Origin: a virus
IMG/VR virus record: IMGVR_UViG_3300026257_000002
Location: 68,523 to 132,522 of that record
Length of the DNA: 64,000 nt
Direction: 5' to 3' (one strand)
This document shows positions 1 through 64,000 of the stretch, piece after piece. The notes beneath the pieces were generated by a model, which was not told where the DNA came from, searched no databases, and saw only the letters and a list, made by a program, of their open reading frames with translations. Positions within the stretch are counted from its first letter, which is position 1. Every line of letters starts with the position of its first letter. The position numbers and the translations under genes were made by a program.

Positions 1-186
1 TCCCAAAATAGAAACTTTAAGTGCTTCATATACATGGACAGCTTCGTGAAATTTTACTTCACCATCTTTCCATTCTGCAGTATCATCTGCTTTTTCGTCC
101 CATTCCCAGTCAGTAATTTCTTCTAATTTTTGTTTTAAATCCGAGAGGGTATAAGAACCATCCCCTGATATTGTAAAATGTGTCAT
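1..186 (-). CDS. Hypothetical acidic protein, runs off the window edge
   Basis: Manual translation from ATG at 186: MTHFTISGDGSYTLSDLKQKLEEITDWEWDEKADD..., open to position 1; starts 20 nt after the stop of the 1881-aa gene. Confidence 0.65.
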   Translation of the reverse strand, partial: MTHFTISGDGSYTLSDLKQKLEEITDWEWDEKADDTAEWKDGEVKFHEAVHVYEALKVSILG

Positions 187-205
187 TTGATAGTAACTCC
201 TAAAA

Positions 206-3200
206 TTATGCTTGTGATTCTTTCCAGGTAACCCTAGAAGAAACTGAATATGGATTTGAGATGCTTACATCAGTAGAGTCAACAATATTTGCGACGACTG
301 TCAAGATGTCTGGACCGTTCGGGAATACTCCGTCACCACCCAATATTGCATTACCCAAGTCAGAAATCTCTGTTAGGTCATATTCAGTTCCCTGAGATTG
401 ACCGTTACCACTACCAGATGCTCTGAATGACAGAATAGTTGAACCACCAGCAACAACTTCATCAGATTCATGTTTGAGAAGTTGGCAGAGGGAAGGTTCT
501 TGAACATTTTGATAAGCATCACTGCTTAATTGTGCATTAAGGAGCAAACTAATTTCAGTTTCGTGTGTGGTAAGAATACCAACTGAATCAAGAGCTAATT
601 GCATTCTGTTAATAATTTCTCTTTCTCCCAGAGCACCTGTGATCGAAGAATCGACTGAAGGAGCAAGTCTAATTGAAATTAATGGGATATCCATAGGAAT
701 GACGTTATCAGTTCCAGATGGAGCACCAACACTAAATGTTTCTCCACTATTTACAGCTGGATTTCCTAGAGTAGAGTAGATTTGATTATAATAACCTCTT
801 GGGAAATATTCGATGACCCCTTCTGTATATAAGATGTAAACGTAATGTGTACTTCCAGAGGTTCTTGTTCGAGGATGAGTTCGCTTACCATCTAGGAAAT
901 ATCCATTTGCTACAGTAGTATTGTAAATAAGACTATTTGAAGGCAAATCATTGGCATAAGTACCAGCATCGAATGGGATACGGATATAGTATCTTCTAGT
1001 ATACCAGTTTATATATTCTTCAATAATGGCAGAGTTACCATTACTAGTTACATTAACAGAAGTAGCGTTTGTATACTTCTGGACGTTACCGGATGCTGTG
1101 AATAAGTATGCTTCGTCATCTTGATACATACCATCCATAATAACTGAAGTACCCCAATGGAACAGAGTTCCTGTGTAAGTGGGAGCATTACCATTTTCAA
1201 TTTCGTAACGAGCAGGTAGGTTACCTGAACGGAAGTAAGATTCAGTATCGATGTTGTTGTGCTTGAACTCATGCATATACTTGACGTGACCATTCTGATC
1301 CTTAAATCCGAAGCGGATCTTACCAGCACCATACCAGGAGTAATCCATGTAGCACATCTGGATCTTAGAAATATCTAAGGTATATCCAGAAGGACCATCA
1401 CCATCTGCCTTATCAATGTTCCAGTTGTTTTGAGCTACGCGAGTATCAACTGTTTTAGTACAAATGACATTTGAAGCAGTGACACCCCTATATGCAGGTT
1501 GAACAGTCAATTGACTGTTGCTAGTTACCTTAACAACTCTGTATGACATGCCCCTAATCACAATATGATCTTTGATACTTAGTTCAGAAGTAAATTTGGT
1601 ATCAGTGCCAGTAACAATATTACTTCCTTTATTAACTGAAACTCTTCCAGGAATTTGAAGAACTGAACTTCTTCTAACACAATTCAATGTAGACCCATTA
1701 AATTCATAGAAGAAACCATTTTGATTATCAAACATACCTGCGCGAACATCACATTCAGACCAGGCAAGAACTTGTACTTTAGGGAAACCACCAGAAGAAC
1801 TATTGGTAGGTTCATTATCTAGAAGATACTTAAAGTTAAAATCATCAATAATATCACAGGCATATGAAGTATGATTAAAATGTGTTTCATCAGAATCAAC
1901 AATTTTAACTGCGATATTTGTAGTTAAATTATGTGGTTTGGATGTTCTAATAACACCTTTGTGAATTTGGTTGAAAGTGACAACTTCGGAAGAAAGAGCA
2001 CCAGTCAATGGTTTATCTATTGTAAATGTAGTTGCATTATCTACACTAATAACTCTAGTGCCAGCGGCAATACCATTACCACTAATAGGCATTAAAGCGA
2101 GAATACCTGAAGTGTCGCTTACAGTTAGGGTTGTTTCACCTAGAGTGCCTGTAGCATTTTTTGTGGTCAAAGTTCCTTCAGTTGCATATGTAAGATCAAG
2201 AATCGGAATTAATGGGATGAAATTCATTGCATATGAAGTTTGGATACCTTTACCAGACTGATAGCGGAAATACTTACGTGTCTGTCTAGAAATTCTAGCG
2301 TTAGGTGACTTAGCAGTACCAATTTCCATACCACCATCGAACGGTCTATGGAGATAGAAACCATCAGGTCTTACATAAATGTAAGAAGGAATTAGATAAA
2401 CAGCTGAACTGTCAGTGAAATTAAAGTTTGAATCTACTAAAAGATTATCATCGTCAGTAATAGCAGTAATTGTTTTTTCGATTAATGTACCAGGAGAACT
2501 GGTAGCATCAACAACTTTAATTTTATCACCAACCTTGAAGAATCTTTGGAATGCAGCATTACTTCCAACAATTTTTCTTGATGCACTATTAACTTCGATT
2601 GTACCAGGACCGGATACTTCACCAGAAATATTACTGCTATAGAATTGTTGAGTTCCGCTTCCTGCAGACAATGTAATTCCATTATCAGATTGAGCATCAC
2701 TCTCGCTAGCACAAACTCTGAAATTATTATTATCCATAATAGAAATCCAATAATCAGCACCGTCAGTTAGACCACCAATAACAGAACCTCCAGCAGCATC
2801 ATAAATTACTCTTGTTCCAGTTCCAAAATAGTGATTGTTAATTGTTATATGTGTTGAAGAAACATTCGCCGAAGCATCAAAACCTTTTGTTGATGGAGGA
2901 ACTTTAAATGGAACTGTAACTTCCAATTCAGTATCACTAATGGCTTTGGTTGTCGTATAAGAACCATCAACTACACCAAAGTCAGCAGTTGTATTTTCAA
3001 AAGATTGAATTCCCGCACCCACTCCTGATAATGTAATCATACTACCACCTGCTGATGAGGCGAGAGTAAATCTATTACCATTAATATTGGTAAGAAAATA
3101 TGAAGATCCATTACTAAGACCAGTTATTTCAGTTCCAGTTGTCTCATACTTTAAGACTTCTCCACTAGTGAATTGATTATCTGCAATATAAATTGAGTTT

Positions 3201-5851
3201 CTTAGTGGATTAGTTTTAGTAATAGAGAACGTTTGAGTTCCATTTGCACCTGCAAGTCTTATTGGAGAAGCCCCTGTGCTTGACTTGATCCTAAAGCGGT
3301 TGTCATCAATTTTATCGATATACCATGTTCCAGAAGTAGTACTAGTGTTATTACCATAAACATCATTATAGTAATAAATGGCCCCAGTACTTGTTAATGT
3401 AACCGCATCATTATTATCCAGCCCATGTGCCGCTGAATAGAAACTATCGTTGGTGGATGTATTTCTCTTAAGAAGAGCAACGTATACGTTAGTATTGCCA
3501 TCGCTGCCGATGCCATTAAAGTAATGATCTATTGAACTGTAATGATAACCTTGAAGATACCAGAAGTAATACTCACCACCATAAATATTAAAGTATTTAC
3601 TACTATCAATGTTCGCGCAATAGAAACTTGTTGTCCACATAGTCTTAGAACCACCAGCACCACCAAGACCACCTACAGTATAACTATAACTATAATCACC
3701 ATTATTGTCACCGTTTACACCATAATTCTCATGATCGGTCAAGAAATCATATGTTCCTTGCCATTGTGCAGTAGTTCCTAAGGGGAGACTTTGATGATGA
3801 TATCCGTAGGTTTTCCAAGCCGTGCCGAAAGCAAACTTCCACGCATAATTATAATAGAATTCTTGAGCACTACCAGTTACTCCATTGTTGTTACTGCGAT
3901 TAGTGGAGAAACATGCTGTAATCTCCCATGACTGGGCACCTAGTCCATAAGTGGTATTAACATTTTGCAGGTCATATCCAGAATATGTTCCACCAAAGTT
4001 CCAACCATATGTATACCATCGGCAGTAGTATTCACCATAAGCCTTGTATTCACGGTAAATATTATAAACAAGACCTAAGTTATGATTACCATAGGTAAAT
4101 GTTCCGCCAGATTGAAGGTTGCAATTATAGTTTAATCTTTGTGATTCATTAAGTTTAATCGTGTTAGCATCAATTACTTCAACATAATAAACCTGCATTC
4201 TATCCAGTCCAACAACTGGAGTATTACCAGGATTGGGGTAATAAAGCATTGCATAACTATTCTGAAGTCCATGACCAGTTATGGTAATAGTATCATTGCC
4301 ATAGTCAATGTCAGATTCGTCAAATCTTAATGTATATGTTGTTTCATAGTTATATGGTACGGTCTGTGCAGGATCTGCCTGAGGAGATTGCACCGACTGG
4401 GCAACAATATCAACGTAAAGCTGACCATCGGGCGCAGTTGCTGTAGGATCAACAACATCAAGAATTTTTGGTGATACTGTGTTTACAAAATAGAAGTTTG
4501 TGTTATCAGCGAATCCATGTTCTGCCGCAGTTGTCAGAAGAATTATACTTTGTGTAGCGTGGGTGATATCTAATTCACCATCACCACCCATTGAAGCATG
4601 ATTTGCACAGTAATAATATAACGTAGTTGCTGCTGGTTGTGTATTTGTAATATAAATTCTTACATAAGCACCAGATGTTCCTTCTGTTCCTGAACGATAT
4701 ACATATGTGTCATAAGCAGATCCACCACCATGAGTACCATCGGCAGTAGTAGAAAATGTAAATGGGTGATTAGTATTAGAGCTATCCGAAACATCAAATA
4801 CATAAACTGCTTTTCTTGATATATCAAGAACTGGTGTCAACAAATCATCAATGAAATACTTATTGCTACCCCCTGATACTCCACCTGTGTCAACGGTATA
4901 AGTGCCATCAGCACCAATAATTGTTAATGTATCGGCGTCAGCAAATACTGAACCTACTATATCAGTAATTGTAATCTGATTTCCAGAAACTGCAACGATC
5001 TTAGCAGTGTCAGATCCATTACTAACAGATGCATCAACAAGAACATCAGCAGCTAGTGTAGTGGTTAAGGTAATTACATTGACGCTTTTGACTTTTACTA
5101 CTTTTTGATAAAAGTCAGCTGTAATCCCTCTGGTTGGAGAAAGATTAATCTGCGAACCTTGAAAGAACTTACCTGGGATAATTGAGGTATAAGTACCTTC
5201 AAGACTAGCGGTTACTGGTTGTGCCGATCTTGCCTTATATGAGAAAGTAGTAGTGCTAGGAATTGATTGAATTAAATAAGCACCTTCTGCAGTAAGAGAT
5301 GATAGTCCAGTTACTGTAATAGGAACACCAACCTGTAAGTTGTGATCATACTGTGTCGTTACAGTAATAATTTCACTTCCAGTAACTGATTCTACTGATA
5401 CAATATATGGAATTGTTGTATCAGCAGTAGATGCATAGAACGAAGGAATATTATTAATAGTCTGGAGAGTTTCCCACTTAGAAGACTGAGGACCATATTC
5501 AAAGTCAGTATCAATTAAGTTTTCTGGACTAGATACTCTAAACTTAGAAACAGGGTCAACAAATGTTTCAGATGGTTCAATATTTACATAATCTTGTTCG
5601 TAGAAAATTTGTAATTCATCATTAGATGACATAGCATTACAACTGTATGTCAATACAAATGTAGTTTCATCAGTTGCTCCATCATAAGTTCTGGATTCCA
5701 ATCCTAAACCTGAGTCCGAAAATGTATAGATCGATTCATTTTCAGTTACATTGGTGATTAAAAGTAATCTTTTTGCTGAGATATTACCTTTGACTATAAC
5801 AGTATTACTACTGGGTATGAAAGTGTAATAATGTACTAAATGTTTTGCCAT
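206..5851 (-). CDS. Large virion structural/tail-associated protein (1881 aa) with a cupredoxin-like module
   Basis: Long ORF. The N-terminus MAKHLVHYYTF...RLLLITNVT resembles cyanophage tail proteins. It has repeated H(G/N)L/F beta modules and the motif HPF...LYYYCANHASMGG. Confidence 0.75.
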   Translation of the reverse strand: MAKHLVHYYTFIPSSNTVIVKGNISAKRLLLITNVTENESIYTFSDSGLGLESRTYDGATDETTFVLTYSCNAMSSNDELQIFYEQDYVNIEPSETFVDPVSKFRVSSPENLIDTDFEYGPQSSKWETLQTINNIPSFYASTADTTIPYIVSVESVTGSEIITVTTQYDHNLQVGVPITVTGLSSLTAEGAYLIQSIPSTTTFSYKARSAQPVTASLEGTYTSIIPGKFFQGSQINLSPTRGITADFYQKVVKVKSVNVITLTTTLAADVLVDASVSNGSDTAKIVAVSGNQITITDIVGSVFADADTLTIIGADGTYTVDTGGVSGGSNKYFIDDLLTPVLDISRKAVYVFDVSDSSNTNHPFTFSTTADGTHGGGSAYDTYVYRSGTEGTSGAYVRIYITNTQPAATTLYYYCANHASMGGDGELDITHATQSIILLTTAAEHGFADNTNFYFVNTVSPKILDVVDPTATAPDGQLYVDIVAQSVQSPQADPAQTVPYNYETTYTLRFDESDIDYGNDTITITGHGLQNSYAMLYYPNPGNTPVVGLDRMQVYYVEVIDANTIKLNESQRLNYNCNLQSGGTFTYGNHNLGLVYNIYREYKAYGEYYCRWYTYGWNFGGTYSGYDLQNVNTTYGLGAQSWEITACFSTNRSNNNGVTGSAQEFYYNYAWKFAFGTAWKTYGYHHQSLPLGTTAQWQGTYDFLTDHENYGVNGDNNGDYSYSYTVGGLGGAGGSKTMWTTSFYCANIDSSKYFNIYGGEYYFWYLQGYHYSSIDHYFNGIGSDGNTNVYVALLKRNTSTNDSFYSAAHGLDNNDAVTLTSTGAIYYYNDVYGNNTSTTSGTWYIDKIDDNRFRIKSSTGASPIRLAGANGTQTFSITKTNPLRNSIYIADNQFTSGEVLKYETTGTEITGLSNGSSYFLTNINGNRFTLASSAGGSMITLSGVGAGIQSFENTTADFGVVDGSYTTTKAISDTELEVTVPFKVPPSTKGFDASANVSSTHITINNHYFGTGTRVIYDAAGGSVIGGLTDGADYWISIMDNNNFRVCASESDAQSDNGITLSAGSGTQQFYSSNISGEVSGPGTIEVNSASRKIVGSNAAFQRFFKVGDKIKVVDATSSPGTLIEKTITAITDDDNLLVDSNFNFTDSSAVYLIPSYIYVRPDGFYLHRPFDGGMEIGTAKSPNARISRQTRKYFRYQSGKGIQTSYAMNFIPLIPILDLTYATEGTLTTKNATGTLGETTLTVSDTSGILALMPISGNGIAAGTRVISVDNATTFTIDKPLTGALSSEVVTFNQIHKGVIRTSKPHNLTTNIAVKIVDSDETHFNHTSYACDIIDDFNFKYLLDNEPTNSSSGGFPKVQVLAWSECDVRAGMFDNQNGFFYEFNGSTLNCVRRSSVLQIPGRVSVNKGSNIVTGTDTKFTSELSIKDHIVIRGMSYRVVKVTSNSQLTVQPAYRGVTASNVICTKTVDTRVAQNNWNIDKADGDGPSGYTLDISKIQMCYMDYSWYGAGKIRFGFKDQNGHVKYMHEFKHNNIDTESYFRSGNLPARYEIENGNAPTYTGTLFHWGTSVIMDGMYQDDEAYLFTASGNVQKYTNATSVNVTSNGNSAIIEEYINWYTRRYYIRIPFDAGTYANDLPSNSLIYNTTVANGYFLDGKRTHPRTRTSGSTHYVYILYTEGVIEYFPRGYYNQIYSTLGNPAVNSGETFSVGAPSGTDNVIPMDIPLISIRLAPSVDSSITGALGEREIINRMQLALDSVGILTTHETEISLLLNAQLSSDAYQNVQEPSLCQLLKHESDEVVAGGSTILSFRASGSGNGQSQGTEYDLTEISDLGNAILGGDGVFPNGPDILTVVANIVDSTDVSISNPYSVSSRVTWKESQA

Positions 5852-5895
5852 TTGTTAATTCCTTACTGTTATATAATGGTTTACTTGATAAGACA

Positions 5896-6084
5896 TCACG
5901 CGCCTAAAGCTATTGCCATAGCAGCAACACTTCGTTGGGTTGCTAATTGATAACCGCCTGCCCGCACTCCATCATGTACCACTGCAGTCTTCTTATCAGT
6001 GTCAACCGTAATTTCCCCTTCTGCACCAGTAAAAGTTAGGTGTTGTGAGCTGGTTCCTCTTCGGAATTGGACTTGTGTAGTCAT
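5896..6084 (-). CDS. 62-aa protein with Mtd N-terminal/hyaluronidase-like fibre motif
   Basis: QVQFRRGT...GAEGEITVDTDKKTAVVHDG is a typical phage fibre N-terminal motif; late promoter just upstream. Confidence 0.7.
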   Translation of the reverse strand: MTTQVQFRRGTSSQHLTFTGAEGEITVDTDKKTAVVHDGVRAGGYQLATQRSVAAMAIALGA

Positions 6085-6114
6085 TGAAAAGTAATCCGTA
6101 TCTTTTTCTTCTAT

Positions 6115-6122
6115 TATTTATA
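6115..6122 (-). promoter_or_regulatory. T4-type late promoter TATAAATA
   Basis: TATTTATA on the + strand, about 30 nt upstream of the ATG at 6084. Confidence 0.7.
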
Positions 6123-6129
6123 AGAATAA

Positions 6130-9100
6130 TTATATTATCGTGCTGAATATTCTTATAGGACTAAAGAGTTTTAAAACATTTACAGATGTTCCAGTCAGAA
6201 CAAACTTCGCTGTTCCTGGTTGGGTAATTCTTGTAACACTTCCTGGATTGTTACCAACAACGGTGAATAGATTAATAGATACTGGTGTTTCAATATCAAT
6301 TGCTCTTGCTTCAGCAGCACCATTGAATGTTGAGAACGTGCCCGTTCCGAGGTAACCATATGTCCGTCTAGCAATTGCTTTGCCACTAGTTGATACATAT
6401 GCGAATACTGTCTCACTACGAGTATTCTTAATATCAGATGCTTCACCTGAAATTGTTGCACTTCCAGCAGCATCATAATTTCCTTCAGTAAAGCTTTCTG
6501 CTGCACTTCCACTTGGTTTGAAGAGGACAGTACTTTCAGAAGCAATTGTTCTGGATTCTGCAGCACCATTGAATGTTGAGAGTGTTCCTGATCCAACAAA
6601 TGAAATTGCCGCAACAGGGATAGCATTACCACTAACGAATATAGATTCAGAACCAGCAAAACCTCTTGCTCTAGTAACAACACCACGTCCTTCGACATTA
6701 TAAAGAAGTGTATTTTGTGGAAGATTGGTTGTAGTAGATTCAGTAGCACCAGCAATTCCAAAGAGTGAACCTTTACCACTGTAAGTTCTGGTTGATACTA
6801 CACCACCATCACCATAAACAAATGTTTCTCCTCCATCAGGAGTAAAGGATCTAGTTCTAATTCCAACAGCAGAACCAGTAATCTCAAACAGACCAGTTTC
6901 AAGATCAGGTGAAATAACACTTGCTTCTGATGCTCCATCAATACCAAATAGTGATCCTGAACCAACAAAAGATCTATCTCTAACAATATTGGCATCACCA
7001 ATAAAGTTGAATAAACCAGTAGATTCTTCATCTACTGTTACCGCTTCAGCAGCACCATTAAATCCAAATAGCGAACCTTCGCTAGAATAAGGTCTTGCGA
7101 ATGCTTCATCCAGATTATCGCTGATAGTAACATTACCTTCAGCAGGAGCAGATCTGACGAATGCATTTGCTTCTCCACCAGAAGCCTTGAATAGGACAGT
7201 GCTTTCTGCTTCGGAAATTGCTGTAATTTCTGCTGCGCTTCCTGCATTGAAGAGTGAACCTTCCCCTTGATATGCATTTGTAAGTGTTTCTTCAACAGTT
7301 CCAGAAACAGTATTTAATCCAGAACCTTCATATATGCGAGCAAAATTCTCTGATCCTGAACCAGATGGGATGAATAGAACTGTGCTTTCTGGTGCAAGAA
7401 TTGTTCTTGCTTCTGCTGCAGATCCGAAACCAAATAGTGATCCAGAACCAATATGTAACAGCGAGAACAGAATAATTGGACTTCCACTTGCCTTGAATAA
7501 AACTGTATCTGTTAATGGATTGAACCCACGAACTTCACTGGATCCATTAGTAGTAAATAATGTTCCAGAACCATGATAATTAAGAGTGATCTTGAGATCT
7601 GGAGTGCCATCATATTTAAAGCATTCAACTTCAGGATTAGTGAAGATGTTAAATCTAAGTTGAAGTTCAGGAGTACCGGAAAGTCTAGGTGAACCATCAG
7701 GACGTGATGTCCATGCCGGATTCCATTTAGAAGCAGCAGTGCCAGAAGCAGTATAAAGAACTGTGTCTGTTAGTGGATTATAACCAGCTACTTCTGTAGC
7801 ACTATTGAATGTGAATAGTGAACCAGAAGTTCCTGGATCTCTATCATCACCATAATATCCATAAACATTAACTTTTTTATTTACAGATATACCAGCAACT
7901 GTTGCTGATCCACCAATTTTGCCATATACAGAGTTAACATAACGTGGTGATGGTCTATACTGTGTCCACTCAAATCCTTCATTAGGAGTTTTGAGTTTAA
8001 GCGTTCCACCTCCAGAAAGATAGTTGCTGAGAATATCATCAACTCCACCCAATCCAGAAAGCTTAATCTCACCATAAGATCTCCACCATGGACGGAATCT
8101 TATATGAGAGTTAGGAGCGAGAGGTGTGTCCTCTGGATATTTAATAAGTCCAGATCCAACATAATTCTCAATATGTTTCTCGACTGCGCCACCACGCATT
8201 CTGAGAAGGAAGGTTTCTTCAGGTGTTTGCCAGACTAGCGACTCTACATGTCCGCTAGCGGAGAAGAGATTACCAGTACCAACATAATTTACTATGCTCG
8301 CTGGCAGCTCTGCAGCACCAGAAATTCTGAACAGTCCAAATGGATTCCTATCACCAGGGACTGTGAAGACAAAACCGTGATCAGTATTTGGTGGAAGATA
8401 ATCAGAACTGATAGAACCATTATCAGCAGAAGATGTTACTGGATCTGAAATAGATCCATTGTCTTCTGATTCATAACCACCAATAACAGATGAGGTATTA
8501 TAGGAGAATACTGCCTTCTCAATTCTATCTCCAATATGGAACAGTGATCCAGAACCAGTGTAAAGTCCCTTACTGAAACTTTCTGCTCCACTACCAGTAA
8601 GTTTTCCTTGCTCGTAAGGACGTGATCTCCAATGTGGACGGAAGGTAAAGTCGGCAGGATCTTGCTGTTCATTGAAGATCCTAATGCAACCTTCTTTGGA
8701 ACTATAAGGTCCACGAATGAAGAATGTTTCAGCAGCACCTTGGAAACTAAACAATCCAACATAAGGTTGTGTAGTTTCTATAATTACTAATTGACCGTTA
8801 TCAAATTCACCTTCAGTAACTACATCAGTTACAGCACCATAATCAATATTAGTAGACGATGCTGATGTAATAGAACCATAGTCTCCACCTGGAGTGAATT
8901 CAACTACTGATGATTCATTATAATCATATGTCGCACTTTCAAGTTTGTCTCCAATATGGAACAGTGATCCAGAACCAATAAATGGTCTAGACTGAGCATA
9001 TGTATTGAATTCTCCGCCAAGACCGTTTCTGAGTTTTGGAGGATTAGTGGTAGTAGTATCAGTTCTCCAATGTGGACGGAATCTGAAGTCAGCAGGATCT

Positions 9101-12100
9101 TGCTGTTCGTTGAAGATCCTAATTGCAGGACTCAAACGGTTCCAATTGAATGTTGGGAAGAATTCTTCGGATGCTGATCCACCAATTTCAAATAATTTTC
9201 CAAGTGGATTAAGATCTACTAAGATAGATCCATAATTAATATTAGGATCATAATTTTCACCTACAGAACCATAGTCTGGGTCTGTCTGTAGTTCAATAGA
9301 CCTTATACCAAAGTTATCCCATGCATAAATTTGACCTTGTGATGCTGTAGGCTGATAAATTCTAACAGGGAAGTTTGCTGTTCTTGCAACTTCAGGAATA
9401 TTAATATCAACAGTATTCAAACTGTCGAATTCTGTATCGTTTTGAGCAACAAGAATTGAGGGGAGATAAGTATCAAATTGAATGTATAAATCTTCACCAG
9501 AATCAGGTGAATCACCACCATTACTACCATTACCTCTAATAGCAGAAATCCTAATTCTTTTTACACCTTCAAGATTGAGGGATAAAGATACTTCTCTTAA
9601 AGATAAACTATTGTAATTTTCTGCATTTATATCACCAATACGAATATGAGACCCGATATCAAATCCACCATCAGAACCAGTACCAGTTCCACTATCTACC
9701 CAATAAGCACAATTTGTTAATGTATTGCTAGGATCATTGTTAATATCTGCAGCACTAACAGTAGTAGCGGTGGCATATTCTGTAACACTATCTGCAATTA
9801 ATCCATTATCAAATTCTCCATAAGTTGTGATAGAAGAACTATTATAGGCATATACTGCCTTCTCAATTCTATCTCCAATATGGAACAGTGATCCAGAACC
9901 AATGAAAGGTCTGCTGAAACTATCAGTATCTCCACCAGAAGTATTGAAGAGAACTGTTGATTCACCAGCCTGAGAAGTGAACTGGAGATTACTATATCCA
10001 CCGGCAATTCTAATCTCAGCAGTAGCACCTAGATATGCTCTTGGATTTGCATGTGCTCTATCTCCACCAGTAACTTCAAATAGTCTTCCAAATGGATACG
10101 TGGTATATGGTATTCTTACCTGACCGTAATTTATTTCCCCAGCAGAAAGTTGAGTAACCTGACCGTAATCAGATGTGGATCCAGAGGAGGATAGTGATCC
10201 ATTATCAATAGGATCTTGTACTACCCCAATAGAACTATCGTTGTAATCAAATATTGCTCTCTCATCATTCTGACCAGAAGTGAATAATGAACCAGTTGTA
10301 CTATAGTTTCCTACAATATGTTGCTCAGACATTGTGCCTGATAATGTAAGAACACCAGAACCATTTACAACATAAACTTGCGGTGTTGGTTCTACAAACT
10401 GAACTGATGCATCACCACGAAGGAAAACAGTATCAGTTTTAAGATTGGGAGTTACAACATTGAAATTAGCTGTATCCAGTGTAGGAACAAATAGAATAGA
10501 TCTTAAGCCAATATTATCAAAGGTACTTAATCCATATTGACTTAACTTAAATTCTTGTCCGGCATTTCTAGCTTCTGGTGGTATAGTAGAGAATACTTTC
10601 TTCCACTCATCGAATTCGTCAGTGTCTGTAATTACTTCAATAGGACGATAAGTATTTGCATCGTTCCAATAGAAAAGGAGGTCATCAGTACCTTCTGGAC
10701 TATTTCCTCCATTAGATCCATTGCCAGTAATAAGATCAAATATAAATTCATCCAATTCTGAAGCATTAACTGTCCAACATAACTCTCTGTAATATTCCCC
10801 ACCGCTAGTAGTACCGAATCTAAAATGCTTAGTGCCTGCACCTGAATCAAATGCACCAACGCCCGTGCCAGCTCCAGAGTTTTCAATTGAAACACCACTT
10901 AAAGTTGCGCTATAATTAGATACTAATTCGTCTGGAAGAACTGTAACAAATCCTGAATTTGTATCAGCATTTCTTAATGCTACTTGTTTTATGCCATATT
11001 CATCATCCGAGAAATATAATCGAACACTGAAGTGAACACCAGAAACTCTGAATTCACTTGGAACTGTGACAGTTCTTTCGCTAACACCATCAGTTGCTAC
11101 TTCCAGACCAGACCAGTTTGCTGGAATAGAATCTTCATTTTGTTCGGCAGGGAATAATACATCATTTACTGTAGTTAATCCTGTCTTAGTAAAGTAATAT
11201 TCTAAACTATCTGGACTGATTGATCCTTCATTTCCACCGTTACTATCATTACCTCTGATACCAGAAACAGTTATATGAGTTACATCAGTGAGATCAAGGT
11301 ACCATGACATCTGGTTGATGCCATCGTTACCATCAATTTCATAATGGGGTCCAATATTAAATCCATTCCATGAATTAGTGCCAATTCCACCAGTTCTAAT
11401 CCAAATACCAGATACATAATAGTAATCACTTGTTATATCTACATCAGGACCAACGTCTTCAAAAGCATATGATGATACATAAGATGCAGTATAATTATCT
11501 GTTTGTCTTACTGTAGCAGAACCATTAACTTTGATTGCTCCGAACTTAGTAAAACTGGGATAGAATGAACCGTAACTTAATTCACCACCAGATGGAGGAC
11601 TGATAATTTGTCCATAATTTTCTGTAGTTCCAGCAGATTGATTAATTGTTTGATAATCATCTGTCTGAAGAGACTGATAATAGTCTGATCCTACAGTATG
11701 ATGTAGTTCAATAGACTTTATACCATAGTTATCATATGCATGAGTTGAATCTTGTGTGTAGTATGCTTGAAAAATTCTAACATAAGAATTTGGTACTCTT
11801 TCCGATATAGGAACATCAACATCAACAGTATTCAAACTATCAAAGTCCGAATCCACACCCCAAGCTGGATCAGGAACAATAATGGTACCATTGCTGCCCT
11901 GATATCCAGGTCCATTCAGGTCAGCACCAAACATAAAGTATAAATGTTCGTTCGCTGGAGTGGATCCACCATATGAACTACCACCATTACTGCCATTACC
12001 TCTAATAGCAGAAATCGTAATTTTTTCTACGCCTACAAGATTAAGAGAGAATTCTAGTTCTCTTCCGGTAAGAGGATAATCTACAGCATTTGGATCACCA

Positions 12101-13152
12101 ATACGAATATGAGACCCGATATCAAATCCATCATCAGAACCAGTACCAGTTCCTCCATTTGCCCAATAAACACAATTTTTTTCTGAAGTATTAGGATCAT
12201 TTGAAATTGCTGAAGACCAAATATCTTGAGCAGTTTCAACAGTCGTTACTGTCTGAATAGCATAATTAGTATCATAAGTAAATATTGCTCTCTCGTCTTT
12301 CTGCCCAATTTCAAATAGTGATCCACTTCCCTGATATGGTGCTCGGGTAAATGAATCTGGATTGGTTGAATTATAGATATTTAAACCAACACCAGTCAGT
12401 TTAGATGTCTTTACAACATAGATTTGTGGAGTTGGTTCATCTAACTGGGAACTTTCTTGCCCAGAAATATGAATGTTACCAGAACCAGCCCATGCTTTAA
12501 TTCTAAAATTACTGCTATTATATCCTTCTAATGAGAATAACCCGTAGGGTCTACCATCTCCTGATACGATATCACCATTATCAAATTCTCCTCCATCAAC
12601 AATATCAGTTACTTGTCCATAAGCTATAGAAGAACCTACAGCAGCAGGGACTAGTCCATAGTCAACGCTACTACCATAGGTCTTTGAGTATTCTGTAAAT
12701 TTATGCGTTACGCTGCTCTCAGCGCCGCCGGAAACCCTCAAAGGACCAGATGATCCTATCCATGGGGCAACCATCCTCTCGCGCCCATCAGCGATCTCGA
12801 AGAGAGTTCCTGAACCGGTCCAGGCTTGTTTTCTAACTACTATTGCTTTTTGTTGTAACTTAATCGGTTCTGGTTTCGATACAAATACTACTGTAGCTGC
12901 AGAGTCTGTAGTATTGGAAACCTTAAATGTGCCGAACGGATAAGTTGTTTCAGTAAAAATAATTCCTTGATAATCTTCTTCAGTAAAGAAGTTAACTAAT
13001 GTATCACCAGTAACAATATAATCACCAGAAACTACTAAATCATATTCCGTCTCACCATTATCAACTGTGGATATAGGAGAATCACCAATAGATCCTAAAT
13101 CCGTAGTTACATAAAAGTTAACGTGTGATGTATCGTAGTTAAATGTATTCAT
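6130..13152 (-). CDS. Giant repetitive virion structural/fibre protein (2340 aa)
   Basis: Many GSGSLF..G..E repeats, DYG.I spacers and four inserted jelly-roll-like domains sharing (I/L).G.GNGSNGG..P. Confidence 0.75.
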   Translation of the reverse strand: MNTFNYDTSHVNFYVTTDLGSIGDSPISTVDNGETEYDLVVSGDYIVTGDTLVNFFTEEDYQGIIFTETTYPFGTFKVSNTTDSAATVVFVSKPEPIKLQQKAIVVRKQAWTGSGTLFEIADGRERMVAPWIGSSGPLRVSGGAESSVTHKFTEYSKTYGSSVDYGLVPAAVGSSIAYGQVTDIVDGGEFDNGDIVSGDGRPYGLFSLEGYNSSNFRIKAWAGSGNIHISGQESSQLDEPTPQIYVVKTSKLTGVGLNIYNSTNPDSFTRAPYQGSGSLFEIGQKDERAIFTYDTNYAIQTVTTVETAQDIWSSAISNDPNTSEKNCVYWANGGTGTGSDDGFDIGSHIRIGDPNAVDYPLTGRELEFSLNLVGVEKITISAIRGNGSNGGSSYGGSTPANEHLYFMFGADLNGPGYQGSNGTIIVPDPAWGVDSDFDSLNTVDVDVPISERVPNSYVRIFQAYYTQDSTHAYDNYGIKSIELHHTVGSDYYQSLQTDDYQTINQSAGTTENYGQIISPPSGGELSYGSFYPSFTKFGAIKVNGSATVRQTDNYTASYVSSYAFEDVGPDVDITSDYYYVSGIWIRTGGIGTNSWNGFNIGPHYEIDGNDGINQMSWYLDLTDVTHITVSGIRGNDSNGGNEGSISPDSLEYYFTKTGLTTVNDVLFPAEQNEDSIPANWSGLEVATDGVSERTVTVPSEFRVSGVHFSVRLYFSDDEYGIKQVALRNADTNSGFVTVLPDELVSNYSATLSGVSIENSGAGTGVGAFDSGAGTKHFRFGTTSGGEYYRELCWTVNASELDEFIFDLITGNGSNGGNSPEGTDDLLFYWNDANTYRPIEVITDTDEFDEWKKVFSTIPPEARNAGQEFKLSQYGLSTFDNIGLRSILFVPTLDTANFNVVTPNLKTDTVFLRGDASVQFVEPTPQVYVVNGSGVLTLSGTMSEQHIVGNYSTTGSLFTSGQNDERAIFDYNDSSIGVVQDPIDNGSLSSSGSTSDYGQVTQLSAGEINYGQVRIPYTTYPFGRLFEVTGGDRAHANPRAYLGATAEIRIAGGYSNLQFTSQAGESTVLFNTSGGDTDSFSRPFIGSGSLFHIGDRIEKAVYAYNSSSITTYGEFDNGLIADSVTEYATATTVSAADINNDPSNTLTNCAYWVDSGTGTGSDGGFDIGSHIRIGDINAENYNSLSLREVSLSLNLEGVKRIRISAIRGNGSNGGDSPDSGEDLYIQFDTYLPSILVAQNDTEFDSLNTVDINIPEVARTANFPVRIYQPTASQGQIYAWDNFGIRSIELQTDPDYGSVGENYDPNINYGSILVDLNPLGKLFEIGGSASEEFFPTFNWNRLSPAIRIFNEQQDPADFRFRPHWRTDTTTTNPPKLRNGLGGEFNTYAQSRPFIGSGSLFHIGDKLESATYDYNESSVVEFTPGGDYGSITSASSTNIDYGAVTDVVTEGEFDNGQLVIIETTQPYVGLFSFQGAAETFFIRGPYSSKEGCIRIFNEQQDPADFTFRPHWRSRPYEQGKLTGSGAESFSKGLYTGSGSLFHIGDRIEKAVFSYNTSSVIGGYESEDNGSISDPVTSSADNGSISSDYLPPNTDHGFVFTVPGDRNPFGLFRISGAAELPASIVNYVGTGNLFSASGHVESLVWQTPEETFLLRMRGGAVEKHIENYVGSGLIKYPEDTPLAPNSHIRFRPWWRSYGEIKLSGLGGVDDILSNYLSGGGTLKLKTPNEGFEWTQYRPSPRYVNSVYGKIGGSATVAGISVNKKVNVYGYYGDDRDPGTSGSLFTFNSATEVAGYNPLTDTVLYTASGTAASKWNPAWTSRPDGSPRLSGTPELQLRFNIFTNPEVECFKYDGTPDLKITLNYHGSGTLFTTNGSSEVRGFNPLTDTVLFKASGSPIILFSLLHIGSGSLFGFGSAAEARTILAPESTVLFIPSGSGSENFARIYEGSGLNTVSGTVEETLTNAYQGEGSLFNAGSAAEITAISEAESTVLFKASGGEANAFVRSAPAEGNVTISDNLDEAFARPYSSEGSLFGFNGAAEAVTVDEESTGLFNFIGDANIVRDRSFVGSGSLFGIDGASEASVISPDLETGLFEITGSAVGIRTRSFTPDGGETFVYGDGGVVSTRTYSGKGSLFGIAGATESTTTNLPQNTLLYNVEGRGVVTRARGFAGSESIFVSGNAIPVAAISFVGSGTLSTFNGAAESRTIASESTVLFKPSGSAAESFTEGNYDAAGSATISGEASDIKNTRSETVFAYVSTSGKAIARRTYGYLGTGTFSTFNGAAEARAIDIETPVSINLFTVVGNNPGSVTRITQPGTAKFVLTGTSVNVLKLFSPIRIFSTII

Positions 13153-13173
13153 TAATGTTTTTTATCATTAAAA

Positions 13174-13192
13174 GGGGGGACATAATCCCCCC
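13174..13192 (-). terminator. Rho-independent terminator
   Basis: Minus strand reads GGGGGGA-ttatg-TCCCCCC then TTTT, downstream of the 13228..14409 gene. Confidence 0.65.
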
Positions 13193-13227
13193 ACAAAAAC
13201 AAATAATAAAAAATTGTATACTATATA

Positions 13228-14409
13228 TCAGTCAAGGCTGACGTTCAATGTAATCTTGATTTGGTCACCGTTGTTCTGAATGGGGTATGGACCATTTGTA
13301 AATCTTTCAGCAAACATGATGCTGCTGTAAAGAGTAAGGTCGCCAGTTCCTTTCAGAGCAGGAGTTGTAGTAAATGTATTGGCATCAGCTACAGAGAATA
13401 CTGTATATGTAGCATCAACTGTACCACTGTTTGTTGAACCTTGTGCAATGTAAATAACATCACCCACAACCAAACCGTGAGAAGTAGCAGTTACTTCACT
13501 ATACTCAAGAGTGATTGATGAGTCGGTAGCAACCTGAATGTTATCGATCAGAGCATTGTTCAAATAGATGATTCTATTAAGAAGATCGATACCGATGATA
13601 GTGGTATTTGAATCAACGCCGTTGTTACCAGTAACATCCATTCCAATTGTGATGTCATCCATGATGGAAGCAACGTTTGGAAGAGTGATGAAGGAATTAC
13701 CAACAACACCATTACAAGGATCTGTGTTATCACCCTTAGTAAGAACTGATCCTGCAGATGCATCGGCAGCATCAACTACACCCTGAATTGTCAGAGGCAT
13801 GTTGTTAGCACGAGCCAAGTAGTAACCATAAACATTACCAGCAGCAGCTTGGAATGTGAATGTTTGCTCTGGATATGTAGCAGTTGTAACTCCACCAGAG
13901 AAGTTGATTGTTCCAGAAACAGCACCAGAGTTAGCTACAGTCAGAACGATAGTCGAACCAGAAACTCTAGATACCTTACAACCAGCACCGATACCAGTAC
14001 CAGAAACAAGGTTACCAACACTAATAGTTCCAGTTACTGAAGATACCGTAATTGTGTACTCAGCAGAAGTTCCTGTGCCGGTTCCAGATGCAACAGGATC
14101 TCCAGCAGTAGCAATCGCCCAGCGATTACCGTTTAAAAGGATGCCATAGTTATTATCATATGATTGATCAGCACGGTTGTTAACTACTTCAGGATAACCT
14201 GTTGCAAGCGGTGCTGTGGTTCCATAACCATTAGTATTACCATCAACATAAGGCTCATAGTAAGCAGTCGTAGAAGGAACATCACCTTCTGCGGGGTCTG
14301 TGTTTGATGTAAAAAGCTTTAGAGTTAGGTTTCTAGGGATCTGATGAGTAGCATTCAGCAAATAGCGAAGCGATTCTACCTCACCAATATTAGGTACTAA
14401 AAGTGCCAT
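13228..14409 (-). CDS. Cyanophage virion structural protein (393 aa)
   Basis: N-terminus MALLVPNIGE...LKLFTSN and C-terminus FAERFTNGPYPIQNNGDQIKITLNVSLD resemble conserved cyanomyovirus structural proteins. Confidence 0.7.
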   Translation of the reverse strand: MALLVPNIGEVESLRYLLNATHQIPRNLTLKLFTSNTDPAEGDVPSTTAYYEPYVDGNTNGYGTTAPLATGYPEVVNNRADQSYDNNYGILLNGNRWAIATAGDPVASGTGTGTSAEYTITVSSVTGTISVGNLVSGTGIGAGCKVSRVSGSTIVLTVANSGAVSGTINFSGGVTTATYPEQTFTFQAAAGNVYGYYLARANNMPLTIQGVVDAADASAGSVLTKGDNTDPCNGVVGNSFITLPNVASIMDDITIGMDVTGNNGVDSNTTIIGIDLLNRIIYLNNALIDNIQVATDSSITLEYSEVTATSHGLVVGDVIYIAQGSTNSGTVDATYTVFSVADANTFTTTPALKGTGDLTLYSSIMFAERFTNGPYPIQNNGDQIKITLNVSLD

Positions 14410-14449
14410 TTAAAGTGTTCCTCCACGGAAAATTCGTTTTATCTGTTTA

Positions 14450-14457
14450 TATTTATA
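14450..14457 (-). promoter_or_regulatory. T4-type late promoter TATAAATA
   Basis: TATTTATA on the + strand, about 40 nt upstream of the ATG at 14409. Confidence 0.7.
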
Positions 14458-14478
14458 TTTTTAATCAAAGTAAAATTA

Positions 14479-15195
14479 TCATAATTCTACTTTCAGAGCG
14501 ATAGCAAAATTACTGATTGATACTGTAGTATTTATAACTTCATATTGTATGATGTCACCTGCATTCAAAGTGGTATCCCAATTGGTTAAATCAACGTCAG
14601 TGTTTTTATTGCTAGTTACAAGTTGCGGAGTATTACCTGCACAAATTGACACAACATTAGGATAGTCAGCAAAGCTAGATTTTCTTAAATCTACCTCTAA
14701 CGTCCCATCTGCATCAGCAAGTAAAACCCATGATTTAATAGTACCAGTAACATTAATAGTCAAATAACCTTTGTTACCTGTAGTCATTGGTCGCGAACCA
14801 TTGTCCACGACATAATTAATTGTTCTTGTCAGATCAGCAGTATTAGCAAGAGCAATACCGAAAAACGGCACACTAGAACTAGCAGGTGGGGTTGCAAATA
14901 TAATCTGATTTCCAGATACTGTATATCCAACTCCAGGTTGAAGAATAATATTATCCAATGAAATAATCAATTGTTGATCGTTCAATGGTTGATACGATTT
15001 ACCAGAAGTACTCAAGTTAAATACTGTTTGAGCACCATCAAATTGCGAAGCAACATCATCCAGAATTAAATTCTGGTATTGAACACCTTTTACTGGTGCT
15101 TCGTAATTAAGACCAACACTATAAGGATCAGTAGATTGCTGAGTTACGGTAAAATCAGTAGATCCCTGAGTTACATTAATTTGGTAATCAGACAC
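14479..15195 (-). CDS. Virion structural protein (238 aa)
   Basis: LDDVASQFDG..TVFNL...LIISLDNIILQPG..YTVSG..IIFATPP module, also seen near the C-terminus of the gp7-like protein. Confidence 0.65.
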   Translation of the reverse strand: MSDYQINVTQGSTDFTVTQQSTDPYSVGLNYEAPVKGVQYQNLILDDVASQFDGAQTVFNLSTSGKSYQPLNDQQLIISLDNIILQPGVGYTVSGNQIIFATPPASSSVPFFGIALANTADLTRTINYVVDNGSRPMTTGNKGYLTINVTGTIKSWVLLADADGTLEVDLRKSSFADYPNVVSICAGNTPQLVTSNKNTDVDLTNWDTTLNAGDIIQYEVINTTVSISNFAIALKVEL

Positions 15196-15539
15196 TATAT
15201 TGTCACTCCTGGTGTTATTGTTGCAATCCCTTCAATAAATCTAGTTTTATTTCCAGTTGCTGATGTTAGGACAATATCGTAAACATATCTTCTTGCCTTC
15301 AAAGTAGTTGTGATAGTATCCGATAAATCAATTCTAATTATACCACTATTTCTATCTACGAAAGTAACTTCAAAATCTGTTGGCGCTCCGGTTGTATAAT
15401 AACTAGTTTTCAGTTTAGCAGCAGCAGTAAAACCCAAAAGATTGACTGGTGCGCCATCCGTATTTTTGATAGTAAAGGTTGCTGAAAAATCAGTCCCCTG
15501 TTCTATCACTAAGTTAAGTGTAATTGCGGACATATACAA
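15195..15539 (-). CDS. Small baseplate-associated protein (BppU-N/Ig-like)
   Basis: LNLVIEQGTDFSATFTIK...VNLLGFTAAAKLK...YVYDIVLT pattern. Confidence 0.6.
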   Translation of the reverse strand: MYMSAITLNLVIEQGTDFSATFTIKNTDGAPVNLLGFTAAAKLKTSYYTTGAPTDFEVTFVDRNSGIIRIDLSDTITTTLKARRYVYDIVLTSATGNKTRFIEGIATITPGVTI

Positions 15540-15544
15540 AAAAA

Positions 15545-15573
15545 GACCTTCCTTGTTATTTATAAGGAAGGTC
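15545..15573 (-). terminator. Terminator hairpin with a late promoter in its loop
   Basis: 10-bp stem gaccttcctt (15545-54) / aaggaaggtc (15564-73) followed by a U-run on the minus strand; TATAAATA at 15557-15564 and a second copy at 15576-15583. Confidence 0.65.
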
Positions 15574-15583
15574 AGTATTTATA

Positions 15584-15781
15584 TTATTCTACTTCTGGAG
15601 TTACTACTTCTGGTTCTGTAGTTTCCTCCGGTGGTTCCATCAAATCAATTGCTTCAAGAGCACCTTTTAGTTTTAACGCAAGTTCTTTCTTTGCTTCGAC
15701 TTGTGCTTGGAGATTCTTGATCTCTTCAATAGTGCTATTAAATTGTTGTGTGAAATTTTCACGAAGTGTTGCTGCTTCCAT
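15584..15781 (-). CDS. Small coiled-coil hypothetical protein
   Basis: 65-aa ORF collinear with the operon, heptad-like EIKNLQAQVEAKKELALKL. Confidence 0.65.
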   Translation of the reverse strand: MEAATLRENFTQQFNSTIEEIKNLQAQVEAKKELALKLKGALEAIDLMEPPEETTEPEVVTPEVE

Positions 15782-15829
15782 GCGGTTCCTCAGTTTCAGT
15801 TGTTATTATACTACGAGTTATTTAGTGTG

Positions 15830-18800
15830 TCAAGAAGACTTAAATACGCACTCTCTGACAGATCCACCATTATTGTCTCCAGTAAATCTAACGCGCCAAT
15901 AACGCGCCACAATACTAACACCAATACCCATTGTTACATCTTTATTTGAAGTATTATCACTACTCATTGCTTCTTGCCATGTCGTACCATCATGAGAATG
16001 TTCTAGATACATTGGAGTAACATTATTATTTCCAGAGCCAGGGAAACAATTGCTGTTGGTGGTGCCATCACCGTCAGGTCTGTATAAAATAACTTGTTTT
16101 ATAGATACATTCTCGCCAAAATCTTTTCCGATAGTAGCATTATTAGAAGGATCTAATCTTGCTGAAACTGTATAATCGCCAGTCGTAGTTCCATCAAAAG
16201 CAGCAGATAATCCACCATCCTGTGTCATATTGCCAATAGCAGTTCCTTTAGTTCTAAGTTGTTCATCTGTAAGACCTGCTGGCGCGTCTACGCTAGTAGA
16301 GGGGAAACTACTTCCAGAATACCAAACAATTCTAACAGCACCTGATTGTCCAATATTACTACTTGCAGGATCTCCAGCACCATGACCAGATCCACCACCA
16401 CCATACTTTCCGTATTGAGTGCCACCATTTCTACCAAAAATATTATCAGTTCCACCAGAACCAGGGTCTCCAATTCCTCCACTAGTACCTTCTCCAAAAA
16501 CACCTACACCATTGACGTTAGCCCACCCTGCTCCACCACCAGCACCACCGCCTGCACCAGCAGTTGCTCCATTTGTATAGACACCTCCTGCTTCCCAACG
16601 TCCACCATGACCACCATCTCCAGAATATCCTCCAGCACCTCCACCAAATGCCCAATATGAAGTTGTGCCATCATTATCTCCGCCATCTCCACCAGATCCA
16701 CCACCATCACCAATATTTGAAGTACTATTTCCTCCAACACCAGCAGTACTACCACTGGCACCTGCACCACCCATTGCCATACAATAGGTAGTGCCACCTA
16801 AAGCAAATTGAGAAGTTCCTCCAGCACCAGCGGAGGACGAAACACTTGTTTGATATCCTTCGGGATAGGAAAAGCCAGTCACTGTTGAAGCACCAGTTCC
16901 CCTAGCACCAACAGTTACAGTATAAGTTGTGCCAGGTGTTACTGAAATATTATTTTTATATGATAGTGACCCACCACCACCTCCAGTAGTTCCTGTAACA
17001 CTATTTGGATAGTGAGCACACCCGCCACCACCTCCAACAGCAACTACATTAACTGAAGTTACACCAGATGGAGGAACAAAATTATATGTTCCTGGTTCAG
17101 TAAACATCATTTCAAAAACATCGCTGCCGCCACCGCCGCCACTGCCGCCGAATGGGTGATCTGAAGATGCTGTTGCACCAGACACTGCTACGAGAGTTGT
17201 AGGACTTACTGCAGCATCAGTTACAGAAGTCTCGGACTGGCAGCAAAGGAGTACTGTATTTGTTACATTTTCAAGCGGTTCTGTGGGCACCGTGAAGCTA
17301 GAAGTGTGGAGTGCGGTTCCTTTGATTACACGGAAGTTAGAAATAAGTCCTTTGAATTCGTAATTAGCATGGGTGGCATTTGGAATCCTATCTCCGATAA
17401 TCCAATCATCATCTTCTTCGGCATCCCAACTGGTGGTATAGGTGTCTTCCAAATTTCCGTTAAAGAATGTATACGTGGTTCCACTTGATCTTGTTACCAT
17501 TATATGATGCCATGTATCATACCGATCGGAACCGATCGCACCGGTTTGACCCCTTTCAGTGTGATCTTTGGTGATTCTAATAGTATCATCAGTGGAGTTC
17601 CAATACATTTCCATACTGTCAAAGACATCTCCTTGACCTACAGTGAACATAGTATAATAGTTTTCACCAGAATCCTCCATTTTATAAAAGTATTCTATTG
17701 TAAAGTCTCCAGTACCAAGGTTTAAATCTGAGTGAGTTGGAATTTTTACAGCTCCACCGTTTCCATCAAACTCTACACTTCCACCGTAGTCAATGGCTGG
17801 AGCTACTGCACCGAAAGTCCATGTTGGAGTGAAGTTAGAGGTTTCTACCGTTCCACCTTGCTCTACTAATACATGCTTCATATATCCATGAAGATTATAA
17901 TCTGATAAATCACCACCTCCACCAAATTCAGTTCTTTTACCTGTGTATATTGAAGGTGAGGTAGTAGTAGAATCCACTAAAGATCCATTTACGAATAGTC
18001 TATGAGTTGTTCCATCCCAATTAAGCATAACATGATACCAAACTTGTTTATTTAAAGTACCACTAGTAAGTTCTACAGTACCACCATTAACTCTCATAAC
18101 TAGAAGGTCTTCTTGGAATCCAAATAACAATCTACCACTTGCACCACTCTCATATTGATCTACAAGTATTCCCATATCAGAAGACGTATTACCTGCCTGC
18201 CCAGAGTCATTTTCATAAAATGCCCAACATTGGAACTGCCATGAACTCAACGAATCATCTAAGAAAGTATTAGTTCCTGCATGGAAATATTGTTCAGTAT
18301 CAGAACCCTCAAAATTAAATGAATCATCAGCTAGAGCACCAAAATTCGATGAAAATGGATTATTCCAACTTGCTACTGCTCCTGAAGCTGTGATACCACC
18401 AGGAGTAACAACATTTGCAAGAGGACTAATATTTGACCTACAAAGCAGAACTTTTGCATTTGGTATTTCTGTAAGTAGTGCTAATGGTGGTGCAAAGTTT
18501 GATGTATAAACAGCAGTTCCTTTGACCATGCGGAAGTCGCAAATCTGCCCATGAAATTGATAGTTAGCATCAACATTTTCTCCAAGAATATAATCCTCAT
18601 TTGAATAATCATTTGAGTCACTATATGTTGAGGAATATGCCGTACCATCCACATATACTGTTGTTACCGAACTACTTCTTACTACCGCTACATGAGTCCA
18701 AGTATCATCACTCACCGTTACATCAGCAGTTGTCCGATAGTTGCCATCAGTATATAATTCAATTTTATTTTCATGTCCAGCTGTGTGGAATCTACCAATT

Positions 18801-19162
18801 AAAAATCCATCACTTGCAGCTGATGATGAACGAGTATCCACTATGGTGTCTAAAGTGCCATCGGAAGACTCGAAATAAACCCAACACTCTAATGTAAAAT
18901 CACCTGTATCAAAGGCAATATCGCTATTACTGTTAGTGTTATTTATGTGATCATTAACGCCATCAAAACTGGAAGAACCCCCAAATGGAAGTTCATAACC
19001 AGCTGTGAAACTAGAACCAACTTTAGTAATAGGATATAAAGTTGGACCTCTATCATTAAAATCCTCTCCTGTAGCATAGAATACTGCTGAAGCTGGAAGT
19101 CCTTCAGCAGTAGTGACACTACCCTCGCCTGCACCATAACCAAAAAACATGATTTGCATCAT
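15830..19162 (-). CDS. Receptor-binding/adhesin protein: three LamG (ConA-like) domains, a Gly-rich domain and a C-terminal discoidin-like domain
   Basis: FDG..D...GDFT(L/I)E.W/Y...W.HVAVVRS...Y.DG...F.G.I..FR..KG.A.YTS.F motifs three times; polyglycine segment; C-terminal ARYWRVRF. Confidence 0.8.
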   Translation of the reverse strand: MMQIMFFGYGAGEGSVTTAEGLPASAVFYATGEDFNDRGPTLYPITKVGSSFTAGYELPFGGSSSFDGVNDHINNTNSNSDIAFDTGDFTLECWVYFESSDGTLDTIVDTRSSSAASDGFLIGRFHTAGHENKIELYTDGNYRTTADVTVSDDTWTHVAVVRSSSVTTVYVDGTAYSSTYSDSNDYSNEDYILGENVDANYQFHGQICDFRMVKGTAVYTSNFAPPLALLTEIPNAKVLLCRSNISPLANVVTPGGITASGAVASWNNPFSSNFGALADDSFNFEGSDTEQYFHAGTNTFLDDSLSSWQFQCWAFYENDSGQAGNTSSDMGILVDQYESGASGRLLFGFQEDLLVMRVNGGTVELTSGTLNKQVWYHVMLNWDGTTHRLFVNGSLVDSTTTSPSIYTGKRTEFGGGGDLSDYNLHGYMKHVLVEQGGTVETSNFTPTWTFGAVAPAIDYGGSVEFDGNGGAVKIPTHSDLNLGTGDFTIEYFYKMEDSGENYYTMFTVGQGDVFDSMEMYWNSTDDTIRITKDHTERGQTGAIGSDRYDTWHHIMVTRSSGTTYTFFNGNLEDTYTTSWDAEEDDDWIIGDRIPNATHANYEFKGLISNFRVIKGTALHTSSFTVPTEPLENVTNTVLLCCQSETSVTDAAVSPTTLVAVSGATASSDHPFGGSGGGGGSDVFEMMFTEPGTYNFVPPSGVTSVNVVAVGGGGGCAHYPNSVTGTTGGGGGSLSYKNNISVTPGTTYTVTVGARGTGASTVTGFSYPEGYQTSVSSSAGAGGTSQFALGGTTYCMAMGGAGASGSTAGVGGNSTSNIGDGGGSGGDGGDNDGTTSYWAFGGGAGGYSGDGGHGGRWEAGGVYTNGATAGAGGGAGGGAGWANVNGVGVFGEGTSGGIGDPGSGGTDNIFGRNGGTQYGKYGGGGSGHGAGDPASSNIGQSGAVRIVWYSGSSFPSTSVDAPAGLTDEQLRTKGTAIGNMTQDGGLSAAFDGTTTGDYTVSARLDPSNNATIGKDFGENVSIKQVILYRPDGDGTTNSNCFPGSGNNNVTPMYLEHSHDGTTWQEAMSSDNTSNKDVTMGIGVSIVARYWRVRFTGDNNGGSVRECVFKSS

Positions 19163-19163
19163 A

Positions 19164-21170
19164 TTAGCTTACCCCCGTACCAGAAATATATGCTACAGCA
19201 TTAGTAATATACAATATCGTTGCTATTCCATATCCCGCTAATGTCTTATCTCCAGTAGATCCATTAGTAAATTTAAGTGTTATTCCAGTACCTTCAGTAA
19301 GTGTACAACTAGAACTGTGATCATTTACCACTGTAATCATAGATCCAGCAGATAATCCAGCTGCTCCTCCTTCAAATGTTACCGAACCACCGCCAACAGT
19401 GACAATTGCTTCTCCAGAACTATAGTTAGTAGTATTAACTATTTCAGCACCAGTTGTGTTATTGATTTTGACTGTTCTAATATCTACACTTAACTTGTCA
19501 CTAATAGTTCCGTCAATACCGATTGATGCTTTTGTAACAGTATTGAATGAAAAATCAATAGGGTGATCGCTGCTACTGTGGATTTCTAAACTAGAAGTTT
19601 TTGCGGTAAGAACAAGGAGACCATTAGTATTTGTCTTATCACCAATACTTAAAGTAGTATCGCCACTAGGGTTATCAATTTCTATACTACCAGTATCAGC
19701 ATATAATTTTAGTGGAGAAGCAGTAAAAGCAGCACTTGAATCTAATTCAATGTGTCCTGCACTCTGAATATTTGTTTGGATGATACCGTTGCTATCAAGT
19801 TGAAAAGCACCACCAGCAATTGTCAAACCAATATTAGTTTCCCAACATCCACTAGCATTATCATAAGTAATAAGCTTATCAGTAGTTCCTTTCAGTGTAA
19901 TACCACCACCATCAGCCAAAAGATCAGTAGGTGATCCACTAGTGCCAAGTTCAATATTTTTATCTTCTACTGTTAAAGTAGTTGTATCAATGGTAGTAGT
20001 AGATCCAGAAATATCAAGGTTACCTACAACATAAAGATCCTTATAAACAATAACTCTTTCAGATGCATCAGTCGTCTGAAGTTGAATGTAAGTATTAGTA
20101 CCCTCTTTAATAGCAAGAGCATTTGTTGCATTATCTGTAATAGTAACTTCTGTTTCTGAATCTTCAAGATTTACATTCTCATTAACTTTTAATGAATTAT
20201 TAATTACTGTTTCACCATTTCCATTAGCAGCACCAATTCTTATATCATCATTAGCAATTAGTAAATCAAAAGTATTTTGTGATGAAAGAATTTCACCACC
20301 ATTAACGTTTAAGTCACCATCTAGAACTGTATCATCAGATCTAATATTAAAGTTACTGTTTATTCCAGTGTTTCCAAACGTACTAAGACCAGTAACCACA
20401 GTAGAGGCAGCACCAAAAGCATTGACTGTTGCTGCTATCGTATTAAAAACATTGATAGAAGTTCTCGATGTTGTAATATTATTATTTCTGATAGCAAGAG
20501 TGCCAACAACATCAGCACCTATTGTAATATCAGTTGCGTCCATAAGGACTTGGGCAGTATCAATATAATTATTGAAAATAGTTGCTGTTGTTGCAGTACT
20601 AGCATCAACCTTAATAATACCTGAATTTACTGCAAGTTCTCCAGTAAGTGTAGTGTCCAAATCTACTTCTAGTGTATCAATAGAAGCAATTCCATCAATC
20701 CATAAGTTATTCCATTGCTTAGCGAGAGTACCTAAATTATAGTTAGCAGTTGAATCAGGAACAATACTTGATTGAACATCTGCATTGAGTATAATATTAT
20801 CAGTATCAAGATCACCAAATGTTAATGTGCCACCAGTTCCAGAACCTGCTCTAAATGTAATATCTCCATCTACTTCTAAGTTACCAGTAACAGCAAGACT
20901 GGTAGTTAACCCTAATTTATTAGCATCTACTTTATAAAATCCTTGACCTGTATCCCAGAATAAACTTGGTGATGCTAATGTGCCATCATCCATCCCAATA
21001 GTTTGATTTGATAAATCAACATCACCATTAATGATCTCATTGATTGCAGTGACTACAACATTTGTCGGAGTTAGTAATAAACTTGCATCTCCCACATCAG
21101 TGCCGATGAGATTAAGCATCTGGCGCTGTTGCTCGAATGTAAAACTAACTAATACTTCTCTAATTGCCAT
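19164..21170 (-). CDS. Tail fibre / fibritin-like protein (668 aa)
   Basis: N-terminus MAIREVLVSFTFEQQRQ, beta-repeat shaft (LTVEDKNIELG...ADGGGITLKG), C-terminal GSMITVVN...AYISGTGVS domain. Confidence 0.7.
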   Translation of the reverse strand: MAIREVLVSFTFEQQRQMLNLIGTDVGDASLLLTPTNVVVTAINEIINGDVDLSNQTIGMDDGTLASPSLFWDTGQGFYKVDANKLGLTTSLAVTGNLEVDGDITFRAGSGTGGTLTFGDLDTDNIILNADVQSSIVPDSTANYNLGTLAKQWNNLWIDGIASIDTLEVDLDTTLTGELAVNSGIIKVDASTATTATIFNNYIDTAQVLMDATDITIGADVVGTLAIRNNNITTSRTSINVFNTIAATVNAFGAASTVVTGLSTFGNTGINSNFNIRSDDTVLDGDLNVNGGEILSSQNTFDLLIANDDIRIGAANGNGETVINNSLKVNENVNLEDSETEVTITDNATNALAIKEGTNTYIQLQTTDASERVIVYKDLYVVGNLDISGSTTTIDTTTLTVEDKNIELGTSGSPTDLLADGGGITLKGTTDKLITYDNASGCWETNIGLTIAGGAFQLDSNGIIQTNIQSAGHIELDSSAAFTASPLKLYADTGSIEIDNPSGDTTLSIGDKTNTNGLLVLTAKTSSLEIHSSSDHPIDFSFNTVTKASIGIDGTISDKLSVDIRTVKINNTTGAEIVNTTNYSSGEAIVTVGGGSVTFEGGAAGLSAGSMITVVNDHSSSCTLTEGTGITLKFTNGSTGDKTLAGYGIATILYITNAVAYISGTGVS

Positions 21171-21363
21171 TTGTAAGTTTCTTTAGTAACTGCTTGATTT
21201 CATCAAGTTCTTGCTTCAAAGTATTTATCTCGTTTCTAATACCAGTTCTATTTTGTTTGAATTTCATATATTTTTCATATTCAGAACGATTTGAATTAAT
21301 CACAGCACCACTTTGCACATCACGATATAAATTGCTGTGACCTTCTACTTTAACCTTATTCAT
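21160..21363 (-). CDS. Conserved small cyanophage protein
   Basis: KVEGHSNLYRD..SGAVIN motif followed by a coiled coil; overlaps both neighbours. Confidence 0.7.
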   Translation of the reverse strand: MNKVKVEGHSNLYRDVQSGAVINSNRSEYEKYMKFKQNRTGIRNEINTLKQELDEIKQLLKKLTNGN

Positions 21364-24300
21364 TATGAGTGAGCAATAGCACGAATATCTTCAATTCTTG
21401 GGGCAAGTGCTGGATCATTTCCAACAAAGACAATTTTAATTGCAAATGATGAGAATGGTTTCAGATCATCAATGGTATATACATATTCTAAATATGAATC
21501 CAGATCTTCTACTGATGGAGATAAAGATTTAAGATTATTTGGAATTAAAATATCAGTATTGTCTGAATATCCAGTGCCATTGAAAGCTTCCCATGAAATA
21601 TTTCTAAAATCATCAGAACTACCATCAGGTCTTACTTTATAGAAAACTTTGATATTTTTATTATCAAACATATTTGCAGTAATCTTACAATCAAGAGATG
21701 TGGCAGGAGATTCTAAAGTTACTTCTTTAGTGAGATACTTAGAAGATGTAGAACTATTGAATGAATCTTCACCTACAAACAAGAAACCATTAGATGCAGT
21801 TACTCCAGTAATAGATCTACTTGTCACAGGAGTCGTTCCTGTGTTGCTGTCATCAATGATATCATTGACTGCAAAAAGTTCATCAGTAGTAACTTTAACT
21901 TTCAGTGATCCAGTTCCAGAATCCCATCCAATAACAATACCAGATTTAACTGAAACAGTATCTAGTGTTGCTTCCACACCTCCTTGCTGAATAATGTTAC
22001 CTGCGACAAAAGGTCCATTTGTAACATTAATTAATTTTAATGTTTTATTATTTAAATCAACTGAGACAACTTGACCAGCAGCACCACCAGATTGAATTAA
22101 ATTTGTATTACTATCAACAGTATTAATGAAATTACCGCCACTAGAATTAGAATAAACCAAGACTGCAGTGGAAACTACATCAGGATTAACAGTGGTTACT
22201 GTATAGTCAGAATTTGTATCTACACTTAGAGTTTGAGATACAGTACCAAATCTATCTTCATTACCAGTTGGATTATCCATTCTAGAAGAAACTGTGATCA
22301 AATTACATCTATTAGCATCAAGCACTGGTGAAATATTATCTTTTGTTGTTTGAAGTGAAATAGTCTGAGTAATAGATCTTTCTCCATTCATCAAAGATGC
22401 TTGAGCTCTGTATACTTCATTAACTGGTGAAGCGATTATTCTACTTTCTTCAAAGTAATAATTGTCATTAGAACTAATAAAGTAGGTAGGAGAAATCTTA
22501 TATTCATTAGTTGTATTTGAATCAACTGCTTTGCCATAAACAGTTTTGATATTTTGAGAAACTGTAGATGATGGGAAGGTCAGAAGAGCAACTTGAGGAG
22601 AAACAATTTGATATAATTTATTAGTAGTTGCTGTGATTGCAGTTCCACCTCCAGAACCACTTCCACTCACAGAAACATTAGCAGCAGTCCAAAGATCACT
22701 GTCAATAAAAATGCAGTATTCATCAATACCAACATTACTCACAGAATGTAACCCGTTTATTAATGTTACAGGAACTCCGTAAATACCATTTACCGCCCCA
22801 GCACCAACAACATTACCAAGTATGACAAGATCACCTTCATTCATACCATGATTAGGATGATTAACGCGAAGAATTTTTTGGTTGGAACCAAATAGTGCTG
22901 AAGTTCCTAAAGTTTCATCAACAGAAATAGCATTGTCTGGAAGATTTACTACATCCAAATCATCATTGATTAATTCGATATTTGCTGTTCCTGTAGTATC
23001 AAATACACATCTGTTAGTAGAAAATTTAAGATCTTGTAAGGTATCTTCAATCCATGCAGAAGAATTTTGTGACTTATACAAAGACCCTACATCCGGTTGT
23101 GTAGATGCAGCAACTGTGCTATTCAGAAGTGAATCACCTACTATTGAACTATACAAAGTATAATCTTTAGATGATGTAGTTACTACTACAGCATATGTTG
23201 CATCATTTTGTAAATAAACAGGTGACTTAAAATTAAACTTAGTTTTATTAGAAGCATCAGATGAAGTTGAAATACCCATCCTAACTGCTGGATTTGTTAC
23301 TTTAAATACCGCTGTAGCAGATGCTAAACTATCACCACCAGAAATACTTACTGTGGGCGCAGTATAATAACCAGATCCTTTGTTGGTTAGATTAACTTCA
23401 TACACTTTACCATTATAAATTTTAGCTGATGCACTAGCAGAAGAACCAAATGATCCACCGATATCACCAGTAATATTGACTACTGTAGTTTCATCATTGT
23501 ATTGAGAACCAAAACTAGTAACTTTAATTTTATCAACTATACCCGAATCATTATCTACATTAAATGTAGTGATAGTAATCGCAGGAGATCTATTAACGAC
23601 AAATTCTTCACCTGCAATAAATTCAGTTCCATTATGGTTTGAAAGAATTAAGTTATATCTAGCGTTTGTTGTTGTAGTAGTTAAATTAGTCTTAATGGTT
23701 CCCACAGCACCGGAAGTTTTTCCAGTGATTGTTTCACCAGCAAAAAGTGTAATACCAGAAGGTACATCAACACTCATTTTAATTCTGAGTCGGGTGTCTG
23801 AACTTAAAGAACACTCACTAAATGGTAAAACTGTTCTTGTAGGAACACCACCATTAGTTTCTGTTAAATATACACTTACCGGTCTATTAGTATCTTCTCC
23901 AGTTGGAGTTGCTTTATTTGCAAAGTAAAGATCGATACTAGAAAGGAATAATCCTTCTTCAAAACCAGAAACTCGGAATGTTTGGGCGAGAGGATCTAAT
24001 AATCCAGACTGATTGATATTAACTAATGAACTACCAACATACTGAACTGTATCAGAATTTGAAGTTGACCTTCTGCTGATATAAGGTACTCTGGTTGACT
24101 GAATAGAGGTTGTGAATGTTTCTGGCAATCCAGTTACGTTATATGATGTTTCTGCAAAAGTAGCAACATCTGAGTTAGAACCACTATTCGTAGCACTTGA
24201 AGTTAATCTAAATGATTTGCTACCAACAACAAATGATTTCTTGGAACTTGTTTCATCGTAGAATGATCCAGGAGAAATTTGTAAATCAATTGTCTTCTTA

Positions 24301-27300
24301 CCTTTAATTGGAGAGTATCCATTAGGAATTAAGAAAATACCACTGATACTTCCATTATCATCGGTAATAATATCTTCACCAAAACCTTTTTCGGCATATC
24401 CAGCAACACTAGTAAATGGTGTTGTGATATTAGTAACATCATCTGGATTTGTCCATGAAGAAACGGCGATGCCATCAAAGAAAGCATATAACTTAGTATT
24501 CGGTTCGAGACCATTAACAACAAATTTAACTTGCTTAGATCTAATATAAGGATTATATGGAGTTGATAAAGTTCTTTGACCTCGATCTGCTGCAGCAGAT
24601 CCATAAGGTGAAACTCTATTTAATGTACCATTTCTAGATCTTGTTCTAGTTTTACTAGCGATAACAATATCAGGTACTGAAGCAAATTGATTAGAAGATC
24701 CAATGAAGTTAGTGGAGTTACTTAGAGTATATGTTGGCGTTCCAATCCATGAGATCTGCCATTCATTCCAAAGACTTCCCCACATTTCAGGATTATTATT
24801 TTTGATATTATCAAAAACAGAGTTTTCATTTACAATTAATTCAGGCGCTGTATCAGTATCTTTCCACTCATCAATATTAGGTTCTAATGTCATCAAACCA
24901 GCAAACTTTGCTGATTTATCTGGGTTAACTGCGATAGTTTTAGTAGCAGCTAAATTTTCTACCGTTTTCATCTCAGTATAAGGTAGCATAATAAGCTCAC
25001 CTTTTCTTATATATCCACTAGTAGCTCTTTGAGCATCATTTAAATCTTTTTCAATAAGACTTGTTTGAGAGGCAGCATAACTAGGTCTCAAAATTCCTAA
25101 TTGAGTATCAACAGCACATCTGTAATCAGATGATCCTGTATTACCAACTCCATGACCCTCAAAATTATCTACAAGAATACCATTCTTGAATCTGTCATTA
25201 CCAAACTCATCTTTAACTTGAGTATTGAATGTATCTTGCTCCAGAAGACTTAATACTGTATAGTATTCAAGTTTCTCAACTCTTTTTTCTAACTTACCAA
25301 TGTCTCTCATCGTATAACGACGATTATCAAAACTCTTGGAAGTAATATCAGAAATACTATAGGTATAAGCAGGAATATTTAAGTGGTATAAAAGAATGCC
25401 ATCAGAAATTTCTTGAGGTATTTGTGGGTTTAGTGAAGGTGTTCCTTTTGAAACAACAAAACCACCTGTCTTAGCAATATAAACGGAATCAATTCTATTC
25501 AGATAGAATTGATATCCAGCATCAAAAGACGTTCCTGCAATAGGAAGTGTGGATGCAGAAGATCCTGTTCCAGTAAATTTAAGAGCATTTACAGTTACTT
25601 TATCACTATATCCTGGAATTACTGTAGCTGTGTCAAGACCATCATAGTCAGAAACTCTTGGTCTAAAGTCAACTGTATCTCTAAGTGAAATTCTTCCATA
25701 AACACTTGAGTCATAGTATGGAATATCTTTATAAGTAATATTGGTATATGAGTCTACTGTAAAATAATCACCGGTATTAACACCACCAATATGTTTGAAG
25801 TAATCGAATACCACAAGAAGTCTGCTGGTAGGTGCAATTGCTCCTGGTTTTAGTGTAATACGAGCAAGATCATAATGTGTATCTCTTTGACCACCATCAA
25901 AATTAAAGCGATCAGTGACTTGAACATCGTTATTAGTGGCAGGTGAATCAGTAGCAGACATATAAACTGCTTTTAATTTCAGTCCATCAGCATACTGAAT
26001 GGGAATCGAAGGATCTGAAAATCCACTAGATACATGATATTCTTGATTTTCTACAAGAATTTTAGTCTTAGGAGAAGTATCTACCTTTCTTACAGGAGCA
26101 ATTAACTTAAATGGAATGTTAGCAAACGTAACACCAAGATCAATTGTAATACTTTGAGCACTATTGCCCAAATCTACTTTACCAGAGAGGTCAAGTAATT
26201 CACCAGTATTTGGATTTGTCATCACATAATTTTCTGATGTATATCCAAGGAACTGCTCGTTCGTTCCTACGCTAATATTAATAGCACCACTAGCATCGAG
26301 ATTTCCTAAGAATTCTTGCTGCACTGTATAGTTGATATTGGTATTATTAGCATCCAATACCATTGTTTTTACATGCTTATTTGGTAGTGGATATATTAGA
26401 GTATTAGTCTCAGCACCAGAAAGTTTTGAACGAATTCTAGAAATTTTCTTAGTAGAGAATGATGATAGAATAGCACCATAGATATAAATTTTAGCAGAAT
26501 CTCCACTACCATCAGGTACTGCATATTTTACTGAGTATTTTCTAGTAACACCAGGATTATCAACAACAGCAATAACATCTCCTGTCACTAGATCTACATC
26601 TGGTCTAGATCCAAGATTATCTGCCTTAATGAAATAGTCTCCTTCGGTAGCACTAAATGTAGCTCCATTATCGATATAATATGAAAGATCATTGCTGTAA
26701 ATATCACCAGCAAAAGGATTTCCTGTTGTAGCATTAAAGAAACTCTTAACGAAAGATGAATCATAATTTACGATGGTGTTAGCATTCAGGTTTGCTGCGA
26801 CAAAACATCCACTCCCAGTAGGGTCAACAATTTCTATAGTAGGAGGAGTAACAAATGTTCCTAATGCTAACCTTGCAGCAGGTGTAATTGTGATAGATCT
26901 AATTTCATTATTTAAAATAACGATATTTGCAGCACCAATGTCAGTAAGTCTATTTACACCATTAATGTTGATTGCAGTGATATTTGTATTTAAGTTATAT
27001 GCAGAACCAAAAGATATCATCTTAAGTGATGCTAAAGAACCTTTTGGTTCTACGAAATTATATGGGGTTGAGGTTTCATCTTGTTCAGAAAGTAAAGTCT
27101 CTCCGTCAATAAAAGTGCCGGAAACTCTAGATAAAATTACTTCATTTGTATCATCAATTAACTGCTCTACAATTCCTCTAGCACCACTTGTCTGACCAGT
27201 AATGAATTTACCTAATGAGAAATTTAGTGGATTTCTGCATAAAATTTTAGTAAAGTATTCTGCATTGAATAAACCAAGTTTATAAAGTGATGATTTATCA

Positions 27301-28925
27301 TAAACTCCTCCTGTAGAAGTTCCAGTGAGAAACTTAACTGATTTAGTTTTACAAATACCAATAACTGGTGTTGTAATTCTTTCTGTTGTTTTTAATGTTC
27401 CTGAAACAGCTCCCATGGTGATACTTTCACCAATACCCCAGTCACCCGAAGTTGCTTTCGTTACAATAGCAACTGCTTCAGTTTGAGATGAATTTAATTG
27501 ATAATATCTAACTTGACCGCTTTGGGCACCAATACTGTAATTGGTATTTACTGGGACTAAATCTACATCACTTAAAGTCTCAACTGTAATCATCCAGAAC
27601 TCTTCTCCATCTGGTGCGGTATCGTCGAGATTAGCAGTAGTTTCGCCAAATGCAATATCATGATACTTATCATAGAATTTCAATTCTTGATATGCACTAG
27701 TGCTAAGTAATCCAGTACCAGTCAAGTTCTGAGATTTACTTTCAACATCAGGGAATGATAGAAGATTAGTTGCAGTAAAATTAGATCCTTCTCCAGGACT
27801 TAATGAATTATTTTCTTGTGTCTCAGTTTCTCTTGCTTTATCAACCTCAAGATATCTTACTGATGTAGTCTCAATTTCATATCCTTTTACATATGCTTTT
27901 CCTGGTTCAATAACCACTACAAATTTATCTTCAGAACCACCTTGTTCTACAGAATATACACCATTATTATCTACTGTTGATAAACTTTCTTTAAAGTTTA
28001 GTAAAAATTCTTTAACTACATAATCACCCGATTCATCAAATGTTCTCCTTGCAAGAATATCTTCAATAAGACTATTACGAGAAACAACTCCTACAGTAGG
28101 ACTAATAGAACCATCCTTTATCTGAAGTAGTTCGACAAAATCTTTTTGTGCTGCTAAATCAATAGGTCTTGATACTAAAGTTACCGATAACTTAAGTCTA
28201 TGAGCGCCAGGAGCAGCATAGTTAGAATAACCCTGAGCATTGTCAAGCAAAGAGAAATCTTCTTCTGGTGTGATAAGTTGTTCTGATACAATAAAACCTA
28301 CCTTATAAGTAGGATTATTAGAATACTTATCTAGAATTAAAGTTTCATTTTGATTTTTCACCAAAGATCCATTGATGAAGTAGATACCTTCTCTGACTGA
28401 AACAGCAGAACCATATCCCATGGCAGCACTTTCAGTAGGTTTCACATTTCCACTAATACCAACAATCGCTGTCGGAGCTCCTGGTGAATTGGAAGTTATA
28501 GTCTCACCTTCACTAAAGGTAAGTGCAGTATTACTACTACCACCAGTTTCATACTTAACAAATAAAGTGGTTGAATCTGATGAAGTAGCAGCTGTAGCAT
28601 TTAATACCGTAGCAACTACACCAGAAACATTACCAGTCATTTTCTTACCGATATAATCGGTAATTTCTAAGTTATTCGTGAAAGAACTTACTTTCACAAA
28701 ACTATATTGTTTGTCTACAATAACTTCCCCAGGAACAACAACAGATCCCTGTTTAAAGTTTGCCTTAGCAAGACTTTCAACTTGATTTTGTAAAATAGAT
28801 TGTAAAGTTGTTAATTCCCTAGATTGAATTGAGTATCCAGGTCTGAAAAGAACTCGGTAAAAGTTGCTATTCGGATCAAAATCATCAAAATATGGAGATT
28901 TGTTTAGATTAGTACTCTGGGGCAT
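21363..28925 (-). CDS. DUF4815 / VrlC-like large virion structural protein (2520 aa)
   Basis: N-terminus PQSTNLNKSPYFDDFD...FYRVLFRPG..IQSRELTTLQSILQNQ; YTMRDIGKLEKRVEKLEYYT; DPLAQTF motifs. Confidence 0.85.
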   Translation of the reverse strand: MPQSTNLNKSPYFDDFDPNSNFYRVLFRPGYSIQSRELTTLQSILQNQVESLAKANFKQGSVVVPGEVIVDKQYSFVKVSSFTNNLEITDYIGKKMTGNVSGVVATVLNATAATSSDSTTLFVKYETGGSSNTALTFSEGETITSNSPGAPTAIVGISGNVKPTESAAMGYGSAVSVREGIYFINGSLVKNQNETLILDKYSNNPTYKVGFIVSEQLITPEEDFSLLDNAQGYSNYAAPGAHRLKLSVTLVSRPIDLAAQKDFVELLQIKDGSISPTVGVVSRNSLIEDILARRTFDESGDYVVKEFLLNFKESLSTVDNNGVYSVEQGGSEDKFVVVIEPGKAYVKGYEIETTSVRYLEVDKARETETQENNSLSPGEGSNFTATNLLSFPDVESKSQNLTGTGLLSTSAYQELKFYDKYHDIAFGETTANLDDTAPDGEEFWMITVETLSDVDLVPVNTNYSIGAQSGQVRYYQLNSSQTEAVAIVTKATSGDWGIGESITMGAVSGTLKTTERITTPVIGICKTKSVKFLTGTSTGGVYDKSSLYKLGLFNAEYFTKILCRNPLNFSLGKFITGQTSGARGIVEQLIDDTNEVILSRVSGTFIDGETLLSEQDETSTPYNFVEPKGSLASLKMISFGSAYNLNTNITAININGVNRLTDIGAANIVILNNEIRSITITPAARLALGTFVTPPTIEIVDPTGSGCFVAANLNANTIVNYDSSFVKSFFNATTGNPFAGDIYSNDLSYYIDNGATFSATEGDYFIKADNLGSRPDVDLVTGDVIAVVDNPGVTRKYSVKYAVPDGSGDSAKIYIYGAILSSFSTKKISRIRSKLSGAETNTLIYPLPNKHVKTMVLDANNTNINYTVQQEFLGNLDASGAINISVGTNEQFLGYTSENYVMTNPNTGELLDLSGKVDLGNSAQSITIDLGVTFANIPFKLIAPVRKVDTSPKTKILVENQEYHVSSGFSDPSIPIQYADGLKLKAVYMSATDSPATNNDVQVTDRFNFDGGQRDTHYDLARITLKPGAIAPTSRLLVVFDYFKHIGGVNTGDYFTVDSYTNITYKDIPYYDSSVYGRISLRDTVDFRPRVSDYDGLDTATVIPGYSDKVTVNALKFTGTGSSASTLPIAGTSFDAGYQFYLNRIDSVYIAKTGGFVVSKGTPSLNPQIPQEISDGILLYHLNIPAYTYSISDITSKSFDNRRYTMRDIGKLEKRVEKLEYYTVLSLLEQDTFNTQVKDEFGNDRFKNGILVDNFEGHGVGNTGSSDYRCAVDTQLGILRPSYAASQTSLIEKDLNDAQRATSGYIRKGELIMLPYTEMKTVENLAATKTIAVNPDKSAKFAGLMTLEPNIDEWKDTDTAPELIVNENSVFDNIKNNNPEMWGSLWNEWQISWIGTPTYTLSNSTNFIGSSNQFASVPDIVIASKTRTRSRNGTLNRVSPYGSAAADRGQRTLSTPYNPYIRSKQVKFVVNGLEPNTKLYAFFDGIAVSSWTNPDDVTNITTPFTSVAGYAEKGFGEDIITDDNGSISGIFLIPNGYSPIKGKKTIDLQISPGSFYDETSSKKSFVVGSKSFRLTSSATNSGSNSDVATFAETSYNVTGLPETFTTSIQSTRVPYISRRSTSNSDTVQYVGSSLVNINQSGLLDPLAQTFRVSGFEEGLFLSSIDLYFANKATPTGEDTNRPVSVYLTETNGGVPTRTVLPFSECSLSSDTRLRIKMSVDVPSGITLFAGETITGKTSGAVGTIKTNLTTTTTNARYNLILSNHNGTEFIAGEEFVVNRSPAITITTFNVDNDSGIVDKIKVTSFGSQYNDETTVVNITGDIGGSFGSSASASAKIYNGKVYEVNLTNKGSGYYTAPTVSISGGDSLASATAVFKVTNPAVRMGISTSSDASNKTKFNFKSPVYLQNDATYAVVVTTSSKDYTLYSSIVGDSLLNSTVAASTQPDVGSLYKSQNSSAWIEDTLQDLKFSTNRCVFDTTGTANIELINDDLDVVNLPDNAISVDETLGTSALFGSNQKILRVNHPNHGMNEGDLVILGNVVGAGAVNGIYGVPVTLINGLHSVSNVGIDEYCIFIDSDLWTAANVSVSGSGSGGGTAITATTNKLYQIVSPQVALLTFPSSTVSQNIKTVYGKAVDSNTTNEYKISPTYFISSNDNYYFEESRIIASPVNEVYRAQASLMNGERSITQTISLQTTKDNISPVLDANRCNLITVSSRMDNPTGNEDRFGTVSQTLSVDTNSDYTVTTVNPDVVSTAVLVYSNSSGGNFINTVDSNTNLIQSGGAAGQVVSVDLNNKTLKLINVTNGPFVAGNIIQQGGVEATLDTVSVKSGIVIGWDSGTGSLKVKVTTDELFAVNDIIDDSNTGTTPVTSRSITGVTASNGFLFVGEDSFNSSTSSKYLTKEVTLESPATSLDCKITANMFDNKNIKVFYKVRPDGSSDDFRNISWEAFNGTGYSDNTDILIPNNLKSLSPSVEDLDSYLEYVYTIDDLKPFSSFAIKIVFVGNDPALAPRIEDIRAIAHS

Positions 28926-28967
28926 ATTACTAGACTAGTAAGTTGTTTTGATCTTATATGGTATATA

Positions 28968-30539
28968 TTAGAATTCTACGACCAATTTGACATCTTCAAT
29001 TTGATCAATAGAACGAGAAACAGTTCTTCTGTTCTCAACATAAATGATGTCACCAGTATATTTTTTAATTTCTGGTGATGAATAACCATTAGCAAAAGTT
29101 AAATTGGAAGTAGTCAAACTATAAGTAGTGTCTGGAGTTTCAACAGATGATGAAAGTGCTCCAGTGATTGCATTTGAACCAGAGAAAGGAGTTAAATCCC
29201 CACCTTGGTCACCGGTAGCAATGTGCTCGTAGCTGCTCTGATATACTTTAAGGATTTTAGTGCTAGCATCCCAAGAAACAACTTTGCCTGAAGCACCGGT
29301 TGTAGATTGTGTTACAGTCTCGTCAATATTAAATGAAGCGACTGTTGCAGATGGAAACTTAATAGCAGTCAAACCATTATAGGTAGAACCAGCAGCTGCT
29401 CCACCACCAGACTCTTCAGGATTGCGAAGAACGCCAATTCTTCTGAAATCCGTATCAACAGGGAACTCAAGGTTCTCATCATATTGAACTCTGGAGTTTA
29501 CCATGACACGCTTAGTGCCAAGTTCCTTATAGATGTTATATCCATGTCCACCTGCAGGAGGAATGATTACTTCCAAAACTGCTTCTGCTCCAGGAGCTCC
29601 GATACCAGAGATTTCAGTTGAGTTTACGTTGATATAACCGTAGGTATATCCAGAACCGGGAGTAGTAATCGTTACTTCAGTCACAGCACCGCTGCTAACT
29701 TTGACTGTCGCAAGTGCTTGTGAACCTCCGTTTTGTGCCCAGTCTCCACGAATAGGAACATTAATATATCCAGTCGAAGCATTATCAGTATATCCTGTGC
29801 CACCTGTATTAATTACTACGGTGTCGATAGCACCGTCTACAGCGGCTGCTTTAACATCAACACCATTAGCGGGGTCTCCAGCAGATCCAACACCCCAGTT
29901 AGCAGGGACGGGGGCATAGGAGGTTGTGAAGAATTTAATTACATCATCAGTTCCAATGCTGTAGAGGAATTTCCACTTGTAAGTATCAGCAGTTGTGAAG
30001 ATAGTAGTACCAGTTCCAGTAGGGGCAACAGTAGAAGCAATACCATTGGGGTTGGCAGGTGATGAACCATTATAGATACACTTATAAACTTTATAGTCAC
30101 TTACGACATAATATTTTGCAGAGTAAATATGTGGTGCATTTTCTCCGGCAGAGTTTGCCTTGAAATCTGCGCTATAGTTAGAACGATACATTGAATATGT
30201 CGTTCCTGAAGTCCAATTATGTCTATTAATAACTAATCTAACATCTGATGACTGAATTCTCTTAAGAGAAATCATATCATCAAAAATTTCTTTCTCGTAA
30301 TTGAAACTATCGATTGGCGTAGGTGGATTGTTCTCATCAGGAGCGGCAAGATAAGATCCACTGTGCTGACTACCTGAAGCTTGACCGACATATGAAGTCG
30401 CACCAGCTACAGCAGCAGTATCCCAATCTTGGGGTCTACCCATGAAGAAGTACATATTCGTAGGGGCTGCCTCGGAAAATGCTTCTTCAAACTGTTGGGC
30501 ATTATGAATTCTAAATTGTTCAGAAATAAGTGCTGGCAT
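28968..30539 (-). CDS. gp8: Baseplate wedge subunit gp8
   Basis: MPALISEQFRIHNAQQF...W..G..Y.MY...Y.VYKCIYN...DTYKWKFLY...GDIIYVENR; lies directly after gp7. Confidence 0.85.
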   Translation of the reverse strand: MPALISEQFRIHNAQQFEEAFSEAAPTNMYFFMGRPQDWDTAAVAGATSYVGQASGSQHSGSYLAAPDENNPPTPIDSFNYEKEIFDDMISLKRIQSSDVRLVINRHNWTSGTTYSMYRSNYSADFKANSAGENAPHIYSAKYYVVSDYKVYKCIYNGSSPANPNGIASTVAPTGTGTTIFTTADTYKWKFLYSIGTDDVIKFFTTSYAPVPANWGVGSAGDPANGVDVKAAAVDGAIDTVVINTGGTGYTDNASTGYINVPIRGDWAQNGGSQALATVKVSSGAVTEVTITTPGSGYTYGYINVNSTEISGIGAPGAEAVLEVIIPPAGGHGYNIYKELGTKRVMVNSRVQYDENLEFPVDTDFRRIGVLRNPEESGGGAAAGSTYNGLTAIKFPSATVASFNIDETVTQSTTGASGKVVSWDASTKILKVYQSSYEHIATGDQGGDLTPFSGSNAITGALSSSVETPDTTYSLTTSNLTFANGYSSPEIKKYTGDIIYVENRRTVSRSIDQIEDVKLVVEF

Positions 30540-30575
30540 TTCTATAAATGTTAATGTTTACGGTTTTCCTTGTGT

Positions 30576-30583
30576 TATTTATA
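30576..30583 (-). promoter_or_regulatory. T4-type late promoter TATAAATA
   Basis: TATTTATA between the gp7 stop and the gp8 start. Confidence 0.7.
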
Positions 30584-30587
30584 TTTA

Positions 30588-33500
30588 TCACCCTCGCCAA
30601 GCGAGTCTTAAGTAATCGGTATCTGTATGTGATGTTGCTGTAGTTCCCTTCACTCCTCTCACGACAGTAAAATCTTGTCCTGAAATTGAAGTATATTCAA
30701 CAATTTCATCTCCAAACTCCAAATATCCCGTTGGAGGGAAGTTGGAAACATCGCCAGTAACAGTAATTGTAGTAACAGTATCATTGATATTGCCATTCAA
30801 TGTAAGACCATATGAAACATATGCTTCTGGTCCGATATTAATAATATTTGGTTCAGTCGCTCCTTGCGAAACTGCTCTATGAGTTGTGAAATCGCCAACG
30901 GTCAGTGCTGGCGCATAACGATTCATGTGTTGAATAGTAACTCCAGTTCCAAGATATGATGCGAGAGGATCATTAATTCCATGTGGTTCATAAGAGAACT
31001 TATTATTATCAAATGTCTGAAGGTTATATGCCAAACCTGCTTCAGAAGTATTTCTGATCATTTGATTTTCCATCTCAATTACAGTTGTGTTTGATGAAGT
31101 TAATTGCGAAATAACAAGTGGCACAGTGACTTCTTCATCAATATCACTGCTAACACTAAATCCAGGTAATAATGCATTTGCCAAAGAAATATCAACAATT
31201 GTATTATTTTTCATATACAATGGTGTGTGAGGTCTAATAATCTCATATTTTTTAGCAAAAATTAATTCAGGTGGTTCTGTATATCCAGAACCCGGATTTG
31301 TGATAATAACATTAGTTACTTTACCATTGGTAATTTGAGCAATAGCTTCTGCACCAGTTCCTGGATTATCACATTCGGTTTTAAATAGAATGATAGGAGC
31401 TACATCATACTCAAGACCAGGATTTGTTATATTAATACTAGTAATTGGTCCTGGAGCAAATACTGTAGGAATACCCATTGTATTTTCAACACCTATAGTT
31501 CCATCAATTCCCACTGGATTACCACCTGAAACAGAACTAGCAGTAAGATCTATTACAGCATTAGCAACAGCATTCTTGCCACGGACATAAGCATTATCTG
31601 TATATATTAATGCTGTATAAACTAAGTTATCAGTATTTTTAAGTGCCTTTTCCTCAACTCTAATAATTTCTTTAACTGATTCACCATCAATTCTGATCTT
31701 ATCACCTGGTTTAATAATATCTCCAGTATTTGCAACCTTAGTTAGATATTTACATCCTTCAGGACTATTGTCGCCAATATATTCCAAGTTTTCAAATACT
31801 TCACCATTCCAGATTGAAATAGTCTTCTCAAACACTTTACCATAGAAATATAGCACAAAACATTTTTTCCCTGTAGTGGGTGCTTCAGTAAATGTAATTA
31901 CATTATCAACAATAGTATATGAAGATCCCTCTACTTGAGGAACCCCGTCAAGCATAATTAACATTTGATGATCGTCAGGAGGAAGAATATTATCATCACC
32001 AAATTTAAATTCAAATGATCTTTGACTCGAATTAAATTGATCCGCAAAATTATTTAAGATTTTATATTTACTGAATGTATAAGAGAAGAAATGTCTGTCT
32101 TTTTCTATTACATTAGTAAATTTAATTACATTGGGATTTACGCTTCTGTCAATGGTATAAGATTCTCCATAAAGTTGAAGGACACCATCAATAAAGACTA
32201 GCAGATTTTCATCTGCCTCTGTGGTGACATTAGAACCATTGATTTTGTAAAGAGGATAGTCGGTGCTAATCCCATCAAACAAGATATTTTTTAATTTATA
32301 CGAATAGCGAGCATCATCACCAGCAGAAACAAATTTAAAGAAAGTGGAGTGGAATACAGTTCCTTTTCTTACTGGTTCATATAGTTTAAGTATTGCATTA
32401 GAATATTCAAATTGACCTTCAGTAAAAGTGGCATTTGTCAAACTTGATGATTCAATAGTTCCAGAAGTAGTGAGGAAATCATCTAAAATAGTTAAATCTT
32501 GAATATAAAGTTGGTTACAGATTGCAAGGCTCATCATATCTCTTGCCTTTTCAAAAGCAGTGATAGATTCATTTACTTCACCTGCAAGACCATTACTTAA
32601 TAAAGCAGATCCATCCAAATATTTTTGAGTAGAACTTCTAATATTAGAATTACCACCTGTTCTCAAATCACCAATAACAGAATCAACAATTAGACTTAAA
32701 TCCCTCTTGCATTTTGCTTCACCAGCAGAAAGAATTCTTACTGATTCTGCTGGTAAAGATTGTGGATAATTTAATGATCCTTGAGATAAGTATAGTGTTA
32801 CGATTCCAGCAAGATTATCAATATTCGATTTAATGTCAGCACATGCGCCATCACTGTTATTTGAAACAGGAGCATTGACCACAGGTCTTACAATGGCATC
32901 GGTTACTGCTCTAATGAAAGTATGTGGATACTCACCGCCTGAAATAACCACAGACTGATTCAGTGCATTACTGGCAGCACTTACAAATGTGTGAGGATAG
33001 TCACCACCACTGATAATTGCATCAGTGAGAGCAGAAACAAATGTATGTGCCGAAACAATTGATGTAGTACCAACTTGAAGTGTAATTGTAGTATCGCTTA
33101 CAGAAACAACAGGAATTGGTTGATTATAAGAACGGTCACGCTTATGCTTAATACTATCAGTAACACCACTCTGGAATACATGAGTAGTTACGTTTGTGGA
33201 AGGTGTAGTTGTTAGAACTTTAACTGTAAATGTTTGTCCATCAATAGCGGAAACTTGTAACCACTTACCACTTACAGGGTCAGTAGCTCTTGGATATGCA
33301 TGATCAGATGATTGACTATCTTCATCACAACGGAAGGTTACAGCACCATCATCAAACTTAACCCAATCACCTACCTTAATACCATGTGTGGTACCTGTGT
33401 TAATAATCATTAGACCTGTAACAGGATCATATGTTGTACCAGCACCAGGAGTATGTGTATCAATTATATTTCTTGGATAAGAATGAGTATCTGCTGGATC

Positions 33501-36500
33501 GGCAGCAACACCAACTTGGACATCAATTGTAGTTGCTTGTGGATTTAATACTGCAAGGTTAGATCCAGATGCAGGGTCAGTAGATCTTGGATATGCATGG
33601 TTAGTTGCATGAGCATCAGCATCACAAGTAAATGTAACACCACCATTAGCAATCTGCACTGTGTCAGAAGTTGTAAGACTGTGAGATCCAATCTCGATAG
33701 TCATTACACCTGTGGATGGATCATATGTTGTGCCAGCAGCTGCTGTAACAGCACTACCAACACTAGGAGTAATAGCATTAGTAACACCACTTACAAATGT
33801 ATGCGTTCCAGTAGCAGCACCACATGTGAAAGTAATACCATCGTCAAGCATTTTTACAGTGGCATTAGATTTAATTCCATGAGTTCCGATAGTCACTTCC
33901 ATCAAACCAGTTGAACTATCATAAGTTGCATTAGTTGGAGTATAATTTACAATAGGTGACGATCCAATATTAACAGTAAGATGATCATCGGTTGCAGTAA
34001 GAACAGTAGATCGTCTTTTAGAAGCAGGATCAGTTGATCTTGGATATGAATGGAAACTAACATTATCATCTTGAGTACAAGTAAAGGTCAATCCATCATC
34101 TCCAAGTAAAATATTATCTCCTACAACGAATCCATGATCATTTGATGTAATACCCAAAATTCCAGTGGTGGCATCATAGGTCGCATCAGTTACTGTATAA
34201 AGTCTTGGGACATATGTATGATCTGATGTGTCAGTAGAACTACCAACATTAATTGTGATAGTAGTTGCAGTCTTTGTTATAATAGAAACTGCAGTATCAA
34301 AAGTCTTATCCTTTTTCTTCTTCAATCCATCATTGACTGCACTGACAAATGTATGTGTAGAAGTATTAGATGAAACTCCTATCGCAACCCTAAAAGTGTT
34401 TCCTGTTACAGCATAGATTGGTATCCACTTACCACTGAATGGATCAGTAGAACGAGGATATGAGTGGTTAGTAGCATTTCCATCCATTCCACAAGTAAAT
34501 ATTAGGGAGTCATTATCAAATTTAATAAGATCTCCATTGTTCCATCCATGATTATTAACAGTAACAGTGAGAACACCAAGTACCGGATCATAAGAAGCAT
34601 CTGTAACAGTTTCACTTAAGATATCAGTCTTAGGGTAACGATGCTCAGTTTGATTATTGTCTAAATCGCAGGTAAATGTAAGTGATTCTGGTTCAATCTT
34701 AACACTTGTACCTGCTCTTAAAGAGTGGTTTCCGATAGTTAACTCAAGATCTCCTGATACAGGGTCGTAATTAGCATCACTAATAGTAAACGTTTTTTCT
34801 GGACTTGCCCCTACAGTAATATCAAAAGTATCACTAGTTACATTAGAAATTGCTAAAGATTGCTCATGGTTTCCATCAGCAAGTCTTGGATAGGATTTTT
34901 CTGCAACATTACCATCCATTCCACAATTAAATGTTAATCCATTTGACTTGATTACAACATCATCTCCATTATTGAGACCATGATCGACAATTGTGACTTG
35001 AGCAACACCTGTTACAGCGTCATACGTGACATCTGTTGGTGTTCCAACCGCATCTCCCCAGTAACTAGCATTGCCAGCAGTAATGGTGAGATCTTTAATA
35101 AGAAGTTGATTTACAATTGCTTGCTTCATCAAATCCCTAACTTTATTGAATGCAGTGTTAGATTCTAGAATTTCGCCAGAAAGACCATTGCTGATGAATG
35201 ATGTTCCTTGGTCATTAAAATATTTCTTAAGGAATTTACGAGCATACACATTACCGCCTGTGTGAATATCTAGTGATACTGCATCAATAAACATTCCAAT
35301 ATCACGCTTACACTTTGCTTCCCCAGTAGTATCAGTCCCAATGTTTTCTGCTGGAAGACCGGTAGTAGATCCTGCATTAATTGTGGTAGTTATAACACCG
35401 ATAAGAGTTGTAAGGTTTGAAGTTATATTGGCACAAAGAGGAGAACCAGAATCAGCAGTAATGGTTAAGTCTTTAACCAATAATTCATTGGTAAATGATT
35501 TAATCATTTCATCGCGAGCAAAATTAAATGCTACAATTGATGCTGCTTCTTCACCTTGTAATCCATTATTAATAGGATTACCAGAATTATCAAAGTATTG
35601 TAATACAAATTTTCTAGTATACTCATTACCACCATTTACTAGATCAATAGAAGAGTAATCGATTAATAATCCGAGATCACGCTTACACTTTGCTTCCCCA
35701 GTAGTATCAGTCCCAATATTTTCCGCTGGAAGACCACTTATAGATCCTGCTGTGAATGCAGAAGTAGCAATACTAGAAAGAGTTGTAAGTGATGAAGCTA
35801 TGTTAGCACATAAAAGAGCACCACCAGCAGCACCTACGTTAATTGTAAATGTATTTGTATCTGCTGCTGAGATAGTAAGAGTATTCTGATATGCTATATC
35901 TCTCTTCTTACTAACACCATCAGCAGTAGCTGATACAAATGTGTGTGTATAGTTTCCACCAGTTATAACCGCACCAGATGTTGCAGATACAAAGGTATGA
36001 GCATCAAGATTACTAATAGCACCCTGTCCACCATTAACATTAATTGTTATGGTAGTTCCAGTGGTTCCTGTTATTGGAAGAGCAGTATTATATGCGTAGT
36101 CAGCACCACCTGATGTGTTAGCACCAGAAGCACGAGGATATGTACCCTGATTATTGGTTGTCGCTGATGCTATACCAACATTAACTGTAACAGTTGTAGC
36201 AGTTGGGTTGGTTATTGCAAGTGCTGTGCCAGATACAGGGTCAGTAGCACGTGGATATGCATGATCAGTAGCATGATTATCTGCTGCACAACTGAATGTT
36301 ACTCCACCATTTGCAATGGTAAGTGTATCTGAAGTTGTAAGACTGTGTGATCCAATTTCTAAAACTAAATTTCCAGTTGTAGGATCATATGTTGTTCCAG
36401 CAGCTGCTGTAACAGCACTACCAACACTAGGAGTAATAGCATTAGTAACACCACTCTTAAATGTATGAGCACCAACAGCAGCATTACAACTAAATGTTAA

Positions 36501-39500
36501 TGAATTATCAGCAAGTTTAATGCTCTGTCCTGTTGTCAAAGAGTGAGAACCAATTGTTAATTCTAAATCACCTGTTGTACCATCATATGTTGCTCCAGTA
36601 ACGTTATGATTTACTAGAGGGGTTGTGCCAACATCAACTGAGAATGTATCTGTATCAACGTTAGAAATTTCTAACCACTGCCCACTAATAGGATCAGATG
36701 ATCTTGGATATGTATGATTAGTTGCATCACCATCCATTTCACATGTAAATGTCAAAGAATCATCAGCTATCTTAACAAAATCTCCATTCTCAAACCCATG
36801 ATTATCAACAGTAACTGTTACTATACCCGTAGTAGGACTATAAGAAGCATCAGTTGCTGTAAATATATCTACAGTTGTTCTTGGATAGGATTTTGTTCTA
36901 CTGGCATCAGTAACACTACCAACATTAACTGTAATAGTAGTCGCTGAAACCGCAGTGATAGCAATGCTTGTGCCAGATACAGGATCAGTTGCCCGTGGGT
37001 ATGAATGTTGCGTCACATTGTTGTCAGCATCACAAGTAAATGTGACAGCACCATCAGCAATCTGAATTGTATTTGAAGTAGTTAAAGTATGAGATCCAAT
37101 CTCCAATACAAGATCACCAGTAGCAGCATCATAAGTTGTACCAGACGCTGCTGTAACAGTACTACCAACGTCAGGAGTAATAGCATTAGTAACACCACTT
37201 ACAAATGTATGATTTGTATTACCATAATTACATCTGAATGAAATTGCATTATCAGCAATCGTAATTGTATTAGATGTTGTTAATAAATGATCATCTGAGG
37301 TAATTACCATCTCACCTGTGGATGGATCATATGTTGCACCTGTTACTGCGTTTGGTAAATTACCTGCATTTGATGTAACTCCATTTGTTACAGCAGATAC
37401 GAATGTATGTGGAGTATTGGGACTATTAGGATCATTAGTAATCGTAGTATCCTTAATTGTAAGTTGATTTCTAAACGCAAGGATCATATTATCCTTAGCA
37501 ACATTGAAACCATAAATTGCTTCTTCTTCTTCACCAACAATACCGTTACCTAAAGGATTTCCAGAATCATCAAAGAACTGTAGTGAGAATTTACGAGCAT
37601 ATTCATTACCACCATTAACAAGATCTAATGATGTATAATCAATAAAGAGACCTAAATCTCTTCTGCACTTAGTCTCATACGCTCCATGAGAAGGATATTG
37701 AGTAATAATATCAGTCCAAGCATTATTAATGATCTCAGTTCTATTTTGCTGAATCAGTCTATAAGCATCCTTAAAACGATAACTACTGTCTGTAGCAGGA
37801 TCGCCAGGGTAAATGTAATCAGGAAAACTTACACCAATTTGAGCAGCTGCTTTGTCAACAATTTCTTTATGATTCTGTTGAATTAATCTATAAGCATCCT
37901 TAAAACGATAACTACTGTCTGTAGCAGGATCGCCAGGGTAAACGAAATCAGGATGCTGAACTGCAATTTCACCGGCACCTCTATCAATCAATTCTTTACG
38001 GTTTTGTTGAATTAAACGGTAAGCATCTTTTGCTTTACTATATGCAGATGTTTGAGGATCATTTGGATAGTAGAAATCAGGATATTGTAGAGAAATTTCT
38101 GCATTTGCCCTATCAATAATTTCAAATCTATTAAGATCAATTAATTTAGCACCATCTCTATGTCGATTAGCACTAACAACAGTTGATTCTTCTTCATCCA
38201 ACCAAATACCAGTATTATTTGTAGGAAGATCAACAGTTGGATTATTTAATTGATATGTCAGAATATTAATTAAGCTATCAATCGTACTACGAACATCAGC
38301 ACAAACGTCGGGATCATTATTTGTCAGATAACCATTGGGGTTTTCAAATAAAACTCTAATGGTATTTGTTGATGGTACATCATACACCTCAAACTTATCA
38401 TTAAAATTTAAATTTCCAGTATTTGTTACAGCAGAGATGTGAATATATTTTTGGTTAGGATATGTTTGACCTACTGATGTAGTCGCTAAATTATGATCTG
38501 CGGCAGTAGTAATAGTTGCAATACCACCAACATAACTAATCCCAATTACAGAGGATGTTTGGAATGGTTCTTGGAATATATCATTTAATGAAAGAAGTAT
38601 GGAAGTATTGTAAGTATCTAATGGGAAATTACCATCATTTGTAGTCAAGGTATATGTTTGAGTATCAACATCAAAATCAGCAGAAAGATCTGCCATTTGC
38701 ACTGCTTCAATTTGATTATCTAAGAAATTAAGACGAGCAGCTCCTACACCACGATAAGCTTTTAAATCAGTTGTATTGAGCGTAGAAACTTCATATTTTT
38801 TGAAAACAATATCTGATTCCACATTCACATTAGGTAGTGTAATAATAACTTCATTAGCAGAATGATCATCAGCAAGACCAATACTAAATGGAGAACCTGT
38901 TACAGTATCATCGAAATCAACATCATTTTCTACAGATACCTCACCAAATAATTTAAATCCAAGTGGGTGTGTTGTTTCATCGACATATTTCTTATAATCA
39001 CTTAAAGATTTTGTACTTCTGATGACATAGGAAAAATCTTGGTAATAATAACTGTCAGTAATTTTTTGTGAGGAGGCACTAATCTTACCTAAATCAGAAT
39101 CAAAGAAACCAACTTTTGAAATAAATCCAGAAATATTTCCAACAATATCTGGATTTGTTATAGAATAAATTGTAGAGGTTACCTGTAAAATAGCACCTGT
39201 AAGTGTATCACCTACTTTAGGAATACCTGAGTTAATTTTTAAATCAAGTAAGTAAATATCAGTACCAATTTCTCTTATTTTTTCAATCTTAGCTGATAAT
39301 CCACTAGAAGATGATACATTTTCTGAAAGTTTATAAACACCACCAGAAATATCGGTAATGATTACTTTTTGTTTGAATACTAAAGATTTAGAGAATGTTC
39401 TATCAGGATTAAATTGACTTCCACTATTATTAAATCTAATAGTTTTAATTTTACCAATGCTATTACTAACTGGGAAAATTTTAGCACCAGCATCAATTAC

Positions 39501-42500
39501 TGTGATAGTATCATTTTCATCATATCCTTTACCAGCATCATCAACTTTTATTGAAATAATTTTACCACCTACAATTGTTGGCGTTATAACTGCTCCACTA
39601 CCAGTAGAAGTATTAATTGCAAGTTTTACATCACTTGAATATCTATTTCCAGAATTTAAAACACTGAATGTATCATCGAATGAACCACCAGTAATTGAAT
39701 ATGTTAATTTTGCTGAATCTAATTCACTATGAATAACCCCAGCAACTCTTGGGAGTTTTTTATAACCTTCACCACCATCAATTACATCAACAGTATTAAT
39801 CTCACCAACAGCAGTTTGTGAAGTTGTTGTATATGAAATTAAACCTGTGTAAGTAGGTTGTTCAGGTTGTGTGGAAGTGGTATACTTAAAACTATAGTCA
39901 TTAACAACTTTAGTAACTTTAATTGATTCTACACCATCAGGGAATGTAAGAACTGATAGGAAATCTTTATTATTGATAATTTTGTCGTTTTGTTCATAAT
40001 AATATACTCTAGAAACATCAAGATTCAGTAATGCTTCTTTTGTGATAGTCACTGTTGATCCAGAAGTACCTGCAGTTCCAACAACTGTTACACCGGTAAG
40101 ACTGTTAATATTTGCTGAATCTTCAGAGAAAATAAGACTATATCCAAAGATACTTCCGTCACTTAAATCAAATATATACTCAGTTCCTCTCATTAATGTA
40201 TGAGATAAGTCCCGAACATAATGGTTGCCAGTTCCAGTAGGATCAAATTCCCAATAAATCTGAGTGTCACTTATACTACTTATATTAAGATCTCTTCCTG
40301 ATGGTGAAGATGCATCTGTAAGAACACTAGAATCTGTAAGTGTGCCTGAATCAACTCGTATTTCAATAGTAGAATTTTCTTTATCAATACTATAAATTGT
40401 CCCAGACACACCAGTACTTGTAATTGATGACCCTACAGTTAATCTGTAATCTGGTTGATCATCTGGTATATAAAGTTCTACTTTATTAGTAGATGCATGT
40501 AATCTTAATGGACTATTAAATTGAGTTCGTTCGACAGTAATTTGATCTGAACCATAATCAATCGAAACAATTTTTAAAATTTCATCATTAATTTTTAAAT
40601 AATCATTTTCTCTATAACCATTAGAGTTATCTACGTTAATGGTTGTTTGGTTGAAAGCAACATCAACAACTAAAGTAGATTCAATAACAGGAGCGATGTA
40701 TTTTACTGTCTGATAATTAGATACTCTTACATTAAAAGTTTTTGATAATGATATTGCTTGCTTATCTAATGTTAATGTAACAATATCATTATCTGATAAT
40801 AAATGTGGTGTTGAAGTTTCTACAGTTACATCATATGTAATACCCGCCTTATGTAAATATGGAGCACTAAACTCAACTGGCCAAGGACTATCAGGAATTC
40901 CGTTAGTTGTCGTTAATTGTGGGTGACTAAATTCAGGAGAAACTTGATATGATACTGTAGTTACATCCTGACCTTTAATTGAGTCAACTCTACCAAATGC
41001 TCTAGAACCTTCGGTATCATCATTATCAAGATACAAGTAATCTGAGGTTTTAAATATTGCTTGACTTTCTTTTACAATAAAAGAATCAACAACTCCCCTT
41101 TCCACATTAGATACTGATAAAATAGCATCAAAACCTTTACTTGGTGTGGAAGAACTTCTAATTCTTCTTGCTGCTTTATTTAAATTATCTTCATTCTGTT
41201 GATTAAATTCAATATTAAAATTATTTTCTGCAGGCACAGAATAATATGTTTGTCCTACAATATATGGATAAATACCACCACCAAAACTATCTACTGTAAG
41301 AAAGTAACAATATCTTCCCTCAGGATATTCTGGAGTAATGCAAAAACGACCATTATTAATATCAAGACTTCCTGTTCCCTGAATAAACTCATAGTCATCA
41401 ATAAAAGAACCTAATGGATATGTTACTACGCTAGGTCTAGTAGCAGCTACCGTGGTTTTTAATAAATAAGAACTAGTTTGCCTAGAAATACCATTGGCAG
41501 GAACTGTTGCAGTAAGATATCCATAAGGACCATAAATGGGATTACCATCATATGCCCATCCTAAAATAGGAGAATGAACAAATCCAGATATTTTTTCATT
41601 ATAATTAGCATTTACACCCTGAACGTTATCAGATAATGAATGTCTAAGAATTCTTGGATTTGATGGATATGCATACTGAAGATTATATGCAACATTTCTA
41701 CTTGGATACAGATAACCATTACCAGTATCAGATTTAATTGTCTGAGCAGGTGCCCAGTTGCCATTTCCGTCAATAGAATTTCTTGTCTTGAATACTCTAT
41801 CAAAAGACCATTTCTTAACAATAGCATTAGCAACAACACCACTACCTTTGGAAATAATATTTACAACAATAGTATCTTTATCGCTATAATCAACACCACC
41901 ATTAAGTATAACGACACCAGTCAATTGATTATTAGTTATTTCAGCAATAGCAAAAGCACCTGTGCCTTTACCAGTAGTGTCAATAATTTCTACATTAGGT
42001 ATAGCAACATAATCCTGACCAGGATTAGTTACTGCAATTGACTTAATAGAACCATTAACGATATCTAGATCATTAACAATTGTTGCAGTGGCATCAAAAC
42101 CATATGTAACTTCTAATGATTGATCTTGAGTATATCCATTACCACCATCATCAACTGATATGGAAAATACCTTTCCGTCTGTAATATTTGCATTAAATGT
42201 GGCACCTGCCCCAGTAGCATTTGGTATTCTGAATATTGGTTGAATGTTGGTCTCAAAACCAAATCCTTTTTGAATAATTTCTACCTTTTCAATATTTCCA
42301 TATGGAACATCTTCATAATCTTGAGAACTAAATGCTTCTACACCATTATTAAACAAACCAACTGCTTTATTACCAGTATATTGAATTTGAGTATTTTTTT
42401 CAGTTGAAAGTGGAATTAACTTTAAAAGATTTTGATTGTTAACATTAAATCCAGTTCCGATAAATGATCCAATCGGATGACCAGGAAGTCCTGAAGAAAT

Positions 42501-43928
42501 AATATAAGCATAATTATCATCTTTGTAAATATTCGATACCTCAGTGGTGATACTGTTAACATTAGCATCTATCTGAATATCAGAACTACTTGAAAGAGTT
42601 CCCGTTTCATTTTTGATCCATGTTGTAAATTGTGGTCTAAAATCAATATCTCCATCAGGTGATAACTCTACTTTTTCAAATTCCTCAAAGTAAGCACCAC
42701 CATCATCTATAGTAACACTAGAAGAAACACCAAGTAACCTCATAGATACTTTATTTGATTCAAGTTCTATACCACCACTATATCCATAAAGAAATTCAGT
42801 AGTTTTAACATCACTTAAATCTGCATGATTAACAGCAACAGTATTATAAGTTCCTCTACCACAATCAATAAATTGATTGAACGTTTTATATCGGTAGGTA
42901 ATAACTTCATCATCAATTTGGATAATTCCATTTAACGGAGGAAATCCAATTGTACTATCAACTGTAATTACAGAATCTGTAGATGCTAAAACTCCTCTGA
43001 GAATTGTTTCTTTAGGAATTTCAAAAAATTGTTGACTAAGAACATTTAATCTACACTCATAAACATTCTTATTAGCAGAAGCATAATTTGAAATATTATT
43101 GATTAAAATTTGATCAATAATAGCACTAACTGTTACAGATCCAGTAGCATTAGTTTGAAATAATTCATTTCCAACAAGATCATATGGATTTCCTTGAATT
43201 GCCTCTACTTTAATAATGTCATCTACAGTAAAATCTGAATATGAAGACTTGATTACATAATCTTTTGGATATTTTACTGTGATTTCTTCATCAAATAGAG
43301 CTCTGAATAAAAATTCAATGGAAATATCAGTTCCCTTATAATTATAGAAATCTTTAATATTTCTAATTAAAGTATCTTTATCGATACTAGAAGAAATATT
43401 CTCGAATGGAAAACCAGCAAGATATTGATGCTCATAATTTCTTAAGATAAGAAATAAGACAAGACTTGATAAATTTGTAGCAATGTCATCAACTTGGTGA
43501 GATGCTGCTACAGTGCTCTCTACAGTCGTTGCAGCACCGTTAAAGTTAGTTGTTGCTGTATATCCTCTCTTACAATTTAAAAGCGTTTTAGACGATAAAT
43601 TAACTGTCTCATAGAGAATAATCTCATCACCTATACTGATTAAACCATTTTCCGAAGGAAGTCCATCAAGACTATCTAAAACAATGGTTTGATCAGTAGT
43701 AGAAATTGCTTGCTGCAATTTATAAGTTGTAACAAGATTATATTTTCTTAAATTATCAATATTCTTATAATCAAGGAAATTATTGGTGATATCAAGAAGA
43801 CCACCGGATAATTCTAATGATTTATAGTATTCCTCAAAGAATTTTACAAATATAGGGAATTCATTGACAACAAACTCTGGTAGTTGCTGATCTACTAGGT
43901 CTGAGATAGTTAACTTGTTAAAATTCAT
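30588..43928 (-). CDS. gp7: Baseplate wedge initiator gp7-like protein, greatly expanded (4446 aa)
   Basis: N-terminus QQLPEFV..EFP.FVKF.EEYY, IKDFY..KGT..SIEFLFRALF, DSYYYQDFSYVI..., HPLGFKLFGE; located between gp6 and gp8. Confidence 0.8.
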   Translation of the reverse strand: MNFNKLTISDLVDQQLPEFVVNEFPIFVKFFEEYYKSLELSGGLLDITNNFLDYKNIDNLRKYNLVTTYKLQQAISTTDQTIVLDSLDGLPSENGLISIGDEIILYETVNLSSKTLLNCKRGYTATTNFNGAATTVESTVAASHQVDDIATNLSSLVLFLILRNYEHQYLAGFPFENISSSIDKDTLIRNIKDFYNYKGTDISIEFLFRALFDEEITVKYPKDYVIKSSYSDFTVDDIIKVEAIQGNPYDLVGNELFQTNATGSVTVSAIIDQILINNISNYASANKNVYECRLNVLSQQFFEIPKETILRGVLASTDSVITVDSTIGFPPLNGIIQIDDEVITYRYKTFNQFIDCGRGTYNTVAVNHADLSDVKTTEFLYGYSGGIELESNKVSMRLLGVSSSVTIDDGGAYFEEFEKVELSPDGDIDFRPQFTTWIKNETGTLSSSSDIQIDANVNSITTEVSNIYKDDNYAYIISSGLPGHPIGSFIGTGFNVNNQNLLKLIPLSTEKNTQIQYTGNKAVGLFNNGVEAFSSQDYEDVPYGNIEKVEIIQKGFGFETNIQPIFRIPNATGAGATFNANITDGKVFSISVDDGGNGYTQDQSLEVTYGFDATATIVNDLDIVNGSIKSIAVTNPGQDYVAIPNVEIIDTTGKGTGAFAIAEITNNQLTGVVILNGGVDYSDKDTIVVNIISKGSGVVANAIVKKWSFDRVFKTRNSIDGNGNWAPAQTIKSDTGNGYLYPSRNVAYNLQYAYPSNPRILRHSLSDNVQGVNANYNEKISGFVHSPILGWAYDGNPIYGPYGYLTATVPANGISRQTSSYLLKTTVAATRPSVVTYPLGSFIDDYEFIQGTGSLDINNGRFCITPEYPEGRYCYFLTVDSFGGGIYPYIVGQTYYSVPAENNFNIEFNQQNEDNLNKAARRIRSSSTPSKGFDAILSVSNVERGVVDSFIVKESQAIFKTSDYLYLDNDDTEGSRAFGRVDSIKGQDVTTVSYQVSPEFSHPQLTTTNGIPDSPWPVEFSAPYLHKAGITYDVTVETSTPHLLSDNDIVTLTLDKQAISLSKTFNVRVSNYQTVKYIAPVIESTLVVDVAFNQTTINVDNSNGYRENDYLKINDEILKIVSIDYGSDQITVERTQFNSPLRLHASTNKVELYIPDDQPDYRLTVGSSITSTGVSGTIYSIDKENSTIEIRVDSGTLTDSSVLTDASSPSGRDLNISSISDTQIYWEFDPTGTGNHYVRDLSHTLMRGTEYIFDLSDGSIFGYSLIFSEDSANINSLTGVTVVGTAGTSGSTVTITKEALLNLDVSRVYYYEQNDKIINNKDFLSVLTFPDGVESIKVTKVVNDYSFKYTTSTQPEQPTYTGLISYTTTSQTAVGEINTVDVIDGGEGYKKLPRVAGVIHSELDSAKLTYSITGGSFDDTFSVLNSGNRYSSDVKLAINTSTGSGAVITPTIVGGKIISIKVDDAGKGYDENDTITVIDAGAKIFPVSNSIGKIKTIRFNNSGSQFNPDRTFSKSLVFKQKVIITDISGGVYKLSENVSSSSGLSAKIEKIREIGTDIYLLDLKINSGIPKVGDTLTGAILQVTSTIYSITNPDIVGNISGFISKVGFFDSDLGKISASSQKITDSYYYQDFSYVIRSTKSLSDYKKYVDETTHPLGFKLFGEVSVENDVDFDDTVTGSPFSIGLADDHSANEVIITLPNVNVESDIVFKKYEVSTLNTTDLKAYRGVGAARLNFLDNQIEAVQMADLSADFDVDTQTYTLTTNDGNFPLDTYNTSILLSLNDIFQEPFQTSSVIGISYVGGIATITTAADHNLATTSVGQTYPNQKYIHISAVTNTGNLNFNDKFEVYDVPSTNTIRVLFENPNGYLTNNDPDVCADVRSTIDSLINILTYQLNNPTVDLPTNNTGIWLDEEESTVVSANRHRDGAKLIDLNRFEIIDRANAEISLQYPDFYYPNDPQTSAYSKAKDAYRLIQQNRKELIDRGAGEIAVQHPDFVYPGDPATDSSYRFKDAYRLIQQNHKEIVDKAAAQIGVSFPDYIYPGDPATDSSYRFKDAYRLIQQNRTEIINNAWTDIITQYPSHGAYETKCRRDLGLFIDYTSLDLVNGGNEYARKFSLQFFDDSGNPLGNGIVGEEEEAIYGFNVAKDNMILAFRNQLTIKDTTITNDPNSPNTPHTFVSAVTNGVTSNAGNLPNAVTGATYDPSTGEMVITSDDHLLTTSNTITIADNAISFRCNYGNTNHTFVSGVTNAITPDVGSTVTAASGTTYDAATGDLVLEIGSHTLTTSNTIQIADGAVTFTCDADNNVTQHSYPRATDPVSGTSIAITAVSATTITVNVGSVTDASRTKSYPRTTVDIFTATDASYSPTTGIVTVTVDNHGFENGDFVKIADDSLTFTCEMDGDATNHTYPRSSDPISGQWLEISNVDTDTFSVDVGTTPLVNHNVTGATYDGTTGDLELTIGSHSLTTGQSIKLADNSLTFSCNAAVGAHTFKSGVTNAITPSVGSAVTAAAGTTYDPTTGNLVLEIGSHSLTTSDTLTIANGGVTFSCAADNHATDHAYPRATDPVSGTALAITNPTATTVTVNVGIASATTNNQGTYPRASGANTSGGADYAYNTALPITGTTGTTITINVNGGQGAISNLDAHTFVSATSGAVITGGNYTHTFVSATADGVSKKRDIAYQNTLTISAADTNTFTINVGAAGGALLCANIASSLTTLSSIATSAFTAGSISGLPAENIGTDTTGEAKCKRDLGLLIDYSSIDLVNGGNEYTRKFVLQYFDNSGNPINNGLQGEEAASIVAFNFARDEMIKSFTNELLVKDLTITADSGSPLCANITSNLTTLIGVITTTINAGSTTGLPAENIGTDTTGEAKCKRDIGMFIDAVSLDIHTGGNVYARKFLKKYFNDQGTSFISNGLSGEILESNTAFNKVRDLMKQAIVNQLLIKDLTITAGNASYWGDAVGTPTDVTYDAVTGVAQVTIVDHGLNNGDDVVIKSNGLTFNCGMDGNVAEKSYPRLADGNHEQSLAISNVTSDTFDITVGASPEKTFTISDANYDPVSGDLELTIGNHSLRAGTSVKIEPESLTFTCDLDNNQTEHRYPKTDILSETVTDASYDPVLGVLTVTVNNHGWNNGDLIKFDNDSLIFTCGMDGNATNHSYPRSTDPFSGKWIPIYAVTGNTFRVAIGVSSNTSTHTFVSAVNDGLKKKKDKTFDTAVSIITKTATTITINVGSSTDTSDHTYVPRLYTVTDATYDATTGILGITSNDHGFVVGDNILLGDDGLTFTCTQDDNVSFHSYPRSTDPASKRRSTVLTATDDHLTVNIGSSPIVNYTPTNATYDSSTGLMEVTIGTHGIKSNATVKMLDDGITFTCGAATGTHTFVSGVTNAITPSVGSAVTAAAGTTYDPSTGVMTIEIGSHSLTTSDTVQIANGGVTFTCDADAHATNHAYPRSTDPASGSNLAVLNPQATTIDVQVGVAADPADTHSYPRNIIDTHTPGAGTTYDPVTGLMIINTGTTHGIKVGDWVKFDDGAVTFRCDEDSQSSDHAYPRATDPVSGKWLQVSAIDGQTFTVKVLTTTPSTNVTTHVFQSGVTDSIKHKRDRSYNQPIPVVSVSDTTITLQVGTTSIVSAHTFVSALTDAIISGGDYPHTFVSAASNALNQSVVISGGEYPHTFIRAVTDAIVRPVVNAPVSNNSDGACADIKSNIDNLAGIVTLYLSQGSLNYPQSLPAESVRILSAGEAKCKRDLSLIVDSVIGDLRTGGNSNIRSSTQKYLDGSALLSNGLAGEVNESITAFEKARDMMSLAICNQLYIQDLTILDDFLTTSGTIESSSLTNATFTEGQFEYSNAILKLYEPVRKGTVFHSTFFKFVSAGDDARYSYKLKNILFDGISTDYPLYKINGSNVTTEADENLLVFIDGVLQLYGESYTIDRSVNPNVIKFTNVIEKDRHFFSYTFSKYKILNNFADQFNSSQRSFEFKFGDDNILPPDDHQMLIMLDGVPQVEGSSYTIVDNVITFTEAPTTGKKCFVLYFYGKVFEKTISIWNGEVFENLEYIGDNSPEGCKYLTKVANTGDIIKPGDKIRIDGESVKEIIRVEEKALKNTDNLVYTALIYTDNAYVRGKNAVANAVIDLTASSVSGGNPVGIDGTIGVENTMGIPTVFAPGPITSINITNPGLEYDVAPIILFKTECDNPGTGAEAIAQITNGKVTNVIITNPGSGYTEPPELIFAKKYEIIRPHTPLYMKNNTIVDISLANALLPGFSVSSDIDEEVTVPLVISQLTSSNTTVIEMENQMIRNTSEAGLAYNLQTFDNNKFSYEPHGINDPLASYLGTGVTIQHMNRYAPALTVGDFTTHRAVSQGATEPNIINIGPEAYVSYGLTLNGNINDTVTTITVTGDVSNFPPTGYLEFGDEIVEYTSISGQDFTVVRGVKGTTATSHTDTDYLRLAWRG

Positions 43929-43929
43929 T

Positions 43930-45780
43930 TTATGCTGCTTCTTGGAATACCTGGAGAATGCTATCTTCTATTGAGAGATTTAAATATACTTCTCTCACTG
44001 CACTCACATCATCATTAAGGGGGATGGCACTGATAAAAATTTCACTGTCTTCATTACTGCCGCTAATGAATTGAATTGGATTTAAATTCACCTTACCATT
44101 AGTAAAATCAACGGATCCTACATTTTCAATTAGAATTTTTTTAGATGCAGTAGCAGAATCAATAGTATATATTCTAATTGCACCATCATCAGTATTTTCC
44201 ATATACGCATCATCGTTAGGATAATTTACCGTCCTAAATTTAGAACTTGTTATAGTAGTTTTTCCATCACATGATGTTTGGAACGGATTTACATAGCATA
44301 GTAAATATTGAGCTGTAGTATTAAGTGCTGGTGTTAATTTTTTGCGTAATACGAAGTCGCTAACATTACCTGTAATTGAACTTTCCGAGGCATCAACAAC
44401 TGTAGTTATTTTACTTTTTCTAATCACCCCACCAAACTTACTGATACTATTAGTATCTCTATATTGAGTTAAATTTTCAATTACAACATTTCTTATTTGC
44501 TCGGATGTTAAATTAGTATCAGTTTGCCTATAATAAATTTTAGAATTTAAAATTACGTCAACAAGTGATGGATCGACAATAATTGGAGTAACAGAAGCAA
44601 CTGTATACTTCTTAAGTTTACTGATAATATCTCTTTTAGTGGAATTACTTAAAATATCACTATATTTTGGTTTAATAGCAATTTTCACACGTCCATACTC
44701 AGGTGGTTCTTCAGTTTCACCACCATATACAATAATATCAGCAATTGATGAGTAAAGTCTTTGAGTAATTACCTTATAATCTTCTAATGTTACTGCTCTA
44801 TTTTGTGAAGAATAGAATGCGGGGGCATTTTTTCTGATTACTTCAGCATCTTCAATATCATCACCACCTTCAGAACCAACTACAACTGTTGTAGTGATCC
44901 CAGTTAAAATTCGGTTTAATTCTTCATCATAAATTTGACCAGAGAAAACAAAATTCTTCAATTTGTTTGCTGATTTACCTGAAGATGCAATATATGAAAC
45001 TTCAATAACTTGTCCATCAGTAACTTTTTTACCCAATACACCATCACCAAAAATTAATTCATATCTGGAATCATCAGTCTCTTGAACAAAAAATACTTTA
45101 TCAACTGCAGTTACATCAAGAATATTCTCAACTTTTGTAAAAATTTCAGTTTTAGATGCTGCAGCATTTTCTCTTACTACTACTTTAATAGTTTCAATAT
45201 CTATATTTTCAGTAGGAATGATAAATTTTTGATTAGCAATTGTATTATCTACAGTATAAGTAGAATTTAAATAAATTCCTTCAATTACCTGCAACTGATC
45301 TGATGAAACATTTGAAATATATCCAATATTATTTGTTACTGGAGATACAACATCTTCTAAAATAGAAAATTGATAGGTTTCGTTTCTATTTTCTGGATTT
45401 GATGAAACAAAGCAATTTCCTTTCTTGAGGGTAAGAAATGATGGCACTAATCTTTGATCGATAGCAGCAACACTACTAAAATCAACCTTTAACTTAAGGA
45501 ATGCCTTTGCTGAAGTTGTTGACTTTGGATTATATCCAAGTTGTTTAGCAACTTTTACGATATTATCTCTCAAAGAAGCAGACGCCAAAAAACTCTCATT
45601 AACTGCCATCGTAGTGTTGAAGGCAGTATAATAAGTGTTATATGCTAAGAGGTCAACAATAGAAGATAGTGTTGACCCTTCAAAGTCATAATCTGTGAAA
45701 TCAGTATTTCTCCTTAGATAATCAACTAAGGTAGATTTGATATCAGCGTAATCTAGAGAACTAACTTGTGCGAATGTCAT
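43930..45780 (-). CDS. gp6: Baseplate wedge subunit gp6
   Basis: LDYADIK..L..YL....FTDYDFEGS.LS..VDLLAYNT, YELIFGDG..G, QNRAVT.EDY motifs. Confidence 0.92.
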   Translation of the reverse strand: MTFAQVSSLDYADIKSTLVDYLRRNTDFTDYDFEGSTLSSIVDLLAYNTYYTAFNTTMAVNESFLASASLRDNIVKVAKQLGYNPKSTTSAKAFLKLKVDFSSVAAIDQRLVPSFLTLKKGNCFVSSNPENRNETYQFSILEDVVSPVTNNIGYISNVSSDQLQVIEGIYLNSTYTVDNTIANQKFIIPTENIDIETIKVVVRENAAASKTEIFTKVENILDVTAVDKVFFVQETDDSRYELIFGDGVLGKKVTDGQVIEVSYIASSGKSANKLKNFVFSGQIYDEELNRILTGITTTVVVGSEGGDDIEDAEVIRKNAPAFYSSQNRAVTLEDYKVITQRLYSSIADIIVYGGETEEPPEYGRVKIAIKPKYSDILSNSTKRDIISKLKKYTVASVTPIIVDPSLVDVILNSKIYYRQTDTNLTSEQIRNVVIENLTQYRDTNSISKFGGVIRKSKITTVVDASESSITGNVSDFVLRKKLTPALNTTAQYLLCYVNPFQTSCDGKTTITSSKFRTVNYPNDDAYMENTDDGAIRIYTIDSATASKKILIENVGSVDFTNGKVNLNPIQFISGSNEDSEIFISAIPLNDDVSAVREVYLNLSIEDSILQVFQEAA

Positions 45781-46185
45781 TTATATCTTTGATGATGACG
45801 TTAATGTTAACGAAGTGGTGAAAATTTGAGCACCTGTATCAGGAATACTATAAATTACTTGAATGTCATACTCAAATTGATCTTCATTCAAATCCAAAAC
45901 TACCTCAATCAAGTTAATTCTTGGTTCATATAAAGTAATTAAGGTTTCTACCTCAGTTTTAATAGATCCAGCAGTAGCATAATCAAAAGGTTCAAATAAT
46001 AAGTCAGGAATTCCACTACCAAAATTAGCATTAAAAAACTTTTCACCTTTCTTATAAGAAAAAAGATTAAGTAGTGACCTCTTAATCGCATTTTCATCCT
46101 TCAGAAGGTTTAAATCCTTCCGTAAAGGATTGGTTTTAAATGTGAAACTCAAGTCTTTGTAAGATCTTGATGCTTTTAATGCCAT
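45781..46185 (-). CDS. gp25: Baseplate wedge subunit gp25
   Basis: YKDLS..F..NP...DL..LKDENAIKRS..NL.....GE.FF...FGS...LFEP...YEPR. Confidence 0.9.
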   Translation of the reverse strand: MALKASRSYKDLSFTFKTNPLRKDLNLLKDENAIKRSLLNLFSYKKGEKFFNANFGSGIPDLLFEPFDYATAGSIKTEVETLITLYEPRINLIEVVLDLNEDQFEYDIQVIYSIPDTGAQIFTTSLTLTSSSKI

Positions 46186-46205
46186 TTGATATGGTTTTTT
46201 TCAAT

Positions 46206-46213
46206 TATTTATA
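46206..46213 (-). promoter_or_regulatory. T4-type late promoter TATAAATA
   Basis: TATTTATA about 20 nt upstream of the gp25 start. Confidence 0.75.
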
Positions 46214-46320
46214 GTGGTTTGTCATATTAAAATTTTTGGCAATAAAAAATGATGAAATTACGCCCAAAAGCATAATATCATCATTAGGTGCTTATATAAT
46301 CTTATAAGTTAGTGTTGAAA

Positions 46321-46419
46321 TCATTCACCAGACTTTTTTTTGTCTGGATGATCTTGCTCAGAGGCTCTTTTGCCTACAACATAACCATAAGACTTTGGTG
46401 TAGGTGTTTCCTCACTCAT
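46321..46419 (-). CDS. 32-aa micro-ORF
   Basis: Manual translation MSEETPTPKSYGYVVGKRASEQDHPDKKKSGE; ATGA overlap with the upstream ORF. Confidence 0.5.
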   Translation of the reverse strand: MSEETPTPKSYGYVVGKRASEQDHPDKKKSGE

Positions 46420-46559
46420 TTTCCTTGTCCTCGATAACGTTTTCTGGCTCCGTTAGAGGAGCTTGCACTATATTTAGTATGTTTACCATTTCCCTGGCGA
46501 GTTTTTTTTGGTTTGGTTTCAATATTTTCGTTTGAACCCCACTTTAGGCTTATTGCCAT
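46416..46559 (-). CDS. 47-aa basic protein conserved in cyanomyoviruses
   Basis: Manual translation MAISLKWGSNENIETKPKKTRQGNGKHTKYSASSSNGARKRYRGQGK; the KKTRQG.G...RKRYRGQG pattern is recognisable. Confidence 0.7.
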   Translation of the reverse strand: MAISLKWGSNENIETKPKKTRQGNGKHTKYSASSSNGARKRYRGQGK

Positions 46560-46613
46560 TACTGAATTATTAACTACTCAAATAGTATACCAAAATAAAT
46601 GAGACCTGTCAAG

Positions 46614-49600
46614 TTATACAGCAGTCACACTGATAATTTGAATTTGAACTCCACCACTTTCATTACCAGCAGAAGGATTACTAACAATAACTTCTGCTGG
46701 ACTATAAGAATTAATAGAAGGTTTTGGAAGACCTCCATAATAGGAAGATCCACCTCCACCGCCACCACCAAATTCACCTCCAGCATTATATTCTAAGTCC
46801 CAACCGCCACCGCCACCGCCGCCACCGTAGTAACCCATACCGCCTTTGCCGCCACTACCATCAACGCCGTTGCCGCCATGACCTCTACTTAAGAAACCAC
46901 CGTTGCCTCCCCAAGATCCAGTATATCCATCACTAGCACCAGGATATCCGCCACCACCTCCAGATCCAGATCTATATCCACTAGTGGTTCCACCGCCACC
47001 GCCACCAGAAGCATTGAGATTACTTCCAGCATTTCCAGATGGATATCCAGCATTACCACCAGCACCAACCCCACCATATACACCATTTCCCTGGGCACCA
47101 CCCTGAGCACCAAGCATTATACACTTATTTCCAATATTATTAGTTCCAAAGAAAACTGCAGCATAATCCGAATCGTAATAAAGTCTGTAAATATTTCCAC
47201 TCGTCATGCGAATTGTTCCCTGAACATATGCACCTGTTCCAGATGGACTTCCACCACGACATTTTACAACTACATCGTAGTCACCATCTAATGGTGATAA
47301 AAGAACATTTTCAGTAAGAGTTAGAGTAGAAGATAAAGTACTGATATCACTTGTAGTAGAACTAGTAAGACCGGTCATGACTAATTGATCTTCTAAGAGG
47401 AACTTGATTACAGCAAGACCATTTTCACCTGAACCACCATGACCCGTAACATAATCTGGATCAGTTGAATATGGAGCAGGTGTATAGGGGTGAGATCCCT
47501 TAGAACCATCACTAGTATTGTAATTAGTAACATTTGCCACAATATATCCTGATCCACCACCACCTCCTCCAGACTGTCCTGTGGTGCCATTACCGCCGCC
47601 GCCACCGCCGCCGCCCCAGTATCCTGATCCACCGCCGCCTCCACGGTTACCAGTGTTGTAGGGGAAACCGCCCCCTGCTCCACCACCATTACGACCAGAG
47701 GTTGGAACACCATTACCTTGTCCAGGCCCTCCAAGTGTTCCACCACCGCCAGGAGAAAATGTACCATCACCAGCACCACCAACTCTACTAGCACCACCAC
47801 CAAATCCACCATTACCTGCTTGACCTGTTCCGCCGCCTCCACCAACGTAAACAACGTTGTTACCAAATATCATTTCCGATCTTTGACCACCACGACCAGC
47901 ACCATATCCAGACATACCTGAAGGAGAACCCAAACCAGTAGCACCAACAAATACAGTAATAGCATTCGTATTTGAATCAGGAATACTTATAGTTCCCATT
48001 GCGAATCCACCAGATCCACCTCTAACAGGGAAACCTTCTCCAACACCAGAACCACCAGCACCCCATATTTTAAATGTAAACTCAGAAGCAGAAGATGGTA
48101 TAGGTATATTTGTCGAACCGGGATTAGTAATTACAAAATCAGTTTCTAACGGTGCTGCTACAAGAGTAATAACTTCTTCGCTATTTTTGTCTGCACAGTA
48201 TTGGTTACTAAGAACACAACGATAAAATTCATTAGTATTTGCAATAGTCAATGTGGGTGTGGTGTAAGTGGCAGAAATAGCGCCAGCAATATCAGTCCAA
48301 ATACCAGATATCTTTTTCTGCCACTGAAAAGTTACTGGATCACCATCACCATTCACTACTAATGCTGATACACTAAATGTAATTGTATCACCATCATTAA
48401 CTAAAGAAGATTCTGGATTTGATGTTATTTCAATATATGTTGGATTAATAACAACTCTTGAATTTTGACTTTCTTCTCCTGCAGTTCCTCTATTCAAATG
48501 AGTTTCATTAGCAAATGATCCTGTAGTTCCATTTACAGTGCTAGCAACATACCCAGAACCACCACCGCCTGCTGAAGATCCACTACTTCCTGATGCAGCA
48601 CCACCACCACCCCAGTATCCACCACCACCTCCAGCACCAGAAGTACCACCAGAAGTAGTTACAGTGACGGTAGTTTGATCTGTAGTTAGTGTAGATGGAT
48701 ATGATCTTCCCTTACCCCAAATAAGTCTTACAGCACCATTACCACCATATCCACCAGGTTTATCAGTAGAACCAACTCCAGCACCACCGCCATAGATACC
48801 TCCATTTCCACCACCATCACTTCCACCAGAACCACCACCAGATCCACCAGATCCACCAGAACCACCGTTGAGGTTCAGTCCACCAGCAGCTCCATCAGCA
48901 CCTTTTCCATAGATACCAACTCCACCTCCTCCAGCAGCGGGAAAAGATATGCCGCCGCCACCGCTGCCGCCACCTCCAGATCCAGCAGTTGGGTAATTGC
49001 TGAAGGTTGAATATCCACCTTGACCACCATCACCAGTATATCCACCAGCTCCACCGCCTCCCCAGACACCTATTCCTTGACCACCGTTTCCACCACCATC
49101 ACCAACAAACCCACCAGCACCACCAAGACCATAACCACCACCACCTTTTACAGTGCTGGTATCGATGAAATAAGAGTCTCCTCCTCCATAGCCTGCAGCA
49201 CCAACTACTATAGTATAAGTTTGTCCAGGAACTACCATAATATCATTCTTCCATCCAAGTCCTCCACCACCACCTGGAGTTATGCTGTTAGTAGTATTTC
49301 CCCAACCATGGCCACCGCCACCAATACAAACAGCAGAAACTCTATAAACACTGTTGGGACACGTCCAATAATGTGTTCCTGGTGAAAGGAAATTAGACTG
49401 ACCTACTGCATTAACAAATCCACCACCATCACCACCAATTAGTGCAGTACCATCTTGACCATGTTCACCCATTATTTCATACTCAATTGTAATATAAGGA
49501 GTGTTGGAAGTTGATGTTTCTAAATCAGAAGTAGCATGATATTCCTGATTATAATATCCGCCACCGCCGCCACCGCCAGCACCAGATTGGTGATTACCAG

Positions 49601-52457
49601 ATTGATTCCATCCTCCACCATATCCACCAAAAGCTCCGCCACCGCCACCACCTGTACCACCATTAGCAGATGTACCATTACCACCACTCCATCCCTGCGT
49701 GGAACCTACAGAGATGGAAGTTACAATTATATTTGAAGTAGTGCCGGGTGTTGCAGTATAAAATGTGTTTGCAGCAGCACCGCCGCCTCCACCGCCTCCA
49801 CCAGCGACTGCTAAAACTGTAGACCCCATACGAATAACTGTAGCAGATCCACCACCGCCTGCTGATGCATCAGTTCCCCAAGTTTCTTGGCCACCAGAAG
49901 TAGATCCACCAGGACCACCACTGTAATATCCATATCCTCCATAACCACCAGTATCGTTTCCCTGGCTTCCAGTACCATTACCACCATTACCACCAACTTC
50001 AAGTGTTAAAGTTTGGCCACTAACGTTAGTAAGCACACCAGATATTTTCTGACCTTGACCACCCGTTCCACCATTCTGACTGGAGAAACCAGAGCCTCCC
50101 TGCATTACTGAAGAATTACCACCATTACCACCCTTAGCACCATGAATAGTATATTTAACCGTAGAAATTCCAGCTGGGATTTCTACCGTATTTGTACTGT
50201 TATATGTTTGATTAAATGTTGTCGCTGCAGCAGCTCCTGAAGCAACACCACCAGCGCCACCCGCACTTTGAGTACCACCATCACCACCAGTGATAGACGC
50301 ATCAAGATCATTTCCATCACCGGCTATTAATCCTCCACCAGCACCACCAGCAATATTGCATCCATAACCAGCAGATGGAGCTTGATCCACAGTAAGTGTT
50401 GACGGGAAAGATCTCCCAGGGCCCCAAATAATTCTTACGGCACCCTTTCCAGGAACTCCTCCATATCCACCTGCCGCCCATCCTCCACCTTCATTAGTTC
50501 CACCAGATCCGCCACCATAAGCACCACCATCACCACCCTCATGCCATCCTGATTGATCTCCATCTTCACCACCAGATCCACCATATCCACCATCTCCACC
50601 TGAACCAGTAGATGGAGCACCAGAACCATTATTACCCTGGCCATAAACGCCTACGCCGCCTCCACCGCCACCTTTACGTTTACCGGCATTTGTACCTGTG
50701 TTTGAGTGCCCTGCACCGCCGCCACCTCCACCTCCAGATCCAGCAGATCCAAAAAGTGTGGAAGCATTGCCACCATTGCCGCTATATCCACCAGCACCGC
50801 CGCCTCCGCCGCCCCAATTCGTCGCACTGCTTCCAGTACCACCACTACCGCCGCCGTTGCCAACATAACTTCCACCAGTCGCTCCATTCCAACCATTTAC
50901 ACCACCACCACCTTTTACAGTGCTGGTATTGATGAAATAAGAGTCTCCTCCATTCGCACCACCTGCTTGTCCTGGAGAACCTACGACAACCAAATATGTT
51001 TGTCCTGGTATTACTGAAATATTATTTTTCCAACCAAGACCGCCGCCGCCACCTCCGGCACCGCCGCCACGACCACCAGCACCAACACAAACAACACAAC
51101 ATGAAATTACACCAGCAGGTACTGTCCAACTATGATATCCAGGAGTATCATATAACTCTTGTCCTTCTGAACTACCAAAAGCTCCACCAGTACCACCACC
51201 AGCACCACCTGCAATAGCAAGAGCCTTTGATTGAGATAAGATATTACCTTCAAATATACCAGCATATCCACCGCCTGCTTCAGCAGAACTTCCACTAGTG
51301 GAAGATGTGGTAAAACCTTTACCACCATTCAATACCACAAAAACACTTTCAGTTGGTAAAATAGGAACACCTGCTTTTGTGTAACCACCCTTACTAGCAC
51401 ATGCTCCTTGCCCCCATAGGTCAGAAAGAAATCTAGTTCTTCTGCTGTCTAATGAAGTAACTGTGTATGAATTACTGGATGCCGGATCTAGAATTAATGC
51501 TCCATCTCGCTCAAGACTCCAAAATTCTGTAGTCTTAGCAATACCATCAATAGTAACTTGATAAATGGGGGGAACTACTCTAAAATCAGCACCATCAACA
51601 ATCAATGTAACAATAGATGAGGTTATAGTGTTTGCAAGAGGATTAGTTAAGACACATCTATACTGATCACCATTATCCTCATATGTATCCAATACTGACG
51701 TAGTAAAAGTTGCAGTATATCTAGCATCTACACCGGTTCCCGAAACATATACCATGACACCATTTGCATCAACAATATCCTCCCAACTATTAGTATTATT
51801 TTCTTTTATTTGCCACTGATAATTAATTACATCACTACTAATTGCTGCAACAAGATCTAAAGTAATTGTATTACCAGCAACAGCAGGAGATGTTAATGCA
51901 GGTTGTGTTGTAATAGCAATTGCTCTACGAACCTCAATTAAAAATTCACCAGTATATTGAGGAGCGTTTACTACAGTTGCACCATGAGTAATTTCACAAC
52001 GATATGAATCACCATCATCATTCGCAACACTCATCCCTGCTGGAATTGAATATGTTGTAGAGTTTGCACCAGCAATATCAACCCAACTATTAGTTCCTGA
52101 ATCTTTGAGCTGCCATTGATATTGCAATAATAAAGGATCTGCTATATTAGTGCCAGCAGTTATTGTTAGAACATAGTCAAGTATTGTTGGTTCCTCTAAT
52201 TGAATGATAGTATTTTCAGTTGGAGTAACATTATTAATGACTGGTACTAAATCTTCAAGACTAGTGGATCCACCTCCATCACCTCCACTAGGAGGATTTT
52301 CAGGATCAGAAATATTAACAGTTGATGGTCCACTACCTGATTGCATCAATGCGATATCAGTTTCAGTTACTACATACCAATCAGCAGGAGATACCTGACG
52401 TTCTTTGCCGTCTTTCGGGATATATTGAACATGATTGCTAAATGGTTGTATTCTCAT
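46614..52457 (-). CDS. Ig-domain / polyglycine adhesin-like protein (1947 aa)
   Basis: Three Ig-like domains (YQWQ/FQWQ...YRC) and multiple GGGGG-rich domains; translationally coupled to PAAR. Confidence 0.8.
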   Translation of the reverse strand: MRIQPFSNHVQYIPKDGKERQVSPADWYVVTETDIALMQSGSGPSTVNISDPENPPSGGDGGGSTSLEDLVPVINNVTPTENTIIQLEEPTILDYVLTITAGTNIADPLLLQYQWQLKDSGTNSWVDIAGANSTTYSIPAGMSVANDDGDSYRCEITHGATVVNAPQYTGEFLIEVRRAIAITTQPALTSPAVAGNTITLDLVAAISSDVINYQWQIKENNTNSWEDIVDANGVMVYVSGTGVDARYTATFTTSVLDTYEDNGDQYRCVLTNPLANTITSSIVTLIVDGADFRVVPPIYQVTIDGIAKTTEFWSLERDGALILDPASSNSYTVTSLDSRRTRFLSDLWGQGACASKGGYTKAGVPILPTESVFVVLNGGKGFTTSSTSGSSAEAGGGYAGIFEGNILSQSKALAIAGGAGGGTGGAFGSSEGQELYDTPGYHSWTVPAGVISCCVVCVGAGGRGGGAGGGGGGLGWKNNISVIPGQTYLVVVGSPGQAGGANGGDSYFINTSTVKGGGGVNGWNGATGGSYVGNGGGSGGTGSSATNWGGGGGGAGGYSGNGGNASTLFGSAGSGGGGGGGAGHSNTGTNAGKRKGGGGGGVGVYGQGNNGSGAPSTGSGGDGGYGGSGGEDGDQSGWHEGGDGGAYGGGSGGTNEGGGWAAGGYGGVPGKGAVRIIWGPGRSFPSTLTVDQAPSAGYGCNIAGGAGGGLIAGDGNDLDASITGGDGGTQSAGGAGGVASGAAAATTFNQTYNSTNTVEIPAGISTVKYTIHGAKGGNGGNSSVMQGGSGFSSQNGGTGGQGQKISGVLTNVSGQTLTLEVGGNGGNGTGSQGNDTGGYGGYGYYSGGPGGSTSGGQETWGTDASAGGGGSATVIRMGSTVLAVAGGGGGGGGAAANTFYTATPGTTSNIIVTSISVGSTQGWSGGNGTSANGGTGGGGGGAFGGYGGGWNQSGNHQSGAGGGGGGGYYNQEYHATSDLETSTSNTPYITIEYEIMGEHGQDGTALIGGDGGGFVNAVGQSNFLSPGTHYWTCPNSVYRVSAVCIGGGGHGWGNTTNSITPGGGGGLGWKNDIMVVPGQTYTIVVGAAGYGGGDSYFIDTSTVKGGGGYGLGGAGGFVGDGGGNGGQGIGVWGGGGAGGYTGDGGQGGYSTFSNYPTAGSGGGGSGGGGISFPAAGGGGVGIYGKGADGAAGGLNLNGGSGGSGGSGGGSGGSDGGGNGGIYGGGAGVGSTDKPGGYGGNGAVRLIWGKGRSYPSTLTTDQTTVTVTTSGGTSGAGGGGGYWGGGGAASGSSGSSAGGGGSGYVASTVNGTTGSFANETHLNRGTAGEESQNSRVVINPTYIEITSNPESSLVNDGDTITFSVSALVVNGDGDPVTFQWQKKISGIWTDIAGAISATYTTPTLTIANTNEFYRCVLSNQYCADKNSEEVITLVAAPLETDFVITNPGSTNIPIPSSASEFTFKIWGAGGSGVGEGFPVRGGSGGFAMGTISIPDSNTNAITVFVGATGLGSPSGMSGYGAGRGGQRSEMIFGNNVVYVGGGGGTGQAGNGGFGGGASRVGGAGDGTFSPGGGGTLGGPGQGNGVPTSGRNGGGAGGGFPYNTGNRGGGGGSGYWGGGGGGGGNGTTGQSGGGGGGSGYIVANVTNYNTSDGSKGSHPYTPAPYSTDPDYVTGHGGSGENGLAVIKFLLEDQLVMTGLTSSTTSDISTLSSTLTLTENVLLSPLDGDYDVVVKCRGGSPSGTGAYVQGTIRMTSGNIYRLYYDSDYAAVFFGTNNIGNKCIMLGAQGGAQGNGVYGGVGAGGNAGYPSGNAGSNLNASGGGGGGTTSGYRSGSGGGGGYPGASDGYTGSWGGNGGFLSRGHGGNGVDGSGGKGGMGYYGGGGGGGGWDLEYNAGGEFGGGGGGGSSYYGGLPKPSINSYSPAEVIVSNPSAGNESGGVQIQIISVTAV

Positions 52458-52765
52458 GCCAAGTAAACCGTTTTTGCTCCATGGAGTAAAGGAAACGATC
52501 CAGTAATACCTAATGCTAGATCACCAATTCTTAATGCTGCCTTACCTTGAACGAATACTTTAGGTGATCCTACAATAACCCTTGCTATATGTGTTTTACA
52601 GCATTTGGGACATGGAACTATTTCTTGATAAGGTATAGTCTTATCACCTATAGTAGCATTTGCCATCTGCATTGAAAAGACCGTAGGAGCTCCTTCACCC
52701 TGTATTGGTGTGTTGCAACGATTAATATATACTTTTCCTATCGTACCTGCAGATCTTAATGCCAT
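52454..52765 (-). CDS. PAAR-family spike-tip protein
   Basis: GSPKVFVQGKAALRIGD, CPKCCKTH putative metal ligands, GAKTVY ending. Confidence 0.85.
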   Translation of the reverse strand: MALRSAGTIGKVYINRCNTPIQGEGAPTVFSMQMANATIGDKTIPYQEIVPCPKCCKTHIARVIVGSPKVFVQGKAALRIGDLALGITGSFPLLHGAKTVYLA

Positions 52766-52772
52766 TATATTC

Positions 52773-53903
52773 CTATGGTAATGTATCTACTTTAATCTTA
52801 TATTGCGTAAAATTACTTGTTTCAATTTGTTGATTATATAGGTTTTGTTCTGGTGTTAATTCTTTATCTTCTACTTTCACTACAGTAGGTGATGTGACTT
52901 CAATATCAGTTGTGGGGAATGTTTGACCAAGACGTTCATTTTGTTCATCCTGTGATCTTTGTCTTTCATTTAGAATTTCTTCTAAGATCTTAGGCCAATC
53001 ACCAGTATTATTATTAATTACCTGAGTAATTGTATGAACATCAGTTCCAGTCTGAGTAGCACTACTATATCCCATTCTTTCTAAAATCTTGTCCTGATTA
53101 TCTGAATTAATAAATCCTGCCCATATTCCAAAACTTATATGAAGTTGCCAATCTACTTCAATCTGAAATGTAAGTGTGGTATCTTCTCGCTGATCAGGAA
53201 TAAATTTATATAAATTATCGAACTTATCTGGTAATTCGTAAAGACTGTTTACTTCAAACGTTTGAGATGTGTAATCTTTATTTCCATAAGTATTGGGATC
53301 TTCATCAAGATATCCGAATTCATTATAGCAAAACACACCACCATTATAAGAACCTTGAATACTTAATGTGTTCCAATCAGGTACAGTAAATGTAGCTGCA
53401 TCTGTTACTCCATCTGCATCTACACTAGTAATAAACGAAAAAGCAATATTACCTGCAGGTGTTGGATTTTGCACAAAAGCAACCCCACTACCTCTTCCAT
53501 CTGCTTTAGAAAGCACGTCACGATTAAACCAATCACCTCTCTCATTCTGTGCAATACCATCACCATTAGGACCACCAGTATCCACCCACCTCATCTCGGT
53601 AGGAATACGAGCAACATGGATACCCACATATGCGCCGGAAGGTCTAGAACTGCTAGAACCATACCTATAACCTCTAGTATTATAGTTTGAACGGTTATTA
53701 TACTTGATACCATTTCTTCCTGCTCCAGTCGTTTGTGTTGGGGGTGCTGCAACTTCTGCAGATGTTGACTTAACTTCAAAATTAAAACTATTATATAAAT
53801 CTACATCAGGTAATATCGGTGATTCTGCACCACTTAGATAATCGTAATTATCTGTAGATCCAGGAAGACCATTATATTTACTATAAACTATGGTGTATGA
53901 CAT
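52773..53903 (-). CDS. Hypothetical structural protein (376 aa)
   Basis: Long ORF directly upstream of PAAR; no family recognised with confidence. Confidence 0.7.
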   Translation of the reverse strand: MSYTIVYSKYNGLPGSTDNYDYLSGAESPILPDVDLYNSFNFEVKSTSAEVAAPPTQTTGAGRNGIKYNNRSNYNTRGYRYGSSSSRPSGAYVGIHVARIPTEMRWVDTGGPNGDGIAQNERGDWFNRDVLSKADGRGSGVAFVQNPTPAGNIAFSFITSVDADGVTDAATFTVPDWNTLSIQGSYNGGVFCYNEFGYLDEDPNTYGNKDYTSQTFEVNSLYELPDKFDNLYKFIPDQREDTTLTFQIEVDWQLHISFGIWAGFINSDNQDKILERMGYSSATQTGTDVHTITQVINNNTGDWPKILEEILNERQRSQDEQNERLGQTFPTTDIEVTSPTVVKVEDKELTPEQNLYNQQIETSNFTQYKIKVDTLP

Positions 53904-54085
53904 TTGGTTTCAAGTTCTGCTACCTTATTATGAAGATAATCTAATGTATCAGTTAATGTTTCATAATCTTCACTTTCAGGGCGTTTATAACGCAACTCTG
54001 GGTTGCACAATTGTGATACAACTACTTCAAGATTATTTATGCGCTCAAGCACGTCCTCAAAGTCAAACCATTCTTCATTTGCCAT
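53888..54085 (-). CDS. Conserved hypothetical protein
   Basis: 65 aa, LRYKRPESEDYETLTDTLDYLH; collinear and overlapping its neighbours. Confidence 0.65.
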   Translation of the reverse strand: MANEEWFDFEDVLERINNLEVVVSQLCNPELRYKRPESEDYETLTDTLDYLHNKVAELETKCHTP

Positions 54086-54257
54086 AAACTTCTCCTCGCT
54101 TTATAATATCATTGCACCAGTACGTTGCTTCTTTCTTTGTTTTCCATTGTTTTGCTTTATCTAATTCCCCCCAAACCCTATCATTATGATAATACATCCA
54201 TTCACTGTTAATATAACGTGAAGAATTCTTTTCTCTTACATACCATTTTTTAGCCAT
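54075..54257 (-). CDS. Hypothetical protein (Trp/Lys-rich)
   Basis: 60-aa ORF overlapping both neighbours on the same strand. Confidence 0.6.
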   Translation of the reverse strand: MAKKWYVREKNSSRYINSEWMYYHNDRVWGELDKAKQWKTKKEATYWCNDIIKRGEVYGK

Positions 54258-54396
54258 AGTACTTTACCTTTATTTCATCTGTAGTTATATTTAACGATTC
54301 TACTTCCGGTATAATAGTTTCAATGTAATCCATTGCATCCTCATAATTTTCAAAGATCATTTCCTTATTATCTTTAACCTGTACTCCTACTTTCAT
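54250..54396 (-). CDS. 48-aa hypothetical protein
   Basis: Manual translation MKVGVQVKDNKEMIFENYEDAMDYIETIIPEVESLNITTDEIKVKYYG; AGGAG RBS upstream. Confidence 0.65.
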   Translation of the reverse strand: MKVGVQVKDNKEMIFENYEDAMDYIETIIPEVESLNITTDEIKVKYYG

Positions 54397-54688
54397 ACTA
54401 ATCTCCTATTAATGCTAGACTCAGTATCAAAGTAGAGCACACTAGCGAACGGGTTATTATCAAGAAAATTTCTGACAACAGCGAGACTGAAGTATATCTT
54501 TCCAGTGCCACTTTCTCCAGCAATGGCATTAATGCTATTACTACTGAAGCCCCCAAATATACTGCCTGAACACAACCCATTAAAGATACAACTTCCTGTA
54601 TCAATGGATTCTTCGACAGAACTAATCTCATCTGCCAACTTCGCGAAGTCTTCAATTTGTACTCCTACTTTCATATTAATCCCCTATT
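54380..54688. repeat. 31-bp direct repeat pair (54380-54410 and 54658-54688)
   Basis: tgtactcctactttcata(c/t)taatc(t/c)cctatt, 29/31 identical. Confidence 0.95.
54393..54674 (-). pseudogene. uvsX: Truncated UvsX/RecA-family fragment (93 aa)
   Basis: IDTGSCIFNGLCSGSIFGG...INAIAGESGTGKIYFSLAVVRNFLDNNP...VLYFDTES matches the N-terminal part of T4-like UvsX; stops well before Walker B. Confidence 0.85.
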
Positions 54689-54907
54689 ACGAAGATGGAC
54701 AATAGTTTCATTTGCTCCACCAAGTACTTGATCATCATTCATTACTCTTGGAAATGATGCACCATACCCAAACTTCTTAATGAAATCTTCCTTCGTGAAA
54801 TTACGATCTAACATTAATTCAATATAATTCTCTCCTATTGTTGTTAAAACTTTCTTGATATTAGCACAATAAGGACAATTTTTCTTACTATAAATTGTAT
54901 ATGACAT
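54671..54907 (-). CDS. Glutaredoxin
   Basis: IYSKKNCPYC active site, SFPRV, LGGANE. Confidence 0.92.
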   Translation of the reverse strand: MSYTIYSKKNCPYCANIKKVLTTIGENYIELMLDRNFTKEDFIKKFGYGASFPRVMNDDQVLGGANETIVHLRNRGLI

Positions 54908-54927
54908 TTTTTACTTAGGGTGAACTA

Positions 54928-55095
54928 CTATTCTACATCAAGTTCATATTGCTCGTCAAGCTTTCGCTGCACACCAAACAATACTTCCTCATACTCACCA
55001 CTGTCATATTCATCAGCATTTTCTACTGCAATCTCTAATGCGTTTAAAATCACATCCATTTCATGCTCTGATAGATCTATATGAATATTTTCCAT
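54928..55095 (-). CDS. 55-aa acidic hypothetical protein
   Basis: Manual translation MENIHIDLSEHEMDVILNALEIAVENADEYDSGEYEEVLFGVQRKLDEQYELDVE. Confidence 0.6.
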   Translation of the reverse strand: MENIHIDLSEHEMDVILNALEIAVENADEYDSGEYEEVLFGVQRKLDEQYELDVE

Positions 55096-55213
55096 AACTA
55101 CTTCGTTTTATTTTTTTTATATAGTCTTCTTCATACTTAAAGCTCGAGCGTATAAGACTTTCTGAAATATTCCCAAGTATAGATACATTATTGTTATTAT
55201 GCATATTACTATT

Positions 55214-55420
55214 ATGAAGTTTATTCTTCCTGTATTGGTGGCAATGATACTACTGGTCCCACAACCAGCAGATGCATGGAACCAAAGGAAACGAAATGTA
55301 TGGGCGGATTTTGGAACTAGCATAGCATTTCCTTTGGTCTTTACTATTATCCTGTGTGGTGGATTACACTATACTTGGCCCGTTAACTATAAGGGAAATG
55401 GGGGTAGCAGACGAACTTAA
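55214..55420 (+). CDS. Small membrane protein
   Basis: Signal-like MKFILPVLVAMILLVPQPADA followed by a second hydrophobic segment; start position uncertain. Confidence 0.5.
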   Translation: MKFILPVLVAMILLVPQPADAWNQRKRNVWADFGTSIAFPLVFTIILCGGLHYTWPVNYKGNGGSRRT

Positions 55421-55643
55421 TATGATGGAATGGCCACCATATAGTTCTACATACTTTGTGAAGGACATCCCTTCTAGACCCGTGAAAAATATTAAATGGT
55501 CAGCATATATTTTATTAGAATCAAATCGATTAACTAAAGTAGAATTTATTTGTGAATCTAATTTAAAACAAGATGCCGAGCAGAGATGTAAGGCACTTTA
55601 TGGTGTATCTGATGTACGACAATTAAAAAGAGAATGGAATTAA
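55398..55643 (+). CDS. Hypothetical protein
   Basis: MGVADELNMMEW...KVEFICESNLKQDAEQRCKALYG; likely ATG at 55398. Confidence 0.65.
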   Translation: MGVADELNMMEWPPYSSTYFVKDIPSRPVKNIKWSAYILLESNRLTKVEFICESNLKQDAEQRCKALYGVSDVRQLKREWN

Positions 55644-55807
55644 ATAATAAAAATCCTCTTAGTCCAGTGAAGCTGGTAAGAGAAACTTACTCTCACTGGT
55701 TACAAAAGAATATAACTGAGGTACAGGTACAGTTTAAGAATGAGGAACCTGCATGGATTCCTTATGATACATTACTAGCAGTGCAGGAAGCTAAAAAATG
55801 GAATTAA
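55634..55807 (+). CDS. 57-aa conserved cyanophage protein
   Basis: Manual translation MELNNKNPLSPVKLVRETYSHWLQKNITEVQVQFKNEEPAWIPYDTLLAVQEAKKWN. Confidence 0.7.
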   Translation: MELNNKNPLSPVKLVRETYSHWLQKNITEVQVQFKNEEPAWIPYDTLLAVQEAKKWN

Positions 55808-56040
55808 ATGCTAAGAATGTTATAGAAGTACTTAATGAACTTCTACCTTATATTGAAGCAGATGGCGGATTCTTAGAGTTTGTTGAGATAGACTACACCG
55901 GAGAAGGTGGAGTAGTAAAGGTCAGACTAGGTGGTGCATGTTCTACCTGTGCTATGAGTTCTCAGACTCTTAAGATGGGTATAGAGAGGAAATTGATGAT
56001 GGAAATACCTGAAGTAAAAGAAGTTGTTCAGGTTCTCTAA
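55798..56040 (+). CDS. nifU: NifU C-terminal (Nfu-type) Fe-S cluster scaffold/carrier
   Basis: PYIEADGG.LE.V......V.VRL.GACSTC.MS..TLKMGIERKL signature with CxxC. Confidence 0.92.
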   Translation: MELNAKNVIEVLNELLPYIEADGGFLEFVEIDYTGEGGVVKVRLGGACSTCAMSSQTLKMGIERKLMMEIPEVKEVVQVL

Positions 56041-56123
56041 CACTGTTATGAAACACTCATAATACTAGTTAATAATACCTACTATCAAAATAAATATTAG
56101 TGTTGCGTTGGGATTGAAAGATC

Positions 56124-56312
56124 ATGCCCCAGTCACATTATACGGTTCAGTATTTAGACCAAACTAAGCACCATCAAAGTATTGGTGTATATGCAGAAGA
56201 TGCTTTTCATGCAAGGAATCAAGCAGTACACGACGTACCATATCTTCAGCAGCATCCTAGTTCGATAGATTGTATTCTATCTGCAGGATCGCAATTTTGT
56301 ACAGTAATTTAG
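56124..56312 (+). CDS. Small His-rich protein resembling marine cyanobacterial hypotheticals
   Basis: YAEDAFHAR..A..DVPYL..HP..IDCI. Confidence 0.65.
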   Translation: MPQSHYTVQYLDQTKHHQSIGVYAEDAFHARNQAVHDVPYLQQHPSSIDCILSAGSQFCTVI

Positions 56313-56315
56313 ATC

Positions 56316-56417
56316 ATGAAACACGAAATTATGTGGTGGATGAGCCGACTCACCATCATGGGAACTTCACTTTTCCTATCAATGACACTTGCAGCAAAAG
56401 CATATGCCATGCAATGA
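56316..56417 (+). CDS. 33-aa hydrophobic peptide
   Basis: Manual translation MKHEIMWWMSRLTIMGTSLFLSMTLAAKAYAMQ. Confidence 0.6.
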   Translation: MKHEIMWWMSRLTIMGTSLFLSMTLAAKAYAMQ

Positions 56418-56557
56418 GTAAGGAAGATTGTCTTATAATATTAAAACGCTTCGGTTATTCTGGTAAGAATGCCGAGGCATGTGCAGAAGAGTGGGTTGAT
56501 AAATTCAACGTCTCTTTTGGTCTCGTGAAATACTATGAAACATATTTTAATAGGTAA
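56414..56557 (+). CDS. 47-aa hypothetical protein
   Basis: MSKEDCLIILKRFGYSGKNAEACAEEWVDKF...; ATGA overlap. Confidence 0.6.
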   Translation: MSKEDCLIILKRFGYSGKNAEACAEEWVDKFNVSFGLVKYYETYFNR

Positions 56558-56562
56558 GTATT

Positions 56563-56697
56563 ATGATATTACAATTTGCACATTTTATTGCCGGACATAC
56601 AACCTTCTTAATATTAGGTAGTAGTCTTATGTTGGCACCAATTTACTTTTTCTGTATAGACTCTATCCAAAATACTCATAGATATCAAGGTCATTAA
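56563..56697 (+). CDS. 44-aa single-pass membrane peptide
   Basis: Manual translation MILQFAHFIAGHTTFLILGSSLMLAPIYFFCIDSIQNTHRYQGH. Confidence 0.55.
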   Translation: MILQFAHFIAGHTTFLILGSSLMLAPIYFFCIDSIQNTHRYQGH

Positions 56698-56720
56698 AAA
56701 GCCTAGATAGTAGGTGTAAA

Positions 56721-57035
56721 ATGAATCCAATCTTTGATATATTATTTTCTATAACCTGGGTAGTGCTTCTAGTAGGTGCTATTAGACTTATGGCAAATGG
56801 ATGGAATCTAATGACGACAGAACCCTATAAAAAACAACCAGAAGGCCTTCCTGTCCATCCAGAGATGGCAGATGTTCCTGATGGTGAAGAATTAATGGTT
56901 GTTAATTTCGAGAAAGTAAATAAAGAAATAGATCCTTTACATGCATCATTACAGGATCGTATTAATCAACTCCAACAAGATGATAATGAAGACGAGGATG
57001 ATGATGGTGGAGACATTGTTGCCCTGCGCCGCTAA
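56721..57035 (+). CDS. Membrane-anchored protein, DUF2973-like
   Basis: N-terminal TM helix then HPEM.DV..GEELMVVNF; acidic tail. Confidence 0.6.
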   Translation: MNPIFDILFSITWVVLLVGAIRLMANGWNLMTTEPYKKQPEGLPVHPEMADVPDGEELMVVNFEKVNKEIDPLHASLQDRINQLQQDDNEDEDDDGGDIVALRR

Positions 57036-57062
57036 ATAATAGTAATATTTGGTATCCAGAAA

Positions 57063-57302
57063 TTGACGGAACAAAGCATGGAGACCAAGATAGCAGTCTT
57101 GGAAGCGAAAGTAGATCACATGATGACTCATACCAAGGAGCTTACAATCAGAGTCCGTGCTAACGAAAAGGTAGTTGCATCCGTTAGTCTTTTGGGAGTT
57201 ATAGCATGTACCATTATTGGTGCAGGTTATTTTGCACCTAAAGCAGAAGCTACTCCTATAAATAATAGTAATATAGTTAACTTTCCCTATGAAATTGAGT
57301 AA
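57063..57302 (+). CDS. Coiled-coil plus TM hypothetical protein
   Basis: IAVLEAKVDHM...RVRANEK followed by a hydrophobic segment. Confidence 0.6.
   Translation: MTEQSMETKIAVLEAKVDHMMTHTKELTIRVRANEKVVASVSLLGVIACTIIGAGYFAPKAEATPINNSNIVNFPYEIE
57257..57264 (+). promoter_or_regulatory. T4-type late promoter TATAAATA
   Basis: Exact motif about 25 nt upstream of the ATG at 57289. Confidence 0.55.
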
Positions 57303-57420
57303 ACCTTTGGTGCATTTAAGATTGCATCAATGTCAGTTCTTTTACTGGGATCCAAAGATAGATCCTAGAGAACCAGAATATATTGGAGACCTACATGATG
57401 GGTCTTTTTTTATGCTATAA
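57289..57420 (+). CDS. 43-aa hypothetical protein
   Basis: Manual translation MKLSKPLVHLRLHQCQFFYWDPKIDPREPEYIGDLHDGSFFML. Confidence 0.6.
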   Translation: MKLSKPLVHLRLHQCQFFYWDPKIDPREPEYIGDLHDGSFFML

Positions 57421-57440
57421 TATATCTGCCAGTATATACT

Positions 57441-57496
57441 GGCTGCGGTGATCCCCTTCAAGGTAGGTTCAGGATTAGCGGCGATAGGAACCTACC
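57441..57496 (+). ncRNA. Candidate structured RNA (H-type pseudoknot)
   Basis: GGTAGGTTC (57462-70) pairs with GAACCTACC (57488-96); CTGC..TGATCC (57443-54) pairs with GGATTAGCGG (57472-81). Confidence 0.4.
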
Positions 57497-57589
57497 ACAT
57501 TTTTATGTTAATGGGAATTTATAAGAAATACTGGCATACGCATATGCCATAAACACTCTTATTACCTCCCCGACCCATCTACTTGGGGA

Positions 57590-57700
57590 AATATTTTTAG
57601 TTTGGGGGGTGGAATTTCTTGGAAAATTTTTGGAGGGTTTTTGGAGAGTTTTCTGAGAGTTTTCGGAGGGATAAAAAAATTTTTATATGAATGGAATTCT
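57590..57700. repeat. Strand-skewed imperfect tandem repeats
   Basis: ggaaaatttttggagggtttttggagagttttctgagagttttcggaggg; almost no C on the + strand; non-coding. Confidence 0.6.
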
Positions 57701-57753
57701 TTCGGTCTCTTTGGAACCTTTGTAGGTTAGGGTAGTAGTGCGTTTTTCAAATA

Positions 57754-57769
57754 ACCCCCCGAAGGGGGT
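57754..57769 (-). terminator. Terminator with a UUCG tetraloop
   Basis: Minus strand reads ACCCCC-TTCG-GGGGGT-TATTT, just after the HicA-like ORF. Confidence 0.75.
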
Positions 57770-57780
57770 GATCTGATGTG

Positions 57781-57972
57781 CTATGATGTCACCTGGTCTA
57801 GAGCGTGGCGAATGTCTCGCTCTATGTTCTTAAGAGCCCGGTGATCGCTAGGCGTTTTTGCTGTCGTTACGGTTGCACCGTCAAAGTGCTTCCATATAAG
57901 GTGCTTGCCCTTGCTGCGCTTCAGCGTGAACTGGTGGACTTTCATCAGGTCTCGCAACTGGTTTTTAGCCAT
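57781..57972 (-). CDS. hicA: HicA-like (dsRBD-fold) mRNA interferase-like protein
   Basis: 63 aa from MAKNQ; F.LKRSKGKH.IWKH..G..VT...TPSD.RALKNI; His in the G-x-H motif. Confidence 0.65.
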   Translation of the reverse strand: MAKNQLRDLMKVHQFTLKRSKGKHLIWKHFDGATVTTAKTPSDHRALKNIERDIRHALDQVTS

Positions 57973-58140
57973 GGTCGGGATCCTCAAAAGTCGGAAGTTT
58001 GCTGATTGCCTCAGCATGCCACAAGCTGGCATTCTGTCCAGCGATGGCATAGGCGGGGCAACCTATCGGATGATCGCTGCTGCCATTGTTCATAGTCCAG
58101 ACGATCATCCTGGTTTTCAGGTCAGAGCTCATGGAATACA

Positions 58141-58389
58141 TCAGTCGAGCTCCTCCATCATTTCGTTCATCTCGTCGGCGTCGATAGCAGGATCATTCCA
58201 TGCTACCCCGTCGCCGGTATGGCTAAGATGGTGGCCGATCTCGCCGTCCATCATGCAGCGGACGAATGTCATCCAAGGGTTTTCGTCCCGTGGGTATTTG
58301 ACGCAGGCAAGCGCCGTCTCGTATAGGAATTCATCGTTCTGAATCCAGAGCGAGGCGTTCCAGGTTTCGTAGTTGGTCCAGCCGTTCAT
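58141..58389 (-). CDS. Conserved phage early protein
   Basis: MNGWTNYETWN..LWI.ND..LY motif. Confidence 0.75.
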   Translation of the reverse strand: MNGWTNYETWNASLWIQNDEFLYETALACVKYPRDENPWMTFVRCMMDGEIGHHLSHTGDGVAWNDPAIDADEMNEMMEELD

Positions 58390-58415
58390 GGGGTCGGGTG
58401 CGTTGGTTCTTTTGA

Positions 58416-58471
58416 ATTCTAAAGGAAAGACCGCCTAATGGCGGTCACTGATATTCCAGTTCGTGAACTGG
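58416..58471 (-). promoter_or_regulatory. Early promoter cassette (palindrome + hairpin + -10)
   Basis: CCAGTT-cacg-AACTGG, GACCGCC/GGCGGTC hairpin, TAGAAT. Confidence 0.7.
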
Positions 58472-58626
58472 TGGGGTGTGATCCTTCCTGCTCTCACTGC
58501 TTGGCGGCATTCGTGCTCAGCGGTTTGCTGTATGAGAATGTCTTGCATGACCTTGGCGAACAAGGGTGAGGGGGAAGCGCTGGTCAAGAATTGACCGTTG
58601 TGATGGCGAATTGCTCCGTGCATCAT
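58435..58626 (-). CDS. Hypothetical early protein
   Basis: 63 aa from MMHGAIR; ATGA overlap with the upstream gene. Confidence 0.6.
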   Translation of the reverse strand: MMHGAIRHHNGQFLTSASPSPLFAKVMQDILIQQTAEHECRQAVRAGRITPHQFTNWNISDRH

Positions 58627-58847
58627 CACTTCCACTGTGCGTGACGGTTAACCCATTGACCGAGCGACCGATCAGGATCAAGAATCAAAGCGAGGATCTT
58701 GCGACGGGAAACCCGTGTGCAGCGATACTCGGTCCGACCATAACCGCTGACCGATTTGCCCCATTTTACAGTTGCTGTGCCAGTCAAAGGATTGACCCTA
58801 AGACGATGGACTGAACTGGATGGAGCGGTGTCGATTTTGAAGCGCAT
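58626..58847 (-). CDS. KTSC-like early protein
   Basis: SSSV..L.VNP.TGTATVKW.....Y....VSRR.I..L......SLGQWVN. Confidence 0.55.
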   Translation of the reverse strand: MRFKIDTAPSSSVHRLRVNPLTGTATVKWGKSVSGYGRTEYRCTRVSRRKILALILDPDRSLGQWVNRHAQWK

Positions 58848-58871
58848 GGAGTCGATTCGTTTGACTCTTAT

Positions 58872-58924
58872 AGAATACATGAAAAAACCCCCGTGTGGGG
58901 GTTTGGTGGTCAGTTCACTGATTG
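58872..58924 (-). promoter_or_regulatory. Early promoter cassette
   Basis: CAATC-agtg-AACTGACCAC, AAACCCCC/GGGGGTTT hairpin, TATTCT. Confidence 0.65.
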
Positions 58925-59070
58925 TCCAGTCTCCAGTTGATCGTATCACGGACCCCGATGTCGAAGATCAAGGTCAGGTGGCGGTGGAGTGGATCGCGTG
59001 GTGCATCCTCGGAGAGGCGAACCCAGATCCAGTGGACGTGGTTCAGAAGGTGCTCAGAAAACCAGGTCAT
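58915..59070 (-). CDS. 51-aa hypothetical early protein
   Basis: Manual translation MTWFSEHLLNHVHWIWVRLSEDAPRDPLHRHLTLIFDIGVRDTINWRLDNQ; follows a promoter cassette. Confidence 0.55.
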   Translation of the reverse strand: MTWFSEHLLNHVHWIWVRLSEDAPRDPLHRHLTLIFDIGVRDTINWRLDNQ

Positions 59071-59094
59071 GTGATGTCCCGTGTTGACTTTCTA

Positions 59095-59150
59095 ATTATA
59101 CACATGAAAAAACCCCCAGATGGGGGTTGAGTGTGACAGTTCCTGAACTG
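59095..59150 (-). promoter_or_regulatory. Early promoter cassette
   Basis: CAGTT-cagg-AACTGTCAC, AACCCCCA/TGGGGGTT hairpin, TATAAT. Confidence 0.75.
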
Positions 59151-59151
59151 A

Positions 59152-59280
59152 TCAGAAATCGTAGTATTCTGCGGCAGATGGTCCGGTGATCAAGGTCTCA
59201 AGGCGTGAGGTGTCCAGACGACCAGTTTTGAATTGATGCCAGACCAGGTGCCAGTGACCTTTGAATTTGGTGCAACGCAA
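59152..59280 (-). CDS. Possible 42-aa early protein (TTG start)
   Basis: LRCTKFKGHWHLVWHQFKTGRLDTSRLETLITGPSAAEYYDF, downstream of the TATAAT at 59309-14. Confidence 0.35.
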   Translation of the reverse strand: MRCTKFKGHWHLVWHQFKTGRLDTSRLETLITGPSAAEYYDF

Positions 59281-59308
59281 GAGGCGTGTCCCGTGTGTGA
59301 ACTATTTG

Positions 59309-59364
59309 ATTATAGCGGCATGCCCCTAGGAATTTGATGCTGATGTGTGACAGTTTACCAATTG
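59309..59364 (-). promoter_or_regulatory. Early promoter (palindrome + TATAAT, no hairpin)
   Basis: CAATT-ggta-AACTGTCAC ... TATAAT. Confidence 0.6.
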
Positions 59365-59502
59365 ACACACAGCACCCATTTCTGTTTGGTATCCCCCAAC
59401 ATAATTGAACTGGGTGAGAAACGTTTCATCAAATAGTTCACATCCTGAATCCTTATATTCTTGGAGAATAAAGGCATAGATTTCATCAGTTAGGGTTTGC
59501 AT
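59326..59502 (-). CDS. 58-aa hypothetical early protein
   Basis: Manual translation MQTLTDEIYAFILQEYKDSGCELFDETFLTQFNYVGGYQTEMGAVCQLVNCHTSASNS. Confidence 0.5.
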   Translation of the reverse strand: MQTLTDEIYAFILQEYKDSGCELFDETFLTQFNYVGGYQTEMGAVCQLVNCHTSASNS

Positions 59503-59558
59503 TTTGAGTCAAAGATTGTTAGTTAAGTAAAAAAATTGGGAGATAAACTCCCAACTAA

Positions 59559-59894
59559 TTAGCGAACGATTTGGTAACCATCGAAGAACACATCTTTACC
59601 GACAACCTGACGATATGATCCTTTGCCAATATACCAAACAAAATCTTTTTGAAAGATTCCTAGATTGTGAAAGAAACAATCAAGAATGGCATTGAGTCTT
59701 GACTTGGTTGTGTTAGTTTTCCAACCACATGATGAAAGTTTTAAATCACCATTGTTGGAGATGGTGGCAATCAGATTGTTATGAAATTTAACATCTGTGT
59801 TGCCTTCTGAATCAACTGTGACTGAGGTGTTTGCCTTTGACCAGTCACGACGCTCGACAATTGCTGCCTGCATCTCTGATTCAATCTTGCGCAT
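59559..59894 (-). CDS. Conserved cyanophage early protein
   Basis: MRKIESEMQAAI....W...NT.V...LHNN.IA...GW...TTKSRLNAIL pattern. Confidence 0.75.
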   Translation of the reverse strand: MRKIESEMQAAIVERRDWSKANTSVTVDSEGNTDVKFHNNLIATISNNGDLKLSSCGWKTNTTKSRLNAILDCFFHNLGIFQKDFVWYIGKGSYRQVVGKDVFFDGYQIVR

Positions 59895-59920
59895 AGGGTG
59901 GTTCCCTTGACTACTCTTAT

Positions 59921-59974
59921 AGTGTGGCATAAAAAACCCCCCATTGGGGGGTTGAGTGGTCAGTTTGACAACTG
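59921..59974 (-). promoter_or_regulatory. Early promoter cassette
   Basis: CAGTT-gtca-AACTGACCAC, CCCCCC/GGGGGG hairpin, TGC-CACACT. Confidence 0.65.
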
Positions 59975-60268
59975 GATTGATTTGACCTGCTTGAGCATGG
60001 TCTGGTAGTATGGTGTTACTACATCAACCAGTTGACGAACGTCCTTGACAAGCATCTCCATTTCATAATGATGGATGTTCCAGCGGTTGGTCCAGTCTGT
60101 CTGATATGCCCCTAGGGGGATGATCTCAGCAGATGGTTTCACTGGTTGTGACACTTGCTGCACTGGTGTTGCCTTGATTGCGACTGGTGTCACTTTCTTG
60201 GCGGGTGCTTTACGTGCTCCGGTCTTGCGTGATGCAGAGGACTTGCGAGCAGTAGTAGCGGTTGGCAT
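59960..60268 (-). CDS. Early protein with a basic N-terminal tail; paralogue of 60734..60994
   Basis: ARKSSASRKTGARKAPAKK then Y.TDW.NRW.IH.YE...LVKD. Confidence 0.7.
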   Translation of the reverse strand: MPTATTARKSSASRKTGARKAPAKKVTPVAIKATPVQQVSQPVKPSAEIIPLGAYQTDWTNRWNIHHYEMEMLVKDVRQLVDVVTPYYQTMLKQVKSIQLSN

Positions 60269-60293
60269 ACGTGAGAAACGTGGTGACTCATAC

Positions 60294-60367
60294 ATTATAA
60301 CCACAGGATGCCCCCTTGTTTCAATTTTCGTTACACTATGAAACAAAAAAGACCAGTTTGTGAACTG
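60294..60367 (-). promoter_or_regulatory. Early promoter (palindrome + TATAAT)
   Basis: CCAGTT-caca-AACTGG at 60354-67; TATAAT at 60294-99. Confidence 0.6.
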
Positions 60368-60464
60368 GACCCAAGTGGCCGCGGCGATTGAATAAAAAAA
60401 GAGGGTGCAATAGCACCCCCATTTAATCCAAACGTTAAATTAAACAAACAATCAATTGATATCA

Positions 60465-60656
60465 CTAAGCACTCTCTGAAGTATGTTCTAACTTATTCAA
60501 CTCAGTTTGAAGATCACAAACTTTATCAAATAATTTGTGAACATCAATGTCAAGAATGTCAGAAAGGTCATCCCAATCATCATGAAATTGAATCAAAGAA
60601 GCGATTGCTTCTAGTTCTTCAAAGGTGAAAGTTTCGGACATGACAGGTAGTGGCAT
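60465..60656 (-). CDS. Acidic hypothetical early protein
   Basis: 63 aa from MPLPVMS, immediately after a promoter cassette. Confidence 0.6.
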   Translation of the reverse strand: MPLPVMSETFTFEELEAIASLIQFHDDWDDLSDILDIDVHKLFDKVCDLQTELNKLEHTSESA

Positions 60657-60678
60657 AGGAATCTCAACCAACAAATAC

Positions 60679-60731
60679 AGTATAGCATAAAAAAGCACCC
60701 TGTGTGGGTGCTTGTGACAGTTTGTGAACTG
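60679..60731 (-). promoter_or_regulatory. Early promoter cassette
   Basis: GGACAGTT-caca-AACTGTCAC, AAGCACCC/GGGTGCTT hairpin, extended -10 TGcTATACT. Confidence 0.75.
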
Positions 60732-60733
60732 TC

Positions 60734-60994
60734 CTACTCTAAGGCTTCCTCTTTGGTGTCCGTGGTAGCATTTTCAATGGTGCTAAACGCTTTCTTATAA
60801 GATTCTTTAAGATAATTAATAACGTTGGCGCAGACTGGTTTAGCAGCAATATAACCATTCTTAAGATCTTTTACTAGTTCATCAACTTCAAAGTTATGGA
60901 TTTGCATTCTGACTTTAAAGTCTTCAATGTAATCAACATAAGTTAAATTAGTTTTTGTTGGACGAACTTTCGCAGGTGGAGTTTCTTCAGTCAT
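60734..60994 (-). CDS. Hypothetical early protein; paralogue of 59960..60268
   Basis: Y.EDF..R..IH.FE...LVKD. Confidence 0.65.
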   Translation of the reverse strand: MTEETPPAKVRPTKTNLTYVDYIEDFKVRMQIHNFEVDELVKDLKNGYIAAKPVCANVINYLKESYKKAFSTIENATTDTKEEALE

Positions 60995-61091
60995 TATGAT
61001 TCTCAATCAGTTGTATATATTTATCATCGGTTAAATTGGCAATTTTGATAGTTTTTAAAAATCCATAAAACTGCCAATTCCTTATAAAGCA

Positions 61092-61448
61092 TTAAAAATG
61101 TCGTGAGAAGAAATGTGTACAATCAGGAGATTCAATAATAAAGTAATCATGAGTTAATTCACAATCCCAGACTTCTTGCCAATCAATGTGAGATGTAATA
61201 AAGTCAGGAACATCTGATTCTTCACTAAGATAACCTAAGTCATCCATCAATTGTTCAACAAATTGTGCTTCAACACGAATAGATGTAGGCATAGTGCATA
61301 CATATGCATCTTCCCATTGATCTACTGTTTCTATACCATTTTCAAGAATGTCTTGAAATAGTTCATCATCTATATCAGGGATATCATCCTTGATATACTC
61401 AAGCAGTTCAAACTCTTCACGTGATAATTGAGGTTTGGGGACAGTCAT
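61092..61448 (-). CDS. ardA: ArdA-like acidic antirestriction / DNA-mimic protein
   Basis: Very D/E-rich; EDAY...FVEQLMDDLG...VPDF...HIDWQEVW...L..DYF resembles the ArdA C-terminal domains. Confidence 0.55.
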   Translation of the reverse strand: MTVPKPQLSREEFELLEYIKDDIPDIDDELFQDILENGIETVDQWEDAYVCTMPTSIRVEAQFVEQLMDDLGYLSEESDVPDFITSHIDWQEVWDCELTHDYFIIESPDCTHFFSRHF

Positions 61449-61481
61449 GGTTAGTGTTGTTCCTTGAGGGGGGAGAATGGT

Positions 61482-61664
61482 TCAATTTTTAACATAATAG
61501 TTGTAATGTGACTCCAAGATTTTCCATTCTGTGTTAGTAACATAACACCATCCACATTGACTAAGAACCCACTCAACTGACTCCATAAATGTTGGATTAT
61601 GATGCTTAATAAAGGTTGGTAGTGCAACCAAGCAAGAACCAAAGGGATCAGAAGAGGTTTTCAT
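61482..61664 (-). CDS. 60-aa hypothetical early protein
   Basis: ORF with its own promoter, lying between the 30-bp repeats. Confidence 0.6.
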   Translation of the reverse strand: MKTSSDPFGSCLVALPTFIKHHNPTFMESVEWVLSQCGWCYVTNTEWKILESHYNYYVKN

Positions 61665-61685
61665 GGTGTTTTGTGAACTGAAGTT

Positions 61686-61740
61686 ATCCTACAGCATCCC
61701 CCTCACCATGCCATGCTATACTGTGCCAGTTCGTGAATTG
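61686..61740 (-). promoter_or_regulatory. Early promoter (palindrome + TAGGAT)
   Basis: CAATT-cacg-AACTGGCAC ... TAGGAT. Confidence 0.55.
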
Positions 61741-61799
61741 GTTCCTTGAGGGGGGAGAATGGTTCAATTTCTGTGGAAAAGTAGTTTTCCACAGGTTCT

Positions 61800-61946
61800 T
61801 TACATAAACTCCTGCATGTAGTAGTCTACACTGACCTCATAAAATGCTGCCCGTTGTTCAATAGTAGCAGCGAATTCATCAGCAAGTTGATTTTCTTCTG
61901 ATGAATTGTTATCACCACAGAAAAGATCTAAAGTTGATTCATGCAT
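61800..61946 (-). CDS. 48-aa acidic hypothetical protein
   Basis: MHESTLDLFCG...AAFYEVSVDYYMQEFM. Confidence 0.6.
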   Translation of the reverse strand: MHESTLDLFCGDNNSSEENQLADEFAATIEQRAAFYEVSVDYYMQEFM

Positions 61947-61950
61947 GGGT

Positions 61951-62205
61951 TTAAACTGCAAGTTTGCGAGTCTCGTTAAGGAGTTGACGTTGTGCCTTTT
62001 TGATTGCGTGTAAGCAATCATACAATTGATGGATATTAGTGATATCAAGTCCACTATCGGATTTAATATCAATTCTAGTAGCATTTTTCCAGTCGATATT
62101 CTTGCGTTTATTGACTGTTGTTGTGTAGTAGTTGCCATCTTGCTCCCAATAAACACACCCTTCACAAACCACGTAGTTGTCGGATTGTTGCTTCATTGTC
62201 TTCAA
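61951..62205 (-). CDS. Hypothetical protein
   Basis: 84-aa ORF collinear with its neighbours. Confidence 0.6.
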   Translation of the reverse strand: MKTMKQQSDNYVVCEGCVYWEQDGNYYTTTVNKRKNIDWKNATRIDIKSDSGLDITNIHQLYDCLHAIKKAQRQLLNETRKLAV

Positions 62206-62210
62206 ATAAA

Positions 62211-62366
62211 TTAGGTTGGTTGGACATCTAGATAGGTAATCTTAAGTTTCTTATTTTCTTTCTTAAGTTTCTTTACTGCATTTTGTTCATTATTTGCAAT
62301 AATATATCCTTCTTTACTGTCACCCTCTTCTGTTTCAAAGTAATACTCAAATTTAGTCGAAGACAT
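62211..62366 (-). CDS. 51-aa hypothetical protein
   Basis: Manual translation MSSTKFEYYFETEEGDSKEGYIIANNEQNAVKKLKKENKKLKITYLDVQPT. Confidence 0.55.
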   Translation of the reverse strand: MSSTKFEYYFETEEGDSKEGYIIANNEQNAVKKLKKENKKLKITYLDVQPT

Positions 62367-62412
62367 TTCCTTAGTCTTTAATGTTTACAAATGATAGTTA
62401 TAATACTATCAA

Positions 62413-62495
62413 TAGGACTAGTCAGACTTGAACTGACAAGGATTAAATCCGACAGATTTTAAGTCTGTTGTGTTTACCAATTTCACCATAGTCCT
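62413..62495 (-). tRNA. trnL: tRNA-Leu (anticodon UAA), CCA not encoded
   Basis: Acceptor stem AGGACTA/TAGTCCT; anticodon arm ACAGA-CTTAAAA-TCTGT; long variable arm; T arm GTCAG-TTCAAGT-CTGAC. Confidence 0.93.
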
Positions 62496-62652
62496 TAATA
62501 TTTAAGTAATATTAAACTCTTAATTTATAAAGTTATTAAGAATTCTTAATTATTAAATATTCTGAGTTTTTTAAAAAACCTCAGTTTTTCATATTTCTGA
62601 GATTCTTGAAGTTTTACAGAAAGCATAAAAGCATAGAATCTCATCATATTAG

Positions 62653-62681
62653 ATAATAGCATAGAACTGTAGAACTGTCAA
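62653..62681 (-). promoter_or_regulatory. Sigma70-type promoter
   Basis: TTGACA-N17-TATTAT with an extended TG. Confidence 0.7.
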
Positions 62682-62765
62682 GTCTCTCAGAAGCACTTAG
62701 AAGGGATTCTAAGGGGCATTCGGAGAGTCTTATAGGGTTTGCTACCTTTGAACCCTCACAGAGTT

Positions 62766-62794
62766 ATTATAATGCCTTCTGGCAGGTTTGTCAA
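62766..62794 (-). promoter_or_regulatory. Perfect consensus sigma70 promoter
   Basis: TTGACA-N17-TATAAT. Confidence 0.85.
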
Positions 62795-62973
62795 GCATGG
62801 AAAAAATTGTGAAGTTTTTATACATCGTCTTGACTTTCGGTAGGATGCACGCTAAGACAGAAGGACTCCCGCACATTTTCTAAGATTCTCTGCTATTTCA
62901 TCACTTTTCCACCTCTTTTCCACAGGGTTGTGGAAAACTCAACTATATTTTAATTAACATTTAATTCATACAT

Positions 62974-63195
62974 TTAATACTCTCCCATCGCCTTAGAGAT
63001 TGCAATCAGTTGTTCATGAATTACCTCAACAGTTATACGAACTTCATCATCTTCTCCCATTAATGCCATATGATCGACTTCATCCCATTCTTCTACATTA
63101 ATGACACCATCAGTATATTGTGGTGTCTGGAATAATGTGCCTTCATCATCAATAGAATAAGCACATCCGTGGTTTTGGCAAGTGAGAACGATCAT
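62974..63195 (-). CDS. Conserved acidic cyanophage protein
   Basis: LTCQNHGCAYSIDDEG.L...P...G.I...W.EVD. Confidence 0.7.
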   Translation of the reverse strand: MIVLTCQNHGCAYSIDDEGTLFQTPQYTDGVINVEEWDEVDHMALMGEDDEVRITVEVIHEQLIAISKAMGEY

Positions 63196-63305
63196 TTTGG
63201 AGTGAGTGTGTGTGAGTTAATTAAGTGATTGACAGTTCAGCAAACTTATGTAATTCATCAATATAACGATCTTCAATCGCTCCATCAACACCTTCGTCAA
63301 CATAT

Positions 63306-63449
63306 TCAATCGTATTGAACAGTGACCCCCATGACTGTTGCTGTTGGATTGCGGGCTTGAGCAGTTGTGCGAGCATCTTGTGGATTAGCAGCTTTTACTG
63401 TTTCGGTGAAAACTTTGCCAGCGGCAAACATTTTAACAATATAAGTCAT
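63306..63449 (-). CDS. 47-aa conserved cyanophage protein
   Basis: Manual translation MTYIVKMFAAGKVFTETVKAANPQDARTTAQARNPTATVMGVTVQYD. Confidence 0.7.
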   Translation of the reverse strand: MTYIVKMFAAGKVFTETVKAANPQDARTTAQARNPTATVMGVTVQYD

Positions 63450-63595
63450 GATTGCATTACCTTTTCGTAAAGTGAATTGAAAGTTTCTTGATCAACAACA
63501 TCAACTGATTTTGTAAGATCAACTTGAACAAGGATCTCTTGCAGAAGAATTAACTCTTCATAGATAAGATCCTTGATCGTAAATTTATCTATCAT
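63446..63595 (-). CDS. 49-aa hypothetical protein
   Basis: Manual translation MIDKFTIKDLIYEELILLQEILVQVDLTKSVDVVDQETFNSLYEKVMQS; ATGA overlaps on both sides. Confidence 0.6.
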   Translation of the reverse strand: MIDKFTIKDLIYEELILLQEILVQVDLTKSVDVVDQETFNSLYEKVMQS

Positions 63596-63855
63596 TCTTC
63601 AGTTTTTTGAATGAGATCATTAACCCGGCGAGCATCTGCGATCACACCACCTAATGACATACCCATAAGATCTTCTGCCTCAACAATCTGAGTCAGTTGT
63701 GAAATAAAGGTTTGTGAATCACTGGTGAATTCATACATGCGAGCAGGATTAGACTGATATGCAATAGTTACGACTGCATCTTCAACCTTGATGAATGCCA
63801 CTGCACTAGATTGTTCTGTCGTAAGGAGACGAGCGATAGGAGCGTTCACGATCAT
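63592..63855 (-). CDS. Early protein, distantly KTSC-like
   Basis: SSAVAFIKV....VTIAYQSNP..MYEF...SLG..I; resembles 58626..58847. Confidence 0.6.
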   Translation of the reverse strand: MIVNAPIARLLTTEQSSAVAFIKVEDAVVTIAYQSNPARMYEFTSDSQTFISQLTQIVEAEDLMGMSLGGVIADARRVNDLIQKTEE

Positions 63856-64000
63856 GATAGTAAAAAATTGTTTTAATAGTGAATAGGGGGGATCTCACCC
63901 CATTATTAACATGCCATTGGCACATACTCAGAGCGATCCATTTTCTCGGTATTGTAGTCAGTAACTTCAGCACCGTTAGCAATACGCTCTGCCCACTCAT

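Follow-up and report, generated by a model that had tools for sequence, protein, structure and literature searches.

Recursive insertion of a small beta-barrel into copies of itself, predicted for a gp7-type baseplate protein of a marine cyanobacterial virus

Within a stretch of 64,000 nucleotides of viral DNA (positions 68,523 to 132,522 of IMG/VR record IMGVR_UViG_3300026257_000002; hereafter, the window), one giant open reading frame raises the question of how a polypeptide folds in which the parts of a repeated module recur out of tandem order. The intact frame encodes 4446 aa and takes position X in the gene order gp25-gp6-X-gp8, i.e., the gp7 slot between gp6 and gp8 (Table 1). Residues 1621–1665 match the Pfam family Baseplate_wedge (PF23786; 29.9 bits, cut-off 27), and among PHROG profiles the frame matches phrog_2885, “baseplate wedge subunit” (E 9e-240). 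Judged from gene order and these profile matches, which constitute its likeness to gp7 of T4, it is a gp7-type (T4-like) baseplate wedge protein of a marine cyanobacterial virus, with a predicted location in the virion. T4 gp7 has a length of ~1030 aa; the window protein differs from it in being several-fold longer and in containing barrel clusters and phycobiliprotein-like units that match no baseplate-wedge profile here.

The barrel-bearing part of the protein (aa ~2170–3686) is built from a module of ~100 aa with the parts A (ending in TFxC), B (HxYPR), C (ending in VxVG) and D (an HTFVSx hairpin). A preliminary description of the sequence had counted about 12 copies, arranged in a 5-domain and a 7-domain tree. 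The same number is recovered by an HMM derived from 8 contiguous A-B-C copies, which finds 12 A parts belonging to 8 full copies (i-E 1e-36 to 1e-41) and 4 interrupted ones; A, B, C and D are counted five times each in the first cluster (tree 1) and seven times each in the second (tree 2). Matches comprising only B or only C are each weak (i-E 0.001 to 1). In 55 diverse modules from relatives, for which no Pfam family threshold is reached, the Cys of TFxC, YPR, an Asp and the His of part D are invariant, and the His of part A is found in at least 90%; both His residues and the Cys are kept in 12/12 copies of the window. Tentatively, this conserved His/Cys/His set might clamp the far-travelled D hairpin, possibly via a metal ion.

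Table 1. Features of the baseplate block and of the two barrel clusters in the window. HMM numbers are profile positions; VIA ranges run from the first to the last residue aligned by VIA-align in the AlphaFold2 (AF2) model.
Feature	Position	Strand	Remarks
gp25	45781-46185	(-)	Pfam
gp6	43930-45780	(-)	Pfam
Giant gp7-position ORF P0001	30588..43928	(-)	4446 aa, one intact ORF
gp8	28968-30539	(-)	Pfam
Helical unit 1	37434..37802	(-)	phycobiliprotein-like, KCRRD; tree 1 after its C-terminal junction
Tree 1, aa 2172-2700	35829..37415	(-)	d1{D,A}[d2]{B}[d3{A,B,C}[d4{A}[d5]{B,C,D}]{D}]{C}
Tree 1 d1 root: D hairpin, linker, A	37218..37415	(-)	permuted; HMM 1-42 at aa 2196-2237; AF2 pLDDT 58-80
Tree 1 d2, complete D-A-B-C barrel	36921..37217	(-)	after TFxC of d1; HMM; pLDDT >90
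Tree 1 d1 part B	36879..36920	(-)	resumed past d2; HMM 45-53, weak; AF2 pLDDT <50; grammar-based only
Tree 1 d3 parts A-B-C	36618..36878	(-)	HMM 1-77; VIA range 185..513
Tree 1 d4 part A	36474..36617	(-)	HMM 1-40; VIA range 274..493
Tree 1 d5, complete D-A-B-C barrel	36177..36473	(-)	after TFxC of d4; VIA ranges 317-327..420-423
Tree 1 d4 parts B-C-D	35952..36176	(-)	resumed past d5; HMM 48-75; VIA range; split-chain test
Tree 1 d3 closing D hairpin	35922..35951	(-)	model strand 498-503, inside VIA range 185..513
Tree 1 d1 part C	35829..35921	(-)	resumed at invariant Asp; HMM 54-77, i-E 0.001; AF2 low confidence
Helical unit 2	35445..35816	(-)	junction to unit 3 uninterrupted
Helical unit 3	35064..35438	(-)	tree 2 after its C-terminal junction
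Tree 2, aa 2958-3686	32871..35057	(-)	d1{A,B,C}[d2{A,B}[d3]{C,D}][d4{A,B,C}[d5{A}[d6]{B}[d7]{C,D}]{D}]{D}
Tree 2 d1 root, parts A-B-C	34800..35057	(-)	HMM
Tree 2 d2 parts A-B	34629..34799	(-)	HMM 1-57
Tree 2 d3, complete A-B-C-D barrel	34326..34628	(-)	after YPK of d2; HMM
Tree 2 d2 parts C-D	34200..34325	(-)	HMM 54-77
Tree 2 d4 parts A-B-C	33954..34199	(-)	HMM; missing from 3-module orthologues
Tree 2 d5 part A	33804..33953	(-)	branch-point host; HMM 1-40; VIA range 1..317
Tree 2 d6, D-A-B-C barrel	33507..33803	(-)	after TFxC of d5; VIA ranges 44-58..147-150; missing from L003
Tree 2 d5 part B	33471..33506	(-)	HMM 45-51; pLDDT ~70
Tree 2 d7, A-B-C-D barrel	33147..33470	(-)	after YPR of d5; VIA ranges 159-166..271-278, one row to 297; missing from L003
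Tree 2 d5 parts C-D	33003..33146	(-)	HMM 56-77; VIA range 1..317
Tree 2 d4 closing D hairpin	32934..33002	(-)	motif + grammar
Tree 2 d1 closing D hairpin	32871..32933	(-)	motif + grammar
Helical unit 4	32484..32849	(-)	

In the interrupted copies, matches end at profile position 40–42 or 57, and later matches resume at 45–48, 54 or 56; on the profile evidence, a host copy resumes where it broke off, as had been claimed. The three fixed insertion points of the preliminary description were likewise located, namely 5–6 residues past the TFxC Cys, in the stretch separating the invariant YPR from the invariant Asp, and past VxVG ahead of the D hairpin. The order A-B-C-D, which it had given for all copies, holds for the other modules, whereas a circularly permuted order, D-A-B-C with a D-to-A linker of ~19 aa, is seen in the tree 1 root and in all modules placed after TFxC. 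Since the B and D strands are alike, with HMMER at times aligning HTFV.. as B, giving D to the guest in the permuted modules rests on the ends of the VIA-align ranges. Both trees do occupy the same kind of site; the supposed loop within helical repeats is rather a junction of ~15 aa between consecutive phycobiliprotein-like units. At the corresponding junction between the trees (units 2 and 3, aa ~2819–2839), an insert is indeed lacking.

The nesting itself was examined by stripping complete ABCD or DABC units repeatedly from the string of parts, a string being reducible if nothing is left. Both trees reduce to nothing, while no shuffled part order did so (0/200,000 for tree 1 and 0/100,000 for tree 2), and the 3-, 5- and 7-module orthologues of tree 2 reduce completely as well. 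Among related loci (43 distinct ORFs, 61 loci), the reducible share of 1993 part tokens is 65% vs ~3% in shuffles, with many distant loci not fully parsed by the crude tokeniser; the pattern A[DABC]BCD is common to 39 distinct sequences from 31 of these loci. As far as sequence can tell, the part order fits only a nested grammar, in line with the original claim of nested rather than tandem copies, and the closing strands stack like parentheses at aa 3626–3686 as had been noticed. The nesting reaches a depth of four barrels. Guests in different loops of one host are found at two branch points, d1 of tree 1 (hosting d2 and d3) and d5 of tree 2 (hosting d6 and d7); d1 of tree 2, placed by the grammar only, hosts two subtrees in one loop.

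Discontinuous domains, whose presence in AlphaFold models had been proposed as a check, were sought in two AlphaFold2 models, one of tree 1 (pLDDT 81.7) and one of the tree 2 subtree d5–d7 (pLDDT 85.6, no segment <50), the discontinuity being read from the two end residues of each VIA-align alignment, all with Z <8. Solved single-domain beta-barrels of ~80–105 residues align over 64–86 residues to nested ranges of both models, which implies that non-adjacent segments form one barrel in the models. In tree 1, 322..423 lies in 274..493 and this in 185..513; matches include residues 255–338 of the phi92 endosialidase (Z 7.0, rmsd 2.2, 77 aligned), UBA1 FCCH (Z 6.9) and FNR-type FAD-binding barrels (Z ~6). 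In d5–d7, barrels at 44..148 and 161..275 both lie in 1..317, a range matched by the domain-2 barrels of EF-Tu, SelB and eRF3 (65–78 residues, Z 5.6–7.3, rmsd 2.5–4.1). In the model, d5 of tree 2 is, thus, a true branch point, with a host barrel to which both ends of a 317-aa segment contribute, the two guests lying between them, and the chain is branched rather than linear in topology, as had been suggested. Parts B and C of tree 1 d1 are modelled at pLDDT under 50–55; therefore, that branch point draws only on grammar and weak HMM matches. In a split-chain test, part A of tree 1 d4 and its B-C-D parts scored an ipSAE of 0.38 (best control, 0.03; runs share at least 85% of contacts, partner pLDDT at least 58), rated “weak support”, a mark reached by 58/80 solved complexes and 2/110 mismatched pairs, with scores at or below 0.60 in both of the mismatched pairs that passed and in only 7 of the 80 solved complexes.

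An independent view is offered by the relatives. Five close orthologues (~70% identity: L001, L003, L005, L006, L010) are all devoid of tree 1 and show a clean, uninterrupted junction in its place, i.e., tree 1 is present or missing as a whole block among close relatives. Tree 2 has three modules in L005, L006 and L010, five in L003, and seven in L001 and the window. In L003, d5 is one contiguous A-B-C-D copy, whereas the window and L001 carry d6 and d7 within it; when spliced, the d5 pieces of the window are identical to the L003 copy at 43/98 aligned positions. More distant homologues contain 5–6 tandem helical units and no barrels. In these sequence comparisons, the orthologue indels are whole modules exactly at the proposed insertion sites, which is the clean gain or loss that had been anticipated.

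It is, hence, considered highly likely that the gp7-position protein carries two accessory clusters in which one ~100-aa barrel acts as both host and guest in recursive insertion. According to the proposed scheme, the chain would depart from the helical phycobiliprotein-like arm at a unit junction, begin a barrel and exit it by one of three permissive loops (after the TFxC Cys, between YPR and Asp, or before D). The guest barrel or barrels, circularly permuted (D-A-B-C) if placed after TFxC, would be built first, and the chain would then return to complete the outer barrels in reverse order, which would account for the stacking of the D hairpins, with their His, at the cluster end. Tree growth would come about through insertion of DNA coding for modules, some of it exchanged between phages.

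No paper was found describing self-nested modules for gp7 or any virion protein; the only published instance found of such a build is cyanobacterial RNA polymerase. Recursive self-insertion of sandwich-barrel hybrid motifs (SBHM) has been published for Si3 of its beta' subunit (RpoC2), with six reported nesting levels and bifurcating nodes (PMC13114784, PMC10895346), and this enzyme, at six levels, was the example of deep recursive nesting highlighted in a 2026 survey covering 2.7 million classified domains (PMC13114784). Si3 is, thus, the closest published analogue. Both systems use one small beta-rich module as host and guest on several levels, assemble domains from distant segments, contain bifurcating nodes and are themselves insertions in a host protein. 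In contrast, Si3 resides in a catalytic trigger loop and the window trees in a virion baseplate protein, with 12 modules in two trees, a depth of four, regular permuted guests and a module count varying between close relatives. No SBHM or RpoC2 chain is among the 50 matches listed of either VIA-align list, which excludes nothing. While domain insertion is common, a single module that is recursively its own host and guest is rare, and a virus particle would provide a second, independent system for the folding of nested chains, innermost first and outer barrels closed at the end by strands arriving from far along the chain. Variants occurring in nature, with 0, 3, 5 and 7 modules, are a direct handle on the grafting of new domains into loops. 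“Giant” structural proteins of marine cyanophages would, thus, not be beads on a string, which bears on baseplate cryo-ET and host-range work, and tandem-repeat logic mis-segments such proteins, a warning to annotators and domain databases.

Regarding the fold, the barrel of phage endosialidases (End_beta_barrel, PF12195; phi92, K1F) ranks at or near the top of the matches listed for both models (4hiz_A 255–338: Z 6.8–7.0, hence <8, rmsd 2.2–2.3, 74–77 aligned, 17–23% identity). This barrel, too, belongs to phage tails and is found inserted into another domain. In sequence, PF12195 is matched by 2/55 modules at E up to 0.01; the best score of 20.8 bits (E 4e-4) lies far below the gathering cut-off of 35. 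Endosialidases differ in having one such barrel each, without a self-nested array, and only the cyanophage module carries the His/Cys/YPR/Asp signature. The same small-barrel arrangement is seen in E1 FCCH (PF16190) and in b.43-type barrels such as EF-Tu domain 2 and the FNR FAD-binding domain (Z 5.6–7.3, values <8 that may reflect a common fold only). Of the Atlas clusters with a Pfam name, the nearest (0.92) is a viral one of E1_FCCH, and E1 FCCH lacks a significant sequence relation to the module (1/55 modules).

“Branched” applies to the chain topology of the models; their pTM values of 0.44 and, for the three-barrel subtree, 0.56 leave the mutual arrangement of the barrels unsettled and do not imply an open tree, so that the three-dimensional shape could be an open arbor or a compact rod. 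The clusters are probably a fast-changing host-contact cluster; that they extend outward from the periphery of the baseplate as a variable device for host-surface contact, perhaps glycan-binding, has somewhat less than even chances. A nested but compact rod or club of packed barrels, which would brace, space or stabilise the oversized baseplate of the cyanophage instead of being an open branched adhesin, appears unlikely. In its favour, the Si3 domains are packed into an elongated, “swordfish-shaped” body (PMC10895346), the pTM of the three-barrel subtree suggests that the packing is fixed to some extent, and no ligand-binding family was matched above threshold. A load-bearing strut would poorly tolerate the shift in module number at ~70% identity (0 or 5 in tree 1; 3, 5 or 7 in tree 2) or the loss of all barrels in some homologues, variation that is typical of host-contact parts, and the endosialidase barrel that binds polysialic acid is among the closest folds. 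Ordinary linear or strand-swapped repeats, with the nesting an artefact of short motif matches and AlphaFold bias, are very improbable: the weak B-only and C-only matches, the B/D resemblance and MAFFT misregistration in parts of the AlphaFold2 input alignments would allow for them, yet shuffles never yield the grammar, orthologue indels take out exactly whole modules and leave a contiguous host, A[DABC]BCD is widespread, the split-chain score clearly exceeds those of its controls, and AlphaFold2 joined tree 1 d3 to the D hairpin far from it with hardly any alignment coverage.

Beyond the preferred nested reading, a long shot would regard the trees as metal-clamped (His/Cys/His), multivalent glycan-binding “bushes”, the number and topology of whose modules set the host range and evolve by whole-module shuffling between phages. 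Because the trees are grafted onto junctions of bilin-type phycobiliprotein-like units, how they are exposed or oriented on the baseplate could even be coupled to light; light-dependent adsorption has been reported for some cyanophages. In 31 helical units, K-C-x-R-D, a Cys84-type attachment motif that aligns to AKCxRD of phycocyanin alpha, is invariant, the units having been picked by the motif [KR]CxRD. Against the phycobiliprotein family PF00502, the helical units score 34.1 bits (cut-off 22.2), with 6/31 matching singly, and a profile of all 31, run against the PDB, matches phycobiliproteins only (best E 1.9e-5).

P0001, the ORF at the gp7 position, is a single intact reading frame of 4446 aa, with the module region covering aa ~2170–3686 (Table). 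Based on its gp25, gp6 and gp8 neighbours together with matches to baseplate-wedge profiles (PF23786 above the cut-off; phrog_2885 with an E of 9e-240), it is assigned by sequence to the position of gp7 in a T4-like cyanomyovirus, the source being a 132.5-kb IMG/VR virus record with an estimated completeness of 71%. P0001 also contains a YHYH domain (PF14240, E 5e-27).

Table. Features of P0001 and its surroundings (window coordinates, except for the last row)
Feature	Position	Strand	Basis
gp25	45781-46185	(-)	Pfam
gp6	43930-45780	(-)	Pfam
P0001	30588-43928	(-)	
YHYH domain of P0001 (aa 779-880)	41289-41594	(-)	
Three tandem ~48-aa helical repeats (aa ~1950-2085)	~37680-38080	(-)	
Helical KCKRD units carrying the trees (four)	37434-37802, 35445-35816, 35064-35438, 32484-32849	(-)	phycobiliprotein-like
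Modules without His(B): tree 1 d1, tree 1 d4, tree 2 d1	36879-36920, 36135-36176, 34884-34922	(-)	sequence
Tree 1 d4-d5 subtree	35955-36617	(-)	
gp8	28968-30539	(-)	Pfam
393-aa ORF	13231-14409	(-)	
CpeT-like ORF, same virus record	G000:C1:59482-59919		

The ~100-aa barrel module consists of the parts A (TFxC), B (HxYPR), C (VxVG) and D (the HTFVSx hairpin), of which about 12 non-tandem copies, interrupting one another, had been proposed in a preliminary description. A barrel HMM, built on eight copies with contiguous A, B and C and searched against P0001, bears this out: 12 A parts were found, eight of the 12 copies being full (i-E 1e-36 to 1e-41), three interrupted ones (aa 2196, 2444 and 3332) ending at profile position 40–42 and the fourth (aa 3050) at position 57. 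That an interrupted host resumes where it broke off is likewise supported, as partial matches restart downstream at the corresponding profile positions, i.e., at 45–53 and then 54–77 for the copy from aa 2196, at 48–75 for that from aa 2444, at 45–51 and then 56–77 for that from aa 3332, and at 54–77 for that from aa 3050, the short restart matches being individually weak (i-E 0.001 to 1). Outside P0001, the only match of the HMM is weak and partial (profile 13–33, i-E 0.002) and lies in a 393-aa ORF; according to the same HMM, the module is absent from the remaining giant ORFs in the window (1881, 2340, 2520, 1947 and 1110 aa).

As judged from the HMM and the D motif, the four parts occur in equal number, with five of each in tree 1 (barrels d1–d5, aa 2172–2700) and seven of each in tree 2 (barrels d1–d7, aa 2958–3686). 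The part strings of both trees fit a nested grammar, reducing to nothing on repeated removal of complete units; among shuffles of the same parts, full reduction occurred in 0 of 200,000 (tree 1) and 0 of 100,000 (tree 2). With guests in square brackets and the parts of their host in braces, tree 1 parses as d1{D,A}[d2]{B}[d3{A,B,C}[d4{A}[d5]{B,C,D}]{D}]{C} and tree 2 as d1{A,B,C}[d2{A,B}[d3]{C,D}][d4{A,B,C}[d5{A}[d6]{B}[d7]{C,D}]{D}]{D}, the depth of nesting being four barrels. Counted from this parse, three insertions lie after TFxC, three after YPR and four before the D hairpin. Insertion at the YPR site is exact, the host restarting at the invariant Asp whose usual position is two residues past YPR. 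Of the module order put forward initially, nested insertion stands, and a uniform A-B-C-D order does not: the TFxC guests (n = 3) are circularly permuted to D-A-B-C, as is the tree 1 root, with D and A joined by a linker of ~19 aa.

The expectation of discontinuous domains in AlphaFold models was borne out, single barrels aligning to nested ranges of the chain. For tree 1 (541 aa; mean pLDDT 81.7, pTM 0.44), a Foldseek search of the whole model against the PDB returned nothing at E up to 0.001; whole multi-domain models are unsuited to Foldseek, and VIA-align at the domain level, run against 48,161 PDB representatives, succeeded. Its ranges denote the first and last aligned residue only, all at Z below 8. 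Solved single barrels of about 80–105 residues align to three nested ranges of tree 1, namely 185..513 (68–100 residues aligned; the A-B-C of d3 plus a D hairpin 230 residues downstream), 274..493 (the A of d4 plus its B-C-D) and 317–327..420–423 (d5). In the branch-point model (aa 3326–3642, tree 2 d5 with d6 and d7; pLDDT 85.6, pTM 0.56, no segment below 50), the domain-2 barrels of EF-Tu, SelB, eRF3, LepA and aEF1A align to range 1..317 over 65–78 residues (Z 5.6–7.3, rmsd 2.5–4.1), and other barrels match 44–58..147–150 (d6) and about 161..275 (d7); hence, the compact d5 barrel is predicted to comprise both ends of the stretch, skipping two complete guests. A parse without permutation, in which the HTF strand past TFxC would be the B-like strand of the host and the later xxYPR the D of the guest, was rejected because the ranges of guest barrels begin at or just before the HTF strand and end before the host YPR.

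In a split-chain test, part A of d4 scored an ipSAE of 0.38 against its B-C-D (best control 0.03), rated as weak support: 58 of 80 solved complexes reach the mark, as do 2 of 110 mismatched pairs, and at 0.60 or under lie just 7 of those 80 complexes, together with both passing mismatches. Contact agreement in the split-chain runs was at least 85% and partner pLDDT at least 58. The tree 1 root (d1) is poorly modelled in its parts B and C, and some AlphaFold2 alignment rows are misregistered; d3 with its distant hairpin was nonetheless folded nearly without alignment cover. For the branch point, alignments A2 (full A[DABC]BCD and AB[ABCD]CD), A3 (trimmed) and A4 (short D-C-D) were dropped because MAFFT had aligned guest parts and host parts to the wrong one of the paralogous modules, and A5 was used.

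Related loci (61, from two IMG/VR scans) carry different numbers of modules. Tree 1 is absent in all five examined relatives at about 70% identity, in which the junction runs uninterrupted from one helical unit into the next, and tree 2 comprises three modules in loci L005, L006 and L010, five in L003, and seven in L001 and the window. The d5 of L003 is a single contiguous A-B-C-D copy; in the window and L001, d5 holds d6 after TFxC and d7 after YPR, and the window d5 pieces, when spliced, align end to end with the L003 copy (43/98 identical). The distant homologues L012, L013 and L015 have 5–6 tandem helical units and no barrels. The indels among relatives are, as anticipated, whole modules at the proposed insertion sites, and tree presence and module counts show that the trees are accessory and gained or lost as whole modules at these sites. 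The nested pattern is general among the related loci, with 39 distinct A[DABC]BCD subtrees from 31 of the 61. On most distant loci, the regex and HMM tokeniser failed, and a tolerant reduction statistic is given instead: in 43 distinct ORFs, the grammar removes 65% of 1993 part tokens versus about 3% in shuffles, the unreduced remainder being attributed mostly to the coarseness of the tokeniser, to truncated contigs and to chance matches of the motifs. Megablast of the region gave no match in a GenBank phage collection that may omit the window genome's own records.

Recent internal duplication might explain the three D-A-B-C units; against it, their DNA identity is only 74–76%. The tree 1 subtree d4–d5 shares 69% identity with L016:7396-8133, from another IMG/VR phage lineage, but only 54% with its own paralogue in tree 2. 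Taken together, these identities make phage-to-phage exchange at least as likely as recent duplication, and the match to L016 suggests that whole subtrees pass between phages.

The module itself falls below every Pfam threshold; no PDB sequence was matched by phmmer with tree 1 as query, and a 55-module profile gave chance-level PDB matches only (iota-carbonic anhydrase, E 0.009, no passing stretch; BB0238). From the models, its fold is predicted to be that of small barrels such as EF-Tu domain 2 and the FNR FAD-binding domain, the nearest named matches being the phi92 endosialidase barrel (Z 6.8–7.0, 17–23% identity) and the E1 FCCH domain, both also indicated by weak Pfam and Atlas hints. 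In BFVD, many cyanophage proteins labelled “structural”, “tail fiber” or “baseplate wedge initiator” contain the module; one similar protein listed there is the “baseplate wedge initiator” of Synechococcus phage S-SSM7. Across 55 diverse modules, there is no variation in Cys, YPR, Asp or His(D), and at least 90% have His(A); in the window, His(A), Cys and His(D) occur in 12/12 copies and His(B) in 9/12. His(A), Cys and His(D) may form a clamp fixing the far-travelled D hairpin, possibly a metal site. Where His(B) is missing (K/G-S/T-YPR), two of the three modules carry a permuted guest after TFxC; in relatives, the majority of A[DABC]BCD hosts lack His(B) as well. In such hosts, the guest HTF strand trails the host Cys at near-normal B His spacing, and it possibly stands in at the conserved site of the host.

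In the proposed working model, the chain would build barrels outward and close them on the return, so that the innermost domain could fold first and the outer domains last. A host carrying guests in two separate loops is a true branch point in terms of chain topology only, and the overall shape may be either that of a packed rod, as in the Si3 insertion of the cyanobacterial RNA polymerase β′ subunit, or that of an open bush. Si3 is the closest published case, with eight hybrid-motif domains, several from distant segments, in a recursive architecture of six levels with bifurcating nodes (PMC10895346, PMC13114784). The principle is common to both; however, protein and module differ, the barrel trees are shallower (depth 4 vs. 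six levels), and, unlike Si3, they use permuted guests regularly and differ in copy number between close relatives. In the literature, we found no description of self-nested modules for gp7 or any virion protein. As to function, a structural strut is the main rival to a peripheral role in host contact; the latter is tentatively favoured, at modest odds, given that near relatives differ in their number of modules and that the closest fold is a phage barrel that binds glycans.

The helical units carrying the trees are, by profile comparison, relatives of phycobiliproteins: PF00502 scores 34 bits (cut-off 22), and the PDB matches of a 31-unit profile are all phycobiliproteins (best E 1.9e-5). K-C-x-R-D, invariant in these 31 motif-picked units, is aligned with the Cys84 bilin site. 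The trees do sit at helical repeats, as had been described, but probably not inside the loop of a repeat; their sites are ~15-aa junctions that appear to lie between consecutive units, since the aligned span (phycocyanin alpha 40–103) runs from the first helix of a unit through its K-C-x-R-D helix. Immediately upstream of the first such unit, P0001 has three tandem ~48-aa helical repeats. In each, a P-D-F/Y-x-Y-P motif precedes KDAYRLIQQN-type helices, and the third repeat also serves as the first helix of helical unit 1. A CpeT-like ORF (bilin lyase family) is located about 9 kb upstream of the window.

What the first reader, a model, noticed from the sequence alone, without database searches (positions are those of the whole stretch)
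48440..51590. Three Gly-rich domains inserted into one host Gly-rich domain of the PAAR-linked protein
Seen in sequence: a host domain starts after the second Ig (…LWGQGA..KGGYTKA…GGGYAGIF…ALAIAGGAGGG) and is interrupted three times by complete Gly-rich domains at about 51170-50380, 50240-49470 and 49410-48660. It resumes each time (CNIAGGAGGG…GGTQSAGGAGG; GQDGTALIGGDGGG; GAGGGGGYWGGGG…HLNRGTAG…RVVI). Inserts 1 and 3 are paralogues sharing about 50 nt of near-identical DNA (GGDSYFI(N/D)TSTVKGGGG, near 50905 and 49138). Established: polyglycine-II sandwiches are the receptor-binding parts of T-even gp38 adhesins. Inference: a trident of alternative adhesin heads, and a second independent case of nested architecture in this genome.
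Basis: partly seen in the sequence, partly recalled or inferred. Interest (0 to 1): 0.7.

Follow-up and report, generated by a model that had tools for sequence, protein, structure and literature searches.

The report
Three domains nested inside one phage domain
A 1947-residue baseplate-region protein of an uncultured marine T4-like phage has one glycine-rich domain split by three complete glycine-rich domains. Relatives use the same split points for other inserts, so it probably serves as a swappable display scaffold for host-binding heads.

Summary
The gene at 46614-52457 (-) encodes 1947 aa. Residues 296-1340 are one ALK/LTK-type "TNF-like + glycine-rich" domain, cut at three points by complete glycine-rich domains (425-697, 739-997, 1015-1270).

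- **Excision test.** Removing the three inserts in silico leaves 257 aa. These align end to end (174.7 bits, E~1e-55) to a profile of 26 uninterrupted relatives. The inserts themselves do not match that profile.
- **Census.** Of 139 distinct host-type domains, 74 are uninterrupted and 65 carry inserts at the same points. Their cargo is either glycine-rich or not. Some relatives show two-level nesting.
- **Structure.** An uninterrupted relative folds as one compact domain (pLDDT 86.9, pTM 0.84; Z 14.5 to the LTK TG domain). Insert 2 is a complete copy of the same fold (Z 13.4 to ALK; 10.7 to the cyanophage Pam3 fibre tip). The model of this protein's own nested segment is only partly confident.
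- **Origin of inserts 1 and 3.** They are 59% identical and share a 50/51-nt patch. Each has closer kin elsewhere (78% and 73%), so they were acquired separately.
- **Context.** The gene lies in a conserved gp5/PAAR-X-gp25/gp6 slot and changes much faster than its neighbours.

An adhesin role is a reasonable inference but is untested. The same-direction "trident" geometry is also untested.

The parts
46614..52457 (-). Whole gene, 1947 aa (P0001). Its ATG overlaps the stop of the upstream PAAR gene by 4 nt (ATGA).
52454..52765 (-). PAAR-motif protein (103 aa), immediately upstream. A gp5-like gene lies at 52773-53903.
   Evidence: (PF05488, 32.5 bits)
52233..52457 (-). N-terminal module, residues 1-75. 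It is conserved among orthologues and is a presumed virion-attachment part (inference).
   Evidence: collinear 1-415 matches at about 40% identity
51588..52232 (-). Two Ig-like domains, about residues 76-290.
   Evidence: ig hit at 212-279; phrog_613 at 175-285
51186..51572 (-). Host domain, N piece (residues 296-424): the beta-sandwich strands and the first Gly run.
   Evidence: 104.6 bits alone, hmm 6-125; pLDDT about 80-88
50367..51185 (-). Insert 1 (residues 425-697): a complete type-A (PF21722-like) Gly-rich domain at site 1.
   Evidence: PF21722 positions 3-224 of 226, weak score; 74.5% identical over 255 aa to the free C-terminal domain of P0010; 77% to the site-3 insert of P0002
50244..50366 (-). 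Host domain, middle piece M1 (residues 698-738).
   Evidence: hmm 126-181
49467..50243 (-). Insert 2 (residues 739-997): a complete type-B Gly-rich domain at site 2.
   Evidence: model 455-707 against ALK 7mzy_A: Z 13.4, rmsd 3.6, 179 aa; Pam3 7ypx_A: Z 10.7; Bxb1 9d93_Qb: Z 10.9; type-B profile 1-261, 292 bits; phrog_29022
49416..49466 (-). Host domain, middle piece M2 (residues 998-1014).
   Evidence: adds 14.6 bits and joins the alignment into one hit; weak motif score of 4.3
48648..49415 (-). Insert 3 (residues 1015-1270): a complete type-A Gly-rich domain at site 3.
   Evidence: PF21722 positions 3-223 of 226, E 0.048
48438..48647 (-). Host domain, C piece (residues 1271-1340): the last Gly runs and the two closing strands.
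   Evidence: 50.7 bits, hmm 204-277; PF12810 positions 171-210, E 0.011; strands at model 1020-1024 and 1045-1049, pLDDT 71-86
48153..48437 (-). Third Ig-like domain (about residues 1341-1435).
   Evidence: Ig_3, 1343-1418
46617..48152 (-). Two further Gly-rich domains in tandem, not nested (residues 1436-1690 and 1691-1947).
   Evidence: PF21722 at 1445-1654
49134..49184 (-). 51-nt patch in insert 3 that matches 50901-50951 in insert 1 at 50/51 nt. Probably a short gene-conversion tract.
   Evidence: (D16)
50901..50951 (-). Partner copy of the 51-nt patch, in insert 1.
   Evidence: (D16)

Best explanation
This gene encodes a large multi-domain protein of the baseplate gene module (inferred to be in the virion) of an uncultured T4-like marine phage. 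After an N-terminal anchor and two Ig-like spacers comes one domain of the ALK/LTK 'TG' type. This fold is a TNF-like beta-sandwich whose long glycine-rich loops pack into a polyglycine-II lattice.

Three turns between glycine runs in that domain each carry a whole extra domain of the same general fold: type A at sites 1 and 3, and type B at site 2. One chain therefore builds a compact cluster of four Gly-lattice domains. A third Ig domain and two more Gly-rich domains follow in tandem.

**Shown**
- The parent domain is split but complete.
- The inserts are complete domains.
- The same split points are used across the family with different cargo.

**Inferred**
- The host domain acts as a display scaffold.
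- The displayed domains are host-surface binding heads, as in the receptor-binding Gly-rich tips of Pam3 gp24 and S16 gp38.
- Cargo is swapped between phages by recombination, which changes adsorption specificity.

**My odds**
- Nested architecture: about 0.9.
- Scaffold with exchangeable cargo: about 0.8.
- Adhesin or host-range role: about 0.55.
For: **Architecture**
- The excised host is 257 aa and makes one end-to-end hit: 174.7 bits, E about 1e-55, hmm 6-277 of 278. Controls score lower.
- In the intact protein the pieces hit successive profile parts: 6-..., 126-181 and 164-277.
- Uninterrupted homologues carry the same four pieces contiguously. Examples are P0023 1137-1415, P0034 855-1142, and the stand-alone P0141, P0142 and P0148.
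- In a census of 139 distinct units, 74 are uninterrupted and 65 are interrupted. Cargo occurs at sites 1, 2 and 3 and is either Gly-rich or not. This protein is the only one with all three sites holding Gly-rich domains.
- Further sites and second-level nesting occur in relatives.

**Fold**
- P0141 models at pLDDT 86.9 and pTM 0.84. It matches LTK TG 7nx1 at Z 14.5, rmsd 3.0, over 179 aa spanning model 43-303.
- In this protein's own model, the host strands appear in the same order as in P0141. The last two strands lie about 890 residues downstream of the rest and are confident.
- Weak beta-sandwich matches span model 1..1053.
- Insert 2 is a full TG fold.

**Role**
- Synteny gp5-like / PAAR / this gene / gp25 / gp6 holds in the loci that extend far enough (28 of 37; the shorter loci keep the downstream gp25/gp6).
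- The nearest relatives keep gp25 at 92% and gp6 at about 90% identity, but the N-terminus of this protein is only 61% identical and the insert set differs.
- Structural neighbours in phages are the Pam3 fibre receptor-binding tip and a Bxb1 tail-tip protein (PMC9608196; PMC13243192).
- PF21722 domains co-occur with lectin-type domains in relatives and in another ORF of this window.
Against: - The AF2 model of residues 290-1345 is weak overall (pLDDT 57.7, pTM 0.39). The host's own Gly pieces M1 and M2, and the Gly parts of inserts 1 and 3, fall below pLDDT 50. Co-folding of the Gly lattice in this protein is therefore inferred from homology and was not seen directly.
- No coordinates or PAE were available, so the relative orientation of the heads is unknown.
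- Pfam scores for all the domains here are below the curated cut-offs.
- No cultured phage in the collection has this protein, so there is no proteomic or genetic evidence that it is in the virion or binds anything.
- The homologue sample was seeded from this protein and is not an unbiased census.
Confidence: 0.6

Rival explanations
1. The nesting is real, but the protein is not a receptor-binding adhesin. It could be a structural or decorative baseplate or tail-tip component, such as a bulky shield, a spacer or a weak general 'sticky' coat like Ig-domain decoration proteins. Insert turnover would then reflect tolerance of the scaffold rather than selection for host range.
For: - There is no direct binding or virion evidence.
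- Ig-like domains, here matched by Hoc-like PHROGs, are common in non-essential decoration proteins.
- A shared fold does not prove function, as the tool's own note says.
- In cultured Synechococcus phages the PAAR-gp25 slot holds unrelated small genes, so this protein is not part of the core baseplate.
Against: - In phages with solved structures this fold sits at host-contact tips (PMC9608196; PMC13243192).
- The gene changes far faster than gp25 and gp6 beside it, which is the usual signature of host-range determinants.
- Relatives combine the domain with lectin-type modules.
Confidence: 0.28
2. There is no nesting. The region is a linear string of independent, partly degenerate Gly-rich domains, and the apparent 'host pieces' are just linkers and fragments.
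For: - Low-complexity Gly runs make alignments unreliable.
- The model of the whole segment has low confidence in the Gly parts.
- The M2 motif score in this protein is weak (4.3).
Against: - The four pieces, and only in the right order, rebuild a full-length match to the uninterrupted profile.
- 74 uninterrupted domains have the pieces contiguous.
- Relatives with 0, 1, 2 or 3 inserts keep the pieces collinear.
- The closing strands of the fold are predicted confidently about 890 residues after the opening strands.
Confidence: 0.05
3. The architecture is an assembly artefact, such as a chimeric or collapsed metagenomic assembly across repetitive Gly-codon DNA.
For: The DNA is repetitive. The genome is a metagenome-derived contig of 132.5 kb.
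Against: - The exact protein sequence is on record from several sources and on 3 contigs.
- The reading frame stays open for 5.8 kb.
- The inserts are only 59-64% identical to each other, so there are no long exact repeats to mislead an assembler.
- Orthologues from many independent samples show the same kind of architecture.
Confidence: 0.03

Closest known systems
ALK/LTK TG supradomain (TNF-like + glycine-rich, PF12810; PDB 7nx1, 7mzy, 7lrz)
   Same: - The fold is the same: a beta-sandwich whose Gly-rich loops form a polyglycine-II lattice.
- The uninterrupted relative P0141 matches at Z 14.5 over 179 aa, and insert 2 at Z 13.4.
- Remote relatives of the host type carry PF12810.
   Different: - The known examples are animal receptor ectodomains that bind a cytokine.
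- No whole-domain insertions in the Gly lattice are described in what I could read.
- This protein's own Pfam scores are below cut-off.
Cyanophage Pam3 tail fibre gp24 (PDB 7ypx/7yfw; PMC9608196)
   Same: - It is a TNF-like plus Gly-rich domain in a cyanophage host-recognition organelle.
- Its authors propose that the variable distal tips of the Gly loops bind the receptor.
- It matches at Z 10.7 (insert 2) and Z 8.7 (P0141).
   Different: - Pam3 gp24 is a small trimeric fibre with an N-terminal helical shaft, one Gly-rich domain and short tip loops.
- Here there is no helical shaft, there are six Gly-rich domains in one chain, and three of them replace loop turns of a fourth.
S16 / T-even gp38 adhesin (polyglycine-II sandwich, PDB 6F45)
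   Same: A Gly-rich PPII lattice whose connecting loops carry specificity.
   Different: - gp38 has a different non-Gly part and a three-layer sandwich.
- It did not appear in my structure-match lists.
- Its variable segments are short loops, not domains.
'Evolved' Dit and Tal proteins of siphophages, with carbohydrate-binding modules inserted in loops (PMC10688798, PMC7533335)
   Same: They work the same way. A conserved phage tail-tip scaffold domain carries whole binding modules inserted into its loops, and these are present or absent between related phages.
   Different: - The scaffold fold and the phage type are unrelated.
- Inserts there are CBMs, not copies of the scaffold's own fold class.
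- There is no recursion.
Self-nested beta-barrel domains in gp7 of this same genome
   Same: It is domain-in-loop nesting in a giant baseplate-module protein of the same phage.
   Different: The domain family and the gene are different. I did not re-test that note.

Membership tests
Nested (domain-insertion) architecture | The parent pieces are contiguous and in the same order in homologues that lack the inserts. | tested here: met
   26 aligned uninterrupted domains. 74 of 139 units are uninterrupted. The excised host makes one end-to-end hit of 174.7 bits.
Nested (domain-insertion) architecture | Each insert is a complete domain that also exists on its own. | tested here: met
   Insert 1 is 74.5% identical over 255 aa to the free C-terminal domain of P0010. 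In the type-A tree, free and nested copies are interleaved. Insert 2 covers the whole ALK TG fold. Inserts 1 and 3 cover PF21722 positions 3-224.
Nested (domain-insertion) architecture | The parent pieces fold together in this protein. | tested here: inconclusive
   The model has pLDDT 57.7. The host strands are confident and in the same order as in P0141, but the host Gly pieces are below 50. No coordinates or PAE were available.
ALK/LTK TG-type domain (PF12810), for the host domain | A TNF-like sandwich plus Gly lattice as one fold. | tested here: met
   This was shown on the uninterrupted homologue P0141: Z 14.5, rmsd 3.0, 179 aa against 7nx1. It is transferred to this protein through the end-to-end profile match.
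ALK/LTK TG-type domain (PF12810), for the host domain | A Pfam PF12810 score above the gathering cut-off. | tested here: not met
   Only the host C piece matches, at 16.2 bits against a cut-off of 24.5. Of 43 relatives of P0141, 11 match PF12810 at E<=0.01, the best at 8.1e-20.
Gly_rich_2 (PF21722), for inserts 1 and 3 and the first tandem domain | A Pfam score above the gathering cut-off (24.3 bits). | tested here: not met
   The scores are 6.8, 14.1 and 9.0 bits for the single domains and 20.6 bits for the whole protein. Coverage of the model is nevertheless full-length, and close homologues pass the cut-off (P0011 at 58.9 bits, P0010 at 33.3 bits).
Pam3 gp24-type tail fibre | A TNF-like plus Gly-rich distal domain. 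| tested here: met
   Z 10.7 over 146 aa for insert 2, and Z 8.7 over 142 aa for P0141.
Pam3 gp24-type tail fibre | An N-terminal helical shaft that trimerises and docks to the baseplate. | tested here: not met
   The modelled segment has no long helices. The N-terminus of the protein is followed by Ig-like domains. The oligomeric state cannot be tested here.
T-even gp38 adhesin | A gp38-type PGII sandwich that attaches to the gp37 tip. | tested here: inconclusive
   6F45 is not among the listed matches, which does not exclude it. I did not look for a gp37 partner.
Phage receptor-binding protein (functional class) | Located in the virion and binds a host surface receptor. | not testable with these tools
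   There is only indirect support, from gene neighbourhood and fast divergence and from fold neighbours.

The most novel reading that the evidence does not exclude
The polyglycine-II lattice of this TG-fold domain may be a general display scaffold that can be used recursively. At least five turn or loop positions accept whole domains, either Gly-rich or unrelated, and inserts can themselves carry inserts. Marine phages would shuffle this cargo among themselves by recombination in Gly-codon runs. That would give a natural, combinatorial 'domain-in-loop' library that sets host range. In this phage it would present four binding heads as one rigid cluster next to the tail spike.
Probability: 0.35. 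Interest if true: 0.8.

Novelty: new variant of a known kind. Interest (0 to 1): 0.62.

Why it matters
Glycine-rich polyglycine-II lattices are rare folds. They are known from ALK/LTK receptors, a few phage adhesins and an antifreeze protein, and they are usually regarded as delicate, tightly packed structures. This family suggests the lattice tolerates whole 100-500-residue domains spliced into its turns, at several positions and recursively, and that phages exploit this property.

If the heads do bind host surfaces, this would be a new way for marine phages to build and re-equip multivalent adhesins from one chain. It would also give a concrete set of variable modules to test for host range in uncultured picocyanobacterial or other marine phages. 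For protein engineers, it points to a natural scaffold with mapped permissive insertion sites.

Tried and rejected
- **Megablast of the gene against cultured phages:** no match.
- **tblastn of the nested segment against phages:** almost nothing, because the low-complexity filter removes Gly runs.
- **tblastn of the N-terminal 424 aa against phages:** only Ig-domain matches in P-HM1, P-HM2, MED4-213 and S-BM3. No cultured orthologue was found.
- **phmmer of single domains against PDB sequences:** no hits.
- **BLAST with composition correction between the domains:** nearly blind.
- **BLAST-based detection of host C pieces:** gave false hits inside inserted domains, so I replaced it with a profile and anchor motifs.
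- **hmmalign for mapping insert positions:** it pushed all inserts into two cheap insert states, and I discarded it.
- **Anchor parse:** it still lumps sites 0, 1 and 1b together and mis-split P0004.
- **ESM Atlas look-up of the non-Gly cargo of P0057:** scores below 0.8, uninformative.
- **The look-up of encoding contigs:** I took genomic context from IMG/VR loci instead.
- **ALK structure paper PMC9343967:** not held, so I could not map the three sites onto named ALK helices.
- **Geometry from helix counting:** I tried to infer whether the three sites lie at the same end of the lattice by counting Gly runs between them. I rejected this because tight two-helix hairpins make the count ambiguous.
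Full report
**The gene and its setting**

Window 46614-52457 (-) is one open frame of 1947 aa, P0001. Its ATG overlaps the stop codon of a 103-aa PAAR-motif gene by ATGA. A gp5-like gene lies upstream, and gp25 and gp6 baseplate-wedge genes lie directly downstream.

The same order (gp5-like, PAAR, giant protein, gp25, gp6) is kept in the IMG/VR loci that encode a relative and extend far enough (28 of 37; the shorter loci keep the downstream genes). In a cultured Synechococcus phage the PAAR-gp25 slot holds small unrelated genes instead. No cultured phage in the collection has an orthologue.

The genome is a 132.5-kb metagenome-derived contig. The exact protein is on record from several sources.

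**Checking the observation**

With residue i at nt 52457-3(i-1), the layout is:

| Part | Residues |
|---|---|
| N-terminal module | 1-75 |
| Two Ig-like domains | to about 290 |
| Host piece N | 296-424 |
| Insert 1 | 425-697 |
| Host piece M1 | 698-738 |
| Insert 2 | 739-997 |
| Host piece M2 | 998-1014 |
| Insert 3 | 1015-1270 |
| Host piece C | 1271-1340 |
| Ig-like domain | about 1341-1435 |
| Two tandem Gly-rich domains | 1436-1690, 1691-1947 |

This rests. The 51-nt patch (49134-49184 against 50901-50951) is 50/51 identical. Inserts 1 and 3 overall are 59% identical in protein and 64% in DNA. The patch is 3.7 sd above the mean for 51-nt windows, and all its synonymous sites are identical. 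I read it as a short conversion tract.

**Is the host domain really one domain?**

Homologues answer this. A search with the nested segment found several hundred relatives. The orthologues are collinear over residues 1-415 but differ in what follows. Reading them shows:
- Proteins with the four host pieces directly adjacent: P0023 1137-1415, P0034 855-1142, and the stand-alone P0141, P0142 and P0148.
- Proteins with one or two interruptions at the same places.

I aligned 26 uninterrupted domains and built a profile of 278 positions. In the intact protein, the pieces hit successive parts of the profile. Joined in silico, the pieces give 257 aa and a single alignment over positions 6-277, at 174.7 bits and E about 1e-55. 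The control scores were:

| Construct | Bits |
|---|---|
| N + M1 + M2 + C (natural order) | 174.7 |
| N + M1 + C | 160.1 |
| N + M2 + M1 + C (middle pieces swapped) | 147.1 |
| N + C | 143.9 |
| N alone | 104.6 |
| Inserts and the two tandem domains | 4 or less |

The host is therefore a distinct subfamily, and its pieces are complete only when taken together. The N piece defines a small family: 35 representative clusters at E<=0.001 among 1.84 billion proteins.

**Census**

I used anchor motifs for the end of N, M1b, M2 and the start of C. Of 139 distinct host-type units, 74 are uninterrupted and 65 are interrupted. The patterns found were:
- Non-Gly cargo of about 170 aa at site 1 (26 units, including the nearest relatives of this phage).
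- Gly-rich at site 2 plus a 110-aa non-Gly domain at site 3 (9 units).
- Non-Gly cargo of about 100-130 aa at site 2 (9 units).
- Gly-rich at sites 2 and 3 (8 units).
- Gly-rich at site 2 only (6 units).
- Gly-rich at site 3 only (1 unit).
- This protein, the only unit with Gly-rich domains at all three sites.

Reading individual cases shows further sites. One lies in the beta-sandwich part and one lies between the two halves of M1 (P0009, P0007). There is also second-level nesting: in P0007, P0033 and P0024 the type-B insert at site 2 is itself split at profile position 119/123 by a second complete type-B domain.

The sample is seeded from this protein, so these counts describe diversity and not frequency.

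**Fold**

The uninterrupted P0141, with 43 aligned relatives, is predicted confidently as one compact domain: pLDDT 86.9, pTM 0.84, Gly region included. It matches the whole TG supradomain of LTK and ALK (7nx1: Z 14.5, rmsd 3.0, 179 aa, model range 43-303). The next matches are the Pam3 fibre and a Bxb1 tail-tip chain.

The model of this protein's residues 290-1345 is weaker (pLDDT 57.7, pTM 0.39):
- The beta parts of the host, of insert 2 and of the start of insert 3 are good.
- The Gly parts of the host and of inserts 1 and 3 are poor.
- Insert 1 had no aligned homologues at its position.

Even so, the host strands appear in the same order as in P0141. The last two strands are confident although they lie about 890 residues after the others. 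A few weak beta-sandwich matches span model 1..1053. Insert 2 (model 455-707) matches the full ALK TG fold (Z 13.4, 179 aa), the Bxb1 chain (Z 10.9) and Pam3 gp24 (Z 10.7).

Pfam sees the inserts as full-length but sub-threshold PF21722, and the host C piece as sub-threshold PF12810. Remote relatives of the host type carry PF12810.

**Origin of the inserts**

In a FastTree of 97 type-A domains, insert 1 groups with the site-3 inserts of P0002 and P0003 (78% identity), a free C-terminal domain of P0010, and a copy at another site in P0009. Insert 3 groups with another protein's copy (P0035, 73%) and with other site-3 inserts.

Free and nested copies are interleaved, and the tree needs at least 7 changes between those two states. 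Inserts 1 and 3 were therefore acquired separately, and the shared 51-nt patch is secondary. This is a quick tree with local support values only.

**How it probably works**

Shown:
- One parent domain carries three complete domains.
- The insertion points are used repeatedly across the family.
- The cargo is exchangeable.

Inferred:
- The parent is a display scaffold.
- The displayed domains are host-binding heads.

The inference rests on three observations:
- In phages with solved structures this fold sits at host-contact tips. In Pam3 gp24 the variable distal ends of the Gly loops are proposed as the receptor site, and gp24 resembles S16 gp38 and ALK (PMC9608196). Bxb1 gp33 and gp29 carry PPII bundles (PMC13243192).
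- The gene diverges much faster than its neighbours. gp25 is 92% and gp6 about 90% identical in the nearest relatives, against 61% for the N-terminus of this protein, and the insert set differs.
- PF21722 domains travel with lectin-type modules in relatives and in another ORF of this window.

The closest functional analogue is the insertion of carbohydrate-binding modules into 'evolved' Dit and Tal proteins (PMC10688798, PMC7533335).

I could not test whether the three heads point the same way or whether any of them binds a host.

**Verdict**

- The nesting is supported.
- The gp38 link is only an analogy. The fold is the ALK/LTK TG type, as in Pam3 gp24.
- The adhesin 'trident' is plausible but untested.
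- I rate this a new variant of a known kind. The fold and the idea of domain insertion in phage adhesion devices are both known. Whole-domain, multi-site and recursive insertion into a polyglycine-II lattice did not turn up in my five full-text searches, none of which was aimed at that question, so this is a weak check.

I did not re-test it.

Noticed in passing
window 15833-19168 (-): A second large ORF (1112 aa stop to stop) carries Laminin_G_3 (3 matched stretches), a full-length PF21722 Gly-rich domain (aa 690-950) and a C-terminal F5/8 type C (discoidin) domain. Here the Gly-rich domain sits beside lectin-type modules, in a beads-on-a-string arrangement.
   Followed up: partly
homologues P0007, P0033, P0024 (site-2 inserts, about aa 438-947); fragment P0123: Second-level nesting. 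A type-B Gly-rich domain inserted in the host is itself split at profile position 119/123 by another complete type-B domain.
   Followed up: yes
homologue P0009 and loci L006, L007, L013: This is another orthologue with three inserts, at different places. A type-A domain sits inside the beta-sandwich part of the host. A 110-aa non-Gly domain lies between the two halves of M1. A type-B domain occupies site 2.
   Followed up: partly
L039 (Synechococcus phage Sf-CH1b, PV340850.1 62814-68225): In this cultured cyanomyovirus, the slot between PAAR and gp25 holds small genes (SET-domain methyltransferase, PurM, endonuclease V) instead of a giant protein. The slot looks like a flexible island.
   Followed up: no
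window 43930-46185 against loci L002-L012: gp25 (92%) and gp6 (about 90%) are nearly identical to the nearest IMG/VR relatives. The giant protein between PAAR and gp25 has a different insert set there, with a single 170-aa non-Gly domain at site 1. This is a sharp local break in conservation.
   Followed up: partly
non-Gly cargo domains in P0057 (aa 412-592), P0011 (aa about 707-825), P0134 (aa about 190-330): Three unrelated Cys/Tyr/Thr-rich cargo domain types have no Pfam match. For the one looked up in the Atlas (P0057), the result was uninformative. Their folds are unknown.
   Followed up: partly
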